Part shown: in pieces, positions 1-64,000 of the stretch
Layout of the letters: every line of letters begins with the position of its first letter
How positions within the stretch are numbered: position 1 is the stretch's first letter
DNA from: a virus
Length of the DNA: 64,000 bases
Virus record (IMG/VR): IMGVR_UViG_3300037483_001012
Coordinates: 1-64,000 of that record
Reading direction: 5' to 3' (one strand)
Translations under genes and position numbers: made by a program
The notes under the pieces: generated by a model
The model's database searches: none
Told to the model about the DNA's origin: nothing
The model's input: only the letters and a program-made list of their open reading frames with translations

Positions 1-95
1 CGGCGCAGCGGAACGCCGCGGTGCGCGCGGAACTGATTTTGCAGCGCTATACCAGGGAATTATATCCTTAACTTCATCAATCAGGAAATTAATAG

Positions 96-1205
96 TTGTT
101 TTTGACCTACAAATATCGCCTGTTGCCGTCGAAGCGCCAACATAAGGCGCTTTCTGAAATCTGCGAATCGCAGCGGTTGCTCTACAACGCCGCGCTGGAG
201 GAGCGCATCGATTGCTACCGTAAAACTGGCAAGGGCCGCAGCTATTTTGACCAATGCAAGGCGCTGACGGAATGCCGTCGTGATCTTCAGGAAATCGGTG
301 CGCTGCCGCTTAGCCTTCAACGCTGGACGTTGAAGCGCCTCGACGATGCTTATGGCGCGTTTTTTCGCCGCGTTAAAGCCCACAGCGGTAAGGCCGGCTT
401 CCCCCGCTTCCGCGGCAAGGGGTGGTGGGAGAGTTTCGGCTTTGCCGAGTTTCGCGGCATCCGGTTTAACGGCAAGCGGCTGCGCTTCAAGGGAATGCCG
501 AGCGGCCTCAAGGTTCATCTGCATAGGCCGATGCCTGCCGGCACTTCCATCCGGTCCTGCGTGTTTCGCCGCGACGGGCGCGGTTGGCACGTCTGCCTGC
601 AAGTCGCGATAGAATCCCCAAAGAAGCGCGCTGTTTCGACGATGGTTGGTGTCGATCTCGGGCTCAACGTCTTTGCCTATTGCAGCGACAATGTCGTTGT
701 TCCAAATCCGCGTATCGCTCGTAAGGCCGAAAAGGAAATGCGGCGGCGTCAACGCGCGCTGGCCCGTTGCAAGCGCGGGTCGAAGCGGCGGCTGAAGGTC
801 AAGGCGCGCCTTGCCAGGCTGCATCGTAAGATCGTCGATACCCGAACGACTTGGTTGCACCAGCAATCGGCGGCGCTGGTCAACCGAGCCGACTTCATCG
901 TGGTCGAAGACCTCAACATTAAGGGAATGATCAAACACCCGACGTTGGCGCGATCTATCGCCGATGCGTCGTGGTCAAAGTTCTTGGGCTTCCTGGAGTA
1001 CAAGGCTGAAAGGGCCGGTGCTCACCTCATTAGGATCGACCCGAGAAATACGTCACAGAAATGCTCAGGCTGCGGCGAACTGGTTCCGAAGTCACTGGCG
1101 GTACGGACGCATGCGTGTCCGCATTGCGGATTGGTGATCGATAGGGACTGGAACGCCGCCAAGAACATTTTGCGGGCGGGATTGCCCGCGGGGTGGCCAA
1201 CATGA
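96..1205 (+). CDS. tnpB: TnpB RNA-guided endonuclease (IS200/IS605 superfamily); no tnpA in window
   Basis: N-terminal TYKYRLLP HTH; RuvC motifs GVDLG, VVEDL, DRDWNAAKNI all intact; zinc ribbon CSGC...CPHC. Confidence 0.93.
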   Translation: MFLTYKYRLLPSKRQHKALSEICESQRLLYNAALEERIDCYRKTGKGRSYFDQCKALTECRRDLQEIGALPLSLQRWTLKRLDDAYGAFFRRVKAHSGKAGFPRFRGKGWWESFGFAEFRGIRFNGKRLRFKGMPSGLKVHLHRPMPAGTSIRSCVFRRDGRGWHVCLQVAIESPKKRAVSTMVGVDLGLNVFAYCSDNVVVPNPRIARKAEKEMRRRQRALARCKRGSKRRLKVKARLARLHRKIVDTRTTWLHQQSAALVNRADFIVVEDLNIKGMIKHPTLARSIADASWSKFLGFLEYKAERAGAHLIRIDPRNTSQKCSGCGELVPKSLAVRTHACPHCGLVIDRDWNAAKNILRAGLPAGWPT

Positions 1206-1244
1206 CCAATGGGCCGTGTTCACCCAGAAACACAGATTTGGCTC

Positions 1245-2570
1245 TTAAGGGAGCCAAGTACGTAAATCCACTATGAAGGCAATCCGCTGAAGCCACTCGC
1301 GCTTGTGCGCGAGCTCGTAGCCGGCGCCGTATTTCGGCTTCTCGAAGGCATGCCCCATCAACCCATCGATCATCTCCGGCGGCGCCTCGACCGCGCGCAG
1401 CCGATCCTTGAAGGTGTGCCGGAGCGAATAGAGCGTGTGATTTTCGGTCGGCCGCAATCCGTTATTCATCAGGAATCTGTTGACCAGTCCAGAAAGCGAC
1501 GCCGACTTGTCGCGGTACCGCGGGAAGCCGGCCGGCTGCGCGCGCAGCGCGTCGAGCGCAACGCCGACGAGCGGGATGTCCCGCAACGACTCGTCGGTCT
1601 TCATCCGCCGGCCGTCCGGCCGCACCTTGACGTGCGGAACCTGGTGGTCGAGCACGATGGTGCTCTCGTTGAGATTGGCGGCCTCCGACGGGCGCAGCCC
1701 GGTCTCTGCAATGAGATAAACCAGCCGGCGGGCCTCCTGGTTGAGCCGGTCGAGCGCGCCCGGCGCCAGCATGCGGCCCTGGACGAACGCCGGCTCGTAT
1801 GCGGCGCGCGTCCCGTCCTTGGCCCCGCCGATCTGCAGGTCGGAAAATACCTCCAGCAGTTCTGAGGGCAGCCGGTAATGGCGGACCACGGTCCGAACCA
1901 TTCGCTTCAGGTGGCTGAAATCCTTGCTTGCCGTCGCCGCGTCGACGTCGCCGGCGATCACCCTGTCCTGCCACCACTTCCAAAGGTCGAGCGCATCGGC
2001 GCGCGTCAGCGCGGCCGCATCCTTGTCCCCGACCACCGAGATCAGATTGGCGATCGCGCGCTTCTTCGGATTCGCCCATTTCCGGAGTTGGTCGGGCGAG
2101 AGGTCCATCAACTCGGCCTTGGCAATGTCCCGGAAGGCGTCAAACAGGCCGCCCAGGGGTATCTCGACCCGCGGAAGCCCGCCCAGCGCCGCGGAGACCG
2201 CCGCCGGATCGTCCAGCAGGCGTCGGCTGGCCAGCGCCTCCAGGCGCGCCAGGATATCCTGTAGCGGCGCCTGCGCCAGGTCGGCGGCCGGGACATACTC
2301 GAAGCCCATCCGCCGCGCCCGGGCCCGCGCCGCATCGTAGCGCCGGCGCGCGTCGACGGCCTGGCCCTCGGCCAGGGCCAGCCAATAGGCCTCGGTCTCC
2401 CGATTGATCGCATCGACGACCTTGGCGCCGCGCACGCCCATAGGATCGTCGGCGACCTTCACGCCGGTGGATTGCTTGACGACGCCGCGCCGGTCGAGCG
2501 CTTCAAATTCAAGTGGAACCCGGCGGGCGAAATACCAGACGCCGGCGCGATTGATGAGGAATTGAGCCAC
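1245..2570 (-). CDS. int: Tyrosine recombinase (phage integrase) with DUF6538-like N-terminus; start probably GTG 2570 (ORF extends to 2636)
   Basis: ETGLRPSE (catalytic R), K in RMKT, YSLRH, LMGH...KY; N-terminal GVWYFARRVP; adjacent to attP. Confidence 0.92.
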   Translation of the reverse strand: MAQFLINRAGVWYFARRVPLEFEALDRRGVVKQSTGVKVADDPMGVRGAKVVDAINRETEAYWLALAEGQAVDARRRYDAARARARRMGFEYVPAADLAQAPLQDILARLEALASRRLLDDPAAVSAALGGLPRVEIPLGGLFDAFRDIAKAELMDLSPDQLRKWANPKKRAIANLISVVGDKDAAALTRADALDLWKWWQDRVIAGDVDAATASKDFSHLKRMVRTVVRHYRLPSELLEVFSDLQIGGAKDGTRAAYEPAFVQGRMLAPGALDRLNQEARRLVYLIAETGLRPSEAANLNESTIVLDHQVPHVKVRPDGRRMKTDESLRDIPLVGVALDALRAQPAGFPRYRDKSASLSGLVNRFLMNNGLRPTENHTLYSLRHTFKDRLRAVEAPPEMIDGLMGHAFEKPKYGAGYELAHKREWLQRIAFIVDLRTWLP

Positions 2571-2582
2571 GGTTTTGGGCCG

Positions 2583-2605
2583 ATGTTGGACAGTTTGTTG
2601 GACAG
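2583..2605 (+). repeat. Putative integrase arm-type site, left of core
   Basis: ATGTTGGACAGTTTGTTGGACAG (tandem TGTTGGACAG), identical to 2770-2792. Confidence 0.8.
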
Positions 2606-2646
2606 AAAGCCTGCATCGGCCAGTTAATATAGTCAATGATAGCAGC

Positions 2647-2659
2647 TAAATCATTGATA
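2647..2659 (-). promoter_or_regulatory. IHF-binding consensus within attP
   Basis: TAAATCATTGATA is the reverse complement of WATCAANNNNTTR and lies between arm and core. Confidence 0.55.
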
Positions 2660-2684
2660 TTGCGTATTATTGTATTTCAAGATT

Positions 2685-2699
2685 TGGCGGAGACGGAGG
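2685..2699 (-). other. attP core matching a tRNA 3' end (tRNA-Ser-like)
   Basis: TGGCGGAGACGGAGG is the reverse complement of CCTCCGTCTCCGCCA (acceptor stem plus CCA); the rest of the tRNA is absent. Confidence 0.78.
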
Positions 2700-2769
2700 A
2701 CGCCACTATTATCCAGTGAGCTAAAATTCTGACGTAAAATCAATGGCCGGAGCCGGCACGGCCGAACTC

Positions 2770-2792
2770 ATGTTGGACAGTTTGTTGGACAG
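2770..2792 (+). repeat. Putative integrase arm-type site, right of core
   Basis: 23-bp perfect direct repeat of 2583-2605. Confidence 0.8.
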
Positions 2793-3114
2793 TGCCGGTG
2801 CTGACCGACTGCATCGATCGCTGCGGCGGTCGCGGCCGGCGCTAGGCCCGCGCTCAGGCGGGCGCCGACGGCCGCCAGCGCGCCCATACCCTAGCGCTAG
2901 AGCCGCGCGCCGACCGCGCCACCATGCCCCGCCGACGGTGCGGCGGTCAGCCGAGCCTCGCCGACAAAGGTGCTGCGAAGCTCAAGCAGCTCCTGAGCAC
3001 CACCACCGCAGGACCAAAATAGTCGGGGAATTACCCAAACTTGCTCTTCTTTACCCCTTCACAAATATCAATTTTCTGATATTAGTAATTAACCGTCATG
3101 GAGGTCCAATTCGT

Positions 3115-3435
3115 ATGCGCGCGCACCGGCTAAAAATCTGGCCAGCACAATTTGCCGCCATCGAAAACGGCTTCCTGCGCACGCAATTGCGAAGGGCCGA
3201 TCGCGACTACCGCGTTGGGGATAAGCTGCTGCTGACCGAATTTGACCCGGGCGCCGACAAACTGACAGGTAGATATTGCGGCGTCGAGGTCACCCACATT
3301 CTCACGACGGCCGATCATCCGCACGGGCTGCTCGACGACTTTGTGCTGCTGAGCATTGAGGTATGCGGAGATTCCGATATGGGCGGTCTGCTTGGCCAAA
3401 GCTGGTGCGCTCACGTCGAATGGGTGAAGCCATGA
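3115..3435 (+). CDS. ASCH/PUA-fold (DUF3850-like) protein
   Basis: HRLKIWPAQFAAI...RRADRDYRVGDKLLLTEF pattern; GGAGG RBS upstream of ATG 3115. Confidence 0.75.
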   Translation: MRAHRLKIWPAQFAAIENGFLRTQLRRADRDYRVGDKLLLTEFDPGADKLTGRYCGVEVTHILTTADHPHGLLDDFVLLSIEVCGDSDMGGLLGQSWCAHVEWVKP

Positions 3436-3449
3436 CGCCGCAGCAATTG

Positions 3450-3482
3450 CGCGCATCTTCGGGTGCGCGTTACGAAGGGCAG
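3450..3482 (+). repeat. 33-bp hairpin-containing direct repeat, copy 1
   Basis: CGCGCATCTTCGGGTGCGCGTTACGAAGGGCAG; 28/33 identical to 3825-3857. Confidence 0.7.
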
Positions 3483-3512
3483 TTTTCATTTTCATACAGA
3501 GGAGACGGGAAG

Positions 3513-3818
3513 ATGGCGGTTCAAGACTATTTGGGAATTCTCGGATTTGTCGTGCGCGACCGCGTGACGAATTTCGAAGGCGTTGCGGTTGGAATCTGCT
3601 TCGACCTTTTTGGTTGCGTGCAGGTTGATGTCCGGTCCCGTGGCGCGGACGAAAAAGGCGAACTCCGCAAAGGCTACTATTTCGACCACAAGCGGCTCGA
3701 AGCGATCAGCCTGGAGCCGGTGATGGCCGTTCCGACATTCGAAACACCGGATGTTCCGCAATATTCGCCCGGCCGCGAACGCGGCGGCATCGATCACTCA
3801 GCAACCGAACGCGCCTGA
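3513..3818 (+). CDS. Hypothetical phage protein
   Basis: GGAG RBS; VRDRVTNFEGVAVG..FDLFGC motif typical of small phage proteins. Confidence 0.7.
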   Translation: MAVQDYLGILGFVVRDRVTNFEGVAVGICFDLFGCVQVDVRSRGADEKGELRKGYYFDHKRLEAISLEPVMAVPTFETPDVPQYSPGRERGGIDHSATERA

Positions 3819-3824
3819 TCGAAC

Positions 3825-3857
3825 CGCGCATCTTCTAGTGCGCGTCAGGAAGGGTAG
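3825..3857 (+). repeat. 33-bp hairpin-containing direct repeat, copy 2
   Basis: CGCGCATCTTCTAGTGCGCGTCAGGAAGGGTAG. Confidence 0.7.
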
Positions 3858-3886
3858 AGGCAGATGACCGCGAATTTTAGGGGACG

Positions 3887-4228
3887 ATGATGACCGAAGC
3901 ACAGTTAGAGCGGGCAGCAGAACTGATCCATACCCGCGATGAAATCAAAGAATTTCTCTCGGCTCGCAATCCCAAATCCGCGCTCGTTCAAGAGTATGCC
4001 AAAAGCAAATATGAGTTTCAGCAGCGCGAGGCCAAAAAGATTCCGAAGGTGGGTGTGGCCGAAATTGTACTCATTGACGCGGAGCGGTGCGACAAGGTCG
4101 ATGAGCCGGACTCCTTGGCATATTGGTACATCGCGCGCGACGTTCTGGAAAGTTCGCTGCGGTCCTATCTGCCGAAGGTGGAAGCCGAACTGGCGTCTCT
4201 CGGCATCAAACCGAAAAAGGCGCGCTAA
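3887..4228 (+). CDS. Hypothetical protein
   Basis: 113-aa ORF with protein-like composition, co-oriented in the block. Confidence 0.65.
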   Translation: MMTEAQLERAAELIHTRDEIKEFLSARNPKSALVQEYAKSKYEFQQREAKKIPKVGVAEIVLIDAERCDKVDEPDSLAYWYIARDVLESSLRSYLPKVEAELASLGIKPKKAR

Positions 4229-4372
4229 ACACCCATCACCACTTCAACCAAGTGAGAGATAGAGGGAAATAGAAAATGGCAGCAACACCGGGACCGGCAA
4301 GCGACAGTGCCGTGCGCAGCAAACGCAGCGGCACGATCTATCTGCCATAAGCAACAAATTTAAGAGGTTCCA

Positions 4373-4672
4373 ATGTCGGTGACAGAATTCCGCAAGGCTC
4401 CGCCGCAATCACCTGCCCAGAAGCGGATAGAGGCTATCGTTAAAGTAGCTGCTGATCTTGGCATGGGCGGATTTGCTCTAGCCAAGTTGCGAACCGCCGC
4501 AACCGAACAGATTGAGCCGCTGACGGAAGCCCTTAAGCCTTTCGCGGCGTTCTCTGACAAGGCCGCGCAGTTTGTCGATGCCCGAGCCAAGGATGGCGAG
4601 GCACCAATCATGCCGACGAAAGATTTTCGACTGTCAGATTTCCAACGCGCAAGCGATCTGCTGAAGGCTTAA
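4373..4672 (+). CDS. Hypothetical protein
   Basis: GAGG RBS; 99 aa. Confidence 0.65.
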   Translation: MSVTEFRKAPPQSPAQKRIEAIVKVAADLGMGGFALAKLRTAATEQIEPLTEALKPFAAFSDKAAQFVDARAKDGEAPIMPTKDFRLSDFQRASDLLKA

Positions 4673-4790
4673 GACCGCTAATCATGCAACAACGCAAACC
4701 CGATCAAGCCGCAACGTCAAACGCGCACGGCACTGCGACGTGCACACGCACAGAGCCGAAGCCAACCCCCACCACGGAGCAGACTCCAAA

Positions 4791-5606
4791 ATGACTGACA
4801 GTGACAGGGTTACGGTTAGGGAAGCGTTGGAGCCGTTTGCGAAGATCGCGGACAATGAGAAACTGCAATCGATGTTTGCCGATGGACACATGTCGATGTC
4901 CGTCGCGCTGATGAACGGCAACGTCACTCAAAGCGTCATTCACTATTGCCTCAAGGTCGATGACTTCCGCAACGCGCGCGCTGCTCTCGCCGCCCTCGCC
5001 AGTGAACCGGGGGTGAGTGAGAAATCAGCGGGCGATTTGTCGGCGCAATTGATCGCGGCAGCTAACCGACCCGGCGTCGATATTTACACCAAGACGATGC
5101 TTTGGCAGGCGACCACTATGATCGACGCTCTCTCCCGCCAGCAACCTGCGGGGGAAGCGGGATGGCAATCGGCTGATACGGCGCCGAGAGACGGAACGCC
5201 GTTCATTGGCCGCGGCGGCGTATATCATAACATGCCGTTCGCGGTGGCTTATCGGCCTTCCGAGTTTAAGCCTGGAGAGCCTTGGCTGAATCTTATAAAC
5301 GGCCACCGTCTTCCAGAGCATTGCCTTTCGCTTTGGCTACCCATGCGCGACGAGCGCAGCGGCACGAGCGAGGCCGATATAGCCGCAGCAATTCGAGCGC
5401 ATTTTCTTGAAAAAGGAAACTACGCCGTCTTGTCCTCTGACGGCGTTGAGCGGGTTTACTATAACGGATTTTCGCTTACCTCTTTGGCTCGCTCCATCTT
5501 CGAGTACCTTAATCCAGCCCCAACGCCAGTCGCGCATGTTGATGAGACGCGCGCAGGCAAAGAGCAGAAGCCATCCCACTCCCCCCATATGGAGGGTAGA
5601 CAGTGA
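4791..5606 (+). CDS. Mosaic hypothetical phage protein with DUF551-like segment
   Basis: GWQSADTAPRDGTPF...LWLPM segment; GGAG RBS. Confidence 0.6.
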   Translation: MTDSDRVTVREALEPFAKIADNEKLQSMFADGHMSMSVALMNGNVTQSVIHYCLKVDDFRNARAALAALASEPGVSEKSAGDLSAQLIAAANRPGVDIYTKTMLWQATTMIDALSRQQPAGEAGWQSADTAPRDGTPFIGRGGVYHNMPFAVAYRPSEFKPGEPWLNLINGHRLPEHCLSLWLPMRDERSGTSEADIAAAIRAHFLEKGNYAVLSSDGVERVYYNGFSLTSLARSIFEYLNPAPTPVAHVDETRAGKEQKPSHSPHMEGRQ

Positions 5607-6121
5607 ATCATCCCGGCACGATCACGCGAAGAGACGATTGGGATAGGCCCTCGAAATATGGTGCCATGCTCGGCCGCGCCTTGGCGCTGATGGCCGCGTT
5701 CGGCCGCAAAGACGCGGGCTTCGAAATCCCGGAGGGCTGTGCAACTTGCGCCTTCCGCGAAGGCTGTATGACGAACATGACCGCCGGCACTCTCAAGATC
5801 GCGCTGGATTGCGTTCTCGGCATCGATCCCGACCGCTTCGCCTGTCACCACGGCATGAAGGAAGGCGAACCGACCAAGCTATGCACCGGCTATGTCGCCG
5901 CCATCCTTGCGCCGTTCTCGCTGGTGAAAGAGGTCATGACGGCCATCAACGCCGACATGAAGGCCATGGGTGACGGCCCCGACGAAGTGCGCGCTGAGTT
6001 TGATGCCTGGCTCGCAAAGGCGGATCCCGAAGGCAAGATTGATGACGTTTATCAACTTGCGCGGATGTACGAACGTCACCGCGCGCAAACGCCCTCCCCC
6101 TCCCCACAGACGGAGGGATAG
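5603..6121 (+). CDS. Hypothetical Cys/His-containing protein
   Basis: CATCAFR...FACHH...LCTGY; GTGA overlap with previous gene. Confidence 0.7.
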   Translation: MNHPGTITRRDDWDRPSKYGAMLGRALALMAAFGRKDAGFEIPEGCATCAFREGCMTNMTAGTLKIALDCVLGIDPDRFACHHGMKEGEPTKLCTGYVAAILAPFSLVKEVMTAINADMKAMGDGPDEVRAEFDAWLAKADPEGKIDDVYQLARMYERHRAQTPSPSPQTEG

Positions 6122-6176
6122 TTGGATCAACGCGTACTGCGTTGGTCAACGATTAGAACAACAACGAGGAATTACC

Positions 6177-6578
6177 ATGTCCGACGTCGGAATCCTGAAC
6201 GTTGGTTGCGGCGACACCAAGCTGTCGTTTGATCCGAAGAACCCCGCCGACTGCATCCGCGCGGCTCGAATCGTAAAGGACATGCTCCGCCGCGGCTTTG
6301 CCCTCATCGTCGAGGTGGAGGAAAACGGCGTCAAGGTCAATCGCCGCGTTCACGACTTCGACGAAACTAAGTGCGAATACATCATCGCCGACTTCGATCC
6401 TCTCGTCGCGGCCGACGTCGACAATCAAGGAAGGCAAGATGAGGAAACTAACAGCACGGAAGCGGCGCCGGCAAGCGATGAAGTCGCAGCAGCGAAAGGA
6501 TCGTCGCGGAAGCAAAAGCGCCGCATCCCAGCGCGCGGCGCCAAGGCCGTCGCCGTTCCTCACATCGCCGGCGGATAG
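6177..6578 (+). CDS. Hypothetical protein ending in C-terminal AGG
   Basis: GAGGA RBS; ends AVAVPHIAGG. Confidence 0.7.
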   Translation: MSDVGILNVGCGDTKLSFDPKNPADCIRAARIVKDMLRRGFALIVEVEENGVKVNRRVHDFDETKCEYIIADFDPLVAADVDNQGRQDEETNSTEAAPASDEVAAAKGSSRKQKRRIPARGAKAVAVPHIAGG

Positions 6579-7335
6579 GGCCGAGGCGATCGCCGCAGTC
6601 GAAGCCTTCGACAACTTTGCTGGGCTCCGTAATGGACTTCGTAAAATCGCGGCCGAGCGCGAAGATTGGGCCGGCCTTCCGATGCCGCTCGATGGGCACC
6701 GGCTCATTATCCATCCGCGTTACCAAATGGCGAAAGAGTTCAGCGAAATAGGCCGGCCGGCACCAGAGCCGGACGACGGCAAGGCCGTGTTGCGCAATGA
6801 ATTCTGGTCGACCCGCCACCGGTGCCACGTCGTGATCTGGGACGAAGATGACAAGGTGCAATGGGGACCAGTACCTGGCTTTCACCATTTGGACCACGAT
6901 ATACGGACACTCGGCGCCAGCGTGGCTTGGGGGCTTGAGCAGGAAGGTAACGCGGTCAAACTACTAGCGACGATGCTGCGGCACCACCAGTTCAAGCAAT
7001 ATCTGCTGACCGGGATGTTTTTGGAGACCAGTCGCCGCAGCGGTCTCACTTATATGTTCCGAAAGTTGAAACCGACGGTGGTGATCGATGGCAGGGTCGG
7101 TCATAGTAAGTATCGGATTGGTGCCACAGCGGCCGAGCCGACCGATGACAGTAGCGCCACAATCCTTTGTACCCTGTGCATGCACGCGATCGCCTACTAC
7201 GAAAGATCATGGGCGGGAGCTATGGTTCCAACAGACGACGTGATCGCTGCGCTGGCGCTGATGCGTGGCGACGAGCATATGTTATGGAAGCGCGCGAACC
7301 AAACGCCGCCAGGGCGGCCGGAGGCAGGACTGTAA
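6439..7335 (+). CDS. Hypothetical phage protein; start uncertain, overlaps previous gene
   Basis: Long ORF; C-terminal LCMHAIAYYERSWAGAMVPTDD...LWKRAN. Confidence 0.7.
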   Translation: MRKLTARKRRRQAMKSQQRKDRRGSKSAASQRAAPRPSPFLTSPADRAEAIAAVEAFDNFAGLRNGLRKIAAEREDWAGLPMPLDGHRLIIHPRYQMAKEFSEIGRPAPEPDDGKAVLRNEFWSTRHRCHVVIWDEDDKVQWGPVPGFHHLDHDIRTLGASVAWGLEQEGNAVKLLATMLRHHQFKQYLLTGMFLETSRRSGLTYMFRKLKPTVVIDGRVGHSKYRIGATAAEPTDDSSATILCTLCMHAIAYYERSWAGAMVPTDDVIAALALMRGDEHMLWKRANQTPPGRPEAGL

Positions 7336-7338
7336 TCG

Positions 7339-7758
7339 ATGGCAGTGATCGCCCGCACCCTATTCCACGGCACGTCGACAGGATACCTAAGTCAGATCCT
7401 CCGCAACGGCCTTGACCCGAAAAGCTCGTGCAAGAAATACCTTTGCTACACGGATGATCTGGCGATCGCCAAGCACCATGCCACGCACATGGCTGAATGG
7501 GATGAGGTTGTGCTCGAGAAGACGTGTCGGCCAGTGATCTTCGCTATCCCATCCGACCAGTTTCTGCCGACGGGCTTCTGTCTCGACGAAAACTTTATTG
7601 ATCTTGGACCATCGGCTGGTCGAGCGATAGGAAGACCTCTTGCCCACATCCTGAGATCTTGGCACCTGGTGTTCAATATATCCGGCTCGGTTGGCTATAA
7701 CCGCCTGTTGCGAGTTAGGCGCCCCATGATCATCGGTCGCCCGGTTCTAGATTATTGA
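7339..7758 (+). CDS. Putative ADP-ribosyltransferase-fold protein (HGT-motif class)
   Basis: LFHGTS..L..IL.NGL.P...YLCYTDDLAIA..HA layout seen in Tpt1/KptA/PARP-like ART domains. Confidence 0.55.
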   Translation: MAVIARTLFHGTSTGYLSQILRNGLDPKSSCKKYLCYTDDLAIAKHHATHMAEWDEVVLEKTCRPVIFAIPSDQFLPTGFCLDENFIDLGPSAGRAIGRPLAHILRSWHLVFNISGSVGYNRLLRVRRPMIIGRPVLDY

Positions 7759-7951
7759 CGATCCAGTCCCTATCATCACCAAGAAGCGCCAGGCGGTAGA
7801 CATTTTCCTGCGGAAAGCTTCGCAACACCACGCGGCCGCGCCTGGTGGTTTCGAACGGGTAAGCATCGAGTAGCCGCCGCTCGATCAGCAGCGCCACCGT
7901 CACTGGCGACATCGCTTCGAACATCTTGTTGCGGGCAGCGGTGCCGCTCAT
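7730..7951 (-). CDS. Hypothetical protein
   Basis: ATGA-coupled to the upstream gene at the end of the minus-strand block. Confidence 0.5.
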   Translation of the reverse strand: MSGTAARNKMFEAMSPVTVALLIERRLLDAYPFETTRRGRVVLRSFPQENVYRLALLGDDRDWIVNNLEPGDR

Positions 7952-8169
7952 TTTTCCTCGATTAGGTCCGGTGCATTGAATCGTCGTGGCTCTTGACGCC
8001 AGTCGCCTTCGGCGAAGACGACAACATCGCCATCGGCGATCTCACGCGCCGCCAGCTTGTCCCACCAGCGATGAATAAAGGTCGGAGGACCCCAGATCTT
8101 CACTGCGCTCCAATAGCGGTCGTCCTTGAAACCGACGAAGTGGATGCAGCGCACTGTGTGATCGCCCAT
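7948..8169 (-). CDS. Hypothetical phage protein
   Basis: IHFVGFKDDRYWSAVKIWGPPTFIHRWWD; 73 aa. Confidence 0.65.
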   Translation of the reverse strand: MGDHTVRCIHFVGFKDDRYWSAVKIWGPPTFIHRWWDKLAAREIADGDVVVFAEGDWRQEPRRFNAPDLIEEK

Positions 8170-8271
8170 GCCGACGATTCCGTGGGGCCCGACCTACCCG
8201 CGTCGTCGGGTCTTGGGCCGGGGCCCCTGCTTTCCCCTACGACGCCCGGATTTTTGCACCGGCAGGATTAC

Positions 8272-8484
8272 TTAGTAATGCTTGACAATCTTGAGCCCAT
8301 GAACGTGAAACCGACCGAACGCATCGGGCGAAATGCTATCCCACGCCACCAGCAAACCAGAGCGCGCCGCCTCCGCCATCAGGGCGGCAACCGGCTCGAG
8401 TGCCGCCGTCATCTTATCCTTGATTTCGGCAGCTATTTCTGCCTCCGGCCTTGTTGGGATCATCTTTGCGACATTGTCCGTCAT
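8272..8484 (-). CDS. Hypothetical protein
   Basis: GGAGG RBS before ATG 8484. Confidence 0.6.
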   Translation of the reverse strand: MTDNVAKMIPTRPEAEIAAEIKDKMTAALEPVAALMAEAARSGLLVAWDSISPDAFGRFHVHGLKIVKHY

Positions 8485-8606
8485 TTGTTCGCCTCCACCG
8501 CCCATTCACTGATAAAGTCCAGACAGGTTAACCACATCTGAATGTGATGGTTCAATCCATGCTTATCCGGTTGACTCCCAAACCTACTTGGGCTAGTATT
8601 CTCGGC

Positions 8607-9659
8607 ATGAACAGCACCTCCAAGGTTCACGACATTCACCAGCGCGACGACCTCGCGTTCCCCACTTCTTTGAGGGGGTTTCAGAAGCTTTTCCCCGATG
8701 ACGCGGCGTGCGCGGCCTATTTGGAGCGCGTCCGCTGGCATGGAACTTTCGAGTGCCAGCATTGCTCCGAAAAGGGCGATCCCTACCGCTTTGCAGGCCG
8801 GCCGGGCGTGCTCCGCTGCCGCAAGTGCCAGCGGGACACGAGCCTGATGCGCGGAACCGTGATGCAGGACACGAAAACCCCGCTCACGGTTTGGTTTTGG
8901 GGTGCCTACCTCGTGTCGAGTATGACGCCCGGCATGTCGGCGGTGCAGTTCCAGCGGCAACTTGGCCTTAGCCGGTACGAAACCGCCTTTAATATCCTGC
9001 ACAAGCTGCGCGCGGGCATGGTGCGCCAAGGCCGGGACCGGATCGGCGGCAACCTCGCGCGCGGCGATCACGTCGAGATTGACGAGACTTACATCGGCGG
9101 CGCGGTGCGCGGCCAAGGGCGCGGCCCGCAAGATCAGACCCTTGTCATGGCCGCCGTCGAGGTCCGCACCCGACCGGCCAAGAAGGGCGACAAGCCCATG
9201 CGGCGCGGTGGGCGCTATGCTGGCCGGTTGCGCTTGGAAATCGTCCCCAATCGCGGCGCACGCGCCATGACGAGCTTTGTAGAGGCGGCAGTAGAGCCGG
9301 GCGCGATGGTCATCACGGACGGCGCGCCGGGCTATAGCACGCTTGCCAAGCTCGGCTACCAGCACTTGCCGGTTGTCGAGGGGAACGACCCGAAGGTGGC
9401 CGAAGAGTTTCTGCCCATCGTCCACCTTGTTTTCTCGAATTTGAAGGCTTGGCTTGGCGGAACGCACCACGGGCGCGTCGAGCCAAAACATCTGCAAACC
9501 TACCTGAATGAGTTCGTTTTTCGATTCAATCGCCGCTTTTACCCGTTCAACGCCTTTCGCTCGCTCTTGGGCATCGGCACGAACGGGGAAGGTCCGACAT
9601 ACGCCGGCCTGTATTCCGGCGACTGGAAACACCCCACGATGGCAAGCCGCCACGGCTAA
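8607..9659 (+). CDS. IS1595-family transposase
   Basis: Zinc ribbon CQHC...CRKC; EIDETYIGG, ITDG, KHLQTYLNEFVFRFNRR. Confidence 0.93.
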   Translation: MNSTSKVHDIHQRDDLAFPTSLRGFQKLFPDDAACAAYLERVRWHGTFECQHCSEKGDPYRFAGRPGVLRCRKCQRDTSLMRGTVMQDTKTPLTVWFWGAYLVSSMTPGMSAVQFQRQLGLSRYETAFNILHKLRAGMVRQGRDRIGGNLARGDHVEIDETYIGGAVRGQGRGPQDQTLVMAAVEVRTRPAKKGDKPMRRGGRYAGRLRLEIVPNRGARAMTSFVEAAVEPGAMVITDGAPGYSTLAKLGYQHLPVVEGNDPKVAEEFLPIVHLVFSNLKAWLGGTHHGRVEPKHLQTYLNEFVFRFNRRFYPFNAFRSLLGIGTNGEGPTYAGLYSGDWKHPTMASRHG

Positions 9660-9684
9660 GCCCGCAACATCTAGGAGAGACATC

Positions 9685-10284
9685 ATGCCCTTAAATCTTC
9701 GGAACCCCGCCGCTCTTGGTGCTTTCGCGAAGGGTGATCTTGAAAACGCAATGGTCGCCTCGACGCCGGGCGGCATCGAACGGCAAGAAAAAGCGGGCCA
9801 AGGCGAATTGGTGAATTCCACCAATATGCCGCTCGAATTGCGGCCGAGCCGCGAGGCTTTCGAGACGGTCGGATTCACGTTCGGAGAGGCGTTGGACGAC
9901 GTGTTCATGAAGGCCACGCTCCCGACCGGCTGGAAGCGGGAAGCCTCAGAACACGCCATGCACTCCTACATCCTCGACGAACAGGGACGGAAGCGGGTCG
10001 AGGTATTCTACAAAGCCGCATTTTATGATCGGCGCGCCGACGCAGGATTGATCGGACGCTACAGCGTCCAGTCCTGCTACCCGGACAATCCGAGCGGCGA
10101 AGGTCTGGCCGAAGATGAAATTCGCCATGTCGTTTTCGATGGCGGCACAGAAATTCACCGGATGCCCGTATGCAAACGTAGTGATTGGTCAGCGCGGGAA
10201 CCCTCAGAGAAAGCGGCGCGCGCATGGCTTGCGGAAAGGTTCCCGCGCGCGGACGACCCGACTGCTTACTGGTCAGAGTCATGA
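9685..10284 (+). CDS. IS passenger gene, phage-type hypothetical protein
   Basis: Inside the TIRs; AGGAG RBS; STPGGIERQE...FYKAAFYDRRA. Confidence 0.8.
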   Translation: MPLNLRNPAALGAFAKGDLENAMVASTPGGIERQEKAGQGELVNSTNMPLELRPSREAFETVGFTFGEALDDVFMKATLPTGWKREASEHAMHSYILDEQGRKRVEVFYKAAFYDRRADAGLIGRYSVQSCYPDNPSGEGLAEDEIRHVVFDGGTEIHRMPVCKRSDWSAREPSEKAARAWLAERFPRADDPTAYWSES

Positions 10285-10343
10285 GGGCCATTTCCGATGC
10301 TACATCATCTGGCGTCATTGGGAGTCAACCGGATAAGCATGGT

Positions 10344-10793
10344 TCAATCTGATCCGCCACCATCGATATACGAATATAGCGATCGCCCCGTCTTCGGACA
10401 GACCGTCTTCGTCATCCGGCCGGCCGCGACCTCTTCCTCGCAGCTTTCCTCGAGAATCTTCGTCAGCCCTTCGATCGCGAAACCATCCCTGATCTCGGGC
10501 GACCGGTTGGCGACTGCGGTGAGCGCAGTGGCAACCTCATCGTCAGTCGCGCCAATCGCGGAAAGCGCAGCGGCGGCGTCGAGCGAGCCAAGGCCGGCGA
10601 TCACCTTCAATGCGTCGACCAACAATATGTTTGGTAAAAACGAGATGCTAGATTCCTCGATGAGGCTGGCGACGGCATCCATCAGATTTCGCCTCGTCAT
10701 GCGGGCATACCGGCGAGCCGCGTTTATGGCCGCGGTCTTGAACGCCTCGCTCGCGGTGTTGCCTGGCTGGTCGTCTATTACGATGCTTGCCAT
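10344..10793 (-). CDS. Hypothetical protein; stop codon lies in the IS target duplication
   Basis: 149-aa ORF in the minus-strand run. Confidence 0.6.
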   Translation of the reverse strand: MASIVIDDQPGNTASEAFKTAAINAARRYARMTRRNLMDAVASLIEESSISFLPNILLVDALKVIAGLGSLDAAAALSAIGATDDEVATALTAVANRSPEIRDGFAIEGLTKILEESCEEEVAAGRMTKTVCPKTGRSLYSYIDGGGSD

Positions 10794-10805
10794 GGTCAGG
10801 CCACC

Positions 10806-11003
10806 TTAATATTTGGCGTTAACGGTGACTTTGATAGCGCGATGCACACCATATTTGCTGTTATTCTTCCACGTTTTGTCGCTCACTCCATACGCCTTCT
10901 TGAATGTCGCGATGGAGTCGCGCCGAGTACGGCATACCGTGTCGACATAGACGCGACCGTTCCAATGACGAATGGCCCAGCCATTGACCGGCTCTATCTT
11001 CAT
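10806..11003 (-). CDS. Hypothetical protein
   Basis: AAGGA RBS; ATGA overlap with upstream gene. Confidence 0.6.
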   Translation of the reverse strand: MKIEPVNGWAIRHWNGRVYVDTVCRTRRDSIATFKKAYGVSDKTWKNNSKYGVHRAIKVTVNAKY

Positions 11004-11260
11004 GTCAAATCCTTGTCGGTTGGAATGAGATCGCGGCAATCGCGCTGAAACACATTGCCGGTTTTCTCATCGCGAACCTGGAACCCGCCGCCGCGCGGCG
11101 CAACGATGATGCCGTCGAAGCCGGCGACCATGCCGCACCGCTTGGAGTAGACCTTGTCGCCGGATTTAAATTCGTAATCGCGCCGAGAGAGGCTGTCGCG
11201 CCGGAAACCAGATTTAGATGGCCCGGGTTTGTTGGCAGTGTTGTAACCATGGCTGGTCAT
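11000..11260 (-). CDS. Hypothetical protein (KOW/SH3-like motif)
   Basis: FKSGDKVYSK...GIIV motif. Confidence 0.55.
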   Translation of the reverse strand: MTSHGYNTANKPGPSKSGFRRDSLSRRDYEFKSGDKVYSKRCGMVAGFDGIIVAPRGGGFQVRDEKTGNVFQRDCRDLIPTDKDLT

Positions 11261-11269
11261 GAAATTTTA

Positions 11270-12101
11270 CATGCTTATCCGGTTTAGACATACAGGCTCT
11301 AGATGTTGTGTCATGCTGCGGCCTCATCGTCGTCGGGATCGCGCTCATATTTCTCTCCGTAGACGCGCTCATAGAGTTCATCGGTTGCCTCGCATCTTGT
11401 CCAAGCCTGTTCACCCGCCGGCGGGTTGAAATATCCCTGCCCGGCAAAATTCCAGCCCTCGTCAAAGGTCAGGCACTTGAACTGCAAAGCTGGAAACTCG
11501 CGGGCGAGCGCGGCGAAAATCGGCTCTGGAAACCCCCACGCCGTCTCAAAGAGAAATTCGAGCGGATCATCGCTGACGGGACGGAAGGAATAGGAGTTCC
11601 ACTTCGTCCCCCAATTAGCGATGTTCCAGGAATACCAGCCCGCAAAGCCCGTTTCGAGGATCGCTTGTAGCCGAAGGCGGCCGGCGGTTTCGTATTCGGG
11701 GTTTTTTGCAAGATAAGCCGCCGCAACTTCCCTAATTGGGGCATCGGGCATTGCGACTTCGTCGCGGAACCGCTGAATATGCGTGTTGTACATCCCCATC
11801 GTTTCGAACGGCGCGCCGCGCTCGGCGCGCAGGATGACTAAGCGCGCGCCATATTCGCTGATTGTCGATTCCTCAATTTTACTGAGGATGACTGGCGCGG
11901 GGATGATCTTGTCGAAATCGAGAAGGGTATAAGGCTCGCCCTTCTCGTCGGTGGTCGTGACGACCATCCGCGCACGGAAGGTGGCCAAATCCATGGCCGG
12001 GCCGATCACCGTGCATCGCGTCGTTACGTGATTTGGCATCTGGATTAGCCCTCTACATCTAGTGGGTTTTTGCGCACTGTGTCGTTAACCGGATAAGCAT
12101 G
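11270..12101 (-). mobile_element. Non-autonomous IS1595-derived cassette with one cargo gene and no transposase
   Basis: 15-bp perfect TIRs CATGCTTATCCGGTT (11270-11284, 12087-12101) identical to the ends of the 8558-10341 element; 8-bp duplication AAATTTTA (11262-11269, 12102-12109). Confidence 0.88.
11311..12039 (-). CDS. DUF1281/YubB-like (ferredoxin-like domain) protein, cassette cargo
   Basis: MPNHV...DFDKIIPAP...WYSWNIANWGTKWN...FETAWGFPEP...FPALQF. Confidence 0.8.
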   Translation of the reverse strand: MPNHVTTRCTVIGPAMDLATFRARMVVTTTDEKGEPYTLLDFDKIIPAPVILSKIEESTISEYGARLVILRAERGAPFETMGMYNTHIQRFRDEVAMPDAPIREVAAAYLAKNPEYETAGRLRLQAILETGFAGWYSWNIANWGTKWNSYSFRPVSDDPLEFLFETAWGFPEPIFAALAREFPALQFKCLTFDEGWNFAGQGYFNPPAGEQAWTRCEATDELYERVYGEKYERDPDDDEAAA

Positions 12102-12106
12102 AAATT

Positions 12107-12307
12107 TTACTCTTCGCGTTCCTCGGGAAGATTGAATGAGGGTAGCGTAATTGCCTTCGGTGCCGCGTTGCCGGTTTTTCTTTTGCCGCCGTCAGAGAAC
12201 CGATTGGTTGCCTTCGCCGTTGCGCGGCGCAGTGCGCTACGAACGTCGCCGCGGATCGGCTTGGATGGGCTGGTATAGCCTTCGAATTTATGCGTCGTCA
12301 TCATCAT
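12107..12307 (-). CDS. Hypothetical basic protein; stop codon lies in the cassette target duplication
   Basis: 66-aa ORF abutting the upstream gene. Confidence 0.55.
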   Translation of the reverse strand: MMMTTHKFEGYTSPSKPIRGDVRSALRRATAKATNRFSDGGKRKTGNAAPKAITLPSFNLPEEREE

Positions 12308-12793
12308 CTATCCATGGCCAGCGTGCACAAACGGGCACCCGTAATGGCCGCAATCGTCAATGTGCCGGCAACCTTCGCAGAATCGGGTGGTGGTGAGATT
12401 GGCCTCTTCTTGGTCGACGCTCGGCTGGGCGCCATCCGTCGCCTTTGTGGGCTCGCCATGCGGCTGTTCACATATTGAAAACTGCCGGCTGCGATGATTA
12501 AAAGTGCGGCGCGCTTTCGCGGCGCCGCCCCGCACGCCCGGTACATCCGCGGTGCGCGCGGTAAAGGTAAAATTGGGCTCGATGGTTACAGACTGGCCCA
12601 AGGCGAGAGCGACGTCGCGAAATGGCTTATCGTCAAAAAAGACACTGAATACGATGGTCAGTTCGCCGCCTTCCACATAGCCACCCGTGGCGATGAGCGC
12701 CGGCGCGGCCGCCCGCCCAACTACCGCGCCTGGCAGCGCCGCTACAGCGCCGGCGGCGGCCGCTCCGATCAGGAATGTTCGTCGGGATTGCAT
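12308..12793 (-). CDS. Hypothetical protein with twin-arginine (Tat)-like signal
   Basis: SRRTFLIGAAAAGAVAAL N-terminus. Confidence 0.5.
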   Translation of the reverse strand: MQSRRTFLIGAAAAGAVAALPGAVVGRAAAPALIATGGYVEGGELTIVFSVFFDDKPFRDVALALGQSVTIEPNFTFTARTADVPGVRGGAAKARRTFNHRSRQFSICEQPHGEPTKATDGAQPSVDQEEANLTTTRFCEGCRHIDDCGHYGCPFVHAGHG

Positions 12794-12863
12794 TCATCAA
12801 AAATATCAGTAAATTGATAACTACGCAAGCGCAGAAACTGGCTATCCCCCAGGTCATTCCGTC

Positions 12864-13103
12864 ATGAACCGCCGACTTATCCAGCCGCCCGTTGTGGAGC
12901 GTCGAGCCGAGATCCCGGCCGGCACCGTCTTCGCGTATGGCGGCCGCCAGCTCATGGTCACCAAAAGCTACGGCACCGATAATGCGGCACCGGTGATTGT
13001 CGAGGAACTCACCGACCGGTACGCCATCAAGGGCCAATACGCGCTGTGGAGCCTGGATTGCGTCCGGCGGGCCGTGGCCGGCCGGACGCCGGGCCTGACT
13101 TAG
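12864..13103 (+). CDS. Hypothetical protein
   Basis: 79-aa ORF with protein-like composition. Confidence 0.5.
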   Translation: MNRRLIQPPVVERRAEIPAGTVFAYGGRQLMVTKSYGTDNAAPVIVEELTDRYAIKGQYALWSLDCVRRAVAGRTPGLT

Positions 13104-13160
13104 GCGTCGGAGACGCCACCCCCAGCCGTTTGCCGGGCGCGCGCAGCACTGCTGCGCCGA

Positions 13161-13346
13161 CTATCGCTTCCCCTTGATCGACTTTTTGTGATCGACGTAG
13201 GCGCGCAGAACGGCATTCATATGAGTTTGATAATTCGGGCCATCATTTTTGAAGAAGGCGAGCACATCTTCATCGATTCGGATTGAGATGGCCTTCTTGG
13301 CTGGCGGGACCGCGACCTTCACCTTATTCCAGTCGATGTCGCTCAT
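13161..13346 (-). CDS. brnA: BrnA-family antitoxin, short and orphan
   Basis: KKAISIRIDEDVLAFFK..GPNYQTHMNAVLRAY; GGAGG RBS; no brnT alongside. Confidence 0.8.
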   Translation of the reverse strand: MSDIDWNKVKVAVPPAKKAISIRIDEDVLAFFKNDGPNYQTHMNAVLRAYVDHKKSIKGKR

Positions 13347-13501
13347 GTGGCGCCGGCCTCCGTTGGCTACCGGGTTTCAGGTTTCCCCTAACCCGTTGGT
13401 CGGAGAACCGGCTCTACCGACGGATCGGTAGCGGCTGCCTAATCGCCGTCCACATCGACATCATACCACCGTGTTTGTGGCGGCCAAAGGGCGCCGAAAC
13501 G

Positions 13502-13539
13502 AAAAAAAAAGCCCGCCACCGGGGTCACCGGCAGCGGGC
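13502..13539 (-). terminator. Rho-independent terminator
   Basis: GC stem GCCCGC/GCGGGC followed by a 9-T run on the minus strand. Confidence 0.6.
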
Positions 13540-13668
13540 GAGTTGGGAGGTACGCACACAAAACCGGGGAGGAACGCCGGCGTTGGTCAGGCGCCGGCGC
13601 TCCGACCGCTGTCGCAGCGGTCCACCCGCGCGCATCGCCTGGTCAGGACGACGCGGGGTCTGTGATCG

Positions 13669-14295
13669 TTATTTTCCTAAGTGCTTGCTATCGGCGCAGG
13701 CGATCAGAAAACCGCTTCGCAGGTGGCCATGATAGGTTTTGGTGCTGATCGAACCGGCACCAGCGCCGCATCCGCAGGACCTGACGTCCAGGGTGCCATC
13801 CTCGGGCCGGCCGGTGCGCACCCAGCATTTACCCGGGTAGTCGGCCGGCCGGCGGCAATTACTTGCCCGGCTATCGATAATCCAATCGTTGCGCCACCCG
13901 CCCGGTAATCTCACAACCAGTGATCGGCCGTCTGGCCCTCGGTAGCGGTCGCCATACCACTGAGCATTCCAGCACGCGCCGGCCGGCGCCGTATCGAGCG
14001 TCATCTCCTGGCCATCTGCCGTCCGGTAGACCCGATCGTGGTCGACGAGCCAAAAACCGCCGGCGCCTATCGGCTGCTGGCATTGTTCACAGGCCAGCGG
14101 CCACCGCGGATCGTCTCGCGGCGGTCCAACCTCGCCACTCACAGGAATTTCGGCGGAAACGAACGTGTCGACGACAACGGACGCGGTATGCACGGTGAAT
14201 GGGCCGGCCTGGCATGGTTCGCCGCCTACCCGGCGCAGCGAGCGGACCACTTTGTCCGTCGGCGCAAGGAAGAATATCTCGACCTGGTTTGTCAC
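13669..14295 (-). CDS. Hypothetical Cys/His-rich protein (DUF6527-like C-terminus)
   Basis: GPDGRSLVVRLP...WIIDSRASNC...CWVRTG...GAGSI...YHGHLRSGFL. Confidence 0.6.
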   Translation of the reverse strand: MTNQVEIFFLAPTDKVVRSLRRVGGEPCQAGPFTVHTASVVVDTFVSAEIPVSGEVGPPRDDPRWPLACEQCQQPIGAGGFWLVDHDRVYRTADGQEMTLDTAPAGACWNAQWYGDRYRGPDGRSLVVRLPGGWRNDWIIDSRASNCRRPADYPGKCWVRTGRPEDGTLDVRSCGCGAGAGSISTKTYHGHLRSGFLIACADSKHLGK

Positions 14296-14471
14296 GTGGG
14301 CATCTCGGCGTCTCCGCGCGCGATCGGCCGCTCCGGCGGGCACCCCTCATCCGCGCCCGCGATCGAAATGAGGCCGAGCACCAATGCCAATACGGCGATG
14401 GCCATAAACCAGCGCGAAATAAACGGCGCCGGCGGCCGCGGTCTCGATACGTCACAAAACCGGCGAGTCAT
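14292..14471 (-). CDS. Small membrane or secreted protein
   Basis: Hydrophobic stretch; GTGA overlap with next gene. Confidence 0.45.
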   Translation of the reverse strand: MTRRFCDVSRPRPPAPFISRWFMAIAVLALVLGLISIAGADEGCPPERPIARGDAEMPT

Positions 14472-14657
14472 GGCTAGCCCGCCGCCAAGCACGGTTTTTG
14501 GGCGCCGGCTATCAAGGCGCCACCATCGCCGCAACGCCGATCGCCACCGGCGCCACGATTATGACGAAGGCGCTCGTCCGGGCAATGATGGGGTGCTCAT
14601 GCCAGAAACCGGCCGCAGCGGCGACATAGGAGAGCGGGCCGGCGATGATGCGGTCGC

Positions 14658-15323
14658 TCATAGGTCACCGCTCGATATGTGTCGATCAAGCTTATATTTT
14701 TCGACCGCCGAATAGATGTTGCGGCCGCAGCCGTAAGCGTTTCTTCCGATGTCGAGTTCAAAGTGGCCGAGATCGCCGCGGCACCAGTCGCCACCACTGA
14801 CCAGCCCGGCGGCGCGCGCCATCCGGCTGACCGCCGCCTTATCCATCCTGACCGTCACCTTGCCGCGCGCGACTTGATTGATGTCGATCGCTAGGCCCTT
14901 GGGATGCATGTTGCAGCCCGCACAGCTACCGCTCGGCCGCCACCCGCCCATGAACTTGATCGGGTAACCGGAGGCGGTGAGATCGGCGCAGAACCGCTCG
15001 AATGGCGCCTTGGCCCGGGCCGCGACCCTGGCAGTCCGGCCACCGCAGGTCATGGTGACAAGGCCGCGTTTTGCCTGCGAGGCCCGCACAGGCGTTTTCC
15101 TGATCCCGGCACTATGGCGGGCCGCTCGCTGGCCTTTCGCTGCCCGGCGGGCCGCCCGGCGCGCGCTCTTGGTGTTCTTTTCCCGAATGGCTGCCCAATC
15201 CGAGCATCCGAAGCGATCGCAGGTAATCACGACATGGCCCGACGAACGGGCTTTGGCTGCGGCGGCGGGGGTCGAAAGAATGGCGGCGGCCAAAACGGCC
15301 AAGACGATTCGCGAGAATTTCAT
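14658..15323 (-). CDS. M15-family (VanY/D,D-peptidase-like) peptidoglycan peptidase with signal peptide
   Basis: GGWR...MHPKGLAIDIN...DLGHFEL zinc motif; N-terminal signal peptide. Confidence 0.75.
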   Translation of the reverse strand: MKFSRIVLAVLAAAILSTPAAAAKARSSGHVVITCDRFGCSDWAAIREKNTKSARRAARRAAKGQRAARHSAGIRKTPVRASQAKRGLVTMTCGGRTARVAARAKAPFERFCADLTASGYPIKFMGGWRPSGSCAGCNMHPKGLAIDINQVARGKVTVRMDKAAVSRMARAAGLVSGGDWCRGDLGHFELDIGRNAYGCGRNIYSAVEKYKLDRHISSGDL

Positions 15324-15523
15324 CGGGAGCCTCGTAGTTGCGAGGGTATGTCCATCATGGACATCCCTTCGTGATGCGGGGCGCGCCGGGGCGCGGATGA
15401 AGTTTCGGGTTCCTCCTGTTATCAGGACCGGGTGATAAAATAACAGAAAATTGATAATTGCAACCCTAAAATCGCCGGCCGGTGCCTCGCGGGGACGGCA
15501 GCGGGAGGGGCTTTATTTAGGAT

Positions 15524-16009
15524 TTATATCTTTTCTTTTGGTTTGGACCTGACTACGCCAAACGCCGCGGCCACACCAAGAATCAAACCGGCGAGCCCAA
15601 GCACGATGCCCCATAGCCAGTTTGCGCCCTCGTTTCTGCCTTGAATGAGCGTCAACCGGCCATCTATGGCATCAAGTCTTTCCTGCATGATTTTGAACTG
15701 CACGGACGCCTCAGCTCGCGGCAGAAGTGTCTGCTGCTGATCCTTGAGTGTGTTGCGAAATTCGTTGACCGAATCGAAACGTTTTTCGGACGCGGCCTCT
15801 GCCTTGATAACCGCCTCCTTCGCTGCGGCCAGTGCGGCTGACACCGCCTTTTCCTGTCCGTCAAACCGTTGTCCGTTCGCGCGCTCGCGCTCCTGCATGA
15901 TCGCAAACAACTCGCGGACGGTCGGCCCATCCAGCGGCATACCTTGTTGCGCGCGCGCCGGTGACGGCATGACCGCCATCAACAACCAGAATGATAAGAG
16001 CAATCTCAT
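15524..16009 (-). CDS. Coiled-coil membrane-anchored protein, lysis region
   Basis: Signal-like N-terminus and C-terminal TM; KRFDSVNEFR.TL.DQ. Confidence 0.65.
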   Translation of the reverse strand: MRLLLSFWLLMAVMPSPARAQQGMPLDGPTVRELFAIMQERERANGQRFDGQEKAVSAALAAAKEAVIKAEAASEKRFDSVNEFRNTLKDQQQTLLPRAEASVQFKIMQERLDAIDGRLTLIQGRNEGANWLWGIVLGLAGLILGVAAAFGVVRSKPKEKI

Positions 16010-16018
16010 GGAGATTTC

Positions 16019-16393
16019 CTATCTACGTCCCGTGCGCCGCGACGGAAGATTCTCGATCTCGCGTTTGATGTCGGAGATGTCGTTTTTCTGCGCGATTTGA
16101 GCTTCTTTAATTTCACGCAAAAGCTCGGTCTGCTTGCGCGTCTCTTCAGGAAGCGCGTCAAGGATCTCGACGAGCCGGCCAAGATGGTTGCGGTGGTCGC
16201 GCAGCAGGTTGACAGCCACGGCCAGCGGCCCGTCGAAAAACCACCGCTGCTCGGCAGGCGGCTGCGGCGGCGCGGCGCTCGAGAACCAACGGCCGCGCGC
16301 AGCGCCGGTGATCAACGCCGCTAGCGCGGTAAAGAATGCCGCGAGTCCGCCGACAAGCAAAGAAAAGTTGTCAACGCTGCTGCCATCGGCCAT
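16019..16393 (-). CDS. Membrane protein with coiled coil
   Basis: N-terminal TM helix. Confidence 0.6.
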   Translation of the reverse strand: MADGSSVDNFSLLVGGLAAFFTALAALITGAARGRWFSSAAPPQPPAEQRWFFDGPLAVAVNLLRDHRNHLGRLVEILDALPEETRKQTELLREIKEAQIAQKNDISDIKREIENLPSRRTGRR

Positions 16394-16832
16394 TTGCGAG
16401 CGCCCTGTGGCAAGAGAAAATTTCACCAATCAAGAGCGAGCCGAACATTGCGACGGCCAATGCGCCGTTGCTGATATTTCCAAGAGACGGGATGACGGCG
16501 GAACCCATCAGGGCCCAGAGCACGGCCCCGCCAAGCGCGCCGGTCGCGCGCATCCACGGCCCTATGATTGGCCATCTGCCGTTGGCAAATAGTGCGACGC
16601 ATCGAGCGACGCCGCCGACAAAAAAACCAAGCTGCAGCAGCCCTTTATCAAAGCCCGCCTGGATCAGGATCAGGAACGATCCAATTTCGGCGGACTTTGG
16701 CCAGATGGTTAACGTGACGGCGATGGCGATCATCATGCCGGCGGTCACCCACTCGAACAACCGGCCGGATTGTATAATCTTTTCAACGGCAACCATGACA
16801 CGGCGCCCTGCGGAAATGGCGATATCGCTCAT
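16371..16832 (-). CDS. Multi-pass membrane protein (holin-like)
   Basis: About four hydrophobic segments. Confidence 0.6.
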   Translation of the reverse strand: MSDIAISAGRRVMVAVEKIIQSGRLFEWVTAGMMIAIAVTLTIWPKSAEIGSFLILIQAGFDKGLLQLGFFVGGVARCVALFANGRWPIIGPWMRATGALGGAVLWALMGSAVIPSLGNISNGALAVAMFGSLLIGEIFSCHRALANGRWQQR

Positions 16833-17002
16833 TTGCTGCCCGCCCCCGTCCGCTTGCGAGGCCGCGCCAAGCCAGTTTTAATATTTCCGTCCATCATGAC
16901 CCCCCTTACGGTCGTGGTGGTAGGGCACCCTTTCGGGGCGTGTCCTGGGGCACCCGGTCGCTCACCGGCTGGGTGTCCCGCTCTCTTTAAGACGCCATAC
17001 GT

Positions 17003-17425
17003 TTATCGCGCTTTCTCCCGAAGCAGTTTTTTATTCTGCTCATCGATGGCATCAAGTTCGGATTTGATTTTGTTGAGACGCTGTTGGATCAGATCGCGGT
17101 ACTGCGGTGTTTGTTTAGCCTGCTCTCCATGCAGTTCAAGTTCTCGCTTCGGAAATTCATCGAGAAGTCGTTCGCGCCGCGCGCTGTTGCTGCGCATCTC
17201 GATATCGATGACGCGATGAAGGAGCGGCGCGCGCTGTTCCAGGACATAGCCACGGTGCGCCGGAATAATGAATTCGACAACCGGCCAGGCCGCCGCTGTC
17301 GTGACAATGGCGCCGGAGATTGCGCCGATGTATCCGGCTATTTTGGCGATACGCGGCAGCTCTCGCCACCACGCAGTTGTGGCCGTGACTATTTGCATTG
17401 CCCCCTCCAATTCAAATAAATCCAA
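17003..17425 (-). CDS. Membrane protein with coiled coil
   Basis: One TM helix and charged C-terminus. Confidence 0.55.
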   Translation of the reverse strand: MDLFELEGAMQIVTATTAWWRELPRIAKIAGYIGAISGAIVTTAAAWPVVEFIIPAHRGYVLEQRAPLLHRVIDIEMRSNSARRERLLDEFPKRELELHGEQAKQTPQYRDLIQQRLNKIKSELDAIDEQNKKLLREKAR

Positions 17426-17431
17426 TCGCCC

Positions 17432-17662
17432 CTATTTCCGCGCCGCGCGGCAGGCCCTGATCACATCGCGATCGCCGATGGCGTCGACCACGACCCGGGC
17501 CATCGCGGATCCTTTCGGCACCGTCCTCAGTTCGGCCGCGACCTGCCTTTGAAATGCCGGCGTCCATGTCCGAAGTGGTGGACATTCGACCGTGACACCG
17601 CCGGCGGTCTCGGTGAAGCACTTCATGACGATCAGGCCGATGCACCAGAACCCTCCCGGCAT
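17432..17662 (-). CDS. Putative Rz1/o-spanin-like protein
   Basis: CPPLRTW...RAC pattern; directly follows the i-spanin-like gene. Confidence 0.45.
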   Translation of the reverse strand: MPGGFWCIGLIVMKCFTETAGGVTVECPPLRTWTPAFQRQVAAELRTVPKGSAMARVVVDAIGDRDVIRACRAARK

Positions 17663-17901
17663 CAGGCATCTCCCCGATCAAGGCGTTCCAGCGCGTCGTC
17701 CATGGTCTTCGGCGCATTCGCCAGGGCATCCAGTTCGGCGCCCTTAGCTTTATTGCCCGCAATCGCCTGGTCCCGCTCCGCGGCGAGCTTTCCGGACTCC
17801 CGCAAAGTGCTGGCTGCCCGCATATCGGACAGCCAGCCCTGCAGAAAGCTCACGAGAAACGAGACGGCAAAGCTGCCGAGCGCACTGGTGAGCGATGCCA
17901 T
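17662..17901 (-). CDS. Putative Rz/i-spanin-like protein
   Basis: N-terminal TM and helical domain within the lysis cassette. Confidence 0.45.
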   Translation of the reverse strand: MASLTSALGSFAVSFLVSFLQGWLSDMRAASTLRESGKLAAERDQAIAGNKAKGAELDALANAPKTMDDALERLDRGDA

Positions 17902-17902
17902 G

Positions 17903-18439
17903 TCAGGCGCCGGTCACTGGCGTTGTGGTATTGGCGACCTGCGGCAGTTTCGCCTCGATCATGCGGGCCACGTCAGCTTCGCTGAGACCGAACTTACGCA
18001 GCGCGTCGGGCGCCCCCTTCAACACATAGTTCACGCCGGCCGCTACGGCAGCATTGCCGACGCCAATCGTCTTGCCCTGCAGGGTATTGCCGAGACGGTT
18101 GAGCGCCAACCCGGCGCCATTGGTGATCGCTGTCTGCAGTGCGTCACGGTGACTCGCTTCGATGTCGAGGTTGAACTTGCGGCGCGCAAGTTCCGCCAGC
18201 ACGCCGACGATCATCGCGACGACCGGGCCGAGGACCGCGAGCAGGTACGGCTGCCACGCACCATAGATTCCGCCGACGTCGACCGTCGCCTGAGCGAACG
18301 CTGTGGTCGATGCGATCAACAGACCAATGGTCAGAACCAGACCAAAGCCGATCACCGGCGCGAAGTTGCGATAAGCGACGGGATAAGGCGAGCCAAAGCG
18401 GCTCGCCCAGAGAGCAAGTTTCTTCATGATGAACCTCAT
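17903..18439 (-). CDS. Putative holin
   Basis: Two TM segments; DIEASHRDALQTAITNGAG; position after endolysin. Confidence 0.55.
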   Translation of the reverse strand: MRFIMKKLALWASRFGSPYPVAYRNFAPVIGFGLVLTIGLLIASTTAFAQATVDVGGIYGAWQPYLLAVLGPVVAMIVGVLAELARRKFNLDIEASHRDALQTAITNGAGLALNRLGNTLQGKTIGVGNAAVAAGVNYVLKGAPDALRKFGLSEADVARMIEAKLPQVANTTTPVTGA

Positions 18440-18543
18440 TGGAATTGTCCGGCTTCCGGCCGAACTCCGGGACTTACATAATCGCGACCAACTTGGAGGC
18501 GATCAGCACAATTACGCAGGCACCACCGATTAGAATAAGAAAA

Positions 18544-18861
18544 TCACGGGGAGACATCATCGCGGTACCACCGTAGGTATTTCCATCCATAGCCCCAGCG
18601 CCAAGACGTCGGCAGCAACGGGTGTCCGCCGACGCGGACCGATATCCACATCGCGATCGCGACCAGCACGTAACCGCGACCGGCAACTTTGATCAGAAGA
18701 TTGGCATCTGCCTTGCGCCGCTGCTTCGCCGAGCCGCCCTGCCAGTACGCCTTATCGTGCTCGGTACAGTCGCCTTCCCATGGCGGCTCGGCACTGACGA
18801 AGGTTCGCCAGAACCAACTCATACCGCCGGAACATCCGTCGGTGGTGAATGGATGGTCCAT
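18544..18861 (-). CDS. Small protein with phospholipase A2-like motif
   Basis: TTDGCS...CTEHDKAY...RRKAD..L (CxxHDxxY). Confidence 0.55.
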   Translation of the reverse strand: MDHPFTTDGCSGGMSWFWRTFVSAEPPWEGDCTEHDKAYWQGGSAKQRRKADANLLIKVAGRGYVLVAIAMWISVRVGGHPLLPTSWRWGYGWKYLRWYRDDVSP

Positions 18862-18862
18862 T

Positions 18863-19111
18863 TCAGCACGCGATGAGAATTGTTATGCCGGACACCGCCG
18901 CCAATACCCCGAGCACTGGCGATAAGATAGCAGCGAGGTAAAACACTTGAGCTGTCTCATACAGTTTGTTGCGCTTCATGCTGCGCCCATCTCGAAGAGA
19001 ATGGATGGCCAGCTTGAGCCCGAGTACGAGAAGCACTGGACAGGCGATGAACAGAACGACTGCGGTCACAATCATTGGCATCGTCTGCACCTCAAAGCCT
19101 AGGGCTCGCAT
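18863..19111 (-). CDS. Small two-TM protein (holin candidate)
   Basis: Two hydrophobic helices immediately after endolysin. Confidence 0.45.
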   Translation of the reverse strand: MRALGFEVQTMPMIVTAVVLFIACPVLLVLGLKLAIHSLRDGRSMKRNKLYETAQVFYLAAILSPVLGVLAAVSGITILIAC

Positions 19112-19136
19112 TAAGCAATCCGTCCGGTTATTGCCG

Positions 19137-19982
19137 TCACCGCAGGTCGATATAGCGCCCGGCAACCCATCCAGATTTTCTGCCGACGTCGACCAGCATC
19201 CACAAATCGTCACCGTTATGATCGGTGCTGCGGATATTTACGGTCGCTCCCCGCTTGATCGCGCCAATCAGTTTATTGGAGGCGCCGGGACCGGAGCGCA
19301 TATTGAGCGAACCAACATTGACCACGCCCGTATTATCGGCCGCCTTGTCCGCGGCTTTACCTATTCCGGTGGCGCGGCCGAACACCTTGGCGCGAACGTT
19401 CTCGAGCGGGAACAGCGGTGAGGTATTGATCTTGCGGCCGGGACTGATTTCCCAATGCGTGCCGATGAAGGTCACGCCATAGGTCTCGCGGATCGCCGTG
19501 CAGAGCCCGATGACGGTGTCCACCTGGGCGGCCGTATAGTCGAGCCAGTAGCCCTTGCCGTGCGCCGGCGAATGCGCCTCGCGCACGATATGATTGGCGT
19601 CCGCGGTCACCTTCACCTTCAGCCCGTTGACATATTGCTGCTCGCTAACCTTCTCCAGCTTGCCGGGATTGACGATCTCGTGACCGATGGCAAACCCGTT
19701 AACGTTTGGCCTGCCCCTCCAGTTTGATCGGCCGGCGTGCCATGTCCGGACGTTGAGCGGCGCGAGTTGGGTGATGGTGCCGTCGCGGGCGATGACCGTG
19801 TGGGCGCTCGCCTTGGCCGCCGGATTGCAGAGCCATGCGATAGAGCCGTCCGCCTTCAGACCACCGGCGGTATCATGGAGAATAATGCCCTCCGGCTTCA
19901 GGGCACCCGACTTGTTAGGCGTTTCCTTATAGGCACACGGCTTGCCGTCGACAAAAATACGATGATTGCGAATCTCAATCAT
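19137..19982 (-). CDS. Endolysin: N-acetylmuramoyl-L-alanine amidase plus SH3b domain
   Basis: IILHDTAG...ASAH...WHAG...IGHEIVN...GTHWEISPGRKI; C-terminal LNMRSGPG...GWVAGRY. Confidence 0.9.
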   Translation of the reverse strand: MIEIRNHRIFVDGKPCAYKETPNKSGALKPEGIILHDTAGGLKADGSIAWLCNPAAKASAHTVIARDGTITQLAPLNVRTWHAGRSNWRGRPNVNGFAIGHEIVNPGKLEKVSEQQYVNGLKVKVTADANHIVREAHSPAHGKGYWLDYTAAQVDTVIGLCTAIRETYGVTFIGTHWEISPGRKINTSPLFPLENVRAKVFGRATGIGKAADKAADNTGVVNVGSLNMRSGPGASNKLIGAIKRGATVNIRSTDHNGDDLWMLVDVGRKSGWVAGRYIDLR

Positions 19983-19999
19983 GGTCGATGTTCCTATTG

Positions 20000-20146
20000 T
20001 TACGACCGGCCACGCGCAAAAGTGCGTCGGCCTGGGTGGAGGGAGTATTCGATCACATTATCGGTGCGCGCGTCGTGGATGCCGTGGAACGGGCCGGAAT
20101 AAAGGGCTTGGCCCGCCAACTCACGCTGGATAGTGCTGATGTCCAT
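20000..20146 (-). pseudogene. Remnant of a peptidoglycan-binding-domain gene
   Basis: Strong AGGAG RBS; MDISTIQRELAGQALYSGPFHGI resembles the start of a PG-binding domain; stops at 48 aa. Confidence 0.4.
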
Positions 20147-20280
20147 AGCTTCTCCTCTCGCGTCGAAGGACGCGGCTACAATCGGATTTTGGATTGAGGG
20201 CGTGTTTTAGAGGTTTTCGCTTGTCGGTTGAGCCAATCCTAGATAGAAATACCGGTTACTTCCCCCGGAGGTCGACCAAA

Positions 20281-20850
20281 ATGAAGGTGCTGGTTCTAAG
20301 TCCGTACCCGGACAAAGTCGCCGAAACGATCCGCCGCTGTGGCGACGATGTTTCGATTTTCAATGAAAAAATTGAGAACTTCCCGGCGGAAGTTAATTTT
20401 GTCATTTCATTTGGTTATCGCCACATCCTGAAGGCATCAACGTTGGCCAATCTTGGCAATCGAGTGCTCAACCTTCACACGTCGGCGCTCCCCTGGAATA
20501 AGGGAGCCCATCCAAACTTTTGGTCATGGGTTGACGGCACCCCAAAAGGCGTGACGTTGCATGTCATCGATCAGGGCGTCGATACAGGCCCGATCGTTGC
20601 ACAAGAGATCGTGCCCCTCGATCCGTCTCGCACCTTGGAAGAAACATATTTTGATTTACGGCGCGCTGCCGAGATGCTGTTTGACCGAAGCTGGCCTTTC
20701 GTCAGAACCAGTAGGTTTGAAACATTTGCGCAGGCAAAGACTGGCCACCTGCACAAATCGAAATCAATACCGCGCAACATTGATTACAAAACGCCGGCAT
20801 GCGAGATATCTCGTGACTTCGGCTCGCTTTCCGGCGATGTCTTTGCTTAG
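20281..20850 (+). CDS. Formyltransferase (Fmt-like N-terminal domain); counter-oriented moron
   Basis: ISFGYRHIL...LNLHTSALPWNKGAHP...GVTLHVIDQGVDTGPIVAQ; GGAGG RBS. Confidence 0.88.
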   Translation: MKVLVLSPYPDKVAETIRRCGDDVSIFNEKIENFPAEVNFVISFGYRHILKASTLANLGNRVLNLHTSALPWNKGAHPNFWSWVDGTPKGVTLHVIDQGVDTGPIVAQEIVPLDPSRTLEETYFDLRRAAEMLFDRSWPFVRTSRFETFAQAKTGHLHKSKSIPRNIDYKTPACEISRDFGSLSGDVFA

Positions 20851-20862
20851 GTGCAGGAAGAA

Positions 20863-22599
20863 CTAAAGGTTGTCCTCCCACCCTACCGCTTTGACTGAGC
20901 ACGCTGAGTCACTCCCATAGTAAGCCATCGTCGTTCCTTCAACCGTCATGGTGCTGACAAGAGCAAGAGCGATGCCGGTCGATGTCATTCTTACAAGCTG
21001 GTTCGCATTTGTGACGTTACTCGGCCCAATCTGACAGACATCATTGGCACCAATGAACTGCACGCTAATGCGCGACGCGCTTGGCGGTGTGACGTTTGCA
21101 ATCGACACTGATGTAAATGTCGAGGACGTCGTCCCCGTTGCAATAGCGGGGTAGACCGTGGTGTTTGTGGCCGGGGTTACCGTATATTGCGCGCTGCGCC
21201 CGTACTGTAGCGTCCGCATCCACCGCGCCGTCGCCGCGCCATCGGTTCGGGCGTAGCCGACGCGCATGCAAAACGTGTAGCCAGATGGATTGGTCCCGGC
21301 CGCGAGCAACGCGGCGCAAGACGGATGGAGCGAATACAACCCACCCGAGACGCCAGTAGTCGGGTTGTAGAACACATAAACGGCGTACCAAGTGATCGTG
21401 TTATTGACGATTGTTCCGGTGTCTAGCCCGTTAATGCCAGATGCCGTCATGACCGGCGAGACCGATACGCCGGTCAGCCGCACTGCGGCGCCGGCGGCGT
21501 CCTCAAGCGTCAACGCATTGGCGGTAATGTCCATTGTCGTCGTTGGCGCACCGGTATTGTTTACGATCTTGAGAGCCTTGAACGCCCCAGCGATCGTGCG
21601 GTTCGTGATCAGGTTGAGCGGCCGCCAGACGTTCGTCGTCCCGTCGTAGCGGAACTGCTGCGTCGCTCCCGGCGTCAACGAGATCGGGAAAGGCATGTCG
21701 AAGCGATTAGCCGCCGACGAGCTGGCGTGGTTGGCGCCAATGGTCAGCGTATCGACGGCGTCGATATTCGCGATCGTAATTTGCCGGCCGGCGGCGCCTC
21801 CGGTTAGGCCGGTCAGGATCTGGCTCCCGGTCAGCGTTACCCGGATCGTCTCTACACCGACAAGCCCGGTCGGCGCCCAGTTGTCGGTTTGCGCCGCAAG
21901 CGCCGTTGGCGAGATCGTGCCGGAGTAAGTAACCGCACTGGTGAAATTCGCGCTAAAGTCGATAGCTGTTCCATCGGCTCTCTGGTAGCCGAAAATAGCC
22001 CAGTTTCCGCCGCCGATATGCCTGGCCCAAGCATAATCGCCAGCCTGCGTGGTGATGTCGTTTGCACCAGGCAAGATCAACGAAGTGGCATTATATGTGA
22101 GCGGAGCAATGCCGGAGAAGGAAATAACCTTTAACTCGTTGGGCTGACAATTATTGGAGAAAGAAGAGATCGTTGCCGTTCCCGTGATCATCACTACCGA
22201 CTGAGGAACACTACAGAGATCGACGGTTGCCGCACTGGTTAACGACGCACTGGCTCCGCCGCCAATAATCGGCGTCCAAATGTGGTTTACGGCATCTATA
22301 GCGCCGATGGTAAGCCACGACGCTCCGTCAAAAACCTTACGGCGAGTGGGCGTTGTTGAGCTATCGTCCCAGCACTGGCCAACAGCAGGCAATGAGTCTG
22401 TGGCGTTCGATGGCGCCGAAGCGCCACTATTGCAAGTTACCAATGCCGCCAGAGCTGCGCTGATATTGGTGGAGAATGTCAGGCCACTGATCGTGCCAGT
22501 GGTCGGCATGACCAGCGACCCCTGTGAGGCCTGTGCGCCGCCGCCGCCAAGCAGCGCTATAGCAAAAAGGGCATGGTAAACCGTCCGACGAATGGTCAT
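20863..22599 (-). CDS. Putative tail fibre/spike protein with signal-like leader
   Basis: T/G/S/A-rich; N-terminal domain homologous to that of 23918-27727; ends VGWEDNL. Confidence 0.75.
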   Translation of the reverse strand: MTIRRTVYHALFAIALLGGGGAQASQGSLVMPTTGTISGLTFSTNISAALAALVTCNSGASAPSNATDSLPAVGQCWDDSSTTPTRRKVFDGASWLTIGAIDAVNHIWTPIIGGGASASLTSAATVDLCSVPQSVVMITGTATISSFSNNCQPNELKVISFSGIAPLTYNATSLILPGANDITTQAGDYAWARHIGGGNWAIFGYQRADGTAIDFSANFTSAVTYSGTISPTALAAQTDNWAPTGLVGVETIRVTLTGSQILTGLTGGAAGRQITIANIDAVDTLTIGANHASSSAANRFDMPFPISLTPGATQQFRYDGTTNVWRPLNLITNRTIAGAFKALKIVNNTGAPTTTMDITANALTLEDAAGAAVRLTGVSVSPVMTASGINGLDTGTIVNNTITWYAVYVFYNPTTGVSGGLYSLHPSCAALLAAGTNPSGYTFCMRVGYARTDGAATARWMRTLQYGRSAQYTVTPATNTTVYPAIATGTTSSTFTSVSIANVTPPSASRISVQFIGANDVCQIGPSNVTNANQLVRMTSTGIALALVSTMTVEGTTMAYYGSDSACSVKAVGWEDNL

Positions 22600-22668
22600 C
22601 GGGTGCTCCTATTCTGATTCTCTAAAGAGGGATGCCTTTGCGGCGGGTAAGTTTTTTAGGCTGAGTTT

Positions 22669-23505
22669 TTAGATCGGTTGGAACGATGCGGCCACGCCAC
22701 ACTGATTGGCCGTGGCGTTTGCCGTGGCTGTGACGGCGAGCGGTGACGACCCGGCAGCCGTAGCATTTCCCGCCGCCGACAACGTATAGACCGCGCCAGC
22801 CCGATCGGAACCAAGCTTGGTCGCATTGGCCCATGTTACTGAACCAGTATTTTTGCTGGTGGCGGCTGCGGCAATAACGGCCCCGTTGTTGACGGTGTTT
22901 ACGCTTACGGCCAGCGGAGTCGTACCGCTCGCGGCCCCGGCAGAGGCAGTCGCAAACGCTGTCGGATTTGCGCCCAACAGATTGACGACGCTAATCGCAA
23001 GGCCTCGCCCAGCATTTAGCGAGGTCGATAGATTGACCGCTACTGTTGCCGAGGTTGCGCTGACCCCGGTAAATGACCATATGGCGCAGCCAGTCCAATC
23101 GGCCGGGGAGCCGCCGTCAGACTGGTATTTGGTGACGACCGACGACGCACTTCCAGACCCGAGGGAGATGCTGCTAATTGTCGCGGCCGCTTGGTTCGTC
23201 GTAAACATCGCAGTCACGACGACGACACGGTTTGTACCGTTCGATCCTAAAGAAGTCCCGGCAAAATTTACTGTCGGACCACCGCCGGTATCAGCCGCCG
23301 GGTTGGCTGGATTATCGAACGTGATGGTCGGGTGGAATGGATTTATATCACGTTGCGATAGCTTCCTGGCCGATAGCCACCCCCGTGACGGATTGGTGTC
23401 CGAGTACGATAGCGCCGTTTGATCAATTACATTTTTGGGCAGCGCCATTGCGCCGAACAGTAGAACAATCGCGCAAACAGCAACTTTTAATGCGTTTCCC
23501 ATCAT
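22669..23505 (-). CDS. Beta-rich tail-region protein with signal-like leader
   Basis: S/T/A/G-rich; position among fibre genes. Confidence 0.65.
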   Translation of the reverse strand: MMGNALKVAVCAIVLLFGAMALPKNVIDQTALSYSDTNPSRGWLSARKLSQRDINPFHPTITFDNPANPAADTGGGPTVNFAGTSLGSNGTNRVVVVTAMFTTNQAAATISSISLGSGSASSVVTKYQSDGGSPADWTGCAIWSFTGVSATSATVAVNLSTSLNAGRGLAISVVNLLGANPTAFATASAGAASGTTPLAVSVNTVNNGAVIAAAATSKNTGSVTWANATKLGSDRAGAVYTLSAAGNATAAGSSPLAVTATANATANQCGVAASFQPI

Positions 23506-23507
23506 GT

Positions 23508-23909
23508 TTATTGAACCTCAGATCCAAAGGCGTTGAAGGACAGCGACGTGCTGCTCGCATAGACTCGAATACAGTCCGTGGTTGCAAGCGTGACGCCGAT
23601 GGTGAGGATAATGGAATCGTTAGCTGGGACCGCGGTGTCATACGCGATGTAATGCTTTGGATCCACCGTCGCACAGGCCGGCTGGATAGAGACCCGGAAG
23701 GTTCCGGTCGTGCCAACTTGGTTTGCAATAACGATGGTAGAAACCACGGTCGACGTCGACGCCGGCACCGTATAAAGCGTGCTCAGCGTCGTGGCCGCCG
23801 GGTTGAGCTGGCCAAGGACCTTTAAGGTCTCGGTAGCCGACACTGGAATAGCAAGACACGTACAAACCAGCGCCGCGGCGAATATTCTTAGTGCTTTCTT
23901 GAATCGCAT
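23508..23909 (-). CDS. Small virion-type protein with signal-like leader
   Basis: KVLGQLNPAATTLSTLYTVPAST...FNAFGSE; GAGGA RBS. Confidence 0.7.
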   Translation of the reverse strand: MRFKKALRIFAAALVCTCLAIPVSATETLKVLGQLNPAATTLSTLYTVPASTSTVVSTIVIANQVGTTGTFRVSIQPACATVDPKHYIAYDTAVPANDSIILTIGVTLATTDCIRVYASSTSLSFNAFGSEVQ

Positions 23910-23917
23910 GGTGTTCC

Positions 23918-26900
23918 TCACAATGGGAGCATGAATTGACGGGCGTAGTTGGCCTTGATGGTGCCGCTGGTGGTGATATTGCCGCCGCTCAGTCCATCGG
24001 CCGCGGTGATCTGTGTCACCGTACCGCTGCCGCCACCGCCAGCCCCAGCCGGCATGAACGTCCAGCGCGATACGCCATCGGACCAGAAGATTCCGGCACC
24101 GTACTGCGCAGCGACGGCCACAACCGAAGAACCGCCATTGATCGTGTCCGCTCCCGCGCGCTGCAGCGTAATTGTGTTGGTTCCTGACGCGACGCCGCGG
24201 AAATCAGTCAGATAAAACACCTGGCCAGCGTTCACCGCGTTCGCGGCCGGCAGGGTGTCCGTGCGTGGCGCACTCAGCGCGGTGTGGTAATAGCAACGAT
24301 CGGCGGCAGCGATCGTGCCGTTGGCGTCGCCAGTAGAATTGCAGGAGTCAATGTTAAGGCCGGAAGAACCTCGCCCGGTAGCCGCAGAAAGTGTAGCGCC
24401 GAGTGATACCGAAGTGCTGCCGATCGTCACGCTGGAATTCGTCAGCGATGCGTTCGCGATGGCCGAAAGAGTATTGGTCGCGCCGCTTATAGATTTGTTT
24501 GTCAGCGTGTCGGTCGTGGCGCGACCAACATACGTGTCTGTGCCTTGAAACGTTATTGTGGTCGCATCGGTGCCGGCGAACGTCAGGCTGGCATTGGCGG
24601 TGAGCGTCTTGCCGTTGGCTATCGTCAGCGTCGCCGAGGTGGCCGGGGCTGTGATGGCGACCTTATTGATAGACGTGGCCGCGGCAACGCCGAGCGTCGG
24701 CGTAACCAGAGACGGAGACGTGGCAAATACCGCAAGCCCACTGCCGGTCTCGTCAGAGAGGACACCGGCAAGTTGTGAGGAAGTCGTTGCGGCGAAAACC
24801 GACAGATTATTTGCGACATAGGCAACCGTGCCGCCGCCGCCGAACGCTACGGTGCTCAGATCGGTGCCAGTAAGCGTCAGTGTGTTGCTGACCGTGAAGG
24901 TCTTGCCATCAGCGACGGCCAGCGTCGAGGCGGCCGCCGGAGCCGTAATCGCCATTTTGTTGACGGAAGTAGCGGTAGCCGCTCCGAGCGTCGGCGTTAC
25001 GAACGTCGGTGAAGTGGCTCGCGCCATCGCGCCAGTGCCGGTGTTGGCCGTAACAGCAACACCCGCGATCGAGAGCGAATTACCAGTACCGGCCGTATCG
25101 AACGTCTTGTTTGTGAGGATGTCGGTCGTGGCCTTGCCGACCAGAGTGTCGGTCGACGTTGGCAATGTCAGCGTGCCGGTATTCGATATCGTCGCAATGA
25201 TCGGAGCGGTTAGCGTTTTATTGGTAAAAGTCTCCGCACCGGCGAGCGTCGCCAAGGTGCCCGCGGTAGGCAGTGTGACCGAAGTAATGCCGGTCGCGTT
25301 CAGTGTGGTCGAGAATGCACCAGAGGTGACGAGCGGCCCGGCGGTTGTAAAATTTCCACCAAGATTCATAGACCGAGCCGCATCATTCAGGATGATGGTA
25401 AGGGCTCGGTCCGCGGTCAGAACCTCGGTCGCCGCGAGCTTGATATCGAATGCTGCGCCAGTCGATCTAAGGCCGAATGACGTGATCGCTGTGTGCGTGC
25501 CTCCATCCACAGTCGGTGCGGTGAGCGTCTTATTCGTCAAAGTGTCGGTGGTGGTCCTGCCGACGTAGGTGTCGGTGCCCTGGAAGGTGATGGTCGTCGC
25601 GTCAACACCGGCCAACGTGAGCGAGTTGCTCGCGGTCAGCGTTTTTAAACTCGCGATCGTCAATGTTCCGGTGGAGGAAGTAACCGAAAGACCGTTGATG
25701 GTCTTATTGGTCAATGCTTCAGAACCGGCAAGCGTCGCCAAGGTCCCAGTTATGGGAAGTGTGACGTTCGTCGACCCTGCGGCCGTCAGCGTCAATGGGA
25801 AGGCCCCGGCGGTCGAGAGCGCACCGGCCGTCGTCAGGTCGCCTGCCAGGTTGATCGTTCTGGCCGCATCGTTCACGACAAAGCTCAGCGCGCGGTCAGC
25901 AGTCAAAATTTCGCTGGTGGCCAAGGTGAGATCGAACGCGGCGCCAGTCGATCTGATTCCCAGGCCGGTCAACGCAGTGTGTGTTCCGCCAGCGATTGTC
26001 GGGCCCGTAAGCGTCTTGTTAGTGAGGGTGTCCGTCGTGCCGCGACCGACATAGGTATCGGTACCTTGAAACGTCAATGTGGTTCCGTCGACGCCAGCCA
26101 AGGTCAAACTGTTGCTTGCCGTCAGCGTCTTACCGCTAGCTATGGTCAGCGTCCCGGTCGTCGCCGTGATAGTCAGACCATTGATGCTGGTGGCCGTCGC
26201 AACGCCGAGCGATGGTGTGGTCATCATCGGGCTGGTGAGCGTTTTGTTGGTCAGCGTCTCGGTACCGGCCAAGGTCGCGAGAGTCCCTGTCACCGGCAAG
26301 GTGACATTGGTCGACCCGGTCGTGGTCAATGTCAGCGCATTGGCTCCGCTCGTCGAAAATGCGGCAGCGGTTGTTATGTCGCCACCCATATTGAGCGTGC
26401 GGGCCGCGTCATTGACCGTGACTGTGAGAGTTCGGCCGACTGTCAGGTTCTCGGAATTCGCCAGCGTGAGGTCAAAGGCCCCGGTCCCGCCGGATCTAAT
26501 GCCAAGCGACGTGATGGCCGTGTGGGTTCCGCCGTTAATGGTCGGCGCGGTCAGCGTCTTCGACGTCAGCGTCTGGGTGGCGCCGAGGGTGACCACCGTG
26601 TCGGATGAGCCCGGGAAGGCGAAGCTCGTCCCGTCCGTTCCTGTGAACGTCAGGGTATTGCTGGCGGTCAGCGTCTTGAGATTGGCGATCGTGAGTGTGC
26701 CGGTGCTCGAGGTGATCGTCAGGCCGTTGATAGAGGTGGCCGTGGCCGCGCCCAAGGACGGCGTCGTGAATGCCGGCGAGACGGCGCGCGCCACGGCGCC
26801 GGTGCCGGTGTTCGCTGTAACCGCGAGCCCATCGATCAGCAGGCTATTGCCGGTGGCCGCGGTATCTAATGTCTTGTTCGTAAAGACGTCAGTGGTCGCT

Positions 26901-27727
26901 TTACCGACCAAAGTGTCGGTCGCGGCCGGTAACTCCAAAGTCCCGGACGCAGCGGCCGCGGCCTGCAGCAAAGTGGAGCCAGAGCCAGAGCCAGACATTG
27001 TAACGGAAGCCGCCGTGGCTGCGCCGATATTCGGAGTGACCAACGACGGAGACGTCGACAAGACAAGTGGGCCAGTCCCGGTATCAACCACCGGGGTGCT
27101 CGAGTAGACCTGATAATTTGTACCGTCAGAAACGATCCGGATGCCGCGATTGGGCTTGAGCACAAGCGATGTTTCGCCACCGATCGTGCTGGTCGTTGGC
27201 GTGATCGTCGCCGTTGCCGATCCGGTATAGCGAACATCGACATACCATCCGCTTTGGAAGATGGAGATCGCGCCGGCTTGTGGCAGGGTAGACGCGACCG
27301 CACCCGCGTTGGAATAGATTACCAGCGCGCCTTTGTCGGCATCTTGCAAAGTGTCGGTCGTGCCAGATCGCTCTACCGGGACCTGCAATACGCTCACGGA
27401 AAATGCGTGCGTTGTGGTATCAAGTGTGCCGGTAGGAACCCATTGGGTGCCATCATGCCACTTCAAAACCTTCGGATTTGTAGAAGTGTCCCACCAGCAT
27501 TGATAGACTTGCGCAACGTTTCCTATGCCGTTTTCTGGCGGCGTGTTGCCGCTGTTGCACGTAAACAAAGACTGTAAGCCGGGGTTCAAGTATGTCGTGA
27601 CAAACACACCCATGGTGAGTGGGCCGGTCGCCGGCATAACAATTGAGTTCTGAGCTGCGTGGCTTGGCGAAACGTATGCCAGCACCAAGGCAAGCAACAT
27701 CGGAACGAGACTGCGGAGCAGTTTCAT
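23918..27727 (-). CDS. Long Thr-rich repetitive tail fibre; probable start ATG 27727
   Basis: Recurrent TLATLAG.E.LTNKT, GTDTYVGR.TTDTLTNK and PTLG.ATATSIN repeats; lies downstream of gpJ. Confidence 0.8.
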   Translation of the reverse strand: MKLLRSLVPMLLALVLAYVSPSHAAQNSIVMPATGPLTMGVFVTTYLNPGLQSLFTCNSGNTPPENGIGNVAQVYQCWWDTSTNPKVLKWHDGTQWVPTGTLDTTTHAFSVSVLQVPVERSGTTDTLQDADKGALVIYSNAGAVASTLPQAGAISIFQSGWYVDVRYTGSATATITPTTSTIGGETSLVLKPNRGIRIVSDGTNYQVYSSTPVVDTGTGPLVLSTSPSLVTPNIGAATAASVTMSGSGSGSTLLQAAAAASGTLELPAATDTLVGKATTDVFTNKTLDTAATGNSLLIDGLAVTANTGTGAVARAVSPAFTTPSLGAATATSINGLTITSSTGTLTIANLKTLTASNTLTFTGTDGTSFAFPGSSDTVVTLGATQTLTSKTLTAPTINGGTHTAITSLGIRSGGTGAFDLTLANSENLTVGRTLTVTVNDAARTLNMGGDITTAAAFSTSGANALTLTTTGSTNVTLPVTGTLATLAGTETLTNKTLTSPMMTTPSLGVATATSINGLTITATTGTLTIASGKTLTASNSLTLAGVDGTTLTFQGTDTYVGRGTTDTLTNKTLTGPTIAGGTHTALTGLGIRSTGAAFDLTLATSEILTADRALSFVVNDAARTINLAGDLTTAGALSTAGAFPLTLTAAGSTNVTLPITGTLATLAGSEALTNKTINGLSVTSSTGTLTIASLKTLTASNSLTLAGVDATTITFQGTDTYVGRTTTDTLTNKTLTAPTVDGGTHTAITSFGLRSTGAAFDIKLAATEVLTADRALTIILNDAARSMNLGGNFTTAGPLVTSGAFSTTLNATGITSVTLPTAGTLATLAGAETFTNKTLTAPIIATISNTGTLTLPTSTDTLVGKATTDILTNKTFDTAGTGNSLSIAGVAVTANTGTGAMARATSPTFVTPTLGAATATSVNKMAITAPAAASTLAVADGKTFTVSNTLTLTGTDLSTVAFGGGGTVAYVANNLSVFAATTSSQLAGVLSDETGSGLAVFATSPSLVTPTLGVAAATSINKVAITAPATSATLTIANGKTLTANASLTFAGTDATTITFQGTDTYVGRATTDTLTNKSISGATNTLSAIANASLTNSSVTIGSTSVSLGATLSAATGRGSSGLNIDSCNSTGDANGTIAAADRCYYHTALSAPRTDTLPAANAVNAGQVFYLTDFRGVASGTNTITLQRAGADTINGGSSVVAVAAQYGAGIFWSDGVSRWTFMPAGAGGGGSGTVTQITAADGLSGGNITTSGTIKANYARQFMLPL

Positions 27728-27806
27728 TGGCTTTAGTCCTACGATCATTGAAATAAAAAGGCCGCCGATCAACGGCAGCCAATTCATCGAGGTCAGACGT
27801 TGAGCG

Positions 27807-28064
27807 TTACTTTTTGTCTGGCGCCGGCGCCTTGGCCGCTTCTGCGGCTTCGGCTTTTTTGGCCTCGGCTGCCGCATTCTTGACGCGCTCGGCGAGAACG
27901 GCGCCGGCCGCGGCGGCTTCCAAGCCTCGTGTTCTAACAGCAATATCGATGAAATTCAGCAGCACCTGGGCTTCTTGTTCGGTGAACACGGGGCGAACCT
28001 CGGCAGCGGCGACCGGAGAGGCAAGAGCGACAAGTAACGGTAGCATCGCGAAGCGTTTCATCAT
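27807..28064 (-). CDS. Small protein with signal peptide
   Basis: MMKRFAMLPLLVALASPVAAA-EV; AGGA RBS. Confidence 0.7.
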   Translation of the reverse strand: MMKRFAMLPLLVALASPVAAAEVRPVFTEQEAQVLLNFIDIAVRTRGLEAAAAGAVLAERVKNAAAEAKKAEAAEAAKAPAPDKK

Positions 28065-28090
28065 GAGTTATCCTGGTGGTTGATGAATGA

Positions 28091-28618
28091 TTATTGTGCG
28101 GGCTGCGGAACGGCCGGTCGGCGCGCGAGCGCGATGATGACCTTGTTTTTGATTTCCGTCTTGGCGCCTTTGGCGTCGACGGCGTCAAAAACACGGAAAT
28201 CAACAGCGCCGCCACTCGAGCCCTTGATCGCAGCGGCGATGGCTTGCGTCGCCGGCGTGTCGGGAGAAATACCAATGCCCTTGCCGATATCGAAGAGCGG
28301 GAATTCGATGTAGCTGTCGAAGCCAGCGCTTTCGAAGGCCTCGTCCAGGTCTTCCGCCAAGTCGCGGCAGTAATTCCCAGAGCAATATATTTCGACACGC
28401 ATCGGCGACAGTTCTTTCAGCTTTACGTTGAGTGCGACCAATTCGGCGCCGGTGAGAGATCCCCAACTGCGGGCCTTGGCGACCCGCGGTTGGTAAATTG
28501 TTCGCTCAACGGCAACAGGTTCGACCGGTGCGGTGGTGGTCGCCACATAGCCGGTGCCAGCCGCGACCGCGGCCACAGCCAAGGCGCCCATTGTCTTTGC
28601 GTTCAAAAACTTCGACAT
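28091..28618 (-). CDS. Hypothetical protein with N-terminal signal/anchor
   Basis: GGGAGA RBS; hydrophobic leader. Confidence 0.7.
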   Translation of the reverse strand: MSKFLNAKTMGALAVAAVAAGTGYVATTTAPVEPVAVERTIYQPRVAKARSWGSLTGAELVALNVKLKELSPMRVEIYCSGNYCRDLAEDLDEAFESAGFDSYIEFPLFDIGKGIGISPDTPATQAIAAAIKGSSGGAVDFRVFDAVDAKGAKTEIKNKVIIALARRPAVPQPAQ

Positions 28619-28628
28619 CGATATCTCC

Positions 28629-31600
28629 CTAGTATCCGGCGATGGAAAGATTGACCCCAGCCCGCTCAATGAAGATTCCAGAATTTCTCACGAAGGCGGT
28701 GCAGCCTGCCTTACTAAGATCTTTGATCACAACCTCATCTCCAGACTGTGCATCCACAATTGTCGCCTGTACGTGAGGCAGTGCTTCATCATTTGGTCCG
28801 CCGTTAAATGGCGCGGGATTGATGTCGTTCTTCGGCGTGAACGTAATCGGAAATCCTACCGCCGGCACGGTGATGTTGGTGACTTCATCTCGCCGGTCCG
28901 GCGGATCGATGAACCAGTTCATTGCCAGGCCATAGGCAATGACTTGATCGTTCGTCGTCCGAAGCTCCATGCCCATTTGAAAAAGCTGCCCAGTGTACTC
29001 ACCCGGAGCAAACTTCGTCCATGCGCCCCAATCGGCGGCGGAATAGAAAACGTCCGGCTCACCAAATACATCGCCTGAACCGAACACGTCACCGGCGCCG
29101 GTCTGCGACACCCTGATAATTGGATAGACGTCGACAAACTGCGTCGATAGGCCACCGAGCACATCAGGAGTCGCAAGAAAATCCTGAATCGTTAGTATGT
29201 CCTGACCGGTTGGCACGCCAGTGCCATTCCACGTTACCCCAACGAGGCATGGGGCCGCGCGTCCGATATCTACGATGTGCGGAGAATAGTATGCGCCGTT
29301 TCCTTGGCCGCCGGCATTCAGAACATCCACAACACTGAGAAAATCGTCCTCGGACAGCAGGTCGGCTTGACCGCCAGTCCTGATGTTGGCCGAGTCCCTT
29401 CCTGCCCAGCCTGTAAACGTTCCACTCCAGCCCTCTCCCGATTCATCATGCATAACAATTACATTGCGCGTCAAAAGCGGGTTCGAGATGTCAATATTGC
29501 TCGGGCTATCCGCATATATGCGCGGCCCTGCATCCGGACCAATATATGCTGCAACCCAATACTTGCCCTCACCGAAGACGAGAAACGGCGGGTGAGCGAC
29601 GTCATAAAGCCGCAGAGCGCTTTCGAATGTGGTTCCTTGCCTGATCTCATATTTATGCGGGCGATAATCGCTGATCTCGTCCCAACTGAGCGCCAGGTTA
29701 TTGGAGACAAAGGTCGTGCGAAGATTCGTAATATCGTCCGGCGGCAGCAGAAGCCCGTCGAGTTCCTTGGTCTCCGTCGTCAACCATGGCGACACGCGGC
29801 CTATCGCATCGAATGCACGAACTCGAAAACCCCAAACGCCTATCGTAAGGTCGAGGATGTCGATTGAAACAGACGACGTCGTGCCGGCGTGTTGCCAGTT
29901 CTCTCCCGGCGGCTTTGTCTGAACCTCATAACCGGTAACGCGACCATTGTTGGTCGGCGTCCAAGATACAGTGATCTTGTTGCGGACCAGCCCGCCACCA
30001 ACGAGCGTCAGGTTTTCTTGAACTACGATATTGGTCGGCGCCGCCAATGGACCGGTCGGCAGCGCTGTAAAACTGGCCTGCTCCAGCGTTAGGTTTTGTT
30101 CGATGCGAGCAAACTTGGTCGGATCGTGCAGGACGCCGGTGAACTCGAAGAGTCCACCATCCTCCTCAACGCGCGCAAGCACTCGCACCGCGCGCGGAGA
30201 AATGGATGACGAAGTCAGCGACCAGACCGCGCCGATGATCGGCACCGGATTGAACGGAATGTCAAAATTCAGAATACTCGTAGTAATGGCGCCGGTGGTT
30301 ATCGGCCGTTCGGAGATCGAACCGTCGATAAGGGCAACCTTGAGCGAGTATGTCTTTCCGCTCTCGATCTCAATTGGCCTGTCGACCTCGACACCGATAA
30401 CATCTCCTAAACCATTGGTGACAAGCCCAACGATGCGTCCACCAAACTCAAGACCGGAATATGCCGGATCGTTTACCTCAACAATTTGACCGGGGTAGAC
30501 CTGCGCATGATCCCACGCGGCCTTCCACTTACAGGCCTCGGATTCGCTTTTCTCACTCTCGATCGCCCATCGGCCTGTCCGATGCGCTTGGCCTCGGACG
30601 GTGCAGCCATATGCGACGATCTCCAGGACGCGCCATCCGAAGCGGCGGATATCGTCCGGATCGCCTTCGACAACCTCGATGTTCCTTTGGTAAAGATTAT
30701 CCGGATCGTACCATGTAACATAACATGCGGTGTGGCGCGCTTTCAGGCTGGCGCCGGACCAATCGATGATTCCGCCGATGACGTTTCCCGGAACGACGAG
30801 CTTGGCGGCATCGCCCGGCATATCGGCGATTGCCGTGACGCCGCTGGGCCCCCAAAACACAAGTCCGCGAAAGACGGACGCGATCATGGTGAGAACCTTG
30901 ATCGCCTCTTCCGCGTCAGCAATGACTCCGTTGAACGTGTACCTCGGCTCCTGACCGCCGAATCCGTCCGGCACAAGCTCGTCGCAATACTTTGCGATCG
31001 TATATAGGGTCCATTTGTCTCTCAGCGCGGCGGGGATGAATTCGCCAACGCCCCATCGGGTGTTGTCGACGCAAGCGTAGAAAACCCACGCCGGATTATC
31101 GGTCCATGCAACCTTGAACGTCCCATCCCATATCCCCGTGTATTCTCGCGTCAGGGGATCGTAGTTCGACGGCACTTTGATCTTGAGCCACCGGCCAAGA
31201 TATTTTCTGCTCGGAATGCGGCCGCCGAACGATTCGGCGTCGGCGGTGATCCCGAATAACGCGGTGTCGTTGTATCTGAGCTGATAGTCCTCGATGATCG
31301 TAAATGAATCGAAGAACGTCTGGTTCTGGAGTGTCGACGATGCATTGTCCGGGGTCAGTCGACGAGTGCGAATGTTCCACGGACCGCTTCCGGTAAGACT
31401 GACCCGATAGGCCCGCTGATATTGGCTCGACGTCTTCCCGGAAATGGTATCGTTAATCGCGGTGACAAAATCGCCACCTGATGCCTGGACGTCAATCGCA
31501 ACTTGGACCGACGTCGGATTGATGTCGCCGGTAGACTGATCTGCCTCCAATAGTGCATTCAGTCTAATTTTCACACGCACGGATGTCGCTGTCAGATCAT

Positions 31601-31982
31601 TGACGGCACGAACAACAGCGGATGCGTTCGTTATCTCAACTCCGACCGCCTGCTCGGCCTCGACCGCCACAAACCCGCCGAGCGGTTCTTGATCGGGCGT
31701 GCCGGCCCTGAACTCGACGCTGACATTGGTGAAGTTGAAAGACCCATCTTCGTTCTGAAGAGGCGTATCATCGAGGTAAACGCTCTTTAATCCATCGATA
31801 AGGCCTTCGACCTCGCCCTCACCGACAACATCGATAAGCCTGGCAATCGCGCGCGAGCGAAGCGTATTTGGCGCCTCGACCGGCGTATGTGCGCTGCTTC
31901 CGCCGCTCTTGCCTCCTCCACCCTTGGATCCAGAAATGATCCGATGAAATACTTCGGTTTGAGGCGCATTCAATCGCATCAA
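28629..31982 (-). CDS. Tail tip/host-specificity protein (lambda gpJ-like)
   Basis: GSKGGGGK...PNTLRS, GEGEVEG, WTDNPAW, DGFGGQEPRY; FN3-like repeats. Confidence 0.93.
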   Translation of the reverse strand: MMRLNAPQTEVFHRIISGSKGGGGKSGGSSAHTPVEAPNTLRSRAIARLIDVVGEGEVEGLIDGLKSVYLDDTPLQNEDGSFNFTNVSVEFRAGTPDQEPLGGFVAVEAEQAVGVEITNASAVVRAVNDLTATSVRVKIRLNALLEADQSTGDINPTSVQVAIDVQASGGDFVTAINDTISGKTSSQYQRAYRVSLTGSGPWNIRTRRLTPDNASSTLQNQTFFDSFTIIEDYQLRYNDTALFGITADAESFGGRIPSRKYLGRWLKIKVPSNYDPLTREYTGIWDGTFKVAWTDNPAWVFYACVDNTRWGVGEFIPAALRDKWTLYTIAKYCDELVPDGFGGQEPRYTFNGVIADAEEAIKVLTMIASVFRGLVFWGPSGVTAIADMPGDAAKLVVPGNVIGGIIDWSGASLKARHTACYVTWYDPDNLYQRNIEVVEGDPDDIRRFGWRVLEIVAYGCTVRGQAHRTGRWAIESEKSESEACKWKAAWDHAQVYPGQIVEVNDPAYSGLEFGGRIVGLVTNGLGDVIGVEVDRPIEIESGKTYSLKVALIDGSISERPITTGAITTSILNFDIPFNPVPIIGAVWSLTSSSISPRAVRVLARVEEDGGLFEFTGVLHDPTKFARIEQNLTLEQASFTALPTGPLAAPTNIVVQENLTLVGGGLVRNKITVSWTPTNNGRVTGYEVQTKPPGENWQHAGTTSSVSIDILDLTIGVWGFRVRAFDAIGRVSPWLTTETKELDGLLLPPDDITNLRTTFVSNNLALSWDEISDYRPHKYEIRQGTTFESALRLYDVAHPPFLVFGEGKYWVAAYIGPDAGPRIYADSPSNIDISNPLLTRNVIVMHDESGEGWSGTFTGWAGRDSANIRTGGQADLLSEDDFLSVVDVLNAGGQGNGAYYSPHIVDIGRAAPCLVGVTWNGTGVPTGQDILTIQDFLATPDVLGGLSTQFVDVYPIIRVSQTGAGDVFGSGDVFGEPDVFYSAADWGAWTKFAPGEYTGQLFQMGMELRTTNDQVIAYGLAMNWFIDPPDRRDEVTNITVPAVGFPITFTPKNDINPAPFNGGPNDEALPHVQATIVDAQSGDEVVIKDLSKAGCTAFVRNSGIFIERAGVNLSIAGY

Positions 31983-32608
31983 ATTTGCTCAACATCGAGG
32001 CCGGCGGCGACGGTAACTGAGCCGATAAGGCATTCTCCAAAAGCCAGTGGAACCGGGCGCCCCTGTTCCGATGTATTTTCAATGCCCCCAAAGAGAAACG
32101 ATTCCCTTCGGTCGACCGAAGCGCTGCCTCCACGCAGAGCAGGACTTGGTGACAGCATTTGCGCAACACCGGTGGCGACCAGTCCAAGGCCGAGCGCGGC
32201 GAAGTTGCCAAACGTGATCGTCTGGCCAAACAAAGTAGCGCCGCCGATTGCCGAAGCCGAAAGGCCGCCGGCGAGTCCAAGGGCATATGGCGCGGCGATC
32301 GCAACAGCGACAATCGCCAGTCCGGCAAGAACCTTTCCAAGACCGCGCCCGGAGCCGCCAATCACCGGAACGACATGCAGTTCGGTAGCGCGGCCGAGCC
32401 GCAGATCGAGTTCCGGCAAATCTAGGTCATGACCGCGCGCCTCGGGACCACGGATAATCCGATAGAAGCCCTCGGAAAACGCCGCCCTGAATCCTGGGAT
32501 TTGCAGGATGAGCGCGCGTAGCGCCTCGGTCGGTTTTTCCACGTCGAGCGCAAAGTTGCACCCGAAACGCTCGCCGAGCGCGCCATGAATAATGATGTTT
32601 CTGAGCAT
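31979..32608 (-). CDS. Tail assembly protein (lambda gpI-like)
   Basis: IHGALGERFG...VPVIGGSG...QGRPVPLAFGE. Confidence 0.9.
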   Translation of the reverse strand: MLRNIIIHGALGERFGCNFALDVEKPTEALRALILQIPGFRAAFSEGFYRIIRGPEARGHDLDLPELDLRLGRATELHVVPVIGGSGRGLGKVLAGLAIVAVAIAAPYALGLAGGLSASAIGGATLFGQTITFGNFAALGLGLVATGVAQMLSPSPALRGGSASVDRRESFLFGGIENTSEQGRPVPLAFGECLIGSVTVAAGLDVEQI

Positions 32609-33376
32609 CTAGCCCTCATAACGGAGCCAGTGGGTTACTTGGTTCAGCCATCGATTGACCGGCACACGGCCGGATATCCGGCCCATCAAATGATGGAGCA
32701 TCATCTCATTCGGCAGGAGAATGCCGGCGTGGTTCGGCACCTTTGACATGACGCTCATGAGCACGCCATCGCCAGGACGAATGACGCTCGGAACTGTCGG
32801 CCCGCGGCCGATCACTTTGAACCCAGCGCTTTCAAACCCGTCGACATAAAGATCTTTGCCGGCGTCATGCCACCACTCTGCGTCGCGCGGCGCGTCTTTG
32901 ATTTTAGTATTCTCGACCTGCCAGTAATACTTCCTGGCTATTGTGAAGCAGTCACGAACGCCGTGAATAAATTCGCGTCCGATATGCTTTCCGCTTTCGT
33001 CGCTCAGCGGTTCGTCGAGGATGTGATCTCCGAACCATACGATATCCGCGGCTCTTTCCTTGCGCGCCCAGGCTATCCCCCACGGAATTCCGGACCCTGT
33101 CGTTTCCATCTGCGACCTGATGTCGTCGGCCGATGGACAGCGCGGATCGTCGAAACGAATTGTCGGGTCGATCGGGCGCGTATGGCTGTGGATTACAGCT
33201 TGTAGATTCTCGTCGAGCGGCCACGCGTCGTCCGGCATTCTAAATTTCTCCGTCGGTCTTCCGGAGATGTTTTGAATAGGACGATACGCGCCGCCGATAA
33301 CAAGACCGCATGACTCTTTTGGATATTCCGCGATGGCGTGAGACTTGATGGCTGCATCGACCTCTGGACCGAACAT
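32609..33376 (-). CDS. Tail assembly protein (lambda gpK-like, JAB plus NlpC/P60)
   Basis: YPKESCG, IHSH...PSADD, GVRDCF, PNHAGI, LHH. Confidence 0.9.
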   Translation of the reverse strand: MFGPEVDAAIKSHAIAEYPKESCGLVIGGAYRPIQNISGRPTEKFRMPDDAWPLDENLQAVIHSHTRPIDPTIRFDDPRCPSADDIRSQMETTGSGIPWGIAWARKERAADIVWFGDHILDEPLSDESGKHIGREFIHGVRDCFTIARKYYWQVENTKIKDAPRDAEWWHDAGKDLYVDGFESAGFKVIGRGPTVPSVIRPGDGVLMSVMSKVPNHAGILLPNEMMLHHLMGRISGRVPVNRWLNQVTHWLRYEG

Positions 33377-34122
33377 TACAGCCTCACCCTGTTGACGCCG
33401 GGGAACCCGCCGAACGGCAATGGCTGGCTTGGAAACCGTTTTTTGCATCCGATATTGACGCGCTTTGCGCATCGATCGAGCGCGGGGTCGAACACCTCGA
33501 CGCCTTCATTATCGAACATCTTGTCGTCGTTGGTGTCGCCGGTGAATGGGCAGGTTGCCTGGGAATAATCGAACGCTACTGCGTCGGCGTCCCAAAACCG
33601 ATAGCGAAGCGGACAAAAACCTTGCGTGATCTGCCGTCCAGGAAGCAACCTACCCTCCACATCGATGGCTGGACCGAGCCGCCATTCGACGTAGACCTTG
33701 TTTTGCGCGATCTTCTGTTCGATCTGAAAAATGTCGGGGTCAAACTCAATATCAGGATCGGCATCCGGCTGACCGTCGAGATAGCGGCGGAACGTCCGGC
33801 GTCGCGTGACCTGGCACCCAAGAAGGTCCCTGAACGCTATCGCCAAAGCTGAAAACTGCAATTGGATGTTGGCCACCTTTAGATTTGGTGACGGTAGCGT
33901 TCCCTTCCCGGTCATCTGCCATCCGGTCGACTCCATCCGGATAGGGGAATAGATATTTCCGCCCCAGGTAACAGCCTGCGGAACCGGGTCGCTCAAGTCT
34001 GCGATCAACGGCGCCGGCGCCAAACGATAGATCTCGCCGCCGATATTTGTCGCATCGATCTCAAATAAAACGACATCGGGGTCGAGGCTGAGCTTTTGGA
34101 CCTCTTCTGTCGGAAAGGTCAT
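33376..34122 (-). CDS. Minor tail protein (lambda gpL-like)
   Basis: VTRRRTFRRYLD; conserved Cys set; LPFGGFPG. Confidence 0.92.
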   Translation of the reverse strand: MTFPTEEVQKLSLDPDVVLFEIDATNIGGEIYRLAPAPLIADLSDPVPQAVTWGGNIYSPIRMESTGWQMTGKGTLPSPNLKVANIQLQFSALAIAFRDLLGCQVTRRRTFRRYLDGQPDADPDIEFDPDIFQIEQKIAQNKVYVEWRLGPAIDVEGRLLPGRQITQGFCPLRYRFWDADAVAFDYSQATCPFTGDTNDDKMFDNEGVEVFDPALDRCAKRVNIGCKKRFPSQPLPFGGFPGVNRVRL

Positions 34123-34472
34123 AACCCGAAGTCCTCGGTAAACTCAGCGGTAAGACCGTAATAGAGCGGCGCCACGTCCATCATCGGCGTCCACTTCTTG
34201 CACCGCCACTTCCTCGGGGTGTCTTCATAGGGAAGCGTGTAGAGGAATGGCGTCGCGCCGGCCTTGGTCGTGAAGAATGTCAAGATCGTGCCGAGTTGGG
34301 CCTTGGTGAGCGTGTTGTTCCAACGAAGTGACCATGCCTGACCGATCGAGTTTAATCCGTCAGGTTGCGCTTGGACATATCCATCACCGAATGGCGCTTC
34401 GTTCGTTCGCGCGTTCACGTCCACGCTGCCGCCGATGGATGGCGCTACCGCTGGTGTGAACGTATCGGTCAC
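34119..34472 (-). CDS. Distal/minor tail protein (lambda gpM-like)
   Basis: FGDGYVQAQPDGLN. Confidence 0.9.
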   Translation of the reverse strand: MTDTFTPAVAPSIGGSVDVNARTNEAPFGDGYVQAQPDGLNSIGQAWSLRWNNTLTKAQLGTILTFFTTKAGATPFLYTLPYEDTPRKWRCKKWTPMMDVAPLYYGLTAEFTEDFGL

Positions 34473-37400
34473 TTGTTAAACATCCCGCCAGGTCTTGACT
34501 CGTCATAGAACACCTGCATGGCGATATTCTTCATCGCCTTTGCCGCTTCATTCCCGACCAGTTGCGCCTGCGCGATATCGGTCTTGTTCGCTCCGCTAGG
34601 CAGATTGATCTGGACCGGCGCCATGATCTGGACGGCGCCTCGCCCGACGCGTTCCGAAAGCCCGGAGATGACGTTGCCTGTGCGGTCCGCCATCTTTTCC
34701 GTCAGAACGTGCTCGCCGCGCTCGAGGATGGCTTTGTATTCTTTGCTGGTCAGGCCTGAATGAAGACGCGGCGCGCCGGCGAAACTTGAAACGGTTCGCA
34801 TCGGTGCCGCGTCACCGACGCGTCCACCGCTGTGATACAGACCGCCCGTTGTGGTTAGGCTAAGGCCAAGTCCACCACCACCGCCGCCGCCACCAAACAA
34901 CCCCGACAGTCCTGAAAACAAATCTCCGCCGCCGGCCTGGCCCAAAAACCCCTTGACGATATTGCGCAGTGGATTGGTGAACGCCTCCTGATATGCGATT
35001 TTTGCCAGCGTCTTTGCGAGATTCTGTGCCGCAACCCCGACATTGTCGAAATCGGCGATCGCTTCATCGGCAAAATTACCGATCGCGTCAGACGTGGTGT
35101 CGATCCACTTGTAGTTTTGGAACGACGCGAGGAAGTCGGCATAGGCCAACTTGGCTTGGCCCGCGGTGATCGAGCCGTTTTGAACGGCTAAATTCAGTTG
35201 CTGCTGCTTTTCCGCGACCAGCGGTACGATCTGTTCCCACGTTCCATATTGCTGAACGATATTGCGGTATTCGCCGCCGGCCTTCACCAACAGTTCGATA
35301 TCGCGCAACTCGATCAGCTTCGAACTGACGCCGGAGAAGTTTCCTGACTTGGCGGCGGCGACATAGGCCGCCAGATCATCGGCCGATGCCTTCATTGCCC
35401 GGCCGTGCTCGAGCACGGCGCGATCTATATCGCCGAGAAAGGCGCCTTGCGCAGTCTCTTTCAGGCGAGCGAGACGCTCGGCAAATGCTTCCGCCGCGCG
35501 CCGGCCGCGCTCATGTGCGCGCGCGAGTTTGTCTGCCCGATCCTCTTGAATTGCGAGAGATCTGGCGACGTCATAGCTGATTGGAATATTCTGCTTGAGT
35601 CCCTCGAAGTAAATCTCCTGCGCCCGCGCCTCGATGTCCTTGCCCTGCGCCTTGAGCAGTTTTTGCTGAATCCTATTATGGATGTTGCTGTAAAAGTCAC
35701 CAAACGCGGTCGCGGCCGCGCCGGCGGCGCGCTCTTCCTCGAGTGCAGCCGCGGCGGCAGCGCTTTCGATCTCGTCATAGGCGCTTGCGACCTGGCGAAG
35801 TGTTGCCTGCTCTTTCTCGCGCTGAAGGATGACTTCATAAGTGAGGTTGGTGCCATTCTTTTGCGCCTGGAGGTATTTTACCAATGCGGTGTGCTCTACC
35901 TCCCTGGCCTCCATCCTGGCGCGGATGCCGGAGGCCTCGATATCATAGCTCTGCAAAATGTCGCTATCAGACGTAAATTTCTTTGACGCCGATTCCGTCT
36001 CCTCCTTCGCCAACTCCATCGCAAGACTATTGGCGGCTTTTTCGGCCTCCTCGTAGTTTTTCTTGGCCTTATCGAGCCCGACAATAATCGCGGCGTTGGC
36101 GCGCACCTCTTCGTCGGCGAGCAACGGGTATTGCTTCTTCAAGTCCTGATAGCGCTTCTCGACCTCGTATGCCTGATCGCGCAGACGCAGCAGATCCTGC
36201 ACGTCGATGATTTCGCGCCGTGCCAAAAGCGGGGATTTTGCTTCTTTGAATTTATCGCTTTCGCTTGCATCATATGTGCTGCGGAATCTCTCGCCGCCGT
36301 CGCCACTGAGCTTGCTCAAGCCCTCCCGCTGAGCCGCGGTGAGTTTTCCTGACGCCAATAGATCGAGTTCGGCCCGGTAATCTTTCGCCGCGACGGCGGC
36401 GCCACGCAAGGCGCCGGCATTCTCTCGCGCGGCTTCAGCGAGCGAGTTGATATATGGCTTTGCCGTCTGTATTTTACTAAGCCGCTCATTAAAATCATCG
36501 ACGGTAATCGAACCCTGGGCATATTGCCTGACGAGTTCGATGACCTCGTTCTGCGCGGCAACGATTTGCCGATCTGACCCACTGGTGCCGGCACGTTGAA
36601 TCACGCGCGCATCGGAAATGATCTTTAATACGCGGTCATATTCCTTTTCGATGCTTTCAATATCGCTTTTGGTCTTTTTGACCCTGGCATCGAGCAGGGA
36701 GTCGCCGGCCCCGGCCTGTTCCTTTCCTCCAGCCGCATTGATCTTCTGCAGGCGCTGCTCGATCGTCTTCTGAGCGGACGCAATTTCCTGCGCGGCACGC
36801 GCCGACTTCGCGGCCAGCGCGCCCATTAGAACGATGGCCCCGGTAATCGCCACTCCCCACGGGCCGCCAAGCGTGCCGAGCAGGGCCAGAGATTGTCTAT
36901 TCACAAACGCCTTGGCCCGGCCAAACTGCGTGGCCGCGCTTTCCGCCGCGAGAAGATTGGTGGTCAACGGTTTGATCGCGGCGTTCAGCTTGGATACGTC
37001 CGCGACCTGCCCGGTCAGCGCCGTGCGAGCGTTTCGGGTGCCGCTATCTGTCACGGCCTCTTGCGCCGACCGTGCGTCAAGGCCGGCCAACCCAACATTG
37101 AGACGGGACTGCTGATAGGTAGACCGTAGCGTATTGACCCGCCTGGCCTGCTCCAATCGCTTGTCGACAGCCGCCTTTTCGGCGGTAGCCTGCAGATTGT
37201 CGATATCGACTTGCCGGCGAACAATCACTTCGCGGTCGCGCGCGATACCCTTTTCCGCATTCGCGAGTTCCCGCTCAATCGATATCCGGGCCTTTGTCGC
37301 TTCTCCCGTTGACTGCAGGCGGCCTGTCGTCGTCTGAAGACCAAGCGACGCCGTTTCATGGTTGCGGGCCGCGGCCAAGTCACGAACTAATTTGGCCTGG

Positions 37401-38773
37401 CGAGTAAGTCCCGTGTTGACCCGGTCCTCGGCCCCGGCGAGGTCGTCAGCGAATTTGATTGCACGCGCCGAAACGTTGGGCCCGATGCTCGCCAATTCGC
37501 GCTGCCCGGCCCGCAATTCATTAAAGGCCTTTTGCGCCGCTTCCCTAGCCTTATTGATCTGCTGATCGGCGCGCTGGACCGCCTTGACCGCCGACTGATC
37601 CGCAAATTCAGCGACATCCCCGCTGCGCAGCGCCTTGGCAAACGTTGCACTTTTAGCCGCGGAGTCGGCGGAAGCGGTCGAAAGAACCCTGATTTGATCC
37701 TTCAGGCTGACCACGCGCTCGCGCGCCTCAACGGCGTCGGCCTTGATCGCCCTGACTATTCCGGTGCCGGCGCCGGCCAGTTTCTTACCGATGAATGCCG
37801 CGGCAAGGCCGCCACCGACCTGCGCGATCAGCGGAAGTAGCGTATCGAGATTATTCCCGATCGAGAGAATGCCGGTCGCCAACAGTCTGGTGGCGCCGTA
37901 GGTTTGGTTGACGTTCCCGAAAAACGCGGTGAGTTGGTTGTCGACCTGGGTCAGTGCCTGATCGACGGTCATGATCGACCTGGAAAACTGCTGGTCGATG
38001 CTGCCCGCAACCTTGCTCAGCGCGCCGAGGACGACGTCCGCGGTGAGCTTGCCCTCGAGCCCCATCTTGCGGAACTCGCCGAGCGTTACGCCGATGCCCC
38101 TGGCCAATTCAAGACCGAGCGGGGTTTCCAGCACCGCCCGGAGTTCTTCACCGCCGAGCCTGTTCGAAGCAATGGCCTGCGAAAACTGGATCGCGGCCGA
38201 TCGCGATTCCTGAATGGTGGCGCCACCGAGTTGCAGCGCCTTCTGGATCGTTTCGACGTATCGAAGAACCTCCTCCGCTCCTCGGTCCGGCGAGGCCTTC
38301 TGAATGCGCGAATAGAGAATGGCGGTCGATTCCAGGCCGGCGCGGCTGCGCTGGGCCACGGTCTGAACGGCCTCAAGCCGCGCCGCCAAGTCAGCCGCGT
38401 TGGACGAAACGACCCTGATCTGGTTCGACAGATTGGTGTAGGTGTCGGCGTATCGGATGATGAGATTGGTCGACAGCGCGCCGATAAATCCGGTGAACAC
38501 GCCGGTCGTCGCCAGCAACGAGCCACGCAACAGACTGGCGCGATCGGCCGCGCCCTCGAACGCGCGGCTGACCGCAATCAGACTGTAGGGACGGAAGTTC
38601 CGGGCGGCCGAACTTTGCCAAAACCGATCGACCGCCTTTTCACCAACGCCGGCGTTGCGCGCGATGTTGCGCGTAACGCCGCCCGTCACCGACTGCGCGC
38701 GCGTCATCGCCTGCGCGAACGGCTGAACGTCTGCCGTCAACGAGACGAATAGTGAGCCAATCGGAACGGCCAT
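34469..38773 (-). CDS. Tape measure protein
   Basis: 1434 aa, Ala-rich; QFSQAIAS..LGGEELR; C-terminal YHSGG and ESRPGGM. Confidence 0.93.
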   Translation of the reverse strand: MAVPIGSLFVSLTADVQPFAQAMTRAQSVTGGVTRNIARNAGVGEKAVDRFWQSSAARNFRPYSLIAVSRAFEGAADRASLLRGSLLATTGVFTGFIGALSTNLIIRYADTYTNLSNQIRVVSSNAADLAARLEAVQTVAQRSRAGLESTAILYSRIQKASPDRGAEEVLRYVETIQKALQLGGATIQESRSAAIQFSQAIASNRLGGEELRAVLETPLGLELARGIGVTLGEFRKMGLEGKLTADVVLGALSKVAGSIDQQFSRSIMTVDQALTQVDNQLTAFFGNVNQTYGATRLLATGILSIGNNLDTLLPLIAQVGGGLAAAFIGKKLAGAGTGIVRAIKADAVEARERVVSLKDQIRVLSTASADSAAKSATFAKALRSGDVAEFADQSAVKAVQRADQQINKAREAAQKAFNELRAGQRELASIGPNVSARAIKFADDLAGAEDRVNTGLTRQAKLVRDLAAARNHETASLGLQTTTGRLQSTGEATKARISIERELANAEKGIARDREVIVRRQVDIDNLQATAEKAAVDKRLEQARRVNTLRSTYQQSRLNVGLAGLDARSAQEAVTDSGTRNARTALTGQVADVSKLNAAIKPLTTNLLAAESAATQFGRAKAFVNRQSLALLGTLGGPWGVAITGAIVLMGALAAKSARAAQEIASAQKTIEQRLQKINAAGGKEQAGAGDSLLDARVKKTKSDIESIEKEYDRVLKIISDARVIQRAGTSGSDRQIVAAQNEVIELVRQYAQGSITVDDFNERLSKIQTAKPYINSLAEAARENAGALRGAAVAAKDYRAELDLLASGKLTAAQREGLSKLSGDGGERFRSTYDASESDKFKEAKSPLLARREIIDVQDLLRLRDQAYEVEKRYQDLKKQYPLLADEEVRANAAIIVGLDKAKKNYEEAEKAANSLAMELAKEETESASKKFTSDSDILQSYDIEASGIRARMEAREVEHTALVKYLQAQKNGTNLTYEVILQREKEQATLRQVASAYDEIESAAAAAALEEERAAGAAATAFGDFYSNIHNRIQQKLLKAQGKDIEARAQEIYFEGLKQNIPISYDVARSLAIQEDRADKLARAHERGRRAAEAFAERLARLKETAQGAFLGDIDRAVLEHGRAMKASADDLAAYVAAAKSGNFSGVSSKLIELRDIELLVKAGGEYRNIVQQYGTWEQIVPLVAEKQQQLNLAVQNGSITAGQAKLAYADFLASFQNYKWIDTTSDAIGNFADEAIADFDNVGVAAQNLAKTLAKIAYQEAFTNPLRNIVKGFLGQAGGGDLFSGLSGLFGGGGGGGGLGLSLTTTGGLYHSGGRVGDAAPMRTVSSFAGAPRLHSGLTSKEYKAILERGEHVLTEKMADRTGNVISGLSERVGRGAVQIMAPVQINLPSGANKTDIAQAQLVGNEAAKAMKNIAMQVFYDESRPGGMFNK

Positions 38774-38782
38774 TGCGCCTCG

Positions 38783-39070
38783 CTATAGGCTTTTCTTTGC
38801 CAATTCTCTGGCCTTCGCGAGAGCGACGAGCCCCTCGTCCGTCATCTCGGCGGTCTCGCCGAAAAGCTCGAACGCGTCCTTCGGAAATTCCTTCAGGCGC
38901 TGGAATAGGGCGATGTACCAGGCCTCCTGGATCACGCCTTTGCGGCGCTCTTGGATGTATCGGAAGGCCCTTCCTGGGGTGAGTTCGTCGAGCTCGGTCG
39001 GTCGGAGTCCGACCCGGAAAGCAGCTCGCTCGAGTTCGTCGAGGAGTTCTCCGGGTCGTTCGGAGGGTTT
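38783..39070 (-). CDS. Tail assembly chaperone, gpT-like frameshift extension
   Basis: -1 frame relative to 38932-39438; lies between chaperone and TMP; GLRPTELDELTP. Confidence 0.65.
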   Translation of the reverse strand, partial: KPSERPGELLDELERAAFRVGLRPTELDELTPGRAFRYIQERRKGVIQEAWYIALFQRLKEFPKDAFELFGETAEMTDEGLVALAKARELAKKSL

Positions 39071-39438
39071 TGCGCCCTGGAGAGCGCCTCCATCGCCCAA
39101 ATCTGGTACTCGATGAAGTCCTTCTCATGCACGGACAGATAAAGCGCGTGCAGGATCAGTTCGGCGAGTTTTGCGACGGAAAGCTCACCGCACTCCTCCA
39201 GTTTGATCGGCCTGGTCTTGCCGGCCGCGTCCTTCCCGCCGGCCTGGAGATAGATTTCCATCCACTCCATGTCGAACGAGTTGAGGCGGTCCGCGGCGTC
39301 GAGGAACCACTTTTCCCCCAGCCGTGTCTTGAGCGTGTGGCAGTCGCGGTGGCGGAAGATGATATGAAGCGGGACTCCCGCCACCGGAACGATCACTTCG
39401 CGGATCGGCTTGCGATCCTGGGTATCGGTATTGCTCAT
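38932..39438 (-). CDS. Tail assembly chaperone (gpG-like)
   Basis: Position between tail tube and TMP; in-frame slippery heptamer A AAC CCT at 39070-39064. Confidence 0.75.
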   Translation of the reverse strand: MSNTDTQDRKPIREVIVPVAGVPLHIIFRHRDCHTLKTRLGEKWFLDAADRLNSFDMEWMEIYLQAGGKDAAGKTRPIKLEECGELSVAKLAELILHALYLSVHEKDFIEYQIWAMEALSRAQNPPNDPENSSTNSSELLSGSDSDRPSSTNSPQEGPSDTSKSAAKA

Positions 39439-39449
39439 TAATCACCTGC

Positions 39450-39893
39450 TTACGGGATTTCGGAGAACGTGGTGCCGCCGGTGCAACGAACCGTCGCGGT
39501 GCCGCCGACCGGATCGTTCGGGTTGATATTGACGTCGCCCGGATTTTTGATGAAGCCGGCGCCGTTCTCGTACTTCGCCCAACCGGCGCCGCCGTAATTG
39601 ATGCGCCAATTGAATTGCGCGCCGCTCAAGAACTTGGTGAGCATGTTCGTGTGGGTGGCGTTGGTCGGGTCGAAGTGCGTTTCGAGCGCGATCGAGCCCG
39701 GATCCTTGAAGCCGGCACGCAACTCGCGGAAGCCGCCGGTCGAGGCGAGATGGGTAAAATCGATTTCTTCCGCATCGCGGCCGCTGAAGGCGATGCTGCG
39801 CACGTTCGCGACGGCCGTGAACACTTCCGGCGACGCGCCATCGCCCATTTCGAACGTGATACCGCGGCCGGTTTTACCCGTGGATTCGGTCAT
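39450..39893 (-). CDS. Major tail tube protein
   Basis: EEIDFTHLAS.GGFRE..AG.KDPG; AGGAG RBS. Confidence 0.88.
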   Translation of the reverse strand: MTESTGKTGRGITFEMGDGASPEVFTAVANVRSIAFSGRDAEEIDFTHLASTGGFRELRAGFKDPGSIALETHFDPTNATHTNMLTKFLSGAQFNWRINYGGAGWAKYENGAGFIKNPGDVNINPNDPVGGTATVRCTGGTTFSEIP

Positions 39894-39973
39894 TGTCGTC
39901 TCCTGATAATATTTGGGATGACGGCATCGGCCGTCCTCGCGAAGCCCGCTTTGGGTGCGGGCGCCCAGAAATC

Positions 39974-39993
39974 AAAAAAGCCCCTTGCGGGGC
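39974..39993 (-). terminator. Terminator-like hairpin upstream of the tail tube gene
   Basis: GCCCC-GCAA-GGGGC followed by T6 on the minus strand. Confidence 0.5.
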
Positions 39994-40016
39994 CTCGCTC
40001 GCTCAAACTGCGCTGG

Positions 40017-40433
40017 TCATCTCCAGCGAATTTTGTAGTCGCACGCCCGACGAAACGAGCTCCGATCGTCCGCGGAATCGCTGAAGTCAGAGCTTTCCTT
40101 CGAGATGTCGACGTCGGTTGCGACGTCCGGCGGCGACTCGTTATTGATCGCCACGGTCTGTTTCACGCAAGGGAAGTTGACCTTCAGCAGTTCGCCAAGC
40201 TTGTTCGCCTCGGACGCCGTTCTTCCGATGCAGTCGATCTGGATGCGCGAATCGTAATAGCCACCCCGGCCGGCGAGCATCTGTTCATCCGGTTCGTCGA
40301 TCAGATGAAGAACGAGATACGGAATCGGCGCCTCTTGCGGCGCCTGCATCGCATGGACCGCGCCTGCTCCAATGATCGACGTGATCGGCGCTATCGCCGA
40401 TATCCTGGTGACGGCGATCGCGAGCGCGCTCAT
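40017..40433 (-). CDS. Tail terminator (DUF3168-like)
   Basis: APQEAPIPYLV...RIQIDC; synteny. Confidence 0.8.
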   Translation of the reverse strand: MSALAIAVTRISAIAPITSIIGAGAVHAMQAPQEAPIPYLVLHLIDEPDEQMLAGRGGYYDSRIQIDCIGRTASEANKLGELLKVNFPCVKQTVAINNESPPDVATDVDISKESSDFSDSADDRSSFRRACDYKIRWR

Positions 40434-40888
40434 TGTTTGACCCCGCGGATCGTCCCGACGATGCCGCTCCAAATCTCCCGGCTGATGATGCGTACGGCAT
40501 CGCCGGCCTTCGCGTCATAGGCCGGCCGGATGAACGGTTTCGGTCGCGCCCCGGGGTGCATCCATCCGCCGCGCCACCGCGGCTGCCAGTGCGGCGCCGT
40601 TCCAAATTCGACCAAGTGAGCGATTTTGCGCGCACGGAGTTTGAAGGAAAGCCAGAACACCCGAAAGTATGTTCCTGTCGATTTCCGCTTGGCAATCACC
40701 ACGCCCTGATCGAGATGCCCGCCCTTCGGAGAGCCCGGCGTTCGCAAACGCATCGCGTTTTTTACCGTCTCATCCTTCATCGGCGTAAGGCCTGCAATAC
40801 AGGCCTGATCGAGAAACCTTCCCGGCGATTTGCCGATAGCCGCGAGCGTGCGGTTGAGCTTTGCCTGGCCTCGGATTACTGCCATCAC
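40430..40888 (-). CDS. HK97 gp10-like neck protein
   Basis: HLVEFGTAPH...HPGARPKPFIRPAYD. Confidence 0.88.
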   Translation of the reverse strand: MMAVIRGQAKLNRTLAAIGKSPGRFLDQACIAGLTPMKDETVKNAMRLRTPGSPKGGHLDQGVVIAKRKSTGTYFRVFWLSFKLRARKIAHLVEFGTAPHWQPRWRGGWMHPGARPKPFIRPAYDAKAGDAVRIISREIWSGIVGTIRGVKQ

Positions 40889-41220
40889 GCGTCCTGCAGC
40901 GTCGCTTCGATCACGCAGTCTTCGCGCCGTTGAAGGTCTGGAAGGATGGCCCGGATATCGTAGGTCTTGCTCTCAAAAGTGATGCGCATTGTCGTATCGA
41001 CGCCATCGACGTCGAGAAAATTGCAGCGAAACCGATACTTGATCTGAGAAAATAGCTGTTTCGTTTGCTGGTCGAAGTGTTCCTGGCCGGCCTTGGCGAC
41101 GATCTCGACGAACGGCGAGACAAAGGCCTGCCATGCGTAAATCTTCTGTTGAAGATCGTCGACTCCGGTCTCGACCTTATGCTGAATCTCGATCTTGTTG
41201 CGGCGCACCCCGTTGCGCAT
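40885..41220 (-). CDS. Head-tail adaptor/closure protein
   Basis: MRNG.RR.KIEIQ...MRITF..KTYDI; synteny. Confidence 0.85.
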   Translation of the reverse strand: MRNGVRRNKIEIQHKVETGVDDLQQKIYAWQAFVSPFVEIVAKAGQEHFDQQTKQLFSQIKYRFRCNFLDVDGVDTTMRITFESKTYDIRAILPDLQRREDCVIEATLQDA

Positions 41221-41224
41221 CGCT

Positions 41225-41845
41225 CTACTCCCATCCGTCGTAAGACACGGGAATCCGCAAGAGCGGCAACAGATAGTCGACGCCGTAGCTCGTCTTTCGG
41301 TTTGTCATCGCCGCGACGCGGTCGTTGATGCTCGCTTCCTTGTTCTCGATGTAGTCGGAGGCAAGGATTTTCAGCAACCGCTTGAGGTTCGGCGGGTACG
41401 TGTCGTAGCCGGCGTCAAAGGTGACGGCGACGGCCCGCGGATGGGTATCGGCCGACGGCCATGACTCGCCCGACTTCAACTCGATCTCGCCGATCGGCGC
41501 ACCGAGCCGAACGATGTAGGTGGTGGGATCGACGACCGGCGCCGGACTTGACCCGGTACCGTCTTCGTAGGCGATCGAGATGACCTCTTTGAGCGGCGGG
41601 AACGGGAGCCGGATGATCCCGCTAGTCGGAAATGCGCGGAGATATCTGACCCACCGGCATGGGAAAACGGTGCGATTGAGGATGCCGGTCAGGCCGTGCA
41701 GGCCGTCGGCCGCTTCCTTGATCGCGTCGCCGATCTCGGTATCCATCGACGAATTGGTGATCCGCAAGTGCGTCTTGAGGTCGGCGACCGAGACGATGTC
41801 AAGCCCGGTTGCGGTGGGCGCCGTGACCTCGACAATATCCAGCAT
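41225..41845 (-). CDS. Head-tail connector (gp6-like)
   Basis: VSVADLKTHLRI...LPFPPL...AVAVTFDAGY...YIENKEA. Confidence 0.88.
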   Translation of the reverse strand: MLDIVEVTAPTATGLDIVSVADLKTHLRITNSSMDTEIGDAIKEAADGLHGLTGILNRTVFPCRWVRYLRAFPTSGIIRLPFPPLKEVISIAYEDGTGSSPAPVVDPTTYIVRLGAPIGEIELKSGESWPSADTHPRAVAVTFDAGYDTYPPNLKRLLKILASDYIENKEASINDRVAAMTNRKTSYGVDYLLPLLRIPVSYDGWE

Positions 41846-41995
41846 CAGCGCGTCTCATAGCCTGGATTGCGGCCAGGCTGCATGTCGCGCGTGTCGTATC
41901 CGGACTTCTTGGCCGGCTGCATGTCGCGCGCCTTTTCCGGCTTGTCCTTTGGCCATACCGCTTGGGTCGGCTGTTCCGTGTTTTTCGGCTTATCG

Positions 41996-42643
41996 TTATT
42001 TTGCATTTTTGGCCTCCAACGCATCGAGTTCTGCGGCCAGGTCGACCATCGGAAAGATGCCAGGACCAAGTTCGGAACCCGGCGTCGCGTTGACCACGGT
42101 CAGGCCGCGCGCCGCCAGTTCCGGCTTGATCTCGGCAAAACGATCGCGGCGATCGGGAAAACTCGGCGGGCTGTAGGGCGGTCCGGAATTCTGAATTTCG
42201 GGTGGGTGCTCGCCGAACCAGTGGCTGCCGTGAAAATCGAACCCAACTAGGATATCGCGCGCCGCGCCGAAGTGGGCGGTGAGGTGAACCGCTTGATAGC
42301 CGCTATTCCCGCCGGAGCGGAGCGAGCCAGGATCTGGATCGAAGCCAGCGACCCCGCTATTGACCATGGTGAGCACGTCGGGGAATTCTGTTTCGTCGAG
42401 ACCGATCTTGAGGCCGCGGAACCCGGGGAGCCCACGGTGCAGCCGCCACCATCGGGCGTCGCACGCGTAACATAGATCGGCGAACCAGCACGGATAGACG
42501 GCATCGTTGATGGCGATGACCCGGATAAGATCCCGGGCCCGCGCCATTCCGATAAGACGGGCCTGAGCCGCGGAAAAAGAGCTGCCGCCTGCAACTATGC
42601 AGACGGCAGCGTCTTTCCAAATCGGCTCAGCTCGGTACCGCAT
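41996..42643 (-). CDS. DUF115/MptE-like or sialyltransferase-like (GT42-type) protein in the head cluster
   Basis: IVAGGSS...VIAIND...YACD..WW...GNSGYQAVHL..HFGA...LVGFD. Confidence 0.65.
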   Translation of the reverse strand: MRYRAEPIWKDAAVCIVAGGSSFSAAQARLIGMARARDLIRVIAINDAVYPCWFADLCYACDARWWRLHRGLPGFRGLKIGLDETEFPDVLTMVNSGVAGFDPDPGSLRSGGNSGYQAVHLTAHFGAARDILVGFDFHGSHWFGEHPPEIQNSGPPYSPPSFPDRRDRFAEIKPELAARGLTVVNATPGSELGPGIFPMVDLAAELDALEAKNAK

Positions 42644-43149
42644 TAGATCGGGCTGCCGACATTCCCGATCTTCAGCGACGAGGGCTGCCGGCTGTCGCCG
42701 AACAGCGCCATGATGGCGGCCCATTCGGCGGTGTCGGTACCGGACGCCGACAGGTTCGGCGTCGGCTGGACGCGGACGTAGCGGCCAGCACCGGACAGGT
42801 CGATATCGACCTCGGCGACGCCGGTCTCGGTCGAACCGCCGGAGTCGCCGGTGGCGACGGTGGTGGTGGCGATACCGGTGCCGTAGTCGGCCATATCGCT
42901 GCCGTCCGCCAACGCGCCGCTCTGAACCTGAACGGCGAACTTGAGCGTTTCGGCACCGCCGAGCGTGGTCGTGAACGGAAGCATGAGCTTGGCCGACATG
43001 GCCAGGCCGCCTTCGGTCGGGTGTTTCCGATCGATCACGGCACCGTCGACTTCCGTATTGTCGCCGCTACCCGCGGCGGTCGCGGTCTTGTTGATGGCCA
43101 CGAAGGCCGAGCGGCAGTAGGCGCCGCCATTGAGCAATTCACTCCGCAT
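42643..43149 (-). CDS. Putative capsid decoration protein
   Basis: Follows capsid gene; GAVIDR...RYVRV beta-sandwich pattern. Confidence 0.6.
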   Translation of the reverse strand: MRSELLNGGAYCRSAFVAINKTATAAGSGDNTEVDGAVIDRKHPTEGGLAMSAKLMLPFTTTLGGAETLKFAVQVQSGALADGSDMADYGTGIATTTVATGDSGGSTETGVAEVDIDLSGAGRYVRVQPTPNLSASGTDTAEWAAIMALFGDSRQPSSLKIGNVGSPI

Positions 43150-43190
43150 CGGAGTTCTCCTTCAGCAAGGGGTTGGGGAATGGCGGACGA

Positions 43191-43640
43191 TTACTGGCCG
43201 GCGTTGCCGTCGGCGCTTCCGGTCTGGGGCTGCGCCCCGTCACCGGCCGTCTGCGCCGCGGCTTCCGCGCGACGTTTCAGTTCCGCCTCGAGGAATTCAT
43301 CCGCCGCTTCGGTGGGCGTCTGACCATCCTTCGGGGCAAAGTCGGGATTGAGCCTCTTCGCGAGATTCACCCGCTTGAGTGGGTGCAAATCCTTCCATCC
43401 GTCCGGGATGTCGGCGGTTTCATCGTCGATTTTCGCCGCCGGCTTGGAGACGGTGGCGCCGAGATCGGCAACGTTATGGGTTTCGACACCAGCCGGGATG
43501 TCGGCGAAATCGGCATCGCCGTCGGCGACGGCCTTGCGCGCCTTGTCGGGGGTGAGACCGATGATCTCGCCGGCCTGATAAGGAAGCGACGCACGCTTGA
43601 GTTTGACCGGCACAAAGCCGGTTTTCGTGACAACTTTCAT
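43191..43640 (-). CDS. Hypothetical head-cluster protein
   Basis: YQAGEIIGL...AVADGDA; position after capsid. Confidence 0.7.
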   Translation of the reverse strand: MKVVTKTGFVPVKLKRASLPYQAGEIIGLTPDKARKAVADGDADFADIPAGVETHNVADLGATVSKPAAKIDDETADIPDGWKDLHPLKRVNLAKRLNPDFAPKDGQTPTEAADEFLEAELKRRAEAAAQTAGDGAQPQTGSADGNAGQ

Positions 43641-43704
43641 GGCATCCGCCTGCGTTTGGTTTGGTGGACCGGGACGCCGGCAGGCGCCCCGGTATTATTC
43701 AGGG

Positions 43705-45042
43705 TTACGCGCCCCAGCGCACGGCCGTCAGGACGGAGACGGCTTCGAGGTAGCGGATATCGACGTCGTGCTCGGCCTCGGCCTTGATCAGCGTCACGCC
43801 ATCCTGGAAGGCGTTGATCGTCTGGCTGCCGTTCACCACGGTCGCGGTGTCCGAAATCGCCAGTTGGATCGCCATCGAGTCGCCGAACATCACGTGGCCG
43901 AAGGCGATGAGATAGAGCTCGGATTCGTCGGTGCCGCCGCCCAGGTTGCTCGGGATCTGGGTGGTGACGCGAACCGTCCGCATGCGCCAGGTCGGGGTGG
44001 CCATCGACAATTCCGGGTAGATCCGGTTGCCGTTGCCGTCGCGCATGTTCTGCAGGTACTTGAACACGCGCGGGGACATGCGCCATTCGATGCCGAGCGG
44101 CGGGAGGTTAGCGTTCTCCATCCGCAGTTCGAGCTTCGCCGCGTCGGCCTCGACCTGCGCCACGGTGGGCGTCGTCGAGTTCGTCGCCGCAACGCGATAG
44201 ACGCCGACGATGTTGGTGATGCCGAGCGGCGAATCAACCCCGCCGGCGCCGCGGAACAGCGCGGAATCCATCGTGGTGCCCATCGCCGCGCTGAGGTCAC
44301 GCTCGACCCAGCCACGCAGTCCGGTGACGTTCCAGCGCAGAAGCTGGTTCGAAACCGGGACGATGCCGGCCAGCAACTTGGCCGACATATTGATCGATTT
44401 GAAGCTCGGCTGGGAAACGGCCGCCGCCTTGGTCTCGCCGCGATACGCCGCGGTCGAGCCCGCCGCAGCCGCCGGCTGCTTGTAGGTGCCGTTCTGCATC
44501 GGCAGGATGATCGGATTGCCCTGCAGGAAGGTCGTGTTCGGGCGGAGGATGTCGAGCATGTCGGTCGACATCGCCTCCGGCAGCAACACGCCGCCGGCCG
44601 TGGCATTGGCCGAATTCAACGTGCGCTGCTTCGAGCCGTTGAACTGAGCCGCTTCGAACTCACGCGCCACTTCGGCAAAGCCCATGGCCTCGAGAGCGCG
44701 GAAGGTCGGCTTGGCACCGCGCACGCCCTCTTCGCTATAGGCGCGAAGCATGGCGCACGCCACCAGGCCGATCTTTTCGGCCGGCACGAGCGTCTTCTTC
44801 GGTTCGGCCGGAGCGCCTTGGCTCGCCGGCTCGACGCGTTCCTGCGCGCCGGTGGCGAGACGGGCGCGCGCGGTCTCTGCATTTTCGAGGGTTTTGATCT
44901 CGGCCTCGATCTTCTCGGCTTCGGTCGTAAGGTCGCCAGCCGACTTGATCTGCTCGGCGGACAACGTTTCGGCGTCGTTCAGGGCCTTGAGCGCCTCGGC
45001 AATTTCTTTCAACCGGGCGCGCAGTTTCTCCAGGTGCTTCAT
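43705..45042 (-). CDS. Major capsid protein (HK97 fold, N-terminal delta domain)
   Basis: Coiled-coil N-terminus; AGGVLLPE; KLLAGIVPVSNQLL; RDGNGNRIY; AGGAG RBS. Confidence 0.95.
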   Translation of the reverse strand: MKHLEKLRARLKEIAEALKALNDAETLSAEQIKSAGDLTTEAEKIEAEIKTLENAETARARLATGAQERVEPASQGAPAEPKKTLVPAEKIGLVACAMLRAYSEEGVRGAKPTFRALEAMGFAEVAREFEAAQFNGSKQRTLNSANATAGGVLLPEAMSTDMLDILRPNTTFLQGNPIILPMQNGTYKQPAAAAGSTAAYRGETKAAAVSQPSFKSINMSAKLLAGIVPVSNQLLRWNVTGLRGWVERDLSAAMGTTMDSALFRGAGGVDSPLGITNIVGVYRVAATNSTTPTVAQVEADAAKLELRMENANLPPLGIEWRMSPRVFKYLQNMRDGNGNRIYPELSMATPTWRMRTVRVTTQIPSNLGGGTDESELYLIAFGHVMFGDSMAIQLAISDTATVVNGSQTINAFQDGVTLIKAEAEHDVDIRYLEAVSVLTAVRWGA

Positions 45043-45064
45043 GGGGGTCTCCTGTGGCACCAAT

Positions 45065-45089
45065 AAAAAAGGCGCCTTCTCGGCGCCTT
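45065..45089 (-). terminator. Terminator-like hairpin immediately upstream of the capsid RBS
   Basis: AAGGCGCC/GGCGCCTT stem followed by T-run on the minus strand. Confidence 0.5.
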
Positions 45090-45144
45090 CATTCCCTCGG
45101 TTAGCCCGGTCGGGATCGGTAACGGGCGACGTCGCCCGAAATTC

Positions 45145-46641
45145 TCAGGTGATGACGCCGTTCGCCTTCATGCGGGCGAGCGCAGCGCCGGTCGCGGCTT
45201 TCGCCGCCGCGATGGCTTCGGCGCTGGGCGGCGCCGGCTCATTGAACGTCGGCTCGACGCGGTCGGATTTCGTTGCGGCCGTGCCGAGCGCCTTCGAAAT
45301 CATCTCGGCCACGGACCGAAGGACGCCCATCGCAACGGGCTCGTGGTCAATCTTGGGGGCATTCTCTTCGGCCGACTTTTCGGGCTTTTCCGGCTCTTCG
45401 GCCTTATTGAGTTTGCTCATCTTTTTGTTGATGGCATCGATCTGGGCTTCGGTAATGCCCGGAACGGCCAGGGTTTGGTCCGGCCGGCCGTTGGCGCTAC
45501 GAACCTGAATTCGCTCGGAGCCCGAGACCATCAGGTCCTTCCGCTCGGGCGAAAGCAGATCCTGCGCCATCTCACGCTCGATAATAACGGTGTCGCCCTT
45601 CTCGATCGACGACAGCAGCGCCTCGACGGTTGCTTCGACCGACGGCTTTTCCGCCTGCCAGCCTTTCTCACCACGCTCGAGCGCGGGCGCATATTCGTGC
45701 GCCAGCGCATAGGTCCGCTTGTCGTCGGCCGCCTTGGTCTCAATGACATAGTTGACCTTCGCGGTCGCAGGGAGGTCGCCGAAATGCTTCCACTTCCCAT
45801 CGACAACCTTCAGCAGCGCCTTGACGTCGCCTTCGACCGCGGCGGTGGCGCCGGCGAGCGCCGGGGCCAGCTTTGCCACCTCGAATTCGATCGAGGCGAT
45901 ATCGGCCGCGTTCTTTTGCTCGTCGGTCACCGGCAACTGGACCTGTGACTTTTCCTCGACGACGGTGCGATACGCCGCCTCGTAATCCTTGCGCGGCATC
46001 AAGAGCCCGGCCGGGCTGCGAGACCAGTTGTCGAGGACGTCCTCAATCAGCTCCTTGGCGAGCCGCATATCGCCGCCGGCGCTTTTGGCCAATGCACCGG
46101 GATTTGCCGGAATCGCACAAATTGAGCATTCAACAAGTTCGCTCTTGACGAAGCGGTAGCCCTGCCAATTTCCCTCGTCGTCGACGATCATTTCGACTTC
46201 GTTCCAATCCGGAACAAAGCCGATGGAACAGGCTCTGATGCCACCGTTAGCCAGCATCCATTCCGTCTCTTCGATTTCCTTGATGGGGCCGTCGGCCGGC
46301 AAGAGAATGAAGTCGCCCTCCAGGCGCGCGGGGCGCCCCTTGAGCACCTTTTCCAGGTTGTCCCATTTCGCAACCGGCCAGGTGCGGCTCATATGAAACA
46401 ACAGCCCGACCGGATTGCGCTCAAACTCGGTCGTATCGACGCCGTCCGTCATGACGATGTCGCCGTAGCGATCGGCTTGCTGCGTCGACATCACAAAACG
46501 AGCCGACCGCGCCTCCTTGTCCCACGACGGCGGGGCCTTGAATGCTTTCACGATCGCGGTGCCACGATCGGTCTCCCGCGTGTGGTCCTTGCGCTTGGCC
46601 ATCGCCTCGTCGGCGGAGACCCGCTTTGTCTTCATCGGCAT
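45145..46641 (-). CDS. HK97-type prohead protease with long C-terminal extension
   Basis: DRYGDIV...NPVGLLFH...ACSIGF...ELVECSICAIPANPGAL. Confidence 0.9.
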   Translation of the reverse strand: MPMKTKRVSADEAMAKRKDHTRETDRGTAIVKAFKAPPSWDKEARSARFVMSTQQADRYGDIVMTDGVDTTEFERNPVGLLFHMSRTWPVAKWDNLEKVLKGRPARLEGDFILLPADGPIKEIEETEWMLANGGIRACSIGFVPDWNEVEMIVDDEGNWQGYRFVKSELVECSICAIPANPGALAKSAGGDMRLAKELIEDVLDNWSRSPAGLLMPRKDYEAAYRTVVEEKSQVQLPVTDEQKNAADIASIEFEVAKLAPALAGATAAVEGDVKALLKVVDGKWKHFGDLPATAKVNYVIETKAADDKRTYALAHEYAPALERGEKGWQAEKPSVEATVEALLSSIEKGDTVIIEREMAQDLLSPERKDLMVSGSERIQVRSANGRPDQTLAVPGITEAQIDAINKKMSKLNKAEEPEKPEKSAEENAPKIDHEPVAMGVLRSVAEMISKALGTAATKSDRVEPTFNEPAPPSAEAIAAAKAATGAALARMKANGVIT

Positions 46642-46654
46642 GGCTATCGCTCCA

Positions 46655-48055
46655 TTATGAGTTGTCGGCGACCAGCCGCAGCGCGGGCTGTCCGTCCTTC
46701 TCTGGCTCTTCATCGGTCTTGTCGGCCGGCTCTTCCTTGACAGCCTGGCCGCCGATGATCACCTCGCCGCCACGGTCGACGACATTCATGTTGACCGGGA
46801 TCAGGCGGGCCTGGCCCTGCTTATTCGGCAGCGGGTTGAAGCCAAGGCGGCCGCGGAATTCGTCGATCTCAATGCCGCCGCGCTCGAGCGCTTTCGTCAG
46901 CCGCTCGGTTTCGGCCTTGGTGTCCTTCACCATCAGGGCTTCGCGGTCGTGCAGGAAAAACAGGCCGCGGCGCCGATCTTCCTTGGAAAGCAGCGTCTTT
47001 TTGTACCGGTCTTCGTGCCGCTTGCAGATCGGGATCATCGTGTCGCCGACGTAGGCCTTCTCCATCGTCTCGAGGTTTTCGTACTTCACACCCTCGAGAT
47101 GAAAGAGCTTGTGCGGTGGGATGCGAAACAGCCGGCCGGTCGCGACGATCTGCGCAGCGAATTGTTCGCTGAGTTCGGCCTCCTGCGGGTTGACGGAAAT
47201 CTTTTCAAACTTGACCCCGCCCTCAAGCACGATTGGCTCGTTGGTCTGCGCCGAGCGCGTCATCAGCGCGCGGAACTGCTGCTTCAAACGATCAAAAAGA
47301 ACATCCGGCAGCGCCTCCAGAGAGTCCGGGCGCGTGAACACGCCGCGAATCTGGCCGTCGTCGTCGAACAGCCTTTCGCGGTATTTGTCGATCGCGGTCC
47401 CGACGTCGAGCGTCTTCTGCCCGACCTCCATAGTGGAATAGCCGTCCATGCCGTCGAACATGCGGCCGCGGACATGGATCATGTCGCGTTCCGGGACCGT
47501 GATCATCCCGGCGCCGAGCAGCGCCATCTCCTGCTGCGTCGTGGCGGTGATGTCGTAGAATAGTTCCGAGCCGTAGATGCGCTCGGTGATCCGGCCGGTC
47601 TGCAATGGGATGAGCGCGATCGGACTGCCGAGCCGATCCCTCTTCACAATGGCCAGCGAGTTCTGGGTGGCGGCGTGCCAAAGCCCCATCATCTCGACGA
47701 ATTCGGTCCAGGTATGCCGCTGGTTCGGCTCGTCAGCGAGCAGCGCAGCGACCTCATGCTCTTTCGGGGCGAGAACCCTGGGCGTGCCGTTCGGCTGCAT
47801 CTCACACAGGTGCAGTGGCGCCTTGCCCATATCCTGCGAGATGATGTCGCAACACAGCAAGAAAGCGGCCTGCTGCAGCGCTGATTTTAGGGTCAGGTGC
47901 CCAAATGTCGTCTGATACCACTGCGCAAACTCGACCATATTCATATCGGCCGAATGTTCTTTCGTGACCAGCTCCATCGACCGTGCGTGGTCCGCGCTTG
48001 ACGGAGTTCCACCCATCATATCGACGAGGTCAGCCATTCGGTTTTGCCTCTTCAT
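46655..48055 (-). CDS. Portal protein (HK97 family)
   Basis: EPNQRHTW.EF, DMIHVRG, IVLEGGVKF, FRIPPHKL. Confidence 0.93.
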   Translation of the reverse strand: MKRQNRMADLVDMMGGTPSSADHARSMELVTKEHSADMNMVEFAQWYQTTFGHLTLKSALQQAAFLLCCDIISQDMGKAPLHLCEMQPNGTPRVLAPKEHEVAALLADEPNQRHTWTEFVEMMGLWHAATQNSLAIVKRDRLGSPIALIPLQTGRITERIYGSELFYDITATTQQEMALLGAGMITVPERDMIHVRGRMFDGMDGYSTMEVGQKTLDVGTAIDKYRERLFDDDGQIRGVFTRPDSLEALPDVLFDRLKQQFRALMTRSAQTNEPIVLEGGVKFEKISVNPQEAELSEQFAAQIVATGRLFRIPPHKLFHLEGVKYENLETMEKAYVGDTMIPICKRHEDRYKKTLLSKEDRRRGLFFLHDREALMVKDTKAETERLTKALERGGIEIDEFRGRLGFNPLPNKQGQARLIPVNMNVVDRGGEVIIGGQAVKEEPADKTDEEPEKDGQPALRLVADNS

Positions 48056-50000
48056 ATCCGAGCAACTTCCCGCGCAGCACGAACGGGTCTATTGTCTTCT
48101 TCTCGTCGCCATCCGGCGTCTTGGCGTGGTTCGGTTCCATCCTCACGCCATTCGCAAAACAGGTAGCGACGAAGCCGTCGATCTTGCGCTTGGAATTCTC
48201 CGACTCCTTGCGAGGCAGGATCAGGCCGTTGCCTCTACGATCGCCGTGGACGTTAGCGGCCATCCAGGCCATCACCGGATTTCCGTCATGCCAAATTGTC
48301 TGCGCCGCGATCCGGCCAAGAATGTCGTCGGTCGGCGGCGTCATCGTCGCCGCATTGTTGCTGTACGTCATCACTGGGCGCTGACCGTCCCAGAGATACT
48401 TGACCGTGTTATGGGCTTGATGCGGGTCGCATGCGATTACCTGGACATCGAATACGTCGCAAAAGGCATCGACTTCGTCGCGCACCATCTCATGATCGGC
48501 GAGCGGACCTGGCGTCAGCGTAAGCCACCCCTCCTCGGCCCAAATTCTAAGCTGGTCTGAAAGGTCCGGGTCCTGCGCAGTTGGAGACTCGGCCGGCAGA
48601 AAGAACTTCGCGAACATCGCCATCGTGTCGTTCGGCAGCATGAAGAGCAGCACGATCGCGCACATATCCAGAACTTGCGCCAGATCGACGCCGATCCAGC
48701 ACTTTGCGCCAAAGAAATCTTCAATCTGGATTGGCCGTTTGCACGCCATCCAGGATGCAAGGTCGATAAGCGCCTTGCCCTGCCCGGTCCAAACGTTGAA
48801 TCTGGTGCGTACGAACTCTGATCGAAGATCTGGCCGGCGCCGTGCCGTTTCCTTGTCGGCGTTCATCTTGATCGGATCGAGGCTTACCCGATACATCGGG
48901 TTGCATTTGGCCATCAACCGATCGAAGTGCGACCCGAATATCTTGTCGTACTCGATCGCCTTCGTTTCCTTGTGGCGATAGTCGTCGTCGTCGAGTTCAT
49001 AGATCGCCGCGAAGAATGTGAAGTCCTCCGACTTTCCTTCGAGCACCATGATGGCCTCGAGCCGCAGTTCGTATCCTGGACCTTCCGGCCGGTAGCCGGC
49101 CGTGGTGATCATTCTCAGCAGCGCATTTGGCCTCGCGCCGAAGGCTGAATTGACCACCCGATATACCGTCGCGGCGCCGGCGTGCCCTTCTTCGAAAATA
49201 GCAAGCGATGGATTGAGACCGTCTTGTCTCTCGCCTTGCGATGAAAGTTTGAAGATTCGGCCTTCCCCGCAACGTATTTCATCCGTTGTTACTTTGAGCC
49301 GATACCTCTCCACGAGTTCTGGCTCGTTGTTCACCATCTTGACGAGATCGCCGTAGAGCGTGTCGTCCGCCTGTCTACTGGTCGATGCCGCGATTGGAAT
49401 TTCTGGCGCAAGCTGTCCGGAACAGCAGAGGTCGAACAGCGCGGCCGGCACAGCTCTTAAACTTTTTGCATTTTTTCTGGGTAAGATTTCCAGCGCCTTT
49501 GTCACGAGGCGCTCGCCTGTCAGGCGCCGGCGAAACCCTTGGATCGCAGACTCAATCCAGATTTGGAACGGCTCGAGGATGATGAACTGGTTGACCGTGC
49601 CATCATCGCTTCTCTGGGTGTATTCCCAACTGCCGCTCTCGAAGTGTCGAAGTTTTTCGATGAATGCGCAGTAGTCGACGACATGCGCTGGCGAAAAATA
49701 GAAAAGACACGACTCGGTCTCCGCCATCTTGAGCATGCGGAGATATCGCTCGGCGGCCAGCACGACGTAACGGCACACCGGGTTGGTTCCGGCCACGCAC
49801 GCCTCGGCATATCGCTTTGCGATTGCCGGATAGTCCGTGAATTCCTGCTTCTGTGTCTCCACGCCATCATGAACATCCAAGACGAGCGGAGGCAGGTCAG
49901 CGAAGTGGGCGCGCCGCAGATACACGACTTGAGAATCCGCAGGAGGCGAATTTATTTGTCTTCCCCCCGGGGTTCGCGATCGCTGGTGCGTCATCGGCAA
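48030..50000 (-). CDS. terL: Terminase large subunit
   Basis: LEPFQ, Walker A PRKNAKS, DGLNPSLAIFEEGH, ITTAG, GVDLA, KIDGFVA. Confidence 0.95.
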   Translation of the reverse strand: MPMTHQRSRTPGGRQINSPPADSQVVYLRRAHFADLPPLVLDVHDGVETQKQEFTDYPAIAKRYAEACVAGTNPVCRYVVLAAERYLRMLKMAETESCLFYFSPAHVVDYCAFIEKLRHFESGSWEYTQRSDDGTVNQFIILEPFQIWIESAIQGFRRRLTGERLVTKALEILPRKNAKSLRAVPAALFDLCCSGQLAPEIPIAASTSRQADDTLYGDLVKMVNNEPELVERYRLKVTTDEIRCGEGRIFKLSSQGERQDGLNPSLAIFEEGHAGAATVYRVVNSAFGARPNALLRMITTAGYRPEGPGYELRLEAIMVLEGKSEDFTFFAAIYELDDDDYRHKETKAIEYDKIFGSHFDRLMAKCNPMYRVSLDPIKMNADKETARRRPDLRSEFVRTRFNVWTGQGKALIDLASWMACKRPIQIEDFFGAKCWIGVDLAQVLDMCAIVLLFMLPNDTMAMFAKFFLPAESPTAQDPDLSDQLRIWAEEGWLTLTPGPLADHEMVRDEVDAFCDVFDVQVIACDPHQAHNTVKYLWDGQRPVMTYSNNAATMTPPTDDILGRIAAQTIWHDGNPVMAWMAANVHGDRRGNGLILPRKESENSKRKIDGFVATCFANGVRMEPNHAKTPDGDEKKTIDPFVLRGKLLGYEEAKPNG

Positions 50001-50364
50001 TCTTCAATTGACCAAGTGCTCTTTGCATCTGCGTCGATAGCGATGCCGGCACTGATTTTCCAGCGGCCATCCGCCGTTGCATCTCCTGGTGCAGGAACGC
50101 GACCTGCTCGACCAGCATCCGGGTGACTGACGTGAGCTTGTTTGAATCGAACAGGATGCGCGCCAGTTCGTGATATTTATCCAGGCCGGCTTTATCGAAC
50201 GGAAGCTCAGGTTCTGGAATCGTCTTGAGCCATGGCCCGGTGACAACGGTGGCCGCCGCGGCTGCGTCACGCAATGCGTCGGAGCGATCGGCGCGGAACG
50301 TCCCGCGCTTCTTGCGCTCCTCGTCGCTCAGGCGACTGCTGCCGCCGGATCCTTTGCCGCCCAT
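49897..50364 (-). CDS. terS: Terminase small subunit (P27-like)
   Basis: MGGKGSGG...KKRGTFRADR; directly upstream of terL. Confidence 0.75.
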   Translation of the reverse strand: MGGKGSGGSSRLSDEERKKRGTFRADRSDALRDAAAAATVVTGPWLKTIPEPELPFDKAGLDKYHELARILFDSNKLTSVTRMLVEQVAFLHQEMQRRMAAGKSVPASLSTQMQRALGQLKIADDAPAIANPGGKTNKFASCGFSSRVSAARPLR

Positions 50365-50395
50365 ACTGCGCCTCGATCGGATCGGCCGACAGCGA

Positions 50396-51079
50396 TCATG
50401 TCGGCGGTCCCGCTTCCACGTACATCATGCGAGAGAATTCACGACCCCAATCCGCCGCATATGCGCAGTCTTTGTACCTTTCGAAGTACGGACCGCCTTC
50501 TGTGAAGTGCAGATTTGCGATTTCTTCTGGCGGAACATTTGGATCATAGCCTACGAGATGGTTCCAGCGATGCGGGATTTCGCCGATCAGATCCTCGTTC
50601 TCCAGCCATTTGAAGCGATGAAGCTCGAGCCCGGTCGCGGTGTTGACGTATTCCGGCGTGAGCGCGCGGCACATCGCGCAATTCATCAGCATCACGCTTG
50701 ACCAGTTTTTCATCGGGTAGGTGGTCTGAACGTTGCCAAGGAACTTCTTCGTTCCGGTCGGAACATGATTGTGCTTGACCACCTGCACAGAAAAGTTTTG
50801 GTCTCGAAGGGCCCACAGTTCGGCGACATCGCTCAACACAAGCATGTCGCAATCCATAACAATTGCCCATCCCTCATAATTGCAAAGGGACGGAACTAGA
50901 AAACGCGAAAACGAAAAGTCCGTCGACTGAAGAGGGTCGCGCGGCCGCGTCATTCTCAATTGCGAAAGCATCAACGGGGTAATTTGTACGGGGCAACTCG
51001 CGCGCGCGTGAATGGAGTGAGACAGGACATGGAACGCAACCGCTTCTCTTGGATCATAGCCGATGAAAACGCGTATCAT
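50396..51079 (-). CDS. Glycosyltransferase (GT-A, GT8-like)
   Basis: VFIGYDPRE...STDFSFSRFLVP...MDCDML (DxD)...KNWSSVML...WNHLVG...LHFTEGGP. Confidence 0.88.
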   Translation of the reverse strand: MIRVFIGYDPREAVAFHVLSHSIHARASCPVQITPLMLSQLRMTRPRDPLQSTDFSFSRFLVPSLCNYEGWAIVMDCDMLVLSDVAELWALRDQNFSVQVVKHNHVPTGTKKFLGNVQTTYPMKNWSSVMLMNCAMCRALTPEYVNTATGLELHRFKWLENEDLIGEIPHRWNHLVGYDPNVPPEEIANLHFTEGGPYFERYKDCAYAADWGREFSRMMYVEAGPPT

Positions 51080-51113
51080 GTAAGGCCTCGCGCGTATTCA
51101 TCGAGCAACCACA

Positions 51114-51896
51114 TCATCGAACGAATTGATTGCGCGGCGTGTAATGGAAGACGTCTATGGGATGAAGCTGTGACCAAATATCCCTACAATGTTGACACGG
51201 CATCCACTTCCCGCAAGCCGGCGGCATCGCAATGTTCCTATGCCCTGGATAACCAAGGATGTTTGGATCTCCGACACCACCGAACAGCACCGTGGCGTTA
51301 TTGATCCGAAGCGCCGCATTCGCATGATGCAGGCCGCCATCCGGCAGCACACACCACCGAACAAGCCTCATGACGGCTGCGGCCTGCCGAAAAGTCGGCG
51401 TCTCGATGAAGCGCGCGCCCTCCAACGGTACCGTGTCAGACGGGCCGATCTGAAGCGGAACGAGGCCGTAGTGCTTTACGATTGCAACAAGCTCTTGCCA
51501 CTTGTCGACGCCCCATTGCTTGTTCGGATTGGCGACCGACTTCAGCGTCGGCTCGATAAGGAAAAGCCTCTGCTCACTACCGACTGCTCTTTCGGCGAAC
51601 TCCAATTCAGTAACGTCAAGTTCGATAGCGCCGAGATGGTCGCGCGCGCGCCAATTGCTGAACTTTTGTCCACCCTCGCGGGAAAACGGATACGCGATGT
51701 ACGGCCGGCAGCCCGAGCCGTTTTTCAGGTCGATGAATGAACCGCTTTGGCCTGGCTGCAATATCCACGAAAGGCCGCGCCACATCTCAGACCAGCGCGG
51801 GGCACCGTGCTTATCGACGATGCGAATTATGTTTTCTGTGCGCCGGTGCTCGGAAAGAGCATGGCCGGAGGCCATAATTTCATCTCCGATTCCCAA
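51114..51896 (-). CDS. Glycosyltransferase (GT9/heptosyltransferase-like)
   Basis: MGIGDEIM...NKQW...DGGLHH..AAL...VLFG. Confidence 0.8.
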   Translation of the reverse strand: MGIGDEIMASGHALSEHRRTENIIRIVDKHGAPRWSEMWRGLSWILQPGQSGSFIDLKNGSGCRPYIAYPFSREGGQKFSNWRARDHLGAIELDVTELEFAERAVGSEQRLFLIEPTLKSVANPNKQWGVDKWQELVAIVKHYGLVPLQIGPSDTVPLEGARFIETPTFRQAAAVMRLVRWCVLPDGGLHHANAALRINNATVLFGGVGDPNILGYPGHRNIAMPPACGKWMPCQHCRDIWSQLHPIDVFHYTPRNQFVR

Positions 51897-51899
51897 ATC

Positions 51900-52589
51900 T
51901 CAATCCCACGACATGATGTAATCGCCGGATATTGTATTGCGCACCACGGCGCCCATGCTCTTCAAGAACTCGACGCCGTCGGTGACGCCGATGCCGTAGC
52001 GATCGGCCATGCCGGTTTCCGGCTTCTGCTCAACGATCACGCACGGCTTGTCACGCTTCAGCGTTTCAATCGCGCCGCGCAGCACGAACAATTCATAACC
52101 TTCGCAGTCGACCTTTATGAAATCGATGTGTTGAATATTGAACGAGTCGAGCATCCGAAGATCGGCGGATATGCCTTGAGCATCGGCCGCGGTGTTGACC
52201 CCGGTGTCGCCAGACGACCCAGGCGTCCGCGTTTGCACGACGACCGACCCAGTCGTCTCACCAAGCGCGCACTCGTGCAGTTCTGCATTGCCGCGCTGAT
52301 CCATATTCGCGCGCCAGCATTGGCGATGTTCAGGCATCGGCTCGAACGCATGCACGCGTTCGAAATCAAACGACATCGGCCATGACCAGAGGCCAACATG
52401 AGCGCCGATATCGATCGCGACGCGGCGTTCCGGTCGAACATATTCCAGCGCGGCGTTGTATTTGTGAGCTTGGTATCCGAGCCGCTGCTGGTCGAGCGGA
52501 CCAACGCGCTGCTTCATGGACACCATCCACTTTAGAAGGTGCTCTTCTCCGTCAGGGAGATACCAGCCGCCGGCTTCGAATAGCTTCAT
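51900..52589 (-). CDS. FkbM-family methyltransferase
   Basis: IDIGAHVGLW...AFEP...FIKVDCEGYELFVLRGA. Confidence 0.9.
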   Translation of the reverse strand: MKLFEAGGWYLPDGEEHLLKWMVSMKQRVGPLDQQRLGYQAHKYNAALEYVRPERRVAIDIGAHVGLWSWPMSFDFERVHAFEPMPEHRQCWRANMDQRGNAELHECALGETTGSVVVQTRTPGSSGDTGVNTAADAQGISADLRMLDSFNIQHIDFIKVDCEGYELFVLRGAIETLKRDKPCVIVEQKPETGMADRYGIGVTDGVEFLKSMGAVVRNTISGDYIMSWD

Positions 52590-53334
52590 TTGCCCTGAGG
52601 TCCTTCCAGCACTTGCCGCTCGCCATTTCGTCAATCGTCCATTGGTTCGCCGCTAAAACAGCAGCAAACTCAAGCCGACCTTTTGGAAAAGCAGGGCTTT
52701 CTATTTTTGAGAGATCGGAAAGAGTCATGCGCGACGCGGCGCATCTCCCAGTTGTGAACGCCGGAATTCCTGCGAGCACGGCATCCACGGCAGAATTGGA
52801 GGTGAACGTAACGACGGCCCAGCAATCGTTGAGCGCCCGCGCGATCGGCGCGATTTTGGCGTCCGCCTTCAGCCTTACTTTGATTTGGCGGTCGGTGTGC
52901 TTGCGCAGTTCGCGCGTTGTCTTTTCGACCCACTCACCTGGCTTGAAGCCGTGAAGTTCGAAGAAAGCCTCGGATTGCGGACAAAGCAGAATGTGAGACC
53001 CGCGCTTCCGCCAATCCTTTATCGGGATGTTGAACGATAGAAACCGCGCCGGGTCGGCCTGCCCTTCACCTGTGTGCTGAATAGCGCCACGCGTAACCCG
53101 ATAGTATTTGCCGCGACCGAAATAGGCGTTGTCGCCGTAATACCAATCACGGTCCTCCGCGATCGCCCGGTTTATGATCGGCCACAGTTTCGGGCTGCCG
53201 TATATAGCAATGGCTCCTGGCCGAAGACGACAATCCCGTACAATCTCACCACCGCAGCCGCGCGCAAAAGCCGCGCACCATTTCGGCGATGTCTGCTCGC
53301 CCGGCGCCTCGTAGACATGGACGGAGTCCGCCAC
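52552..53334 (-). CDS. Putative GT-B glycosyltransferase (capsule-biosynthesis KpsS-like)
   Basis: YGDNAYF...HILLCPQ...AVVTFTSNSAVDAVLAGIP...QWT.DEM. Confidence 0.65.
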   Translation of the reverse strand: MADSVHVYEAPGEQTSPKWCAAFARGCGGEIVRDCRLRPGAIAIYGSPKLWPIINRAIAEDRDWYYGDNAYFGRGKYYRVTRGAIQHTGEGQADPARFLSFNIPIKDWRKRGSHILLCPQSEAFFELHGFKPGEWVEKTTRELRKHTDRQIKVRLKADAKIAPIARALNDCWAVVTFTSNSAVDAVLAGIPAFTTGRCAASRMTLSDLSKIESPAFPKGRLEFAAVLAANQWTIDEMASGKCWKDLRANEAIRSRRLVSP

Positions 53335-53343
53335 GAGAATTTT

Positions 53344-53565
53344 CTACCTGATGACTTTCACGGCCTGGTGCTCACGAACGCCTTCCATTTGGCGCTCGAA
53401 CCGCCGCTCCCATGCCCTGGCGCAGGAGATGCACTGCTTCGTATGAGGTACCAGTTGGAGACGCGCGGTCTCGATCGGATCGCCGCAATCCTTGCACTCG
53501 ACTGGCTTCGGCAGGCTCTTGCCATGTGCTCGGCGGCCGGCGATCAGATTGACGACGTCGCCCAT
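53344..53565 (-). CDS. TraR/DksA C4-type zinc finger protein
   Basis: CKDCGDPIETARL..VP....CISC. Confidence 0.85.
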   Translation of the reverse strand: MGDVVNLIAGRRAHGKSLPKPVECKDCGDPIETARLQLVPHTKQCISCARAWERRFERQMEGVREHQAVKVIR

Positions 53566-53601
53566 ATCGAGACCCCATGGATTTGATCGGCAGGCTTCCC
53601 A

Positions 53602-53814
53602 TTATCCCAGCGAGATCGAATCCGGCAGCGAATTTGTTTCGGCAATCGCCGCATCGCATAGCTCGATCGCCGCGCGCTTCTGATCGCCGTAGTGCTCGAT
53701 GAGCAGGGCCTTCGCCTCCCTCGGCGTCACCTTGCCCTCGCCGATGGCGATGGCTGCGGCCAATGGGAAGCCCTTGTACGGGCCCTCAGATACGGTGGCA
53801 TCCATGATCGACAT
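53602..53814 (-). CDS. Hypothetical protein
   Basis: GGAG RBS; 70 aa. Confidence 0.55.
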   Translation of the reverse strand: MSIMDATVSEGPYKGFPLAAAIAIGEGKVTPREAKALLIEHYGDQKRAAIELCDAAIAETNSLPDSISLG

Positions 53815-53849
53815 CGGCGATCTCCAAGAGAGCCGTTAGCTTCCCGGCG

Positions 53850-54200
53850 TCAGCGTCTCTTTTCTTGCTTCCCGGCCGGAGGCGATCCAGCGGCAATACC
53901 TGCTTCGCCGGCCATCGCCTCGATATTCTTTTCGAGCAAACTGATGTGCTGCTCTACCGTCTCGAGGGCCGCGTTGACCGCATCATGATATTTCAGGTGA
54001 TCCTTCCATGGCTCCAGCGCTTGCCGCGCCAGCGCGGCCGCGTTCTGACCGAACACCGCCAGCATCTCTGTCTTTTTTTCAATCGTCGTCCCGGGCTTGT
54101 CGACAACCGCTTCAAGAACGGTGAGCAGCAGGCCTTCCATCGCAAAAATGCGCCCAACAAAAAAGGCTGGGTCCATCGGATTGGTCGGCTTTTTTGCCAT
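53850..54200 (-). CDS. Hypothetical protein
   Basis: 116 aa, helical composition. Confidence 0.6.
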   Translation of the reverse strand: MAKKPTNPMDPAFFVGRIFAMEGLLLTVLEAVVDKPGTTIEKKTEMLAVFGQNAAALARQALEPWKDHLKYHDAVNAALETVEQHISLLEKNIEAMAGEAGIAAGSPPAGKQEKRR

Positions 54201-54210
54201 CTCGGCCCCT

Positions 54211-54240
54211 AAGAAAAGCGGGCCGGCTCGCGCCGGCCCG
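54211..54240 (-). terminator. Terminator-like hairpin
   Basis: CGGGCCGGC/GCCGGCCCG stem followed by TTTTCTT. Confidence 0.5.
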
Positions 54241-54299
54241 AGTTATTACGTAACGCGGGAGGAACCTTGTTCTGCGCCGTAGGAAAAATACGGATCGAC

Positions 54300-54482
54300 C
54301 TATAGCGTTTGCCAGCGCGGATCGTTGGCCCGGTCCGATGGCCCATCAGCACCGGTCGCGGCCGCGATGTCCTCAATCGATTTCAAGGTGCGCCGCGTAT
54401 TGACCATCGCGATGACGGAAAGCACGACCGCCGACAGCGCTACGACGAGGGCGACGATCGAGATGACCATAGCGTCAGGCAT
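54300..54482 (-). CDS. Small membrane protein
   Basis: Single N-terminal TM. Confidence 0.5.
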   Translation of the reverse strand: MPDAMVISIVALVVALSAVVLSVIAMVNTRRTLKSIEDIAAATGADGPSDRANDPRWQTL

Positions 54483-54705
54483 GGCGGCCAGGCCCTGCGT
54501 CCCCGTAGATCGAATCGGCGATTGCCTTGAGCGCCAGCTTGTCGGCCCAACTCAACCGCGGATCGTCCAGCGAAATAGCGAGGAAGTTCTGATCGAGATA
54601 GGCCCGGCGCTTGATCGCTTCCTTGTCGATGCTGGTCGGCGCCCTGAAATTCGTTCGGAGAAAACCTTCTCCTCGGTCCGCTATGGCGCAATCTTGCGGC
54701 TGCAC
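54475..54705 (-). CDS. Hypothetical protein
   Basis: Tightly packed after the csp gene. Confidence 0.5.
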   Translation of the reverse strand: MQPQDCAIADRGEGFLRTNFRAPTSIDKEAIKRRAYLDQNFLAISLDDPRLSWADKLALKAIADSIYGDAGPGRHA

Positions 54706-54706
54706 G

Positions 54707-54910
54707 TTACACTAACTCGACGTTGATTGCCGACAGCCCCTTCGGCTTATCCTCGACGTCGAACTTCACCTTGTCGCCTTCGCGCACGGTGATCCCGGCC
54801 TTCTCGACCTCGCTGGTGTGAAGGAACACGTCCTTCTGGGCGTCGTCGCGCGTGATGAAGCCGTAGCCCTTGGTCGGGTTAAACCACTTTATGGTGCCTT
54901 GCATCTGCAT
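54707..54910 (-). CDS. cspA: Cold-shock domain RNA chaperone
   Basis: GTIKWFNPTKGYGFI (RNP1), DVFLH (RNP2). Confidence 0.93.
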   Translation of the reverse strand: MQMQGTIKWFNPTKGYGFITRDDAQKDVFLHTSEVEKAGITVREGDKVKFDVEDKPKGLSAINVELV

Positions 54911-55254
54911 GGTGTCAGGTTTCCGGTTGGTGTGGACGTGACCGGGTATCGCGCGCCACGGTGCGCCCCGCTTAGGCGGGAGAATTATTTCGGCGATGTT
55001 GGGATTTTTCCCGAAAGTATCCGGGTATTATGGGCGGGTAATATTCGAGGCCGAGATCATCGGGCCCTTCGATCCGCAACCTTTAGAGCGAATCACCAGC
55101 CATAGGCCAGATATTGCGGCAATCGAGTTTAGTGTCAATCGATTGTGGTGCTGTTGCAATTATTTACCACATCTTGGATCATATTATCTCTGATATAATT
55201 TCGCGCGATGTAGATAATATCGCCGGATCGGTGAGGCATACGCGTAACACTAAT

Positions 55255-55450
55255 ATTTTTTGGCCATATTTTACTGGCTCGATCGCTGCAATCTTCGCTA
55301 TCGCCGGAGCCGACGCGGCCTCAGCTATTTCCAAATCGAATTTGGTTTGCAAATTGAACCAGAGCTGCGCCGATGTGCCGATCGCCTTGGCGAGGCGCGG
55401 TGTCGGCGGTGACGCCGCTGGTCTCGGCCGCGATGCGCTCGACCCGCGCG
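55255..55450 (-). pseudogene. higA: HigA-family antitoxin remnant, 5' truncated and frameshifted
   Basis: RVERIAAETSGVTADTA in one frame continues as RLAKAIGTSAQLWFNLQTKFDL in another. Confidence 0.6.
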
Positions 55451-55492
55451 CCGGCCACACTCTATATTAGCCACCTATTATAATGACTGAAA

Positions 55493-55951
55493 TTATTGGT
55501 CGCTATTATTCCTGCCGCCCCAAAGTTCCGGCGGGATTGCTGATATCTCGCGCGGCCGGTTCTCGATCGCCTCGCACCAGAACGGTAACATCTCGAGTTG
55601 ACCGGTCTCGCGGGCGAGTTGCTCCATCCTCGCTTTAAGGCCTCCATGGTGCCTGGTGCACAGCGACTGTAAATTCCCCCAGGCATAGGTCAATTCCGGG
55701 AATTCCCGACGCGGCTTAATATGGTCGACGACGTCGGTGAGGACCGCGTCGTCGCCTTCCTGTGTGCAAAATTCACAAAATGGACGGGCCCTCCTGAACC
55801 TTCGGCTGAGCCGCGTCCAGTGATCGTCCAGCCCCCGCTCCGCCGGCGCCGGCCGCGGCTCACGCCCGGCGAATTGAGGCCGCACCGCCGACGGTGCCTT
55901 CCATTGCTTAAACCGCGGGGGCCGATCGGATCTGACGGGCATTGGCCTCAA
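55493..55951 (-). CDS. HNH endonuclease (packaging-associated type)
   Basis: PFCEFC...VVDHIKP...NLQSLCTRHH. Confidence 0.9.
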   Translation of the reverse strand: MRPMPVRSDRPPRFKQWKAPSAVRPQFAGREPRPAPAERGLDDHWTRLSRRFRRARPFCEFCTQEGDDAVLTDVVDHIKPRREFPELTYAWGNLQSLCTRHHGGLKARMEQLARETGQLEMLPFWCEAIENRPREISAIPPELWGGRNNSDQ

Positions 55952-56419
55952 CTATTCCGCCGGGATTTTCGCGATGACGCGCCGGCCCGATAAACAACGC
56001 CAGCCGAGCCTCTTCCGTCAAGGAGTTTCGCCGCCGCGCCGTTATTGCATTTTAGCTCCCAACAATTTTTTTACAGCCCATGCCGGAATATGCCTGCCTC
56101 GCGCGGTCAGTATCCAACAAGTAAAATTGTTAACGACACCCCCCATACCCCAAGCATCGTCAAGCATTCGCGTGAAATTATTCACACGTTGCGGCTTATG
56201 CTGCGTTGTCGATTGATAGGATTGATCTACTATACCTTGACCATAGTCCTATTGCGCGGCTGCTATGGAATGGTTACTTGTGTCAAGCTATGTGGAAAAA
56301 TAATTATTGAAAAATGCGTGGCGAATAGTTGACAGGCGTTGCGTCTTATGAGAGGGTATGAATGCCACGCGATTGTGGCGTGTTCGGAATAGTCCGGACG
56401 AGATATGAGGAAGCACCCA

Positions 56420-56590
56420 ATGCGCGCCATCACCACAACGGCCCTGGTCCTGCTGACACTGGCGGCCCCCGTCGTTGGCCTGCTGTATGTCGTCCCCGCT
56501 GTGAATGCGTGGGAGCTGGCGAACAACTATCCTTATGGCAAGATGTGCAATTCGATCTTTACCGCCAACGTTGACACCTGCCCCCGTTGA
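56420..56590 (+). CDS. Small membrane protein
   Basis: Hairpin plus TGAGGA upstream; one TM. Confidence 0.6.
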   Translation: MRAITTTALVLLTLAAPVVGLLYVVPAVNAWELANNYPYGKMCNSIFTANVDTCPR

Positions 56591-56685
56591 TGGCGCGCCA
56601 CGTCCTGCGCCTCTACATGGGGCGCAGTGCGGGGCACGTACCCCGTGATCGGAATGGACCGGTCATCATATGAGGAACCTAAGCC

Positions 56686-56898
56686 ATGGCTACCCTTGAC
56701 CTGCACCCCGGCGCGTACACGTCGCGCAAAGGATTCCGCCCTGTCATCCGCACCTATCGCGATGGCGTCCCGCATGGCTCTAAGGCGTCCGGCTTCCTGT
56801 TCGCCACCAGGGCCGAAGCGGAATCACATGCGCGCATTGCTGCGCTCAATGTGGCTCTGAACTACAACGGCGCGTCCCTTCACGTCGCTGTGCACTAG
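56686..56898 (+). CDS. Hypothetical protein
   Basis: Hairpin plus TGAGGA upstream. Confidence 0.7.
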   Translation: MATLDLHPGAYTSRKGFRPVIRTYRDGVPHGSKASGFLFATRAEAESHARIAALNVALNYNGASLHVAVH

Positions 56899-56908
56899 GG
56901 CGCGCGCC

Positions 56909-57022
56909 ATGGTCCGCACCATCATCCGTGAGGCCGCCTTTGTCGGGACCTGCCTTGTCGTCGGCACGGTCCTAAGCGGGGTGGGCTTATTGGCTTACCT
57001 GCTGGTGGATTGGCGATTCTAG
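56909..57022 (+). CDS. 37-aa membrane peptide
   Basis: MVRTIIREAAFVGTCLVVGTVLSGVGLLAYLLVDWRF fills the gap between genes. Confidence 0.45.
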   Translation: MVRTIIREAAFVGTCLVVGTVLSGVGLLAYLLVDWRF

Positions 57023-57121
57023 GCGTGCATCGCGTCCTGCCGTCTCGTCACGGGGCGGCAGTGCAGGGTGCAGCTACCCTCCCCGCTGGAATCGACCGCC
57101 GGGGCAAATCGAGGAAAAGAC

Positions 57122-57724
57122 ATGCCACAAGGCCGCGTTGAGAAAGTTGATTTTACCTCTGGCGGTGCCGGGAACCAATGGACCACGATTGACGGCGTGA
57201 GGTACGCCACATGGTGGGGTATCAAGACGAAGAATTGGCGCACGGGCGATCTGGTGACATTCGAAGTTTACAGCGCCCCGCTTTGGAGTGGCATGACGCC
57301 AATCGCTTGCGCCAAAAATATCAGCAAGGCCGAAAGCCAAAATATCATCCGCGCCAAGTTGATCGAGGCCCGCGCTCTTATTGCAGACCGTTCTAACTGG
57401 TGCATGGGAATGCACGCCAGCGACCGCGACGGAAATGCCGTCTATCACAATGAACCGAACGCCAAATGCTTTTGCGCCGATGGCGCGCTAGGCAAGGTCT
57501 GTGGCGTCGAAATAAGCCCCGCCGGGGATTGGCAAAACAACCCTCTCTATAATTCGGTACGAAGCGTCGTCTGGGATGCAGCAACCCGCGAATTCGGCAA
57601 AAGCCATGTTTGCGTCAATGATGGTGAGCACCTGCCGGACGACTTCGATGACGATTCCGTTGTCGCCCGCTCACACCGCGATATTCTAACCGTTTTTGAC
57701 AAGGCGATTGAGGCAATCGCCTAG
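57122..57724 (+). CDS. Two-domain hypothetical protein (DUF6197-like C-terminal half)
   Basis: Hairpin plus GAGGA; LIEARALIAD..NW..G..A.D...FCADGAL. Confidence 0.7.
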   Translation: MPQGRVEKVDFTSGGAGNQWTTIDGVRYATWWGIKTKNWRTGDLVTFEVYSAPLWSGMTPIACAKNISKAESQNIIRAKLIEARALIADRSNWCMGMHASDRDGNAVYHNEPNAKCFCADGALGKVCGVEISPAGDWQNNPLYNSVRSVVWDAATREFGKSHVCVNDGEHLPDDFDDDSVVARSHRDILTVFDKAIEAIA

Positions 57725-57955
57725 CGCGCGCCGCGACGTGCGCCGGGTCCGCCCGGCGCATATCAGGGCGCGGCTACGTCTGGCCTAAGCCTCAGTGCGG
57801 CGCTACCAGTGGGTAGCGTGCGGCACGGGCGACGATGCAGGGGCAAACCGGACCGGGCGGGATTCCCGGAATGGACTCCCTGATGACGGGCAGGCAATCC
57901 CGCCGCGACAACCCTACCGCCCGGAATGGTCCGGGCGGGACATGAGGAACGAACT

Positions 57956-58084
57956 ATGAAACCCGCGATATTGCCCAATCCTTTCGACGATCTCGCCGCG
58001 CCGGCCAAGCGCAAGGCCAAGCGAAGGAAGCCCGCCCGCAAGCCGGCGACGCGCCGCAAGGTGGCCACACGCCGCAAGCGATAG
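57956..58084 (+). CDS. 42-aa Arg/Lys-rich peptide, below the ORF-track cutoff
   Basis: Hairpin plus TGAGGA; MKPAILPNPFDDLAAPAKRKAKRRKPARKPATRRKVATRRKR. Confidence 0.65.
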   Translation: MKPAILPNPFDDLAAPAKRKAKRRKPARKPATRRKVATRRKR

Positions 58085-58192
58085 GCGCGCGCCGCGTTGT
58101 GCAGCTCGTCGACAGACGGGCTGCATAGCAGGGCGCGGCCTAGGCCAGCTCTACCGTTCGGAATAGTCCGGACGGGTATCGAGGATCGTAAC

Positions 58193-58375
58193 ATGCTCTA
58201 TGCAAACGTCCGCGTTGCGCGCGCCGCAACCGGCCTCTGGTCCGCCTTCGGGTCATGGGTCGGCGGCTCCTTTCATGTGCTTGGCTGCCTGTCGGATACC
58301 GAGGCCCGCGCCTTCGCGCGTGGCCGGTGCCTGGCCATCGGACGCGCGCCCCGCTACATCGGGGGTTCGCGATGA
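58193..58375 (+). CDS. Hypothetical protein
   Basis: Hairpin plus GAGGA; followed by two ATGA-coupled mini-ORFs (58372-58461, 58458-58535). Confidence 0.6.
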   Translation: MLYANVRVARAATGLWSAFGSWVGGSFHVLGCLSDTEARAFARGRCLAIGRAPRYIGGSR

Positions 58376-58624
58376 AACGCAAACCCATCGCCTATGTCCG
58401 GCGCCGCACCCGAAAATTCGTGCGGACCGACAAGCGCGCGTTTCTGGAGTCGTGCCAATGATTAGCACCCCCGAGGCCATCGCCCTTGTCGTCCTGGCGC
58501 TTGTCTTGCTATGGCAGGCGTTCAGGCCAGCGTGACGTTGCGAAGCGGGGCGGCAGGTTCGCCCCGTCACGGAACGCCAAGCCGTCCCTTGCTGGAATTG
58601 TCCGGCACGAATTGAGGAATCGAT

Positions 58625-59533
58625 ATGAACATGATGGTAGGCCCGGAAGCCATGACGGCGGCCGCTCTTTCGTCCCGCGCAATGCTGGCGCGCCTGAAAA
58701 TCTGCACTTGGTCGGCGACCAAACTTGACCGCAAGGTAACCGACAAGGTGAATACGGAACACCATGCCGCGCATGACGCCGGGCGCTATAACAAGCGCCT
58801 GCTTTCCAAAAGCGCAACGGCGGTCTTGACGCGGGTTTGCAGCGAGGCGCGCGCCGCGCACTACGCCCGCACCCTGCCCTGGCAGGATGACGGCGTGCGC
58901 ATTCTTTCGGCCGCCGCGTATATGGAATACGCGGAAAAAATGGCCGGGCTGCGCTCTCAATTCGATGCGGCGGCCGACTCCTTCGCGATAGGCTATGCCG
59001 AATTCGTGATTGATGAACGCGCGCGGCTTAACGGCATGTTCAATGCCGACGACTACCCGCCGGCGGAGATCATCCGCAACCGCTTTACCTTTGACGTGAA
59101 AATCGATGTGATGCCGGACGCGTCCGACTTCCGGGTCGACTTGGGCGAGGCGCAAGCGGCGGAGATCCGCGCCGATATCGAGGCGCGGACCAAACAAGCC
59201 TTGGCCGACGCGATGCGCGACGTATGGGAACGCGTTGCGGAAAGCGTTGGCCACATGGCGGACCGGCTGAAAAACTACCGCCCGGCGGAAACCAAAGGCG
59301 ACAAGTCGCAAGGCATTTTCCGCGATTCGCTGGTGGAGAATATCCGCGATCTCGTCGCCGTGCTGCCCGGCCTCAACGTCACGGGCGACCCGCGGCTTGC
59401 CGCCGTCGCGGACCGCCTGCCCGCGTTGTGCCGCGACGACGCGGCGACGTTGCGCGACGACGCCACGGCGCGCGCCAGCGTGGCGGCGGAAGCCGACGCG
59501 ATCTTAAAAGACGTATCGGAATATCTGGCCTAA
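58625..59533 (+). CDS. DUF3150-like protein (partner of the AAA/VWA module)
   Basis: WSATKLDRK...HYARTLPW.D.G.RIL...LNGMFNADDYP...IFRDSLVEN. Confidence 0.75.
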   Translation: MNMMVGPEAMTAAALSSRAMLARLKICTWSATKLDRKVTDKVNTEHHAAHDAGRYNKRLLSKSATAVLTRVCSEARAAHYARTLPWQDDGVRILSAAAYMEYAEKMAGLRSQFDAAADSFAIGYAEFVIDERARLNGMFNADDYPPAEIIRNRFTFDVKIDVMPDASDFRVDLGEAQAAEIRADIEARTKQALADAMRDVWERVAESVGHMADRLKNYRPAETKGDKSQGIFRDSLVENIRDLVAVLPGLNVTGDPRLAAVADRLPALCRDDAATLRDDATARASVAAEADAILKDVSEYLA

Positions 59534-59629
59534 GTGCATTCCGGCTAGGCGCGGCGGTAACGCCGCGCCCTTCCCGAGCGCATAACGCCCGCCGCGCGGA
59601 ATGGCCCGCACGGATTTGAGGAAACCGCT

Positions 59630-60643
59630 ATGAACCTGATTCAAGCATCCGCCGCACTCAATGCCTACATGGCGGCAAACGTGCCAACGTTCCTTTGGGG
59701 CGCGCCCGGCATCGGCAAGTCCGATCTGACGCGCGACGTGGCTAAGGCGAACGATATGCCGCTAATCGACGTGCGCGCAATCTTGCTCGATCCCGTCGAC
59801 CTTCGCGGGCTGCCCACCGTGACCGATGGCCGCGCGACCTGGGCGCAACCGGATTTCTTGCCGCGCGCGGACCGGGACGGCCCTAAGGGCATTCTGTTGC
59901 TTGATGAATTGAACGCCGCGCCCGCGTCGGTGCAAGCCGCACTTTTCCAACTGATTCTTGACCGCAAGCTAGGCGAATACACCTTGCCGCCGGACTGGCG
60001 CATTGTCGCGGCCGGTAACCGCCAAAGCGATCGCGCGGCGGCGCAGCGAATGCCGTCCGCCCTGGCCAATCGCTTCGCGCATATCGACGTTGACGCCGAC
60101 GTGACCGCCTGGGGCAAATGGGCGGCGGCGAACAATATCGCGCCGATGGTGCTGGCGTTCATCCGTTTTCGTCCCGCCCTGCTGCACGCCATGGAAGGAA
60201 GCGATTTGCGCGCGTTCCCGACACCGCGCGCATGGGCAACCGTTGCCCGACTCCCGCAAGTCCAGACAGTCGGCACGGCGGACCGGGACGCGGACGCGTT
60301 CCGGCTGGCCCTGGTCGGCGGCGTCGTCGGCGAAGCGGCGGCGGCGGAACTGGAAGGCTTTATACGGGTCTGGCGATCCCTGCCGACAATCGCGGATATC
60401 ATCGCGGACCCGGACGGCGTGACCGTGCCGAACGATCCGGCCACGCTCTACGCGGTTTCAACCGCGCTGGCGCGCAAGGCGGACCGCAAGACCTTTGAAC
60501 CGATCTTGCGCTTTGCCCGGCGCGCCATGGGGCAGGAATTCGGAATCCTGCTTTGCGTCGACGCGATCACGCGCGACCCGGACCTTAAAACGACGCGCGC
60601 ATTCGTTGAATGGGCGTCCGACAATCAGGACGTAACGCTATGA
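59630..60643 (+). CDS. MoxR-like AAA+ ATPase
   Basis: Walker A GAPGIGKS; Walker B LLLDELN; AAGNR; ALANRF; TPRAW. Confidence 0.92.
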   Translation: MNLIQASAALNAYMAANVPTFLWGAPGIGKSDLTRDVAKANDMPLIDVRAILLDPVDLRGLPTVTDGRATWAQPDFLPRADRDGPKGILLLDELNAAPASVQAALFQLILDRKLGEYTLPPDWRIVAAGNRQSDRAAAQRMPSALANRFAHIDVDADVTAWGKWAAANNIAPMVLAFIRFRPALLHAMEGSDLRAFPTPRAWATVARLPQVQTVGTADRDADAFRLALVGGVVGEAAAAELEGFIRVWRSLPTIADIIADPDGVTVPNDPATLYAVSTALARKADRKTFEPILRFARRAMGQEFGILLCVDAITRDPDLKTTRAFVEWASDNQDVTL

Positions 60644-61803
60644 GCCTGCCCCACAAGTTCACGCGCGCCCGCGCCGCGCTGGTCATGCGTCAGCCGTTTT
60701 TCGGAACGCTAGCGCTGCACCTCCGGGCCGAAATGACACCCGAATTTGACACGATGGCAACCGATGGCGTCCGGCTGCTGGTCAATCCGGATTTCTTGGA
60801 AACGCTTTCCGCCTCTGAGGCGGAAGGCGTGATAGCGCACGAAGTTCTACATTGTGCGTCAAAACACCATACGCGGCGCAAAGGCCGTGACGCCAAGCGC
60901 TGGAACATCGCTACGGACCTGGCGATAAACCGCGATCTGATCGCGGCCGGCTTCAAACTACCGGCCGGGGCTCTGATCGATCCCAAGTATGGCGACCTTG
61001 GCGCGGAAGCGATCTACCGCCTGTTAGAGCAAGAAGAGCAAGCCGGCGGCGGTCAATCGCAACCCGCGCCGGGACAATCCGGCGGGACCGATCCGGGCGG
61101 GTGCGGCGAAATTCTCGACGCCGCGCCAGAACACGATACGGCGGCCGTCTCGGCGGCGGAGGCAGAATGGGATACGATCACGCGGCAAGCCGTCAACGTG
61201 GCCAAGGCCCGCAACGCCGGGCAGGTCCCCGGCAATCTGGCGCGCCTTGTGGAAACCATGAACGCGCCGCGCGTCGACTGGCGCGGCGTGCTGCGCCGCT
61301 TTGTCGACGAGTCTACGTCCCGCGACTTTTCATGGATGCGACCTAACCGCCGCCACCTGTACGCGGGCCGGATCATGCCGGGCTACGTCCCGGACCGGCC
61401 GTCCCATGTCGTGGCAATGATTGACACGTCCGGGTCAATTCAGCCGGCGGACCTGGCCGCGTTCCGAACTGAGATACAGGCCGCGCTTGACGACGGCGCG
61501 GCGGACCGGGTGACCGTGGCCTATGCCGATACGGTGGTGCATGCGCATGACGAATTCGCCGCCGGGGATCTCGTTCGCATGGAAGCCAAGGGCGGCGGCG
61601 GCACGTCGTTTGCGCAGCCGTTGGCATGGGTTGCCGAGAACGTGCCGGACGTTTCGGCGGTCCTCTATATGACCGATTGCCAAGTGACCGAATGGGGCGA
61701 CCCGCCCGCGCCCGTGCTTTGGGTTGTGACCGGCGACCCGCGCACGGCGGCGCGGTGCGCAGCGCGCGCGCCGTTCGGGGAGGTAATCATTTTGGCGGAC
61801 TAG
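60640..61803 (+). CDS. DUF2201-like metallopeptidase plus VWA domain protein
   Basis: TMATDG, HEVLH (HExxH), WNIATD, MIDAS motif DTSGS, GGGGTSF, TD. Confidence 0.9.
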   Translation: MSLPHKFTRARAALVMRQPFFGTLALHLRAEMTPEFDTMATDGVRLLVNPDFLETLSASEAEGVIAHEVLHCASKHHTRRKGRDAKRWNIATDLAINRDLIAAGFKLPAGALIDPKYGDLGAEAIYRLLEQEEQAGGGQSQPAPGQSGGTDPGGCGEILDAAPEHDTAAVSAAEAEWDTITRQAVNVAKARNAGQVPGNLARLVETMNAPRVDWRGVLRRFVDESTSRDFSWMRPNRRHLYAGRIMPGYVPDRPSHVVAMIDTSGSIQPADLAAFRTEIQAALDDGAADRVTVAYADTVVHAHDEFAAGDLVRMEAKGGGGTSFAQPLAWVAENVPDVSAVLYMTDCQVTEWGDPPAPVLWVVTGDPRTAARCAARAPFGEVIILAD

Positions 61804-61876
61804 CGAACATCGAGGACGCGCCGCGCGCGCCCTCTCTCTCGTGCGGAATAGTCCGCACGTCATTGGAGGATATGGA

Positions 61877-62392
61877 ATGCTTACAAAGCATGAACTGCGC
61901 CGCGCCATGGGCGAAGCATATGGCGCTTGGTACTGGCGCACGCCGGGCCGCTTCGCACACAAGGCCGGACCGGACGGGAAAGCCGAGCGGGTCGCCTATA
62001 TCCTAAAATATCGGGCGCGTCGCGCGGAACTAAGCGCCGGGACGTTCCGGCCGGAAGTAAACGCGCGCGGCAACGTCGTTTTGCGCGATCATGATGCAGA
62101 CCGCGCGTTGCGCTTGCGCAATGCCGGCGACCGCTACGCATACGATTTTGGTCCGTGCCGGGCCTGGATTCAATTCGATACCCGACAAGATGCCATCTAC
62201 TTTGGCGTATGGGTGAACCCAGACAATCGCCAAATATTCACCTACTGCGAAGGCGACCGGATTCTAGTTACATGCCCGACGCCCGAGTCATTCCGCACCG
62301 AGTTGATCGACGCAAAAGAATTCTACGGCGCGCCGATTCCGCCACCGCTGCAAGATTTACTCGCCGATCTGGAGTCGGCCACCTGTAACTAA
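61877..62392 (+). CDS. Hypothetical protein
   Basis: Hairpin plus GGAGGA; DRYAYDF...QFDTRQDA.YFGVWVNP...TYCEGD. Confidence 0.75.
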   Translation: MLTKHELRRAMGEAYGAWYWRTPGRFAHKAGPDGKAERVAYILKYRARRAELSAGTFRPEVNARGNVVLRDHDADRALRLRNAGDRYAYDFGPCRAWIQFDTRQDAIYFGVWVNPDNRQIFTYCEGDRILVTCPTPESFRTELIDAKEFYGAPIPPPLQDLLADLESATCN

Positions 62393-62486
62393 TCGCGCGC
62401 GTCGCGGTTTGCCGCGCCATGCGCGCGGCATTCCAGGGCGCGGCCCTATGCCGGGAATGGTCCCGGCGTTCAAATGAGGAAAGCAC

Positions 62487-62879
62487 ATGCCCGATATCTC
62501 AAAGCTTGTATCAGAACTGCGCCTTGGCGACCAAGTTGATTTGGAAGGCGACAAATTTGCGGACCCGCGCCTCGACAAGCCCGCGCTCCAAAGTGAATAC
62601 CAACGCGTCGTCAGCGTTGAACGGGAAAGTACCAATTGCATCGCTGTCGCCTTCGAGGGATTCGACTTAATCGGATTCCCGCCGGACCACCGCGTTAAGG
62701 TAGCGCCATGCCAGACAACAAAAATCAGCGTTCCGAGAGCCATGAGCGCGACGCAAGCCGATCTCGCCGCGTCATTGGCCTGCTACACGTCCGACGATGA
62801 TTGGGGCGATGACCGGCGTGCGTTCCTGCAATCTGTCAGTGATCGAATCCTCTTGGATTTGATGACTGGCGAATACTAG
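62487..62879 (+). CDS. Hypothetical protein
   Basis: Hairpin plus TGAGGA. Confidence 0.75.
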   Translation: MPDISKLVSELRLGDQVDLEGDKFADPRLDKPALQSEYQRVVSVERESTNCIAVAFEGFDLIGFPPDHRVKVAPCQTTKISVPRAMSATQADLAASLACYTSDDDWGDDRRAFLQSVSDRILLDLMTGEY

Positions 62880-63004
62880 GCGGCTCGCGCCTACTCCATA
62901 AATCGTCACTCTCCTAATCGTCCGCCATAATATTTACGCAATTATAGCGGATGGTGCCAAGATCAATTCGGTTTGGAATAGTCCGGACCACATATGAGGA
63001 ACAC

Positions 63005-63241
63005 ATGTCACACAAACCCGACTTTGACATCATCGATACCGGATCGCTGGCGCTATTCACGCCAATGACGGAACGGGCAATCGATCATGCCGAGCAACAT
63101 CTTGCCGACGCCATGACGCACGGCCTCAGCTACGTTGTGGAGCGCCGCTACGCCCTCGATATCGTCAACGACCTGATGAACGAGCATGGCTTTACCGTCA
63201 TGATCGACGGTCGCGAACTGGCGTCCATCTCGCCCGTCTAG
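63005..63241 (+). CDS. Hypothetical protein
   Basis: Hairpin plus TGAGGA. Confidence 0.75.
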   Translation: MSHKPDFDIIDTGSLALFTPMTERAIDHAEQHLADAMTHGLSYVVERRYALDIVNDLMNEHGFTVMIDGRELASISPV

Positions 63242-63283
63242 CTTTCACGTTCGGAATGGTCCGAACAGCGCATGAGGAAACCA

Positions 63284-63877
63284 ATGGCAACCACATTTGT
63301 TCTCGATCTTTCCCATCCCGAGCATGGCACCCAAGAAACTCAGGTGACCATCGCTGCCGATGGCGGCTTCCATATGCATTATGAGGACGATATCGCGCCG
63401 CAGGCGCGTAAGAATGTCGCCTCTCGCTTTGTCGATTACGAAAGCTTCGGTTCAGGTTCCGCCTATGCGGATCGTCTCGAAGAGGTCGGCGACGTATTCA
63501 AGATCACCGGCATAGCATTCGTGGACGTGCCGGCACGGCCCGACATTCGCTTCGCGGTGCGCGGCAACTACTCCACCGATGAACAGGGCGATTGGTCCGA
63601 CTGGATCATGGCGAGCGATAAAGAGCGCGCCGAATTTCTGGCGCGGTGGACGATGGCGGAGAACGAACGCGCCGACCCGTCCAGCGAACATGACTTCCAA
63701 ATCACCATGGAAGAGATCGAGATCAAGGAATGCTACCCGGAGCCGTTCACCAAAGACGAACTGGCAAAATTCGTGGGAACGATTGCGCGGATGATCCCGA
63801 CCGAGGACGGGGACGATTCAATCGCAACCGTCAATCGTTTGATCGAGGACGCCCGCAAGCTTCTCGGGGTCGTGTAA
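63284..63877 (+). CDS. Hypothetical acidic protein
   Basis: Hairpin plus TGAGGA; D/E-rich. Confidence 0.75.
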   Translation: MATTFVLDLSHPEHGTQETQVTIAADGGFHMHYEDDIAPQARKNVASRFVDYESFGSGSAYADRLEEVGDVFKITGIAFVDVPARPDIRFAVRGNYSTDEQGDWSDWIMASDKERAEFLARWTMAENERADPSSEHDFQITMEEIEIKECYPEPFTKDELAKFVGTIARMIPTEDGDDSIATVNRLIEDARKLLGVV

Positions 63878-63912
63878 CCCGCGCGGAATAGCCCGCGCAC
63901 GTATAGGAGATC

Positions 63913-64000
63913 ATGAAAATGCGCAAGCTGCCGAAGGACGTTATCGCTGCGCTCAAATGGTCGGCGCGTAGCGTACACCATCCGGCCTGTCCAATCGCGC
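63913..64000 (+). CDS. Hypothetical protein, truncated by the window end
   Basis: Hairpin plus AGGAG before ATG 63913. Confidence 0.55.
   Translation, partial: MKMRKLPKDVIAALKWSARSVHHPACPIA

Follow-up and report, generated by a model that had tools for sequence, protein, structure and literature searches.

Can a transposon family deliver single genes into phage genomes? Phage accessory regions turn over fast, which is usually put down to illegitimate and homologous recombination and to homing endonucleases. Two small elements with related ends raise the question anew. They lie close together in a stretch of 64,000 nucleotides, here called the window, which comprises positions 1 to 64,000 of the 112,714-bp (~113 kb) record IMGVR_UViG_3300037483_001012, a temperate phage that encodes an integrase. 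The original prediction placed element 1 at 8558-10341 and element 2 at 11270-12101, and both were read directly and measured at these coordinates. The features that the argument needs are as follows:

8550-8557, no strand: left target duplication copy of element 1, GTTCAATC; identical to 10342-10349, fits RWWNNWWY
8558-8581, plus strand: 24-bp left inverted end of element 1, whose outermost 15 bp (CATGCTTATCCGGTT) serve as the family signature
8571-8599, plus strand: promoter-like site TTGACT-17-TAGTAT, a consensus match that begins within the left end and stops 8 nt before the transposase ATG
8607-9659, plus strand: IS1595-family transposase, 350 aa, with an N-terminal zinc ribbon and a DDE-type catalytic domain
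9660-9684, plus strand: transposase-passenger junction, ACATCTAG motif and then a GGAGAG ribosome-binding site
9685-10284, plus strand: passenger gene, 199 aa, of a conserved family
10318-10341, minus strand: right inverted end of element 1, paired with 8558-8581
10342-10349, no strand: right target duplication copy of element 1, GTTCAATC; holds the TGA stop of phage ORF 10344-10793 (minus strand)
10344-11260, minus strand: three small phage ORFs between the elements (149, 65 and 86 aa; ORF calls)
11262-11269, no strand: left target duplication copy of element 2, AAATTTTA
11270-11310, minus strand: cassette 3' module directly after the cargo stop, made up of the 15-bp terminal repeat and 26 nt of subterminal sequence that contain CATCTAG
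11311-12039, minus strand: DUF1281/Api92-like gene, 242 aa, the only cargo of element 2
12040-12101, minus strand: cassette 5' module, with the terminal repeat (12087-12101), a CTAGATGT motif and a GAGGG ribosome-binding site
12102-12109, no strand: right target duplication copy of element 2, AAATTTTA; holds the TAA stop of ORF 12107-12307 (minus strand)

Two independent insertions

The arms of element 1 are complementary at 24 of 24 positions; the 25-nt arm length given by the repeat finder includes an extra pair made by the bases adjoining the duplication. In element 2, CATGCTTATCCGGTT stands at 11270-11284, and its inverted copy at 12087-12101 is perfect over 15 bp. The window holds four copies of this 15-mer against 0.09 expected from shuffles, none of 100 shuffles gave four, and no copy beyond these four was found in the 112,714-bp record with up to one mismatch allowed. 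The record is a metagenome assembly, which might suggest that the repeats are artefacts of assembly or chance matches. This is hardly credible, given the shuffles, the fact that each perfect 8-bp duplication is a 1-in-65,536 event, and the matching architecture in dozens of independent contigs.

The perfect duplications around the two elements differ (GTTCAATC for element 1, AAATTTTA for element 2), which indicates that the present arrangement arose from two separate insertions, as had been proposed. The outer ends of the pair are mutually inverted (17 of 18 positions complementary), as they would be in one composite transposon, 8558-12101, with three phage genes inside. The outer flanks differ, however, and the two different duplications refute a composite origin for 8558-12101; that the elements act or arrived as one such unit is very improbable. 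A composite could form in future and would give a route to capture new genes. The three intervening ORFs, for which searches of Pfam and PHROG gave no family matches except one weak PHROG match, are bracketed by same-family inverted ends and are in that sense potential composite cargo.

Both insertions duplicated an AT-rich 8-mer overlapping a phage gene stop codon, and neither broke a phage ORF. ORF 10344-10793 is intact with or without element 1, and in the reconstructed empty site of element 2 there are 6 nt from the stop of ORF 12107-12307 to the ATG of ORF 11000-11260. Element 2 has the same orientation as the neighbouring genes. The empty-site alleles that the original prediction called for were looked for, as were close relatives of the phage, and none of either was found.

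Element 1 and its relatives

Element 1 has the composition ascribed to it: perfect 24-bp inverted ends, an 8-bp duplication, an apparently intact transposase and one passenger gene. The transposase matches PF12762 (DDE_Tnp_IS1595 catalytic domain, C-terminal; E 2.4e-32, profile positions 4-153 of 153), PF12760 (N-terminal zinc ribbon; E 1.1e-09) and NCBIfam NF033547 (183 bits, cut-off 75 bits), and it was the sole IS1595 transposase found in a search of the 112,714-bp record. The 17 relatives compared show no variation at C50, C53, C71, C74, D159, D238, H273, K280 and E302; at the position of H273, other IS1595 groups presumably have N or E. The ends (CATGCTTATC) fit nnnGcnTATC, which we take to be the consensus of the ISSod11 group as listed in ISfinder. 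The site at 8571-8599 is a candidate promoter in a placement typical for insertion sequences, with the number of promoter-like consensus matches in the region not above chance.

The passenger ORF is present as predicted, with its start corrected from 9686 to 9685. Among the 382 homologues listed, none has a Pfam domain and any source name is 'hypothetical protein'; the passenger itself had no match in Pfam, PHROG or NCBIfam. Its structural model (pLDDT 94.8) gave no match to solved structures with Foldseek, and the best VIA-align result (Z 5.1), an NTF2-like fold over residues 29-125, is not convincing. Element 1 is atypical within its clade in having the passenger downstream of the transposase; most relatives have passengers upstream.

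A revealing relative is L408, an element in another phage. Its 24-bp ends are identical to those of element 1, its nt 1-1091 share 92.7% nucleotide identity and its transposase is 98.6% identical. Homology stops at element nt 1091, ~10 nt before the transposase-passenger junction; the passengers of L408 are three unrelated ORFs on the minus strand, and the flanks of L408 and element 1 are unrelated too. As judged from the sequences, this comparison shows that cargo has been swapped on the element 1 backbone.

These relatives bear on whether both elements are simply host insertion sequences, dropped into the prophage during lysogeny with incidental passengers and no phage-specific shuttle. The integrase implies phases in a chromosome, alphaproteobacterial genomes contain multicopy relatives whose ends are similar and whose transposase is 62% identical, and outside the core clade the transposase tree partly mixes phage with bacterial rows. 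The chromosomal relatives, however, are plain multicopy insertion sequences of 1005-1111 bp without cargo, whereas all 16 of the phage- or contig-borne autonomous elements listed with a close transposase measure 1628-2253 bp and carry passengers. The element 1 transposase clade (support 94/98) comprises 12 phage rows and one metagenome-assembled-genome contig, all with cargo; all close transposase relatives listed carry passengers, and they lie in viral contigs. Both cargo genes come from phage gene families, and 10 cassette-bearing records have direct terminal repeats, which marks them as packaged genomes. A purely host origin is thus unlikely.

Element 2 as a single-gene cassette

Element 2 likewise proved to be as described: it shares the terminal 15 bp, is flanked by an 8-bp duplication of its own and holds a single DUF1281/Api92-like gene but no transposase. 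Its length is made up of 62 nt of leader, an ORF of 729 nt and 41 nt of tail, which leaves no room for a transposase. The cargo ATG begins at nt 63 from the tip, a layout also seen in L068, and at nt 44 or nt 59 in other cassettes. A 3' tail of 40-41 nt laid out as in element 2 occurs in L068, L014, L025, L033 and L116, and the inner part of the element 2 3' module resembles the transposase-distal ends of ACATRCA-type autonomous elements.

The cargo matches PF18406 (DUF1281_C) in its C-terminal domain only (E 1e-05, 25.8 bits, cut-off 22.8) and phrog_12644 (E 1.7e-23). The top Foldseek match of its model (pLDDT 93.8) is Api92 (PDB 2ijr; E 6.7e-06, probability 1.00); the TM is no higher than 0.40, and the domains may thus be arranged differently from those of Api92. 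The nearest homologue among the matches listed has 52% identity and is not enclosed by any ends. More generally, the view of both cargoes as phage accessory genes was supported: each belongs to a large phage gene family (~150 viral loci each, among the matches listed) normally found outside inverted ends, which fits capture of phage accessory genes.

A cassette family in viral contigs

The gene-shuttle reading holds for the family as surveyed in viral contigs, where most members are transposase-less single-gene cassettes and the others are passenger-carrying autonomous elements. The contigs are metagenome predictions, and the family counts are samples among the matches listed. The proposed search for inverted 15-mer pairs and their cargo yielded at least 43 exact pairs, with perfect 8-bp duplications in 33 of those listed. 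With up to three mismatches permitted in one end, there were at least 81 pairs in 118 viral contigs or loci (duplications perfect in 59, one base off in 5), mostly single-gene cassettes. These include at least 63 unique elements of 241-2253 bp, the typical pair among those listed being a single-gene cassette of 240-950 bp. The duplications have 32% GC, compared with 58% in the flanks (0 of 2000 resamplings as low), and follow the AT-rich, roughly palindromic pattern RWWNNWWY. Known cassette cargo includes DNA methyltransferases and NADAR, Mom-like and MazG-like genes.

One member directly shows that a cassette lacking a transposase has moved. A 365-bp cassette present in L008 and L067 is 98.2% identical between the two, with different perfect duplications and unrelated flanks; neither record has a transposase, and one is a complete genome with terminal repeats. 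Of the 25 phage genomes with cassettes and a completeness of 90% or more, only 6 were found to encode an IS1595 transposase, which counts in favour of dependence in trans, and internally deleted transposase remnants in L011 and L060 point to a route from autonomous element to cassette. Cargo families are common to both kinds of element: C5-methylase-like cargo occurs with and without a transposase (L026 vs. L076, L093 and L122), and the L109 passenger has its counterpart in the transposase-less L098.

Does element 2 itself still move? It could be a stranded relic of a single arrival, brought by its own transposase or a lost helper, now immobile and not recognised by the element 1 transposase. 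Consistent with this, 19 of the 25 complete cassette-bearing phages lack a transposase, no second copy of element 2 was found in the collections searched, and the ends differ inside the shared 15 bp (GACTCCCAA in element 1 vs. TAGACATACAG and AACGACACAG in element 2). A like inner-end mismatch is found in four other co-resident helper/cassette pairs. The mismatch means that element 1 may not be the mobiliser, or that only the outer 15 bp may matter; conservation of these 15 bp among transposases only 45% identical suggests the latter. Moreover, the termini and duplication of element 2 are perfect, its 5' and 3' modules are arranged as elsewhere in the family, and its sibling in L008 and L067 moved recently without a local transposase. 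We therefore consider the relic explanation rather doubtful, though a more serious contender than a host origin. The reading that we favour, with good confidence, is that element 1 is an autonomous passenger-carrying IS1595 element and element 2 a non-autonomous cassette of the same family, separately inserted, with cassettes presumably moved in trans.

Relation to known elements

The elements resemble the IS1595 family, as its features are summarised in PMC8101967 (citing Siguier, Gagnevin and Chandler 2009), in their 8-bp duplication, terminal inverted repeats, N-terminal zinc ribbon and C-terminal DDE_Tnp_IS1595 domain. By that summary, an N-terminal zinc-finger or zinc-ribbon domain is present in all IS1595 groups except IS1016 (PMC8101967). 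The phage-borne members differ in never being just a transposase between ends; they have one or several passengers or lack the transposase. Within the family, passenger-carrying insertion sequences ('transporter IS') are known from the ISNwi1 and ISNha5 groups. Element 1 is like them in holding a transposase and an unrelated gene within one pair of ends, but has another end type and belongs to another clade, and the passengers are phage accessory genes that were swapped on a near-identical backbone (L408).

Element 2 has IS-family ends around non-transposase coding DNA, a target duplication and no transposase, the features by which mobile insertion cassettes (MICs) are defined. MIC231 of the Bacillus cereus group, mobilised by IS231A, is an example. 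Another is the qnrS2 cassette of Aeromonas plasmids (PMC5444012). The likeness extends to a presumed supply of transposase in trans. The differences lie in the transposase family, the location in phage genomes, and the very large and diverse present set of one-gene cassettes with a common compact 5' leader and 3' tail. MITEs, too, are non-autonomous derivatives with the same ends, and 101-250-bp forms with ends of this family were found in bacterial metagenome-assembled genomes; element 2 and most phage copies, in contrast, hold a full coding gene.

Mycobacteriophage MPME1/2 are likewise very small transposable elements inside phage genomes, with a presence that varies between related phages. 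They measure ~440 bp, have short ends and encode a small ORF of their own; unlike the elements here, they are not IS1595-type and are not known to carry varied cargo. Functionally, the cassettes recall integron gene cassettes, which are also pools of promoter-poor single-gene modules exchanged among replicons; those move by a tyrosine recombinase at attC/attI, whereas the present elements use DDE transposition with target duplication. The cassette family is a variant of kinds already known, namely passenger-carrying insertion sequences and mobile insertion cassettes. Our literature search found no paper describing phage single-gene IS1595-type cassettes, and a large pool of such cassettes moving accessory genes among phage genomes is apparently undescribed.

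Proposed mechanism and implications

The working parts would be ends of ~45 bp, of which the outer 15 bp are conserved family-wide, and a zinc-ribbon DDE transposase that may bind to the ends and cut the roughly palindromic RWWNNWWY target with an 8-bp stagger. Cassettes would be moved in trans by the transposase of a co-resident element, which may lie in the same phage, in another phage or prophage, or in the host chromosome; for element 2, the helper that suggests itself is its neighbour, element 1. Expression of a cassette may depend on its short reusable 5' leader, probably together with read-through from the surrounding phage operon. The cargo may benefit the phage. At the population level, the family would provide phage accessory regions with a pool of single-gene modules that can be exchanged.

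A broader reading, plausible but tentative, is that this clade is phage-adapted and constitutes a cassette exchange system, in which hundreds of one-gene modules, each with the same ends of ~45 bp, a 5' leader that can be reused and a 3' tail, are served in trans by a minority of helpers. Modules would pass between co-infecting or co-resident phages, and preferential landing at AT-rich gene junctions would keep host genes intact. The window would then show a helper beside its client, and a nearby pair of insertions bracketing phage genes may be an intermediate in gene capture.

The system is simple, with one transposase, ends of 15-45 bp and an 8-bp target, and the window offers a natural helper/client pair for direct testing. 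If the exchange system is real, the sequences between the ends would be a ready catalogue of candidate accessory genes, and counter-defence genes would probably be among those moved. A widespread transposon family with single phage genes packaged between standard ends would then be a further, mechanistically defined route by which accessory genes pass between unrelated phages.

The Two Elements of the Window

The original prediction described two elements with common ends and 8-bp target duplications, and this anatomy is borne out when the ends and duplications are read and measured. Both elements, tentatively assigned to the ISSod11 group, are laid out as follows.

Elements 1 and 2 and their genes
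8558-10341: element 1, with perfect 24-bp inverted repeats at its ends and GTTCAATC flanking both sides
Within the left end of element 1, just upstream of the transposase: start of a promoter-like TTGACT-17-TAGTAT (consensus match only)
8607-9659: transposase, 350 aa, with an IS1595 zinc ribbon and a full DDE_Tnp_IS1595 domain
9685-10284: passenger gene, 199 aa, 3' of the transposase
11270-12101: element 2, with the same 15 terminal bases as element 1, CATGCTTATCCGGTT, inverted, and AAATTTTA flanking both sides
11311-12039, minus strand: cargo of element 2, a 729-nt ORF with DUF1281_C above the Pfam cut-off; phrog_12644

The window contains four copies of the 15-mer CATGCTTATCCGGTT, where 0.09 would be expected, with no further copy in the rest of the 112,714-bp virus record, whose completeness is estimated at 94% and which holds a single IS1595 transposase gene. 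Because the duplications of the two elements differ (GTTCAATC vs. AAATTTTA), they record two separate insertions, as had been predicted, and arrival as a single composite is ruled out.

The transposase looks intact: four cysteines as well as D159, D238, H273, K280, and E302 do not vary in any of 17 relatives. It and the duplication have the features by which the IS1595 family is defined, for which the summary in PMC8101967 served as the comparison. Between the transposase and the passenger gene lies a 25-nt spacer, with the ACATCTAG motif and the ribosome-binding site GGAGAG. The passenger has 382 homologues, none with a Pfam domain, and those for which a source supplies a name are called "hypothetical". 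Its structure is modelled with a pLDDT of 94.8, and searches for its function in Pfam, PHROGs, NCBIfam, solved-structure profiles, Foldseek, VIA-align wide, and a protein atlas gave no convincing match. Element 2 is filled by a 62-nt leader, the 729-nt ORF and a 41-nt tail, which leaves no room for a transposase. The sole significant structural match of its cargo (model pLDDT 93.8) is Api92 (PDB 2ijr); no function for the DUF1281 family was found in the literature.

Insertion Sites and Phage Context

This description applies to the window's two sites. In element 1 the duplicated 8-mer overlaps the stop codon that ends phage ORF 10344-10793 (minus strand), in element 2 the one that ends ORF 12107-12307 (also minus strand), and neither insertion breaks a reading frame. 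If element 2 is taken out together with one duplication copy, the stop codon and the next ATG are 6 nt apart. An empty-site allele, proposed earlier as a check, was not found for element 2 with wobble-tolerant patterns in viral and metagenome contigs, and the 149-aa ORF between the elements has no related loci in either. A homologous-protein search for relatives of this phage returned just two proteins, a 112-aa form identical at 100% and a match at 44% identity. The phage is temperate, with an integrase near the start of the window and lysis genes further along.

Phage genes around the elements
1245-2636: tyrosine integrase
2743-3435: DUF3850 protein
14658-15323: peptidase M15-like, a weak match below the Pfam cut-off
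19137-19982: endolysin, amidase_2 plus SH3
20863-22599 and 23918-27943: large ORFs with no Pfam match

Three small phage ORFs (10344-11260) are bracketed by inverted family ends, those at 8558 and 12101 facing each other. It is possible that this arrangement forms a composite able to carry them off together, and the bracketing is conceivable as a route for the capture of new cargo.

A Family of Single-Gene Cassettes in Viral Contigs

The original prediction read the pair as a gene shuttle, and at the level of the family this reading holds. The 15-mer is present at 118 or more loci in public viral contigs (predicted viral), where at least 43 exact inverted pairs lie less than 4 kb apart, at least 33 of them with perfect 8-bp duplications. 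When up to three mismatches are allowed in one end, there are at least 81 pairs, mostly single-gene cassettes; among the matches listed, 59 have perfect duplications and five are one base off. The unique elements number at least 63 and span 241 to 2253 bp (the longest at locus L089), and about fifty of those among the matches listed are shorter than 1.2 kb, with one ORF and no transposase.

The cassettes are built to a common plan. In the 5' module the start codon lies 44, 59, or 63 nt from the tip, often in or directly after a CTAGATG motif, and the 3' module has two forms, a tail of about 41 nt and a stop codon made within the terminal repeat. The 63/41 type includes both element 2 and the cassette at L068. 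A CTA[GC]AT motif is found at fixed positions (nt 29, 30, or 40) in 36 of 126 ends, where the background rate is 0.036 per 80 nt, and is read as the inner part of an end of roughly 45 bp. Duplications of the unique elements in viral contigs are 32% GC vs. 58% for the flanks, and follow a roughly palindromic target pattern, R-W-W-N-N-W-W-Y, that the window's two duplications fit reasonably well.

The CTAGATG(T)/ACATCTAG motif stands at fixed distances from the tips, exactly at cargo boundaries, in the window (9664-9684, 11285-11310, and 12040-12086) and at many other loci, and also occurs between transposase and passenger in element 1. It may be a putative inner part of the end bound by the transposase, or a junction for cargo exchange.

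Most cassette cargo belongs to no known family. The recognisable genes encode D12, N6/N4, and C5-like DNA methyltransferases and a NADAR domain, with weak Mom-like and MazG-like matches. At L017:1130-1654 the cassette cargo is a protein with a full NADAR domain (E 1.1e-26). Since enzymes of this type undo the ADP-ribosylation of DNA, the cargo could counter a DarT-type defence.

For the window's own two cargo genes, relatives are common in viral contigs. The DUF1281-like gene has 151, the best 52% identical, and the 80 of these loci that were examined have no family ends around the gene. The 199-aa passenger has 152, and 80 examined loci have neither ends nor a nearby transposase. None of the window's flanking genes is common to the loci of either set, and the refuting case of the original prediction, the DUF1281-like gene at this locus with no ends, was not seen among them. 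The pattern fits both cargoes being captured phage genes.

Movement and Cargo Exchange

A 365-bp cassette is found at two loci, L008:11810-12174 and L067:7073-7437, with 98.2% identity and no transposase within. Its two copies have unrelated flanks and different perfect 8-bp duplications, CTATATTT and AATGGATA. Neither underlying record encodes a transposase, and one of them is a complete genome with terminal repeats. At the sequence level, this pair is direct evidence that a cassette of the family has moved.

For element 1, the comparison comes from another phage. The element at L408:7224-9239 has the 24-bp ends of element 1 without change; its first 1091 nt are 92.7% identical in nucleotide sequence, and its transposase is 98.6% identical. 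Beginning with the last codons of the transposase gene, its content is three unrelated ORFs on the opposite strand, and the flanks are unrelated as well. Such likeness with other cargo and other flanks indicates that the backbone of element 1 was recently mobile and that its cargo was exchanged. The duplication flanking the L408 element is seemingly 7 bp (AATGAAT), not 8. A sibling of element 2, sought through its 3' end, gave only one solitary, diverged end (L409).

Two elements show how cassettes may originate. The transposase is internally deleted in both, with residues 9-145 and 300-349 left at L011:400-2382 and residues 7-40 and 302-346 at L060:8061-8330, and they look like intermediates between an autonomous element and a cassette. 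Identical cargo families are found both with and without a transposase.

Source of the Transposase

An IS1595 transposase is encoded in eight of 50 cassette-bearing records, and in six of the 25 whose completeness is 90% or more. As it is absent from most such records, most cassettes, judged by this distribution, must depend on a helper (a transposase-bearing element) elsewhere. The window is among the minority in which a candidate helper and a transposase-less client reside together. The inner parts of their ends differ, GACTCCCAA in element 1 vs. TAGACATACAG and AACGACACAG in element 2, and the same mismatch is seen in four other co-resident pairs examined. The outer 15 bp are common even to elements whose transposases are only 45% identical. 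These comparisons suggest two readings: the outer 15 bp may suffice, or neighbouring elements may often not be true helpers. Four cassette-bearing phage records (G005, G014, G016, and G024, behind loci L014, L033, L037, and L060) also have another, distant IS1595-type transposase, which shares 28-31% identity with that of element 1.

Phage Elements and Their Chromosomal Relatives

Chance alone would be expected to give most of the single 15-mer matches in bacterial genomes. Among the matches listed there, the real elements are plain insertion sequences of 1005 and 1093 bp, MITEs (101-250 bp), one cassette of 382 bp, and one cargo element of 1783 bp that lies on a short contig of a metagenome-assembled genome. 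The MITE-like elements have the same 15-bp termini (L224:2448-2548, L231:3834-3944, L279:2567-2667, L272:3010-3177, and L317:2780-3029) and come from metagenome-assembled genomes of Terriglobia, Nitrospira, Burkholderiales, Jatrophihabitantaceae, and Methylomirabilota; the 8-bp duplications are perfect in all but the one at L272, where the two copies are shifted by one base.

Five of 301 alphaproteobacterial genomes have a transposase match at E <=1e-60. Two of these, G060 and G245, each hold at least six copies of a plain insertion sequence, about 1105 bp long and flanked by 8-bp duplications (plain copies at L411, L412, L415, L416, L418, L421, L422, and L425). Its ends begin CTTGCCTATCCGGTT, related to the family ends, and its transposase is 62% identical to that of element 1. 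These insertion sequences are cousins of the phage elements, chromosomal and free of cargo. Among the matches listed, every one of the 16 autonomous elements whose transposase is close is 1628-2253 bp long and carries passengers; 15 of them lie in viral contigs. The passenger of element 1 follows its transposase, which is unusual, as most relatives have theirs upstream. In a maximum-likelihood tree, the transposase of element 1 falls within a clade of 12 phage sequences and the one from the metagenome-assembled-genome contig with the 1783-bp cargo element (support 94/98), and the remaining phage sequences are intermixed with bacterial ones. Cultured phages gave only three remote transposase matches (24-30% identity), in gut "Bacteriophage sp." records.

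Known and New Features

Element 1 is a passenger-carrying insertion sequence and element 2 a mobile insertion cassette, both of kinds known in bacteria. No prior description of IS1595-type cassettes in phages was found in the literature, nor of a large family, resident in phages, whose one-gene cassettes have a common leader and tail. The element pair and the family are both well supported as real.

Follow-up and report, generated by a model that had tools for sequence, protein, structure and literature searches.

We describe, in a lambda-like phage from soil or sediment, six consecutive minus-strand genes (g1–g6) downstream of the tip gene J, two of them encoding tail fibres, that all begin with signal-peptide-like leaders. 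Our preferred reading, to which we give a probability of about one half, is that these genes are a tail-fibre module re-addressed to the Sec pathway, whose fibres would dock on J through a shared N-terminal domain (N-domain) and be picked up by virions at lysis. Beyond this phage, the same comparisons raise a more tentative possibility: that final assembly in some tailed phages is extracytoplasmic, with a host-recognition module of side fibres, jelly-roll accessory proteins and an anchor protein that would pass through Sec, undergo oxidation and folding in the periplasm, and join cytoplasmically built particles at lysis. Textbook tailed-phage morphogenesis is wholly cytoplasmic, and we know of no tailed phage for which post-lysis fibre attachment has been shown; in a full-text literature search, Sec-leader tail fibres were not described for any tailed phage, signal peptides appearing in related literature only in methods, in references or in an unrelated eCIS cargo sense. 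The window analysed is a 64,000-nucleotide stretch of a 112.7-kb record; sediment-metagenome sequencing runs were the sole matches to the phage DNA, with no RNA run among those listed.

The first-pass annotation had placed the leaders at minus-strand starts 28618 (g1), 28064 (g2), 27727 (g3), 23909 (g4), 23505 (g5) and 22599 (g6), and had described them as basic, hydrophobic and ending in small residues. Both points hold: the leaders lie at these starts, and all six genes pass a test for n-, h- and c-regions, a heuristic of our own that we combined with a profile of the N-domain family. Net charge before the h-region is +1 to +4 in every leader, and h-region windows of 8–14 residues have mean Kyte–Doolittle values of 2.1–3.0, the core of g1 being merely Ala/Gly-rich. 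Small residues occupy −3/−1 in g2–g6, though not clearly in g1, with predicted A-x-A-type sites AAA/E (g2), SHA/A (g3), VSA/T (g4), AMA/L (g5) and AQA/S (g6). Of about 136 other ORFs in a greedy non-overlapping set from the 112.7-kb record, only about 5 qualify, a background of about 4%, and six consecutive leaders therefore lie far beyond chance (about 0.04^6); no head or tail gene from 31979 to 50000 has such a leader. Two further readings were tried and rejected: a lipoprotein (SPase II) signal, there being no lipobox L-[AS]-[GA]-C and no Cys at any cleavage position, and a Tat signal, the motif S-R-R-x-F-L-K being absent and RR occurring in g6 alone, in a poor context (TIRRTVY). Leaders of the N-domain family likewise mostly carry a single R or K, not RR.

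That the leaders are an annotation artefact, untranslated because the true starts lie downstream, seems very improbable. Alternative in-frame starts do exist for g1, g3 and g4, but upstream rather than downstream; the junction between leader and domain contains no in-frame start; and the leader-encoding ATGs are each preceded, 7–13 nt upstream, by a Shine–Dalgarno-like motif (GGGAG, AGGA, TAGGA, GAGGA, GAGG and AGGAG, from g1 to g6). More than 140 divergent relatives of the N-domain, and 30 of g4, also keep an open, hydrophobic, basic leader, and comparison at this level supports the leaders on g1–g6 as genuine.

The gene preceding the module, J (28629..31982, minus strand), encodes a central tail fibre or tip protein of 1117 aa (phrog_31 'central tail fiber J', E 9e-255; NCBIfam lambda_TipJ, E 3.5e-137), whose own N-terminus has no signal-like leader in the n/h/c test. 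After g1 (28091..28618, minus strand; 175 aa) and g2 (27807..28064, minus strand; 85 aa) comes a terminator-like GC-rich hairpin with a T-run (27760..27780, minus strand; 8 pairs, 7 of them GC, tail TTTTTATTTC), and then the first fibre, g3 (23918..27727, minus strand), a repeat-rich protein of 1269 aa matching phrog_6002 'virion structural protein' (E 3.7e-59). The second fibre, g6 (20863..22599, minus strand; 578 aa), matches phrog_17105 at its C-terminus (E 7e-18) and, by tblastn, annotated tail fibres of Bradyrhizobium, Rhizobium and uncultured phages. A sugar-formyltransferase-like gene adjoins the fibre module.

In both fibres the leader spans residues 1–24 (27656–27727 in g3, 22528–22599 in g6), with predicted cleavage at SHA/AQ and AQA/SQ, respectively, and the N-domain follows directly (27368–27655 and 22255–22527). 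The Cys-containing domain that the two fibres had been said to share after the leader is borne out: about 90 residues align at 38% identity, and both TCNSG and QCW are kept. An AF2 model of g6 residues 25–200 (pLDDT 90.5) is mostly beta with one helix; it has no clear relative among solved structures, the best Foldseek match being the N-terminus of CBA120 TSP4 (E 9e-3, TM 0.27), while VIA-align gave Z scores of at most 6.5, limited to residues 91–176, and a sequence profile found no match in the PDB. The domain family itself is large, with at least 1,339 clusters (representatives at E<=1e-3), and in most of the best 150 of these 1,339 representatives the domain begins at residue 22–30.

A canonical leader is present on both fibres and in 142 of the 152 family members examined. 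Aligning 130 members of the family yields a profile in which the first eight residues have a mean net charge of +1.9 (97% of members at least +1) and, counting from an invariant Gln, hydrophobic residues fill −19 to −8, Pro peaks at −6/−5, and Ala reaches 82% at −2 and 43% at −4. The consensus is therefore A-x-A, then E, A, S or D, then the Gln, which puts the same Ala frequencies at −1 and −3 of the cleavage site; as far as sequence can say, this is a textbook Sec signal.

Such hydrophobic N-termini might instead be retained on fibres that never leave the cytoplasm, for example as a trimerisation plug or membrane-insertion peptide. This idea is favoured by the fact that, to our knowledge, every tailed phage studied so far assembles its virions in the cytoplasm, by the confident helix into which AF2 draws the g4 leader, and by the want of clean cleavage geometry in g1 and in a long-leader subclass. 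We nevertheless judge it improbable: the leaders vary freely in sequence, with just their n/h/c physicochemistry and A-x-A retained, the pattern of a cleaved signal and not of a structural element; leaderless homologues start exactly at the predicted +1/+2 position; the Cys pairs described below suit an oxidising compartment; and a basic n-region with a hydrophobic core would engage SRP or Sec anyway. That the module proteins are truly exported and processed we consider likely.

The distribution of cysteines bears on where the fibres might fold. Mature g1–g6 contain 2, 0, 4, 2, 2 and 8 cysteines, all even counts arranged in local pairs (in g3, 57/77 and 1129/1145; in g6, four pairs), whereas among 17 other late proteins 14 contain Cys, with odd counts in 8 of the 14; the six proteins are not enriched in Cys (0.76% versus 0.78% in the other late proteins). 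In the N-domain family the pair is absent from all nine leaderless homologues, whereas exactly two Cys occur in eight of their nine nearest leader-bearing relatives (40–67% identity); this link is not phylogenetically independent, and a phylogenetic test of leader against Cys pair had only two contrasts on supported branches, where a sign test is without power. Across these relatives the pair takes three different placements. The g4 family, in which 30 of 120 members have leaders, repeats the association: 8 of the 30 leader-bearing members carry the pair and the other 22 do not, against none of the 90 leaderless ones. The earlier proposal of export with periplasmic disulfides thus finds its comparative backing in a Cys pair restricted to leader-bearing members of two unrelated families, in the Sec profile of the 130 members, and in a leader conserved in prophages and a virion-producing phage. 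Export and periplasmic disulfide formation of the fibres are, as predictions, well supported by comparison, and the fibres probably fold outside the cytoplasm, the compartment in which phage particles are built.

The four smaller proteins differ in how plainly they fit this pattern. The leader of g1 is a weak Ala/Gly-rich segment, closer in appearance to a signal anchor than to a cleaved signal peptide; nine homologues retain a hydrophobic N-terminus and the conserved domain's two cysteines (a CxxxxC pair, C79 and C84) and show no consistent A-x-A site, and the protein has no match in Pfam, PHROG or NCBIfam. The classical leader of g2 has its predicted cleavage between AAA and E, and the mature part is small, helical and rich in Ala and Lys. 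In g4 (23508..23909, minus strand; 133 aa) the leader, with predicted cleavage VSA/TE, precedes a small eight-stranded jelly-roll domain with a single Cys pair (79/113), an assignment based on AF2 (pLDDT 94) and Foldseek, which returned viral jelly rolls from E 3.6e-4 and phage cement and turret proteins at E of about 2–3e-3; its profile matched no PDB sequence. It resembles gp021 of Pontimonas phage phiPsal1, annotated 'putative virion structural protein', and shares 56% identity with a 108-aa protein of phage ct2KA10 that has neither leader nor Cys and is encoded after a fibre gene. A 277-aa protein after that g4 homologue in ct2KA10 was considered as a counterpart of g5 and rejected, the two having no similarity. 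For g5 itself (22669..23505, minus strand; 278 aa), a leader with predicted cleavage AMA/LP and a beta-rich domain with a single Cys pair (140/269), the sole sequence homologue is P0279, which retains both Cys and begins with a classical leader unlike that of g5; among ESM-Atlas clusters the nearest are 218-aa viral proteins, their alignments starting at residue 27 or 41.

Five Nitrobacteraceae prophages, and likewise Bradyrhizobium phage ppBdUSDA122-1, have one or two leader-bearing N-domain fibres per locus directly after a J-type gene (related genomes were drawn with the genome of L003 as the centre). Phage ppBdUSDA122-1 (OP596612) carries tandem fibres, WAX24264.1 and WAX24263.1, directly after its tail protein, and in each of them a classical leader precedes the same two-Cys N-domain; the phage differs in having a tail-tip protein of another subtype, with DUF1833 and C40 peptidase neighbours, and in lacking equivalents of g1, g2, g4 and g5. 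Bradyrhizobium diazoefficiens USDA 122 releases this phage as siphovirus particles, in a report that contains neither 'signal peptide' nor 'tail fiber' and no plaque assay (PMC10127595); because of this release, a cultivable test system exists. Virion use of the leader-bearing N-domain is otherwise poorly sampled, because only 1 of 50,697 phage records carries that form. A related-locus search from alignments gave one weak locus, and scans of viral contigs with g6 and the leaderless P0127 singly, and of genome contigs with the leaderless P0125, returned no relatives.

If the module is indeed Sec-directed, g1–g6 would be transcribed with the late operon, g2–g6 would cross SecYEG and signal peptidase I would cut them at their A-x-A sites, the cut in g3 and g6 falling immediately before the conserved N-domain, while g1 would probably remain membrane-anchored. 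In the oxidising periplasm local Cys pairs would form disulfides and the fibres would trimerise; more speculatively, holin and endolysin would then open the envelope, and cytoplasmic particles could pick up the concentrated periplasmic fibres. The endolysin (19137..19982, minus strand) combines amidase_2 and SH3 domains (NCBIfam AmpD-type amidase, E 2.5e-20; SH3 matches) and is leaderless, and holin-dependent lysis is therefore the expected exit. Attachment after lysis would need to be fast.

Docking is presumed to take place on J. The N-domain may be read as a J-tip docking module because it is conserved, has variable C-terminal partners and lies in a gene directly after J, and its reading as a common anchor, proposed at first pass, gains positional support from Rhizobium phage RHph_TM16, where a leaderless homologue, EVB27_007 ('tail collar domain-containing protein'), occupies the same slot directly after 'tail host specificity protein J'. 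The two J proteins share 31% identity over J residues 135–782, and the EVB27_007 N-domain is 32% identical to g6 residues 36–180 (E 8e-15) and also precedes a variable C-terminal receptor-binding part; unlike g6, EVB27_007 lacks a leader and has both N-domain cysteines replaced, and the next gene is a 'putative tail fiber assembly protein' rather than more leader-bearing genes. The module likewise recalls lambda-type side tail fibres, its genes lying directly downstream of J in the late operon and g3 and g6 being homologous to known fibre proteins, but those fibres are made in the cytoplasm without a leader, whereas g3 and g6 bear a predicted export signal.

Given export, we lean somewhat towards the proteins ending up on virions, yet the evidence for export would serve equally a rather unlikely alternative: that they are not virion parts and instead work within the producing cell's envelope or on its surface. 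There they might serve in masking or modifying receptors, for superinfection exclusion or to shield progeny from debris, or adhesion after release. J-type siphophages can infect without side fibres, as is established for lambda PaPa, and the sugar-formyltransferase-like neighbour would also fit such a role. A precedent exists in the mosaic adhesive trimer (MAT) proteins of Bdellovibrio bacteriovorus, phage-like trimeric fibres serving a cell, whose tips are variable, some with disulfides (Caulton et al. 2024, PMC10769870). By architecture—signal peptide, beta-rich conserved N-domain, trimeric fibre, variable tips—these are the closest known analogue, a cellular one; they are, however, the predator's own genes and displayed on its own surface, whereas the genes described here sit in a phage late operon after J. 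Against an envelope role, the side-fibre slot directly after J recurs in every context examined, and in RHph_TM16 a tail-collar fibre fills it, followed by the putative assembly gene; the pairing of a conserved N-domain with C-termini that vary widely marks a module docking on a conserved partner; the module proteins show none of the features of surface display, such as an outer-membrane barrel or a lipobox; a scan of the minus strand from 17000 to 29000 turned up no sigma-70-like promoter, which for alphaproteobacteria is a weak test; and a 1,269-residue fibre would be a costly decoy.

Should the Sec-directed, virion-borne reading prove true, it would define a new assembly route and a large conserved class of Sec-passing fibres, at least 1,339 clusters for the N-domain alone and, among the closest accessory proteins of the g4 type, about one in four. 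Disulfide-stabilised fibres would become possible and the origin of disulfides in some virion parts would be explained; fibre supply would be governed by the host Sec and Dsb systems, making Sec, signal peptidase and Dsb factors in phage host range and fitness. For annotation pipelines, a signal peptide would then be no ground to exclude a virion or receptor-binding role, and periplasmic expression would be advised for recombinant production of such fibres.

Phage-encoded proteins with export signals near host-recognition genes are familiar from Lom and Bor of lambda, Cor of phi80 and N15, and Llp of T5; none of these, being small outer-membrane proteins or lipoproteins, is related to fibres, and in the present phage the signals are on the fibres and jelly-roll accessory proteins themselves, without a lipobox. 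A run of leaders also occurs in the cultured Cellulophaga phage phi46:3 (KC821622, Pachyviridae), a podovirus of a Bacteroidota host with unrelated sequences: five consecutive late genes, gp079–gp083, have classical leaders, and four of the five have the annotation 'structural protein', assigned from their similarity to phi18:3 gp85–87.

The window covers the first 64 kb of a virus record of 112.7 kb whose DNA is contained in sediment-metagenome runs, and its late operon has a lambda-like order on the minus strand: tape measure (34469-38773), small tail-tip genes, the tip gene J (28629-31982; phrog_31 'central tail fiber J', E 9e-255; NCBIfam lambda_TipJ, E 3.5e-137) and then six genes, g1 to g6, separated by gaps of 2-79 nt. 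These are g1 (28091-28618, 175 aa), g2 (27807-28064, 85 aa), the first tail fibre g3 (23918-27727, 1269 aa), g4 (23508-23909, 133 aa), g5 (22669-23505, 278 aa) and the second fibre g6 (20863-22599, 578 aa). Between g2 and g3 lies a strong terminator-like hairpin on the same strand (27760-27780, 7 GC pairs and a T-run), which could dampen fibre expression if late antitermination does not overcome it.

All six signal-peptide-like leaders quoted in the first-pass annotation are present in the sequence, far beyond chance expectation: each gene has a Shine-Dalgarno-like motif 7-13 nt 5' of its start, and all six pass a simple test for basic, hydrophobic and small-residue regions; of the record's roughly 136 other ORFs only about 5 do so, none of them a head or tail gene upstream of J. 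The leader of g1 is the weak one, with an Ala/Gly-rich hydrophobic core; the nine g1 homologues keep this segment but show no consistent A-x-A site, and we read this N-terminus as a probable signal anchor.

The two fibres do share, as had been proposed, a domain directly after the leader (38% identity, TCNSG and QCW included), hereafter the N-domain. A profile of its mature form matched 1,339 cluster representatives at E<=1e-3, of which 493 passed the stricter E<=1e-10, and in most of the best 150 of the 1,339 the domain starts at residue 22-30. Among Pfam and NCBIfam families it has no match, its PHROG match is marginal (E 0.009) and no clear relative was found among solved structures. AlphaFold models residues 25-200 of g6 with confidence (pLDDT 90.5). 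When 130 members were aligned on an invariant Gln, the upstream profile had the features of a textbook signal peptide, as judged from residue composition: a mean net charge of +1.9 over the first eight residues, a hydrophobic block at -19 to -8, a Pro maximum at -6/-5, and Ala at -4 (43%) and -2 (82%), with E, A, S or D between the latter and the Gln. In sequence, the leaders vary freely from one family member to another. If the leader were an uncleaved structural N-terminus, such divergence under a conserved signal profile would be hard to explain, and a start-codon artefact, in which the leaders are untranslated, also fits poorly with a profile conserved across the 130 members; the combination is what a cleaved targeting signal would show, rather than a structural element or untranslated sequence. 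One subclass of N-domain fibres (proteins P0021, P0058, P0118, P0124 and P0150) has a long N-terminal extension, made up of a transmembrane-like segment and then a ~25-residue linker that ends in A-x-A before the N-domain; it may be either a signal anchor or a signal of unusual length. In P0009, a 147-aa metagenomic fragment, a leader precedes one and a half tandem N-domain copies.

Leader and cysteine pair go together in this family. A leader is present in 142 of 152 N-domain sequences, and 133 of the 152 carry two or more Cys within the domain, with three different pair placements among the leader-bearing subgroups; the nine truly leaderless sequences have no Cys, except for one residue in a single case. 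Each of these nine is 40-67% identical to some leader-bearing relative, and in eight of the nine pairs that relative has exactly two Cys. This raw association is strong but unproven, because a tree-based test of leader against Cys yielded only two supported independent contrasts. The g4 family, which is unrelated to the N-domain, repeats the pattern in its sequences. The g4 product is predicted to be a small jelly-roll protein (pLDDT 94) with Foldseek matches to viral jelly rolls and, more weakly, to phage cement or turret proteins; two relatives, one annotated as a 'putative virion structural protein' in Pontimonas phage phiPsal1 and one encoded right after a fibre gene in phage ct2KA10, are leaderless and Cys-free. 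A classical leader occurs in 30 of the 120 closest g4 relatives, and 8 of these 30 have the Cys pair, against 0 of the 90 leaderless members. For g5 a single homologue was found, in which the leader is different and both Cys are conserved; the nearest Atlas clusters are viral proteins without the first 27-40 residues of g5. In the mature g1-g6 proteins the Cys count is even in six of six, in local pairs such as the predicted Cys56/76 of g6, with no rise in overall Cys density; an odd count occurs in 8 of 14 other Cys-containing late proteins of the phage. Sequence and comparison together establish the leaders as genuine, conserved features of predicted Sec type, set exactly at domain boundaries and accompanied by disulfide-type cysteine pairs.

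The proposal that these proteins are exported and form disulfides is thus well supported by leader profile, genomic context and the leader/Cys association, and we put its probability at roughly 0.8. The g2-g6 proteins would be translocated and cleaved, g1 would stay anchored in the membrane, DsbA-type oxidation would fix the Cys pairs, and the fibres would fold and trimerise in the periplasm. More speculatively, once holin and endolysin act, cytoplasmic particles might meet the fibres, which would dock on J through the N-domain. Fibres or tailspikes of T4 and P22 can be added in vitro to fibreless particles, so late attachment, also suggested in the first-pass annotation, is biochemically plausible.

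Given export, we lean modestly towards virion association. The main rival has the exported proteins work at the producer's envelope, by masking receptors, by shielding progeny from adsorption to debris, or as adhesins like the Bdellovibrio MAT fibres, the closest functional analogue of the leader-bearing fibres. The likeness is one of architecture: MAT fibres are surface-located, and in them a signal peptide precedes a conserved N-terminal domain and a phage-like fibre whose tips vary (PMC10769870), but they are cellular genes, unlike g1-g6 in their phage late operon. Annotations of the cultured Bacteroidota podovirus Cellulophaga phage phi46:3 hint that leader-bearing proteins can reach virions: five consecutive late genes, gp079-gp083 (locus L086, 30343-38945), have classical signal peptides, and four of the five are annotated 'structural protein'. 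The morons of phages that carry export signals (Lom, Bor, Cor, Llp) are small proteins and not fibres.

The closest relatives are ordinary leaderless side fibres distal to J, such as that of Rhizobium phage RHph_TM16, from which the module would differ in one defining feature, cytoplasmic production, as predicted from the leaders. In RHph_TM16 a leaderless N-domain homologue, fused to a tail-collar fibre, directly follows a homologous J; this places the N-domain in the side-fibre slot, and docking to the tail tip is the simplest reading of its role. Leader-bearing fibres likewise lay directly after a J-type gene in all five Nitrobacteraceae prophage loci cut out. What appears to be new here is the proposed routing of tail fibres through the general secretory pathway; in the literature searched, no account of tailed-phage fibres with Sec signals was found.

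Among 50,697 phage records, only Bradyrhizobium phage ppBdUSDA122-1 has the leader-bearing form, in two genes after the tail protein, each encoding a leader and an N-domain with two Cys. B. diazoefficiens USDA 122 spontaneously releases this prophage as siphovirus particles, in a report that leaves the fibre leaders unmentioned (PMC10127595). With a Bradyrhizobium genome as centre, matches occurred in 7 of 251 genomes of its family, usually as two tandem copies, and in 1 of 301 of its order. In a prophage of genome G305 (L080, 14519-17381), a leader-bearing N-domain fibre is immediately followed by a leaderless fibre that starts MTTTQVQARRGTAAQ and has, by eye, an Mtd_N-like N-terminus; a single phage might thus carry two kinds of fibre, one exported and one cytoplasmic.

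A convergent gene on the plus strand (20278-20850), placed between the fibres and the lysis genes, encodes a formyltransferase-domain protein whose best NCBIfam matches, all below cut-off, are sugar or ArnA-type and dTDP-4-amino-4,6-dideoxyglucose formyltransferases; perhaps it is a moron acting on a surface glycan. Beyond this gene, downstream of the fibre module, come an endolysin of amidase+SH3 type, which has no leader, and small membrane proteins. Downstream of the lysis genes are three minus-strand genes for exported-looking proteins (12308-12793, 14658-15323 and 15524-16009): one contains SRRTFL, a twin-arginine motif (Pfam TAT_signal, E 2.4e-4, narrowly missing the cut-off), another a classical leader and a Peptidase_M15_4 match (E 8e-5), and the remaining one a classical leader and no family. 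A small lysis-region ORF (18544-18861, minus strand), with no Pfam match at E<=0.01, has a DGCSG...C..HD..Y pattern that may resemble prokaryotic phospholipase-A2-like motifs.

Follow-up and report, generated by a model that had tools for sequence, protein, structure and literature searches.

Early genes of a 112.7-kb temperate siphovirus (a 112,714-bp record, integrase present) are preceded by 18 copies of a short hairpin in which the loop is invariant and the stem varies yet stays paired. We consider these, with a probability of about one half, to be RNA operators, i.e., hairpins whose loop is read by a lineage-specific factor which controls the translation or stability of early mRNAs. Together with the versions found among relatives, the array points to a control system not yet described. 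What is here called the window is the whole stretch of DNA analysed, that is, 64,000 nucleotides which form part of the record and which hold 12 of the 18 copies.

The hairpin array

A preliminary description of the window had listed 12 hairpins, and all 12 were recovered at the positions and with the sequences it gave (Table 1). It had also described their apex as invariant, which holds for the whole array, the same GGAATNGNCC being present in 18 of 18 array copies. Matches to GGAATNGNCC across the record number 21 forward and 3 reverse, with 18 of the forward copies making up a single + strand array that extends from 56,386 to 69,939 (13.6 kb). Within the window there are 15 matches versus 3.1 +/- 1.8 expected, 12 of them on the + strand from 56,386 to 63,894, and none of 100 shuffles reached 15, though since all 18 copies are paralogues within one genome these and the other shuffle statistics overstate independence. 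One-mismatch variants of GGAATNGNCC are not enriched (50 on + versus 54 on -), and the apex is thus sharply defined.

Table 1. Features of the array and its surroundings (record positions; ATG, start codon of the following gene)
Feature	Position	Strand	Sequence	Context
Hairpin 1	56382..56399	+	gttc-GGAATAGTCC-ggac	SD GAGGA at 56407; ATG 56420, 56-aa ORF
Hairpin 2	56646..56665	+	tgatc-GGAATGGACC-ggtca	ATG 56686, 70-aa ORF
Hairpin 3	57081..57104	+	ccccgct-GGAATCGACC-gccgggg	One C-C mismatch; ATG 57122, DUF6197 protein
Hairpin 4	57917..57938	+	ccgccc-GGAATGGTCC-gggcgg	ATG 57956, 42-aa Arg/Lys-rich peptide
Hairpin 5	58154..58175	+	ccgttc-GGAATAGTCC-ggacgg	ATG 58193; next two ATGA-overlapped small ORFs without hairpin
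Hairpin 6	58590..58607	+	tgct-GGAATTGTCC-ggca	ATG 58625, DUF3150 protein (302 aa)
Hairpin 7	59592..59613	+	ccgcgc-GGAATGGCCC-gcacgg	One C-A mismatch; ATG 59630, MoxR-like AAA ATPase
Hairpin 8	61840..61859	+	cgtgc-GGAATAGTCC-gcacg	ATG 61877
Hairpin 9	62449..62468	+	tgccg-GGAATGGTCC-cggcg	ATG 62487
Hairpin 10	62970..62989	+	ggttt-GGAATAGTCC-ggacc	ATG 63005; AT-rich island just before
Hairpin 11	63249..63266	+	gttc-GGAATGGTCC-gaac	8 nt past upstream stop codon; ATG 63284
Hairpin 12	63881..63898	+	gcgc-GGAATAGCCC-gcgc	4 nt past upstream stop codon; ATG 63913
Six further copies (apex starts)	64098, 64328, 65630, 67044, 67520, 69939	+		Outside window
Long GC-rich hairpin, best example	58082..58142	+		Directly after stop codon, 5' of GGAAT hairpin; no U tract
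Further long post-stop hairpins	~56597-56636, 57022-57075, 57722-57776, 58533-58579, 59548-59569, 62394-62427			
AT-rich island (GC 0.33)	56251..56350	+		Immediately 5' of hairpin 1; candidate host-type promoter region of array
Other AT-rich islands	62921-62980, 65601-65680			
29-aa Arg-rich ORF	58372..58461	+	C-terminal end ..DKRAFLESCQ	Candidate hairpin reader

All of the array hairpins (18/18) are found, on the sense strand, in non-coding leaders of co-directional early genes. One full copy of the hairpin, outside the array, is located within a coding region (95,861). In every one of the 18 copies a Shine-Dalgarno sequence (SD; GAGGA, GGAGG, AGGAG or GGGAG) starts 19-23 nt downstream of the first conserved G, close to the near-fixed 20-23 nt previously indicated, with 3-9 nt between the hairpin 3' end and the SD and with the start codon 28-35 nt after that same G. 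The translationally coupled genes joined by ATGA overlaps, i.e., those at 58372, 58458 and 60640 (the last DUF2201/VWA, overlapping the AAA ATPase gene), had been said to lack the hairpin, and do. The more general statement, that nearly every independently initiated gene possesses one, is correct up to about 67.6 kb and incorrect beyond, where at least seven distal genes are without: seven genes from 67915 to 69527, as well as one at 71304, initiate separately from plain SDs.

Stems, loops and the question of RNA versus DNA

Stems are 7-9 bp and loops 4-6 nt. Stem covariation is real. Outside the GG/CC core, pairing is seen in 83.3% of cells versus 67.0 +/- 2.0% in shuffles (0/500 reaching 83.3%), sliding the 3' partners lowers the figure to 31-42%, and 24 stem cells are double changes versus 8.6 expected, with at least 10 different stems among the copies. 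The outer stem thus does vary while staying paired through compensatory changes, as the preliminary description had proposed. The hairpin is present in the minimum-free-energy fold of all 10 intergenic contexts tested, with the SD left mostly open.

Another proposal, that G-U wobbles and strand specificity indicate RNA, did not stand. Internal non-Watson-Crick stem positions consist of 10 G-U, 6 A-C and 3 other, G-U is not significantly commoner than A-C among stem mismatches, and the more stable strand is + in 9 copies and - in 9 (Wilcoxon p = 0.8). Because stability is equal on both strands, wobbles give no strand evidence. Pairing itself, that is, does not favour RNA over DNA, which is a point to be set against the RNA operator.

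A hairpin stability without strand bias also fits with a DNA-level signal, a reading that we view as unlikely. Such a signal could be a phage-specific promoter, perhaps one that adopts a hairpin as in N4, used by a polymerase or sigma-like factor that has escaped recognition, or instead an oriented, stoperator-like operator via which an immunity repressor silences the early array in the lysogen. The phage indeed is temperate, as indicated by its integrase, two of its relatives with arrays (G001 and G004) are proviruses, and each lineage has its own motif set, as is true of T7/T3/SP6 promoters and of cluster A stoperators. Part of the 3' arm is conserved in sequence (CCG-S-A-C-G), and its conserved A is mismatched with C in three copies, sequence being kept there even where pairing is lost. 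Some 20 nt past the conserved block, in addition, 3-4 nt of A/T-rich sequence are followed by G-rich sequence. The ESAS elements of cluster K mycobacteriophages, furthermore, have been reinterpreted as SigA-like promoters with an operator (PMC11373665). A duplex DNA site, however, leaves unexplained both the compensatory changes and the number of different stems, the SD distance varies by 4 nt, and transcription starting 3' of the motif would give mRNAs with the SD at their extreme 5' end. Nor was a sigma-70-like hexamer pair or other -35/-10 pattern found at the hairpins. Neither an RNA polymerase nor a sigma factor was detected in the phage, whose large unassigned ORFs are a putative tail fibre and a protein resembling a kinase and whose largest ORFs of all are the tape measure (1434 aa), a 1341-aa protein and gpJ; a Pfam search gave no RNA_pol match, though a control of that same search gave none as well. 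Hairpin promoters of the N4 type have a 5-7 bp stem and 3-nt loop and are used by a giant virion RNA polymerase; that loop size and that polymerase are both absent here. As an observation in its own right, the layout does recall a single-subunit-polymerase promoter (conserved block of ~20 nt, 3-4 nt of A/T-rich sequence, G-rich start), which counts against an RNA operator.

Position 4 of the loop varies freely (A7, G7, C2, T2 among the 18 copies), which is easier to reconcile with a protein reader than with pairing to one antisense RNA. A stem that covaries about an invariant loop is, moreover, the opposite of neutral drift under purely structural constraint, which argues that the loop sequence itself is selected.

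Transcription signals and a second hairpin

No strict sigma-70 consensus was found at the AT-rich island preceding hairpin 1. Intrinsic terminators, i.e., a GC-rich hairpin plus U tract, do not describe the hairpins, as no T run follows them, and a terminator scan was at chance level with none at hairpin sites. With no canonical terminators or promoters between genes, and only three AT-rich islands, a small number of long polycistronic transcripts is likely, which favours the RNA operator. A second element, a long hairpin, often occupies the space between the upstream stop codon and the GGAAT hairpin (Table 1), with a fold z of -6.8 for 58082-58197.

Relatives

Of 63 related viral loci, 25 have repeated, lineage-specific motifs before the SD, versus 1 of 63 when the opposite strand is scored. 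In G001, a 113-kb provirus with a syntenic array, GGGC-N4-GCCC-TAACC stands at corresponding positions at 12 or more gene starts, including those of the orthologous AAA and PolIII-beta genes, and one copy is flipped (GCCC..GGGC). In the provirus G004 the motif, NNNN-GATTGT-NNNN, is present 8 times; its stems covary, and its loop is similar to that of this phage. The L234 locus has 8 copies of GGUGC-loop-GCACC in a layout that matches the phage's (stop, long variable hairpin, short hairpin, SD), and the first of its two hairpins shows covariation in 8 of 9 pairs. G001 and L234 both combine a constant short stem with a loop that varies, and in the distant relatives L202 and L203 there are hairpins before the SD in which the loop is not conserved. 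G008 is a Pseudovibrio assembly, and in a sample of 401 genomes from its class the motif-plus-SD pattern showed no clustering. That relatives keep position while swapping sequence gives added weight to the idea of a dedicated reader.

These same relatives bear on an explanation that does without such a reader, and which seems to us improbable, namely that the hairpins are RNA punctuation. The long post-stop hairpin would guard the upstream 3' end and the short hairpin the downstream 5' end following endonucleolytic cleavage of the linker, the short hairpin perhaps also insulating the SD from pairing, with the similarity of the copies due to copying of one expression module. The recurrence of the two-hairpin layout in the phage and L234, the unconserved loops of L202/L203, and the constant stems with variable loops of G001 and L234, as expected of purely structural constraint, are consistent with this. 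An invariant loop with changing stems, as in the phage and G004, is not predicted by a structural role, however, and two copies start 4-8 nt past the upstream stop with no long hairpin.

Very unlikely is the view that the hairpin-plus-SD module is a recombination linker, that is, short homology for the shuffling of cassettes between related phages, as proposed for T4-type promoter-early-stem-loop (PeSL) cassettes, with expression a by-product. The phage does encode RecT and a PDDEXK exonuclease, and the arrays of G000, G001 and G004 hold in common only the DUF3150-AAA-VWA core, PolIII-beta and a methyltransferase, with most small ORFs between repeats differing. As just 8 of ~40 module positions are invariant and stems differ, however, this homology is too short and broken for efficient recombination, and gene conversion would homogenise stems too.

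A possible reader

As an RNA operator, the element would be a hairpin, of fixed apex GG-AAUNGN-CC, that acts in cis from the 5' leaders of early mRNAs or from the spacers between their cistrons. A trans-acting factor, specific to the phage lineage and probably phage-encoded, would recognise the sequence of the loop and of some of the 3' arm. Bound near the SD, such a protein would occupy the 30S platform-binding region, so that one factor could switch the translation, and with it the stability, of ~18 early cistrons. The repeat with its orientation and spacing, the covariation, the confinement to leaders and the exchange of sequence among relatives were all observed; RNA-level action, protein binding and direction of effect are what we infer here.

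No CsrA, ProQ/FinO, Hfq or S21 was found in the phage, and of known RNA-binding regulator families there was one cold-shock-domain protein only. That no reader protein family is matched in the phage, along with the hairpin-less distal genes, is to be weighed against the RNA operator. The only HTH protein of the array (ORF 71634-72236) has sub-threshold HTH_31/HTH_3 matches, of weak XRE type, plus two generic HTH/transcriptional-regulator PHROGs and 434-repressor-like PDB matches, with no Aca family match. A speculative candidate is the 29-aa Arg-rich ORF of Table 1; small basic ORFs that share its C-terminal [KR][RH]AF[LV] are found upstream of DUF3150 in four relatives. More broadly, and as a long shot, post-transcriptional control may be phage-wide in a large family of temperate phages and other mobile elements that carry the DUF3150-AAA-VWA module, as a regulon with a fast-evolving small reader and matching pre-SD hairpin at a dozen or more early genes. 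That reader might be the Arg-rich KRAF(L/V) peptide, in the manner of lambda N on boxB, and reader and hairpins would have co-switched specificity many times, i.e., among GGAAUNGNCC, GAUUGU, GGGC..GCCC-UAACC, GGUGC..GCACC and GCAAUCAUGC.

Comparison with known systems

The motif had not been recognised as a described family, and Rfam (release 15) gave no match in the whole window at gathering thresholds; at E <= 10 over 56,001-70,500 there were 5 chance-level matches, none at hairpins. CsrA/RsmA sites have a GGA in the hairpin loop, a second GGA at the SD, and CsrA protein present; here two GGA lie ~21 nt apart, the first paired in the predicted stem, in a phage without a CsrA gene. T4 RegA is one factor that represses translation of many early mRNAs near the initiation region, as one factor would in the RNA-operator model. 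RegA sites are unstructured and AU-rich and overlap the start codon, and no RegA-like gene was identified in the phage.

The lambda/P22 boxB-N system shares with the model a short hairpin, a specific loop, an arginine-rich peptide reader and a specificity that differs among related phages. A genome has only one or two boxB copies, however, in nut sites where the boxA consensus lies a few nt 5' of the hairpin, and boxB acts on transcribing polymerase rather than beside every SD; the present sites number 18, with no conserved, boxA-like sequence 5' of the left arm. Cluster A stoperators and phiC31 conserved inverted repeats are, like this array, many, oriented and phage-specific, in short intergenic spaces of temperate-phage lytic operons. 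They are duplex DNA repressor sites of conserved sequence, lacking compensatory pairing, and are spread over early and late operons at no fixed distance to the SD. The orientation bias here fits with such sites; the single 13.6-kb array and compensatory stems do not.

Phage HTH proteins (Aca1/Aca2) bind 5'-UTR and intercistronic hairpins and block ribosome access (PMC13551039), a precedent for the RNA-operator model. These too are phage 5' UTR or intergenic hairpins, found in early operons of anti-defence type (anti-CRISPR). Aca motifs, however, are one to few per locus, with a stem that resembles the protein's DNA operator, versus 18 sites here, in which the stems are free and the loop is fixed. 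For Aca2 specifically, the hairpin mimics the DNA operator of a DUF1870 HTH protein of the same operon, and the matches of the HTH ORF here are sub-threshold, generic or 434-repressor-like.

The closest known analogue is the SAS/ESAS of cluster K mycobacteriophages. SAS is a 13-bp GGGATAGGAGCCC located 3-9 bp before start codons, and allowing <=2 mismatches there are 0 matches in the window. ESAS are paired 17-bp imperfect inverted repeats, conserved and without compensatory changes, with SigA-like -35/-10 hexamers; variable, covarying stems with no such hexamers at the hairpins set the present array apart from them. ESAS arms, lacking covariation, are read at the level of DNA, whereas the hairpins here covary. 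As with this array, SAS/ESAS are oriented, number 11-19 copies per genome, and are limited to the non-structural arm, where they stand at the RBS, or immediately ahead of it, in genes with sizeable intergenic gaps, with conservation beyond the needs of rRNA pairing and with subcluster-specific variants. SAS, though, is an unstructured motif that contains the SD, while what is seen here, in a proteobacterial-type phage, is a covarying, fixed-loop hairpin separate from the SD.

The hairpin array

The window contains 15 occurrences of the apical motif GGAATNGNCC versus 3.1 expected, a count reached by no shuffle. Extending the count to the full record gives 21 forward matches and 3 reverse ones; 18 of the forward copies form a single array, and the remaining six are at background level. 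Apex variants with one mismatch are not enriched. All 12 of the hairpins of the preliminary description are recovered in place, and the near-fixed spacing noted there extends to the full array. That is, the Shine-Dalgarno site (SD) begins 19-23 nt past the first G of the hairpin in 18/18 copies, and the start codon follows 28-35 nt past that same G. Following the last copy, and lying at the usual distance past hairpin and SD, is an in-frame CTG which probably is the start of a DUF4942 methyltransferase; the first ATG, GTG or TTG of that gene is 27 nt farther on.

The suggestion that nearly every independently initiated gene possesses a hairpin holds only in part, as it fails for seven genes at 67915-69527 and for that at 71304. 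These have short spacers and start from plain SDs, and the hairpin thus is not required for independent initiation as such. Its absence from coupled genes, by comparison, is borne out.

One of the six non-array matches is exceptional in being a full hairpin. Located inside a RecT-like coding region, this copy has the GGAATAGTCC hairpin in full, its stem extended by 4 bp without a mismatch. The covariance model of the hairpin (R1) assigns it 25.9 bits, and there is no SD at the usual distance.

Features of the phage and of its hairpin array, with coordinates
Feature	Position	Strand	Remarks
IS605 OrfB/TnpB-like gene adjoining the integrase	window 96-1205; 1245-2636	+; -	Cas12f-like TNB domain; left end of record
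Cold-shock-domain protein	window 54707-54910	-	CSD, E = 2.7e-24; 1.5 kb from array
AT-rich islands	56,251-56,350; 62,921-62,980; 65,601-65,680
Hairpin array	56,386-69,939	+	18 copies
GC-rich post-stop hairpins	window 56597-62427		e.g., 58082-58142
Very small Arg/Lys-rich ORFs in arrays	window 58372-58461, 57956-58084; G001 59895-60002		also in related loci L220, L221 and L222
DUF3150, MoxR-like AAA ATPase, DUF2201 metallopeptidase/VWA trio	window 58625-61803
DUF4942 methyltransferase, probable CTG start	record 69969 (L001:13969)
DnaB helicase; C5 cytosine methyltransferase	record 73590-76016; 80150-82528	-; -	one intein each, with LAGLIDADG homing-endonuclease domain
In-CDS hairpin copy	record 95,853-95,878 (L002:19853-19878)		match at 95,861
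575-aa ORF	record 105970-107697	+	groups with phage protein-kinase-like clusters (protein atlas score 0.99)
139-aa ORF	record 111493-111912	+	ASCH/PUA-like by eye; no Pfam match

Structure and covariation

Covariation was assessed over a 9-pair stem, with all 18 copies aligned without gaps. As had been proposed, the stems covary: 83.3% of cells pair versus 67.0 +/- 2.0% when shuffled and 31-42% with slid partners, these copies being paralogues of one genome, such that the shuffle control overstates independence. Double-change cells number 24 where 8.6 are expected, covariation scores 0.425 versus 0.138, and at least 10 different stems are seen among the 18 copies. The hairpin also is present in the minimum-free-energy fold of 10/10 native intergenic contexts tested, with the SD mostly unpaired there. 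Because the stems are so varied, a selected hairpin is the only reasonable reading, despite the paralogue caveat on the shuffles. The 3' arm (CCG-S-A-C-G) is itself partly conserved, and three times a pair has been sacrificed for that conservation.

Action on RNA or on DNA

Wobble pairs had been offered as part of the evidence for an RNA element, and this does not stand. Internal non-Watson-Crick positions consist of 10 G-U, 6 A-C and 3 others, and the 26-nt elements, folded both ways, are more stable on the plus strand in nine cases and on the minus strand in nine (p = 0.8). Wobbles therefore are no evidence for RNA. Action on RNA is favored, instead, by how tightly the hairpin is coupled to the SD, by its sense orientation, by the coupled genes being without hairpins, and by the lack of a detectable phage polymerase or sigma factor. 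An element read at the DNA level, i.e., a promoter or something stoperator-like, would sit comfortably with that even division between strands, but given these other features is unlikely. Also considered, on the basis of consensus sequences, and rejected were a sigma-54 promoter, an ECF sigma promoter with GGAAT as its -35, a CcrM site, Chi-like sites, and tRNA T-arm mimicry, as for each either a second element that it requires is missing or spacing and covariation are left unexplained.

Consensus scans for promoters and terminators gave matches only at chance level, and within the array, which has a GC content of 60%, there are only three AT-rich islands, all just 5' of a hairpin. These results suggest that the array is expressed as a small number of long transcripts, which carry hairpins in leaders as well as between cistrons. 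In addition to the apex hairpin, most spacers contain a second repeated element, a long GC-rich hairpin immediately past the stop codon, with no U tract. Several of these share a conserved base, GCGCGCCGCG...CAGGGCGCGGC.

Motif replacement among relatives

The same apex was not found in another phage, whether in INPHARED, in IMG/VR pattern scans, in relatives, with model R1, or in 401 genomes. That is, loose and strict hairpin-plus-SD patterns gave only scattered single chance matches in IMG/VR; INPHARED phages supplied no DNA relative, with protein matches to distant cyanophages only; and 401 genomes of the class of a Pseudovibrio assembly (G008) gave 22 scattered matches and no cluster. Model R1 recovers its 18 training copies plus the in-CDS copy, no more in the phage and none in the provirus G001; elsewhere it has only two sub-threshold-looking matches, in related loci L225 and L217. 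The nearest DUF3150 relatives (63-65% identity) are in Logan contigs.

The architecture is kept in relatives although the apex differs. The array of G001 (113,353 bp; TerL 64% identical) is syntenic and includes homologues of DUF3150 (51%), AAA (40%), DUF2201 and PolIII-beta. At least 12 of its gene starts, all on one strand, are preceded by GGGC-N4-GCCC-T(A/C)ACC, 3-7 nt, and an SD; one extra copy has a flipped stem, GCCC..GGGC. In a second provirus, G004 (112,428 bp; DUF3150 56% identical), there are eight hairpins of the form NNNN(N)-GATTGT-NNNN(N). Six different complementary stems occur among them, and GGAGTCCC and ATG come next. The G004 hexaloop, GAUUGU, is similar to the AAUNGN loop of the window phage, two copies of which have AAUUGU. 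Locus L234 has eight modules consisting of TAG, an 8-9 bp hairpin, CUCA, GGUGC-loop-GCACC, and GGAGAGAG. Its spacers thus are laid out as two hairpins, as in the window phage, with strong covariation, the first hairpin covarying at 8/9 pairs. Further motif types include GCAATCATGC, GCCCGG-catgc-CCGGGC and GGCC-N4-GGCC. Of 63 viral DUF3150 loci, 25 have a non-SD 8-mer repeated at least four times at -45 to -8 of plus-strand starts, versus 1/63 for the opposite strand.

Of the array, only the trio of DUF3150, AAA ATPase and DUF2201 genes is common to almost every relative (in 76-87 of ~90 loci searched). On plasmids of Burkholderiales the trio is next to genes for type IV secretion, and on one Paraburkholderia plasmid, where it is beside a type IV secretion system, nested hairpins lie 5' of SDs.

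Co-evolution of the sites with a sequence-specific reader is suggested by a fixed loop on free stems in both the window phage and G004, and by the replacement of whole sets of sites between relatives whose gene order is kept. An operator-like role, with such a reader acting on RNA, is given roughly even odds. A role as a recombination linker is highly improbable. With a reader, the expectation would be that a protein on the hairpin, 3-9 nt 5' of the SD, impedes binding of the 30S subunit. ThrRS acts on thrS by hindering 30S binding. Aca2 likewise hinders ribosome access on acr leaders (PMC13551039).

Candidate readers

The large terminase, prohead protease, tape measure protein and lambda-J-like tip protein of the phage are encoded on the minus strand. 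These, along with an integrase, intein-containing DnaB and C5-methylase genes, a primase, an SNF2 helicase, a PolIII-beta clamp and RecT/PDDEXK, indicate a temperate siphovirus. Record IMGVR_UViG_3300037483_001012, of which bases 1-64,000 make up the window, is 112,714 bp, with an estimated completeness of 94%. The host likely is alphaproteobacterial, as the best homologues of the DUF3150 protein are found in Hyphomicrobiales.

Searches of the phage for known regulator families gave no Sigma70_r2, T7-type RNA_pol, CsrA, ProQ/FinO, ribosomal S21 or Hfq, and for Sigma70_r4_2 only a chance 11.6-bit match. Its HTH protein has only a weak XRE-type match, and a likeness to Aca2 is not borne out. Known RNA-regulator families thus are absent except for the cold-shock-domain gene, which looked promising, being near the array, but is absent from relatives G001-G003. 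Genes shared with G004, with its similar loop, but not with G001 are only RecT/PDDEXK, a 73-aa ORF and the 139-aa ORF, and among them is no convincing reader. An RNA punctuation or stability element would need no dedicated reader, but it is unlikely, and a doubtful explanation of a fixed loop on freely changing stems. As candidate readers there are, lastly, small Arg-rich ORFs with the C-terminal motif [KR][RH]AF[LV], which five lineages with different hairpins have immediately 5' of DUF3150. They should be taken as a lead rather than as evidence.

Comparison with known systems

Knowledge of repeated start-associated motifs in the early regions of phages dates back to 2011. The array described here is cleaner than most, i.e., a small hairpin whose loop and spacing are fixed and whose stems are free, and it adds natural specificity swaps in relatives with gene order kept. 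Together these make directly testable whether action is on RNA or DNA, the identity of the reader, and the joint change in specificity of sites and reader. If a compact reader-hairpin pair controls the translation of many genes, then it would be of use as an orthogonal part for synthetic expression control.

Consistent with its having been described as unfamiliar, the hairpin has no Rfam match. Its nearest analogue is the SAS/ESAS of cluster K mycobacteriophages. The SAS motif, which is absent from the window, is unstructured, unlike the hairpin, and ESAS arms do not covary, unlike the stems seen here, but the genomic logic is the same (PMC3203893, PMC11373665).
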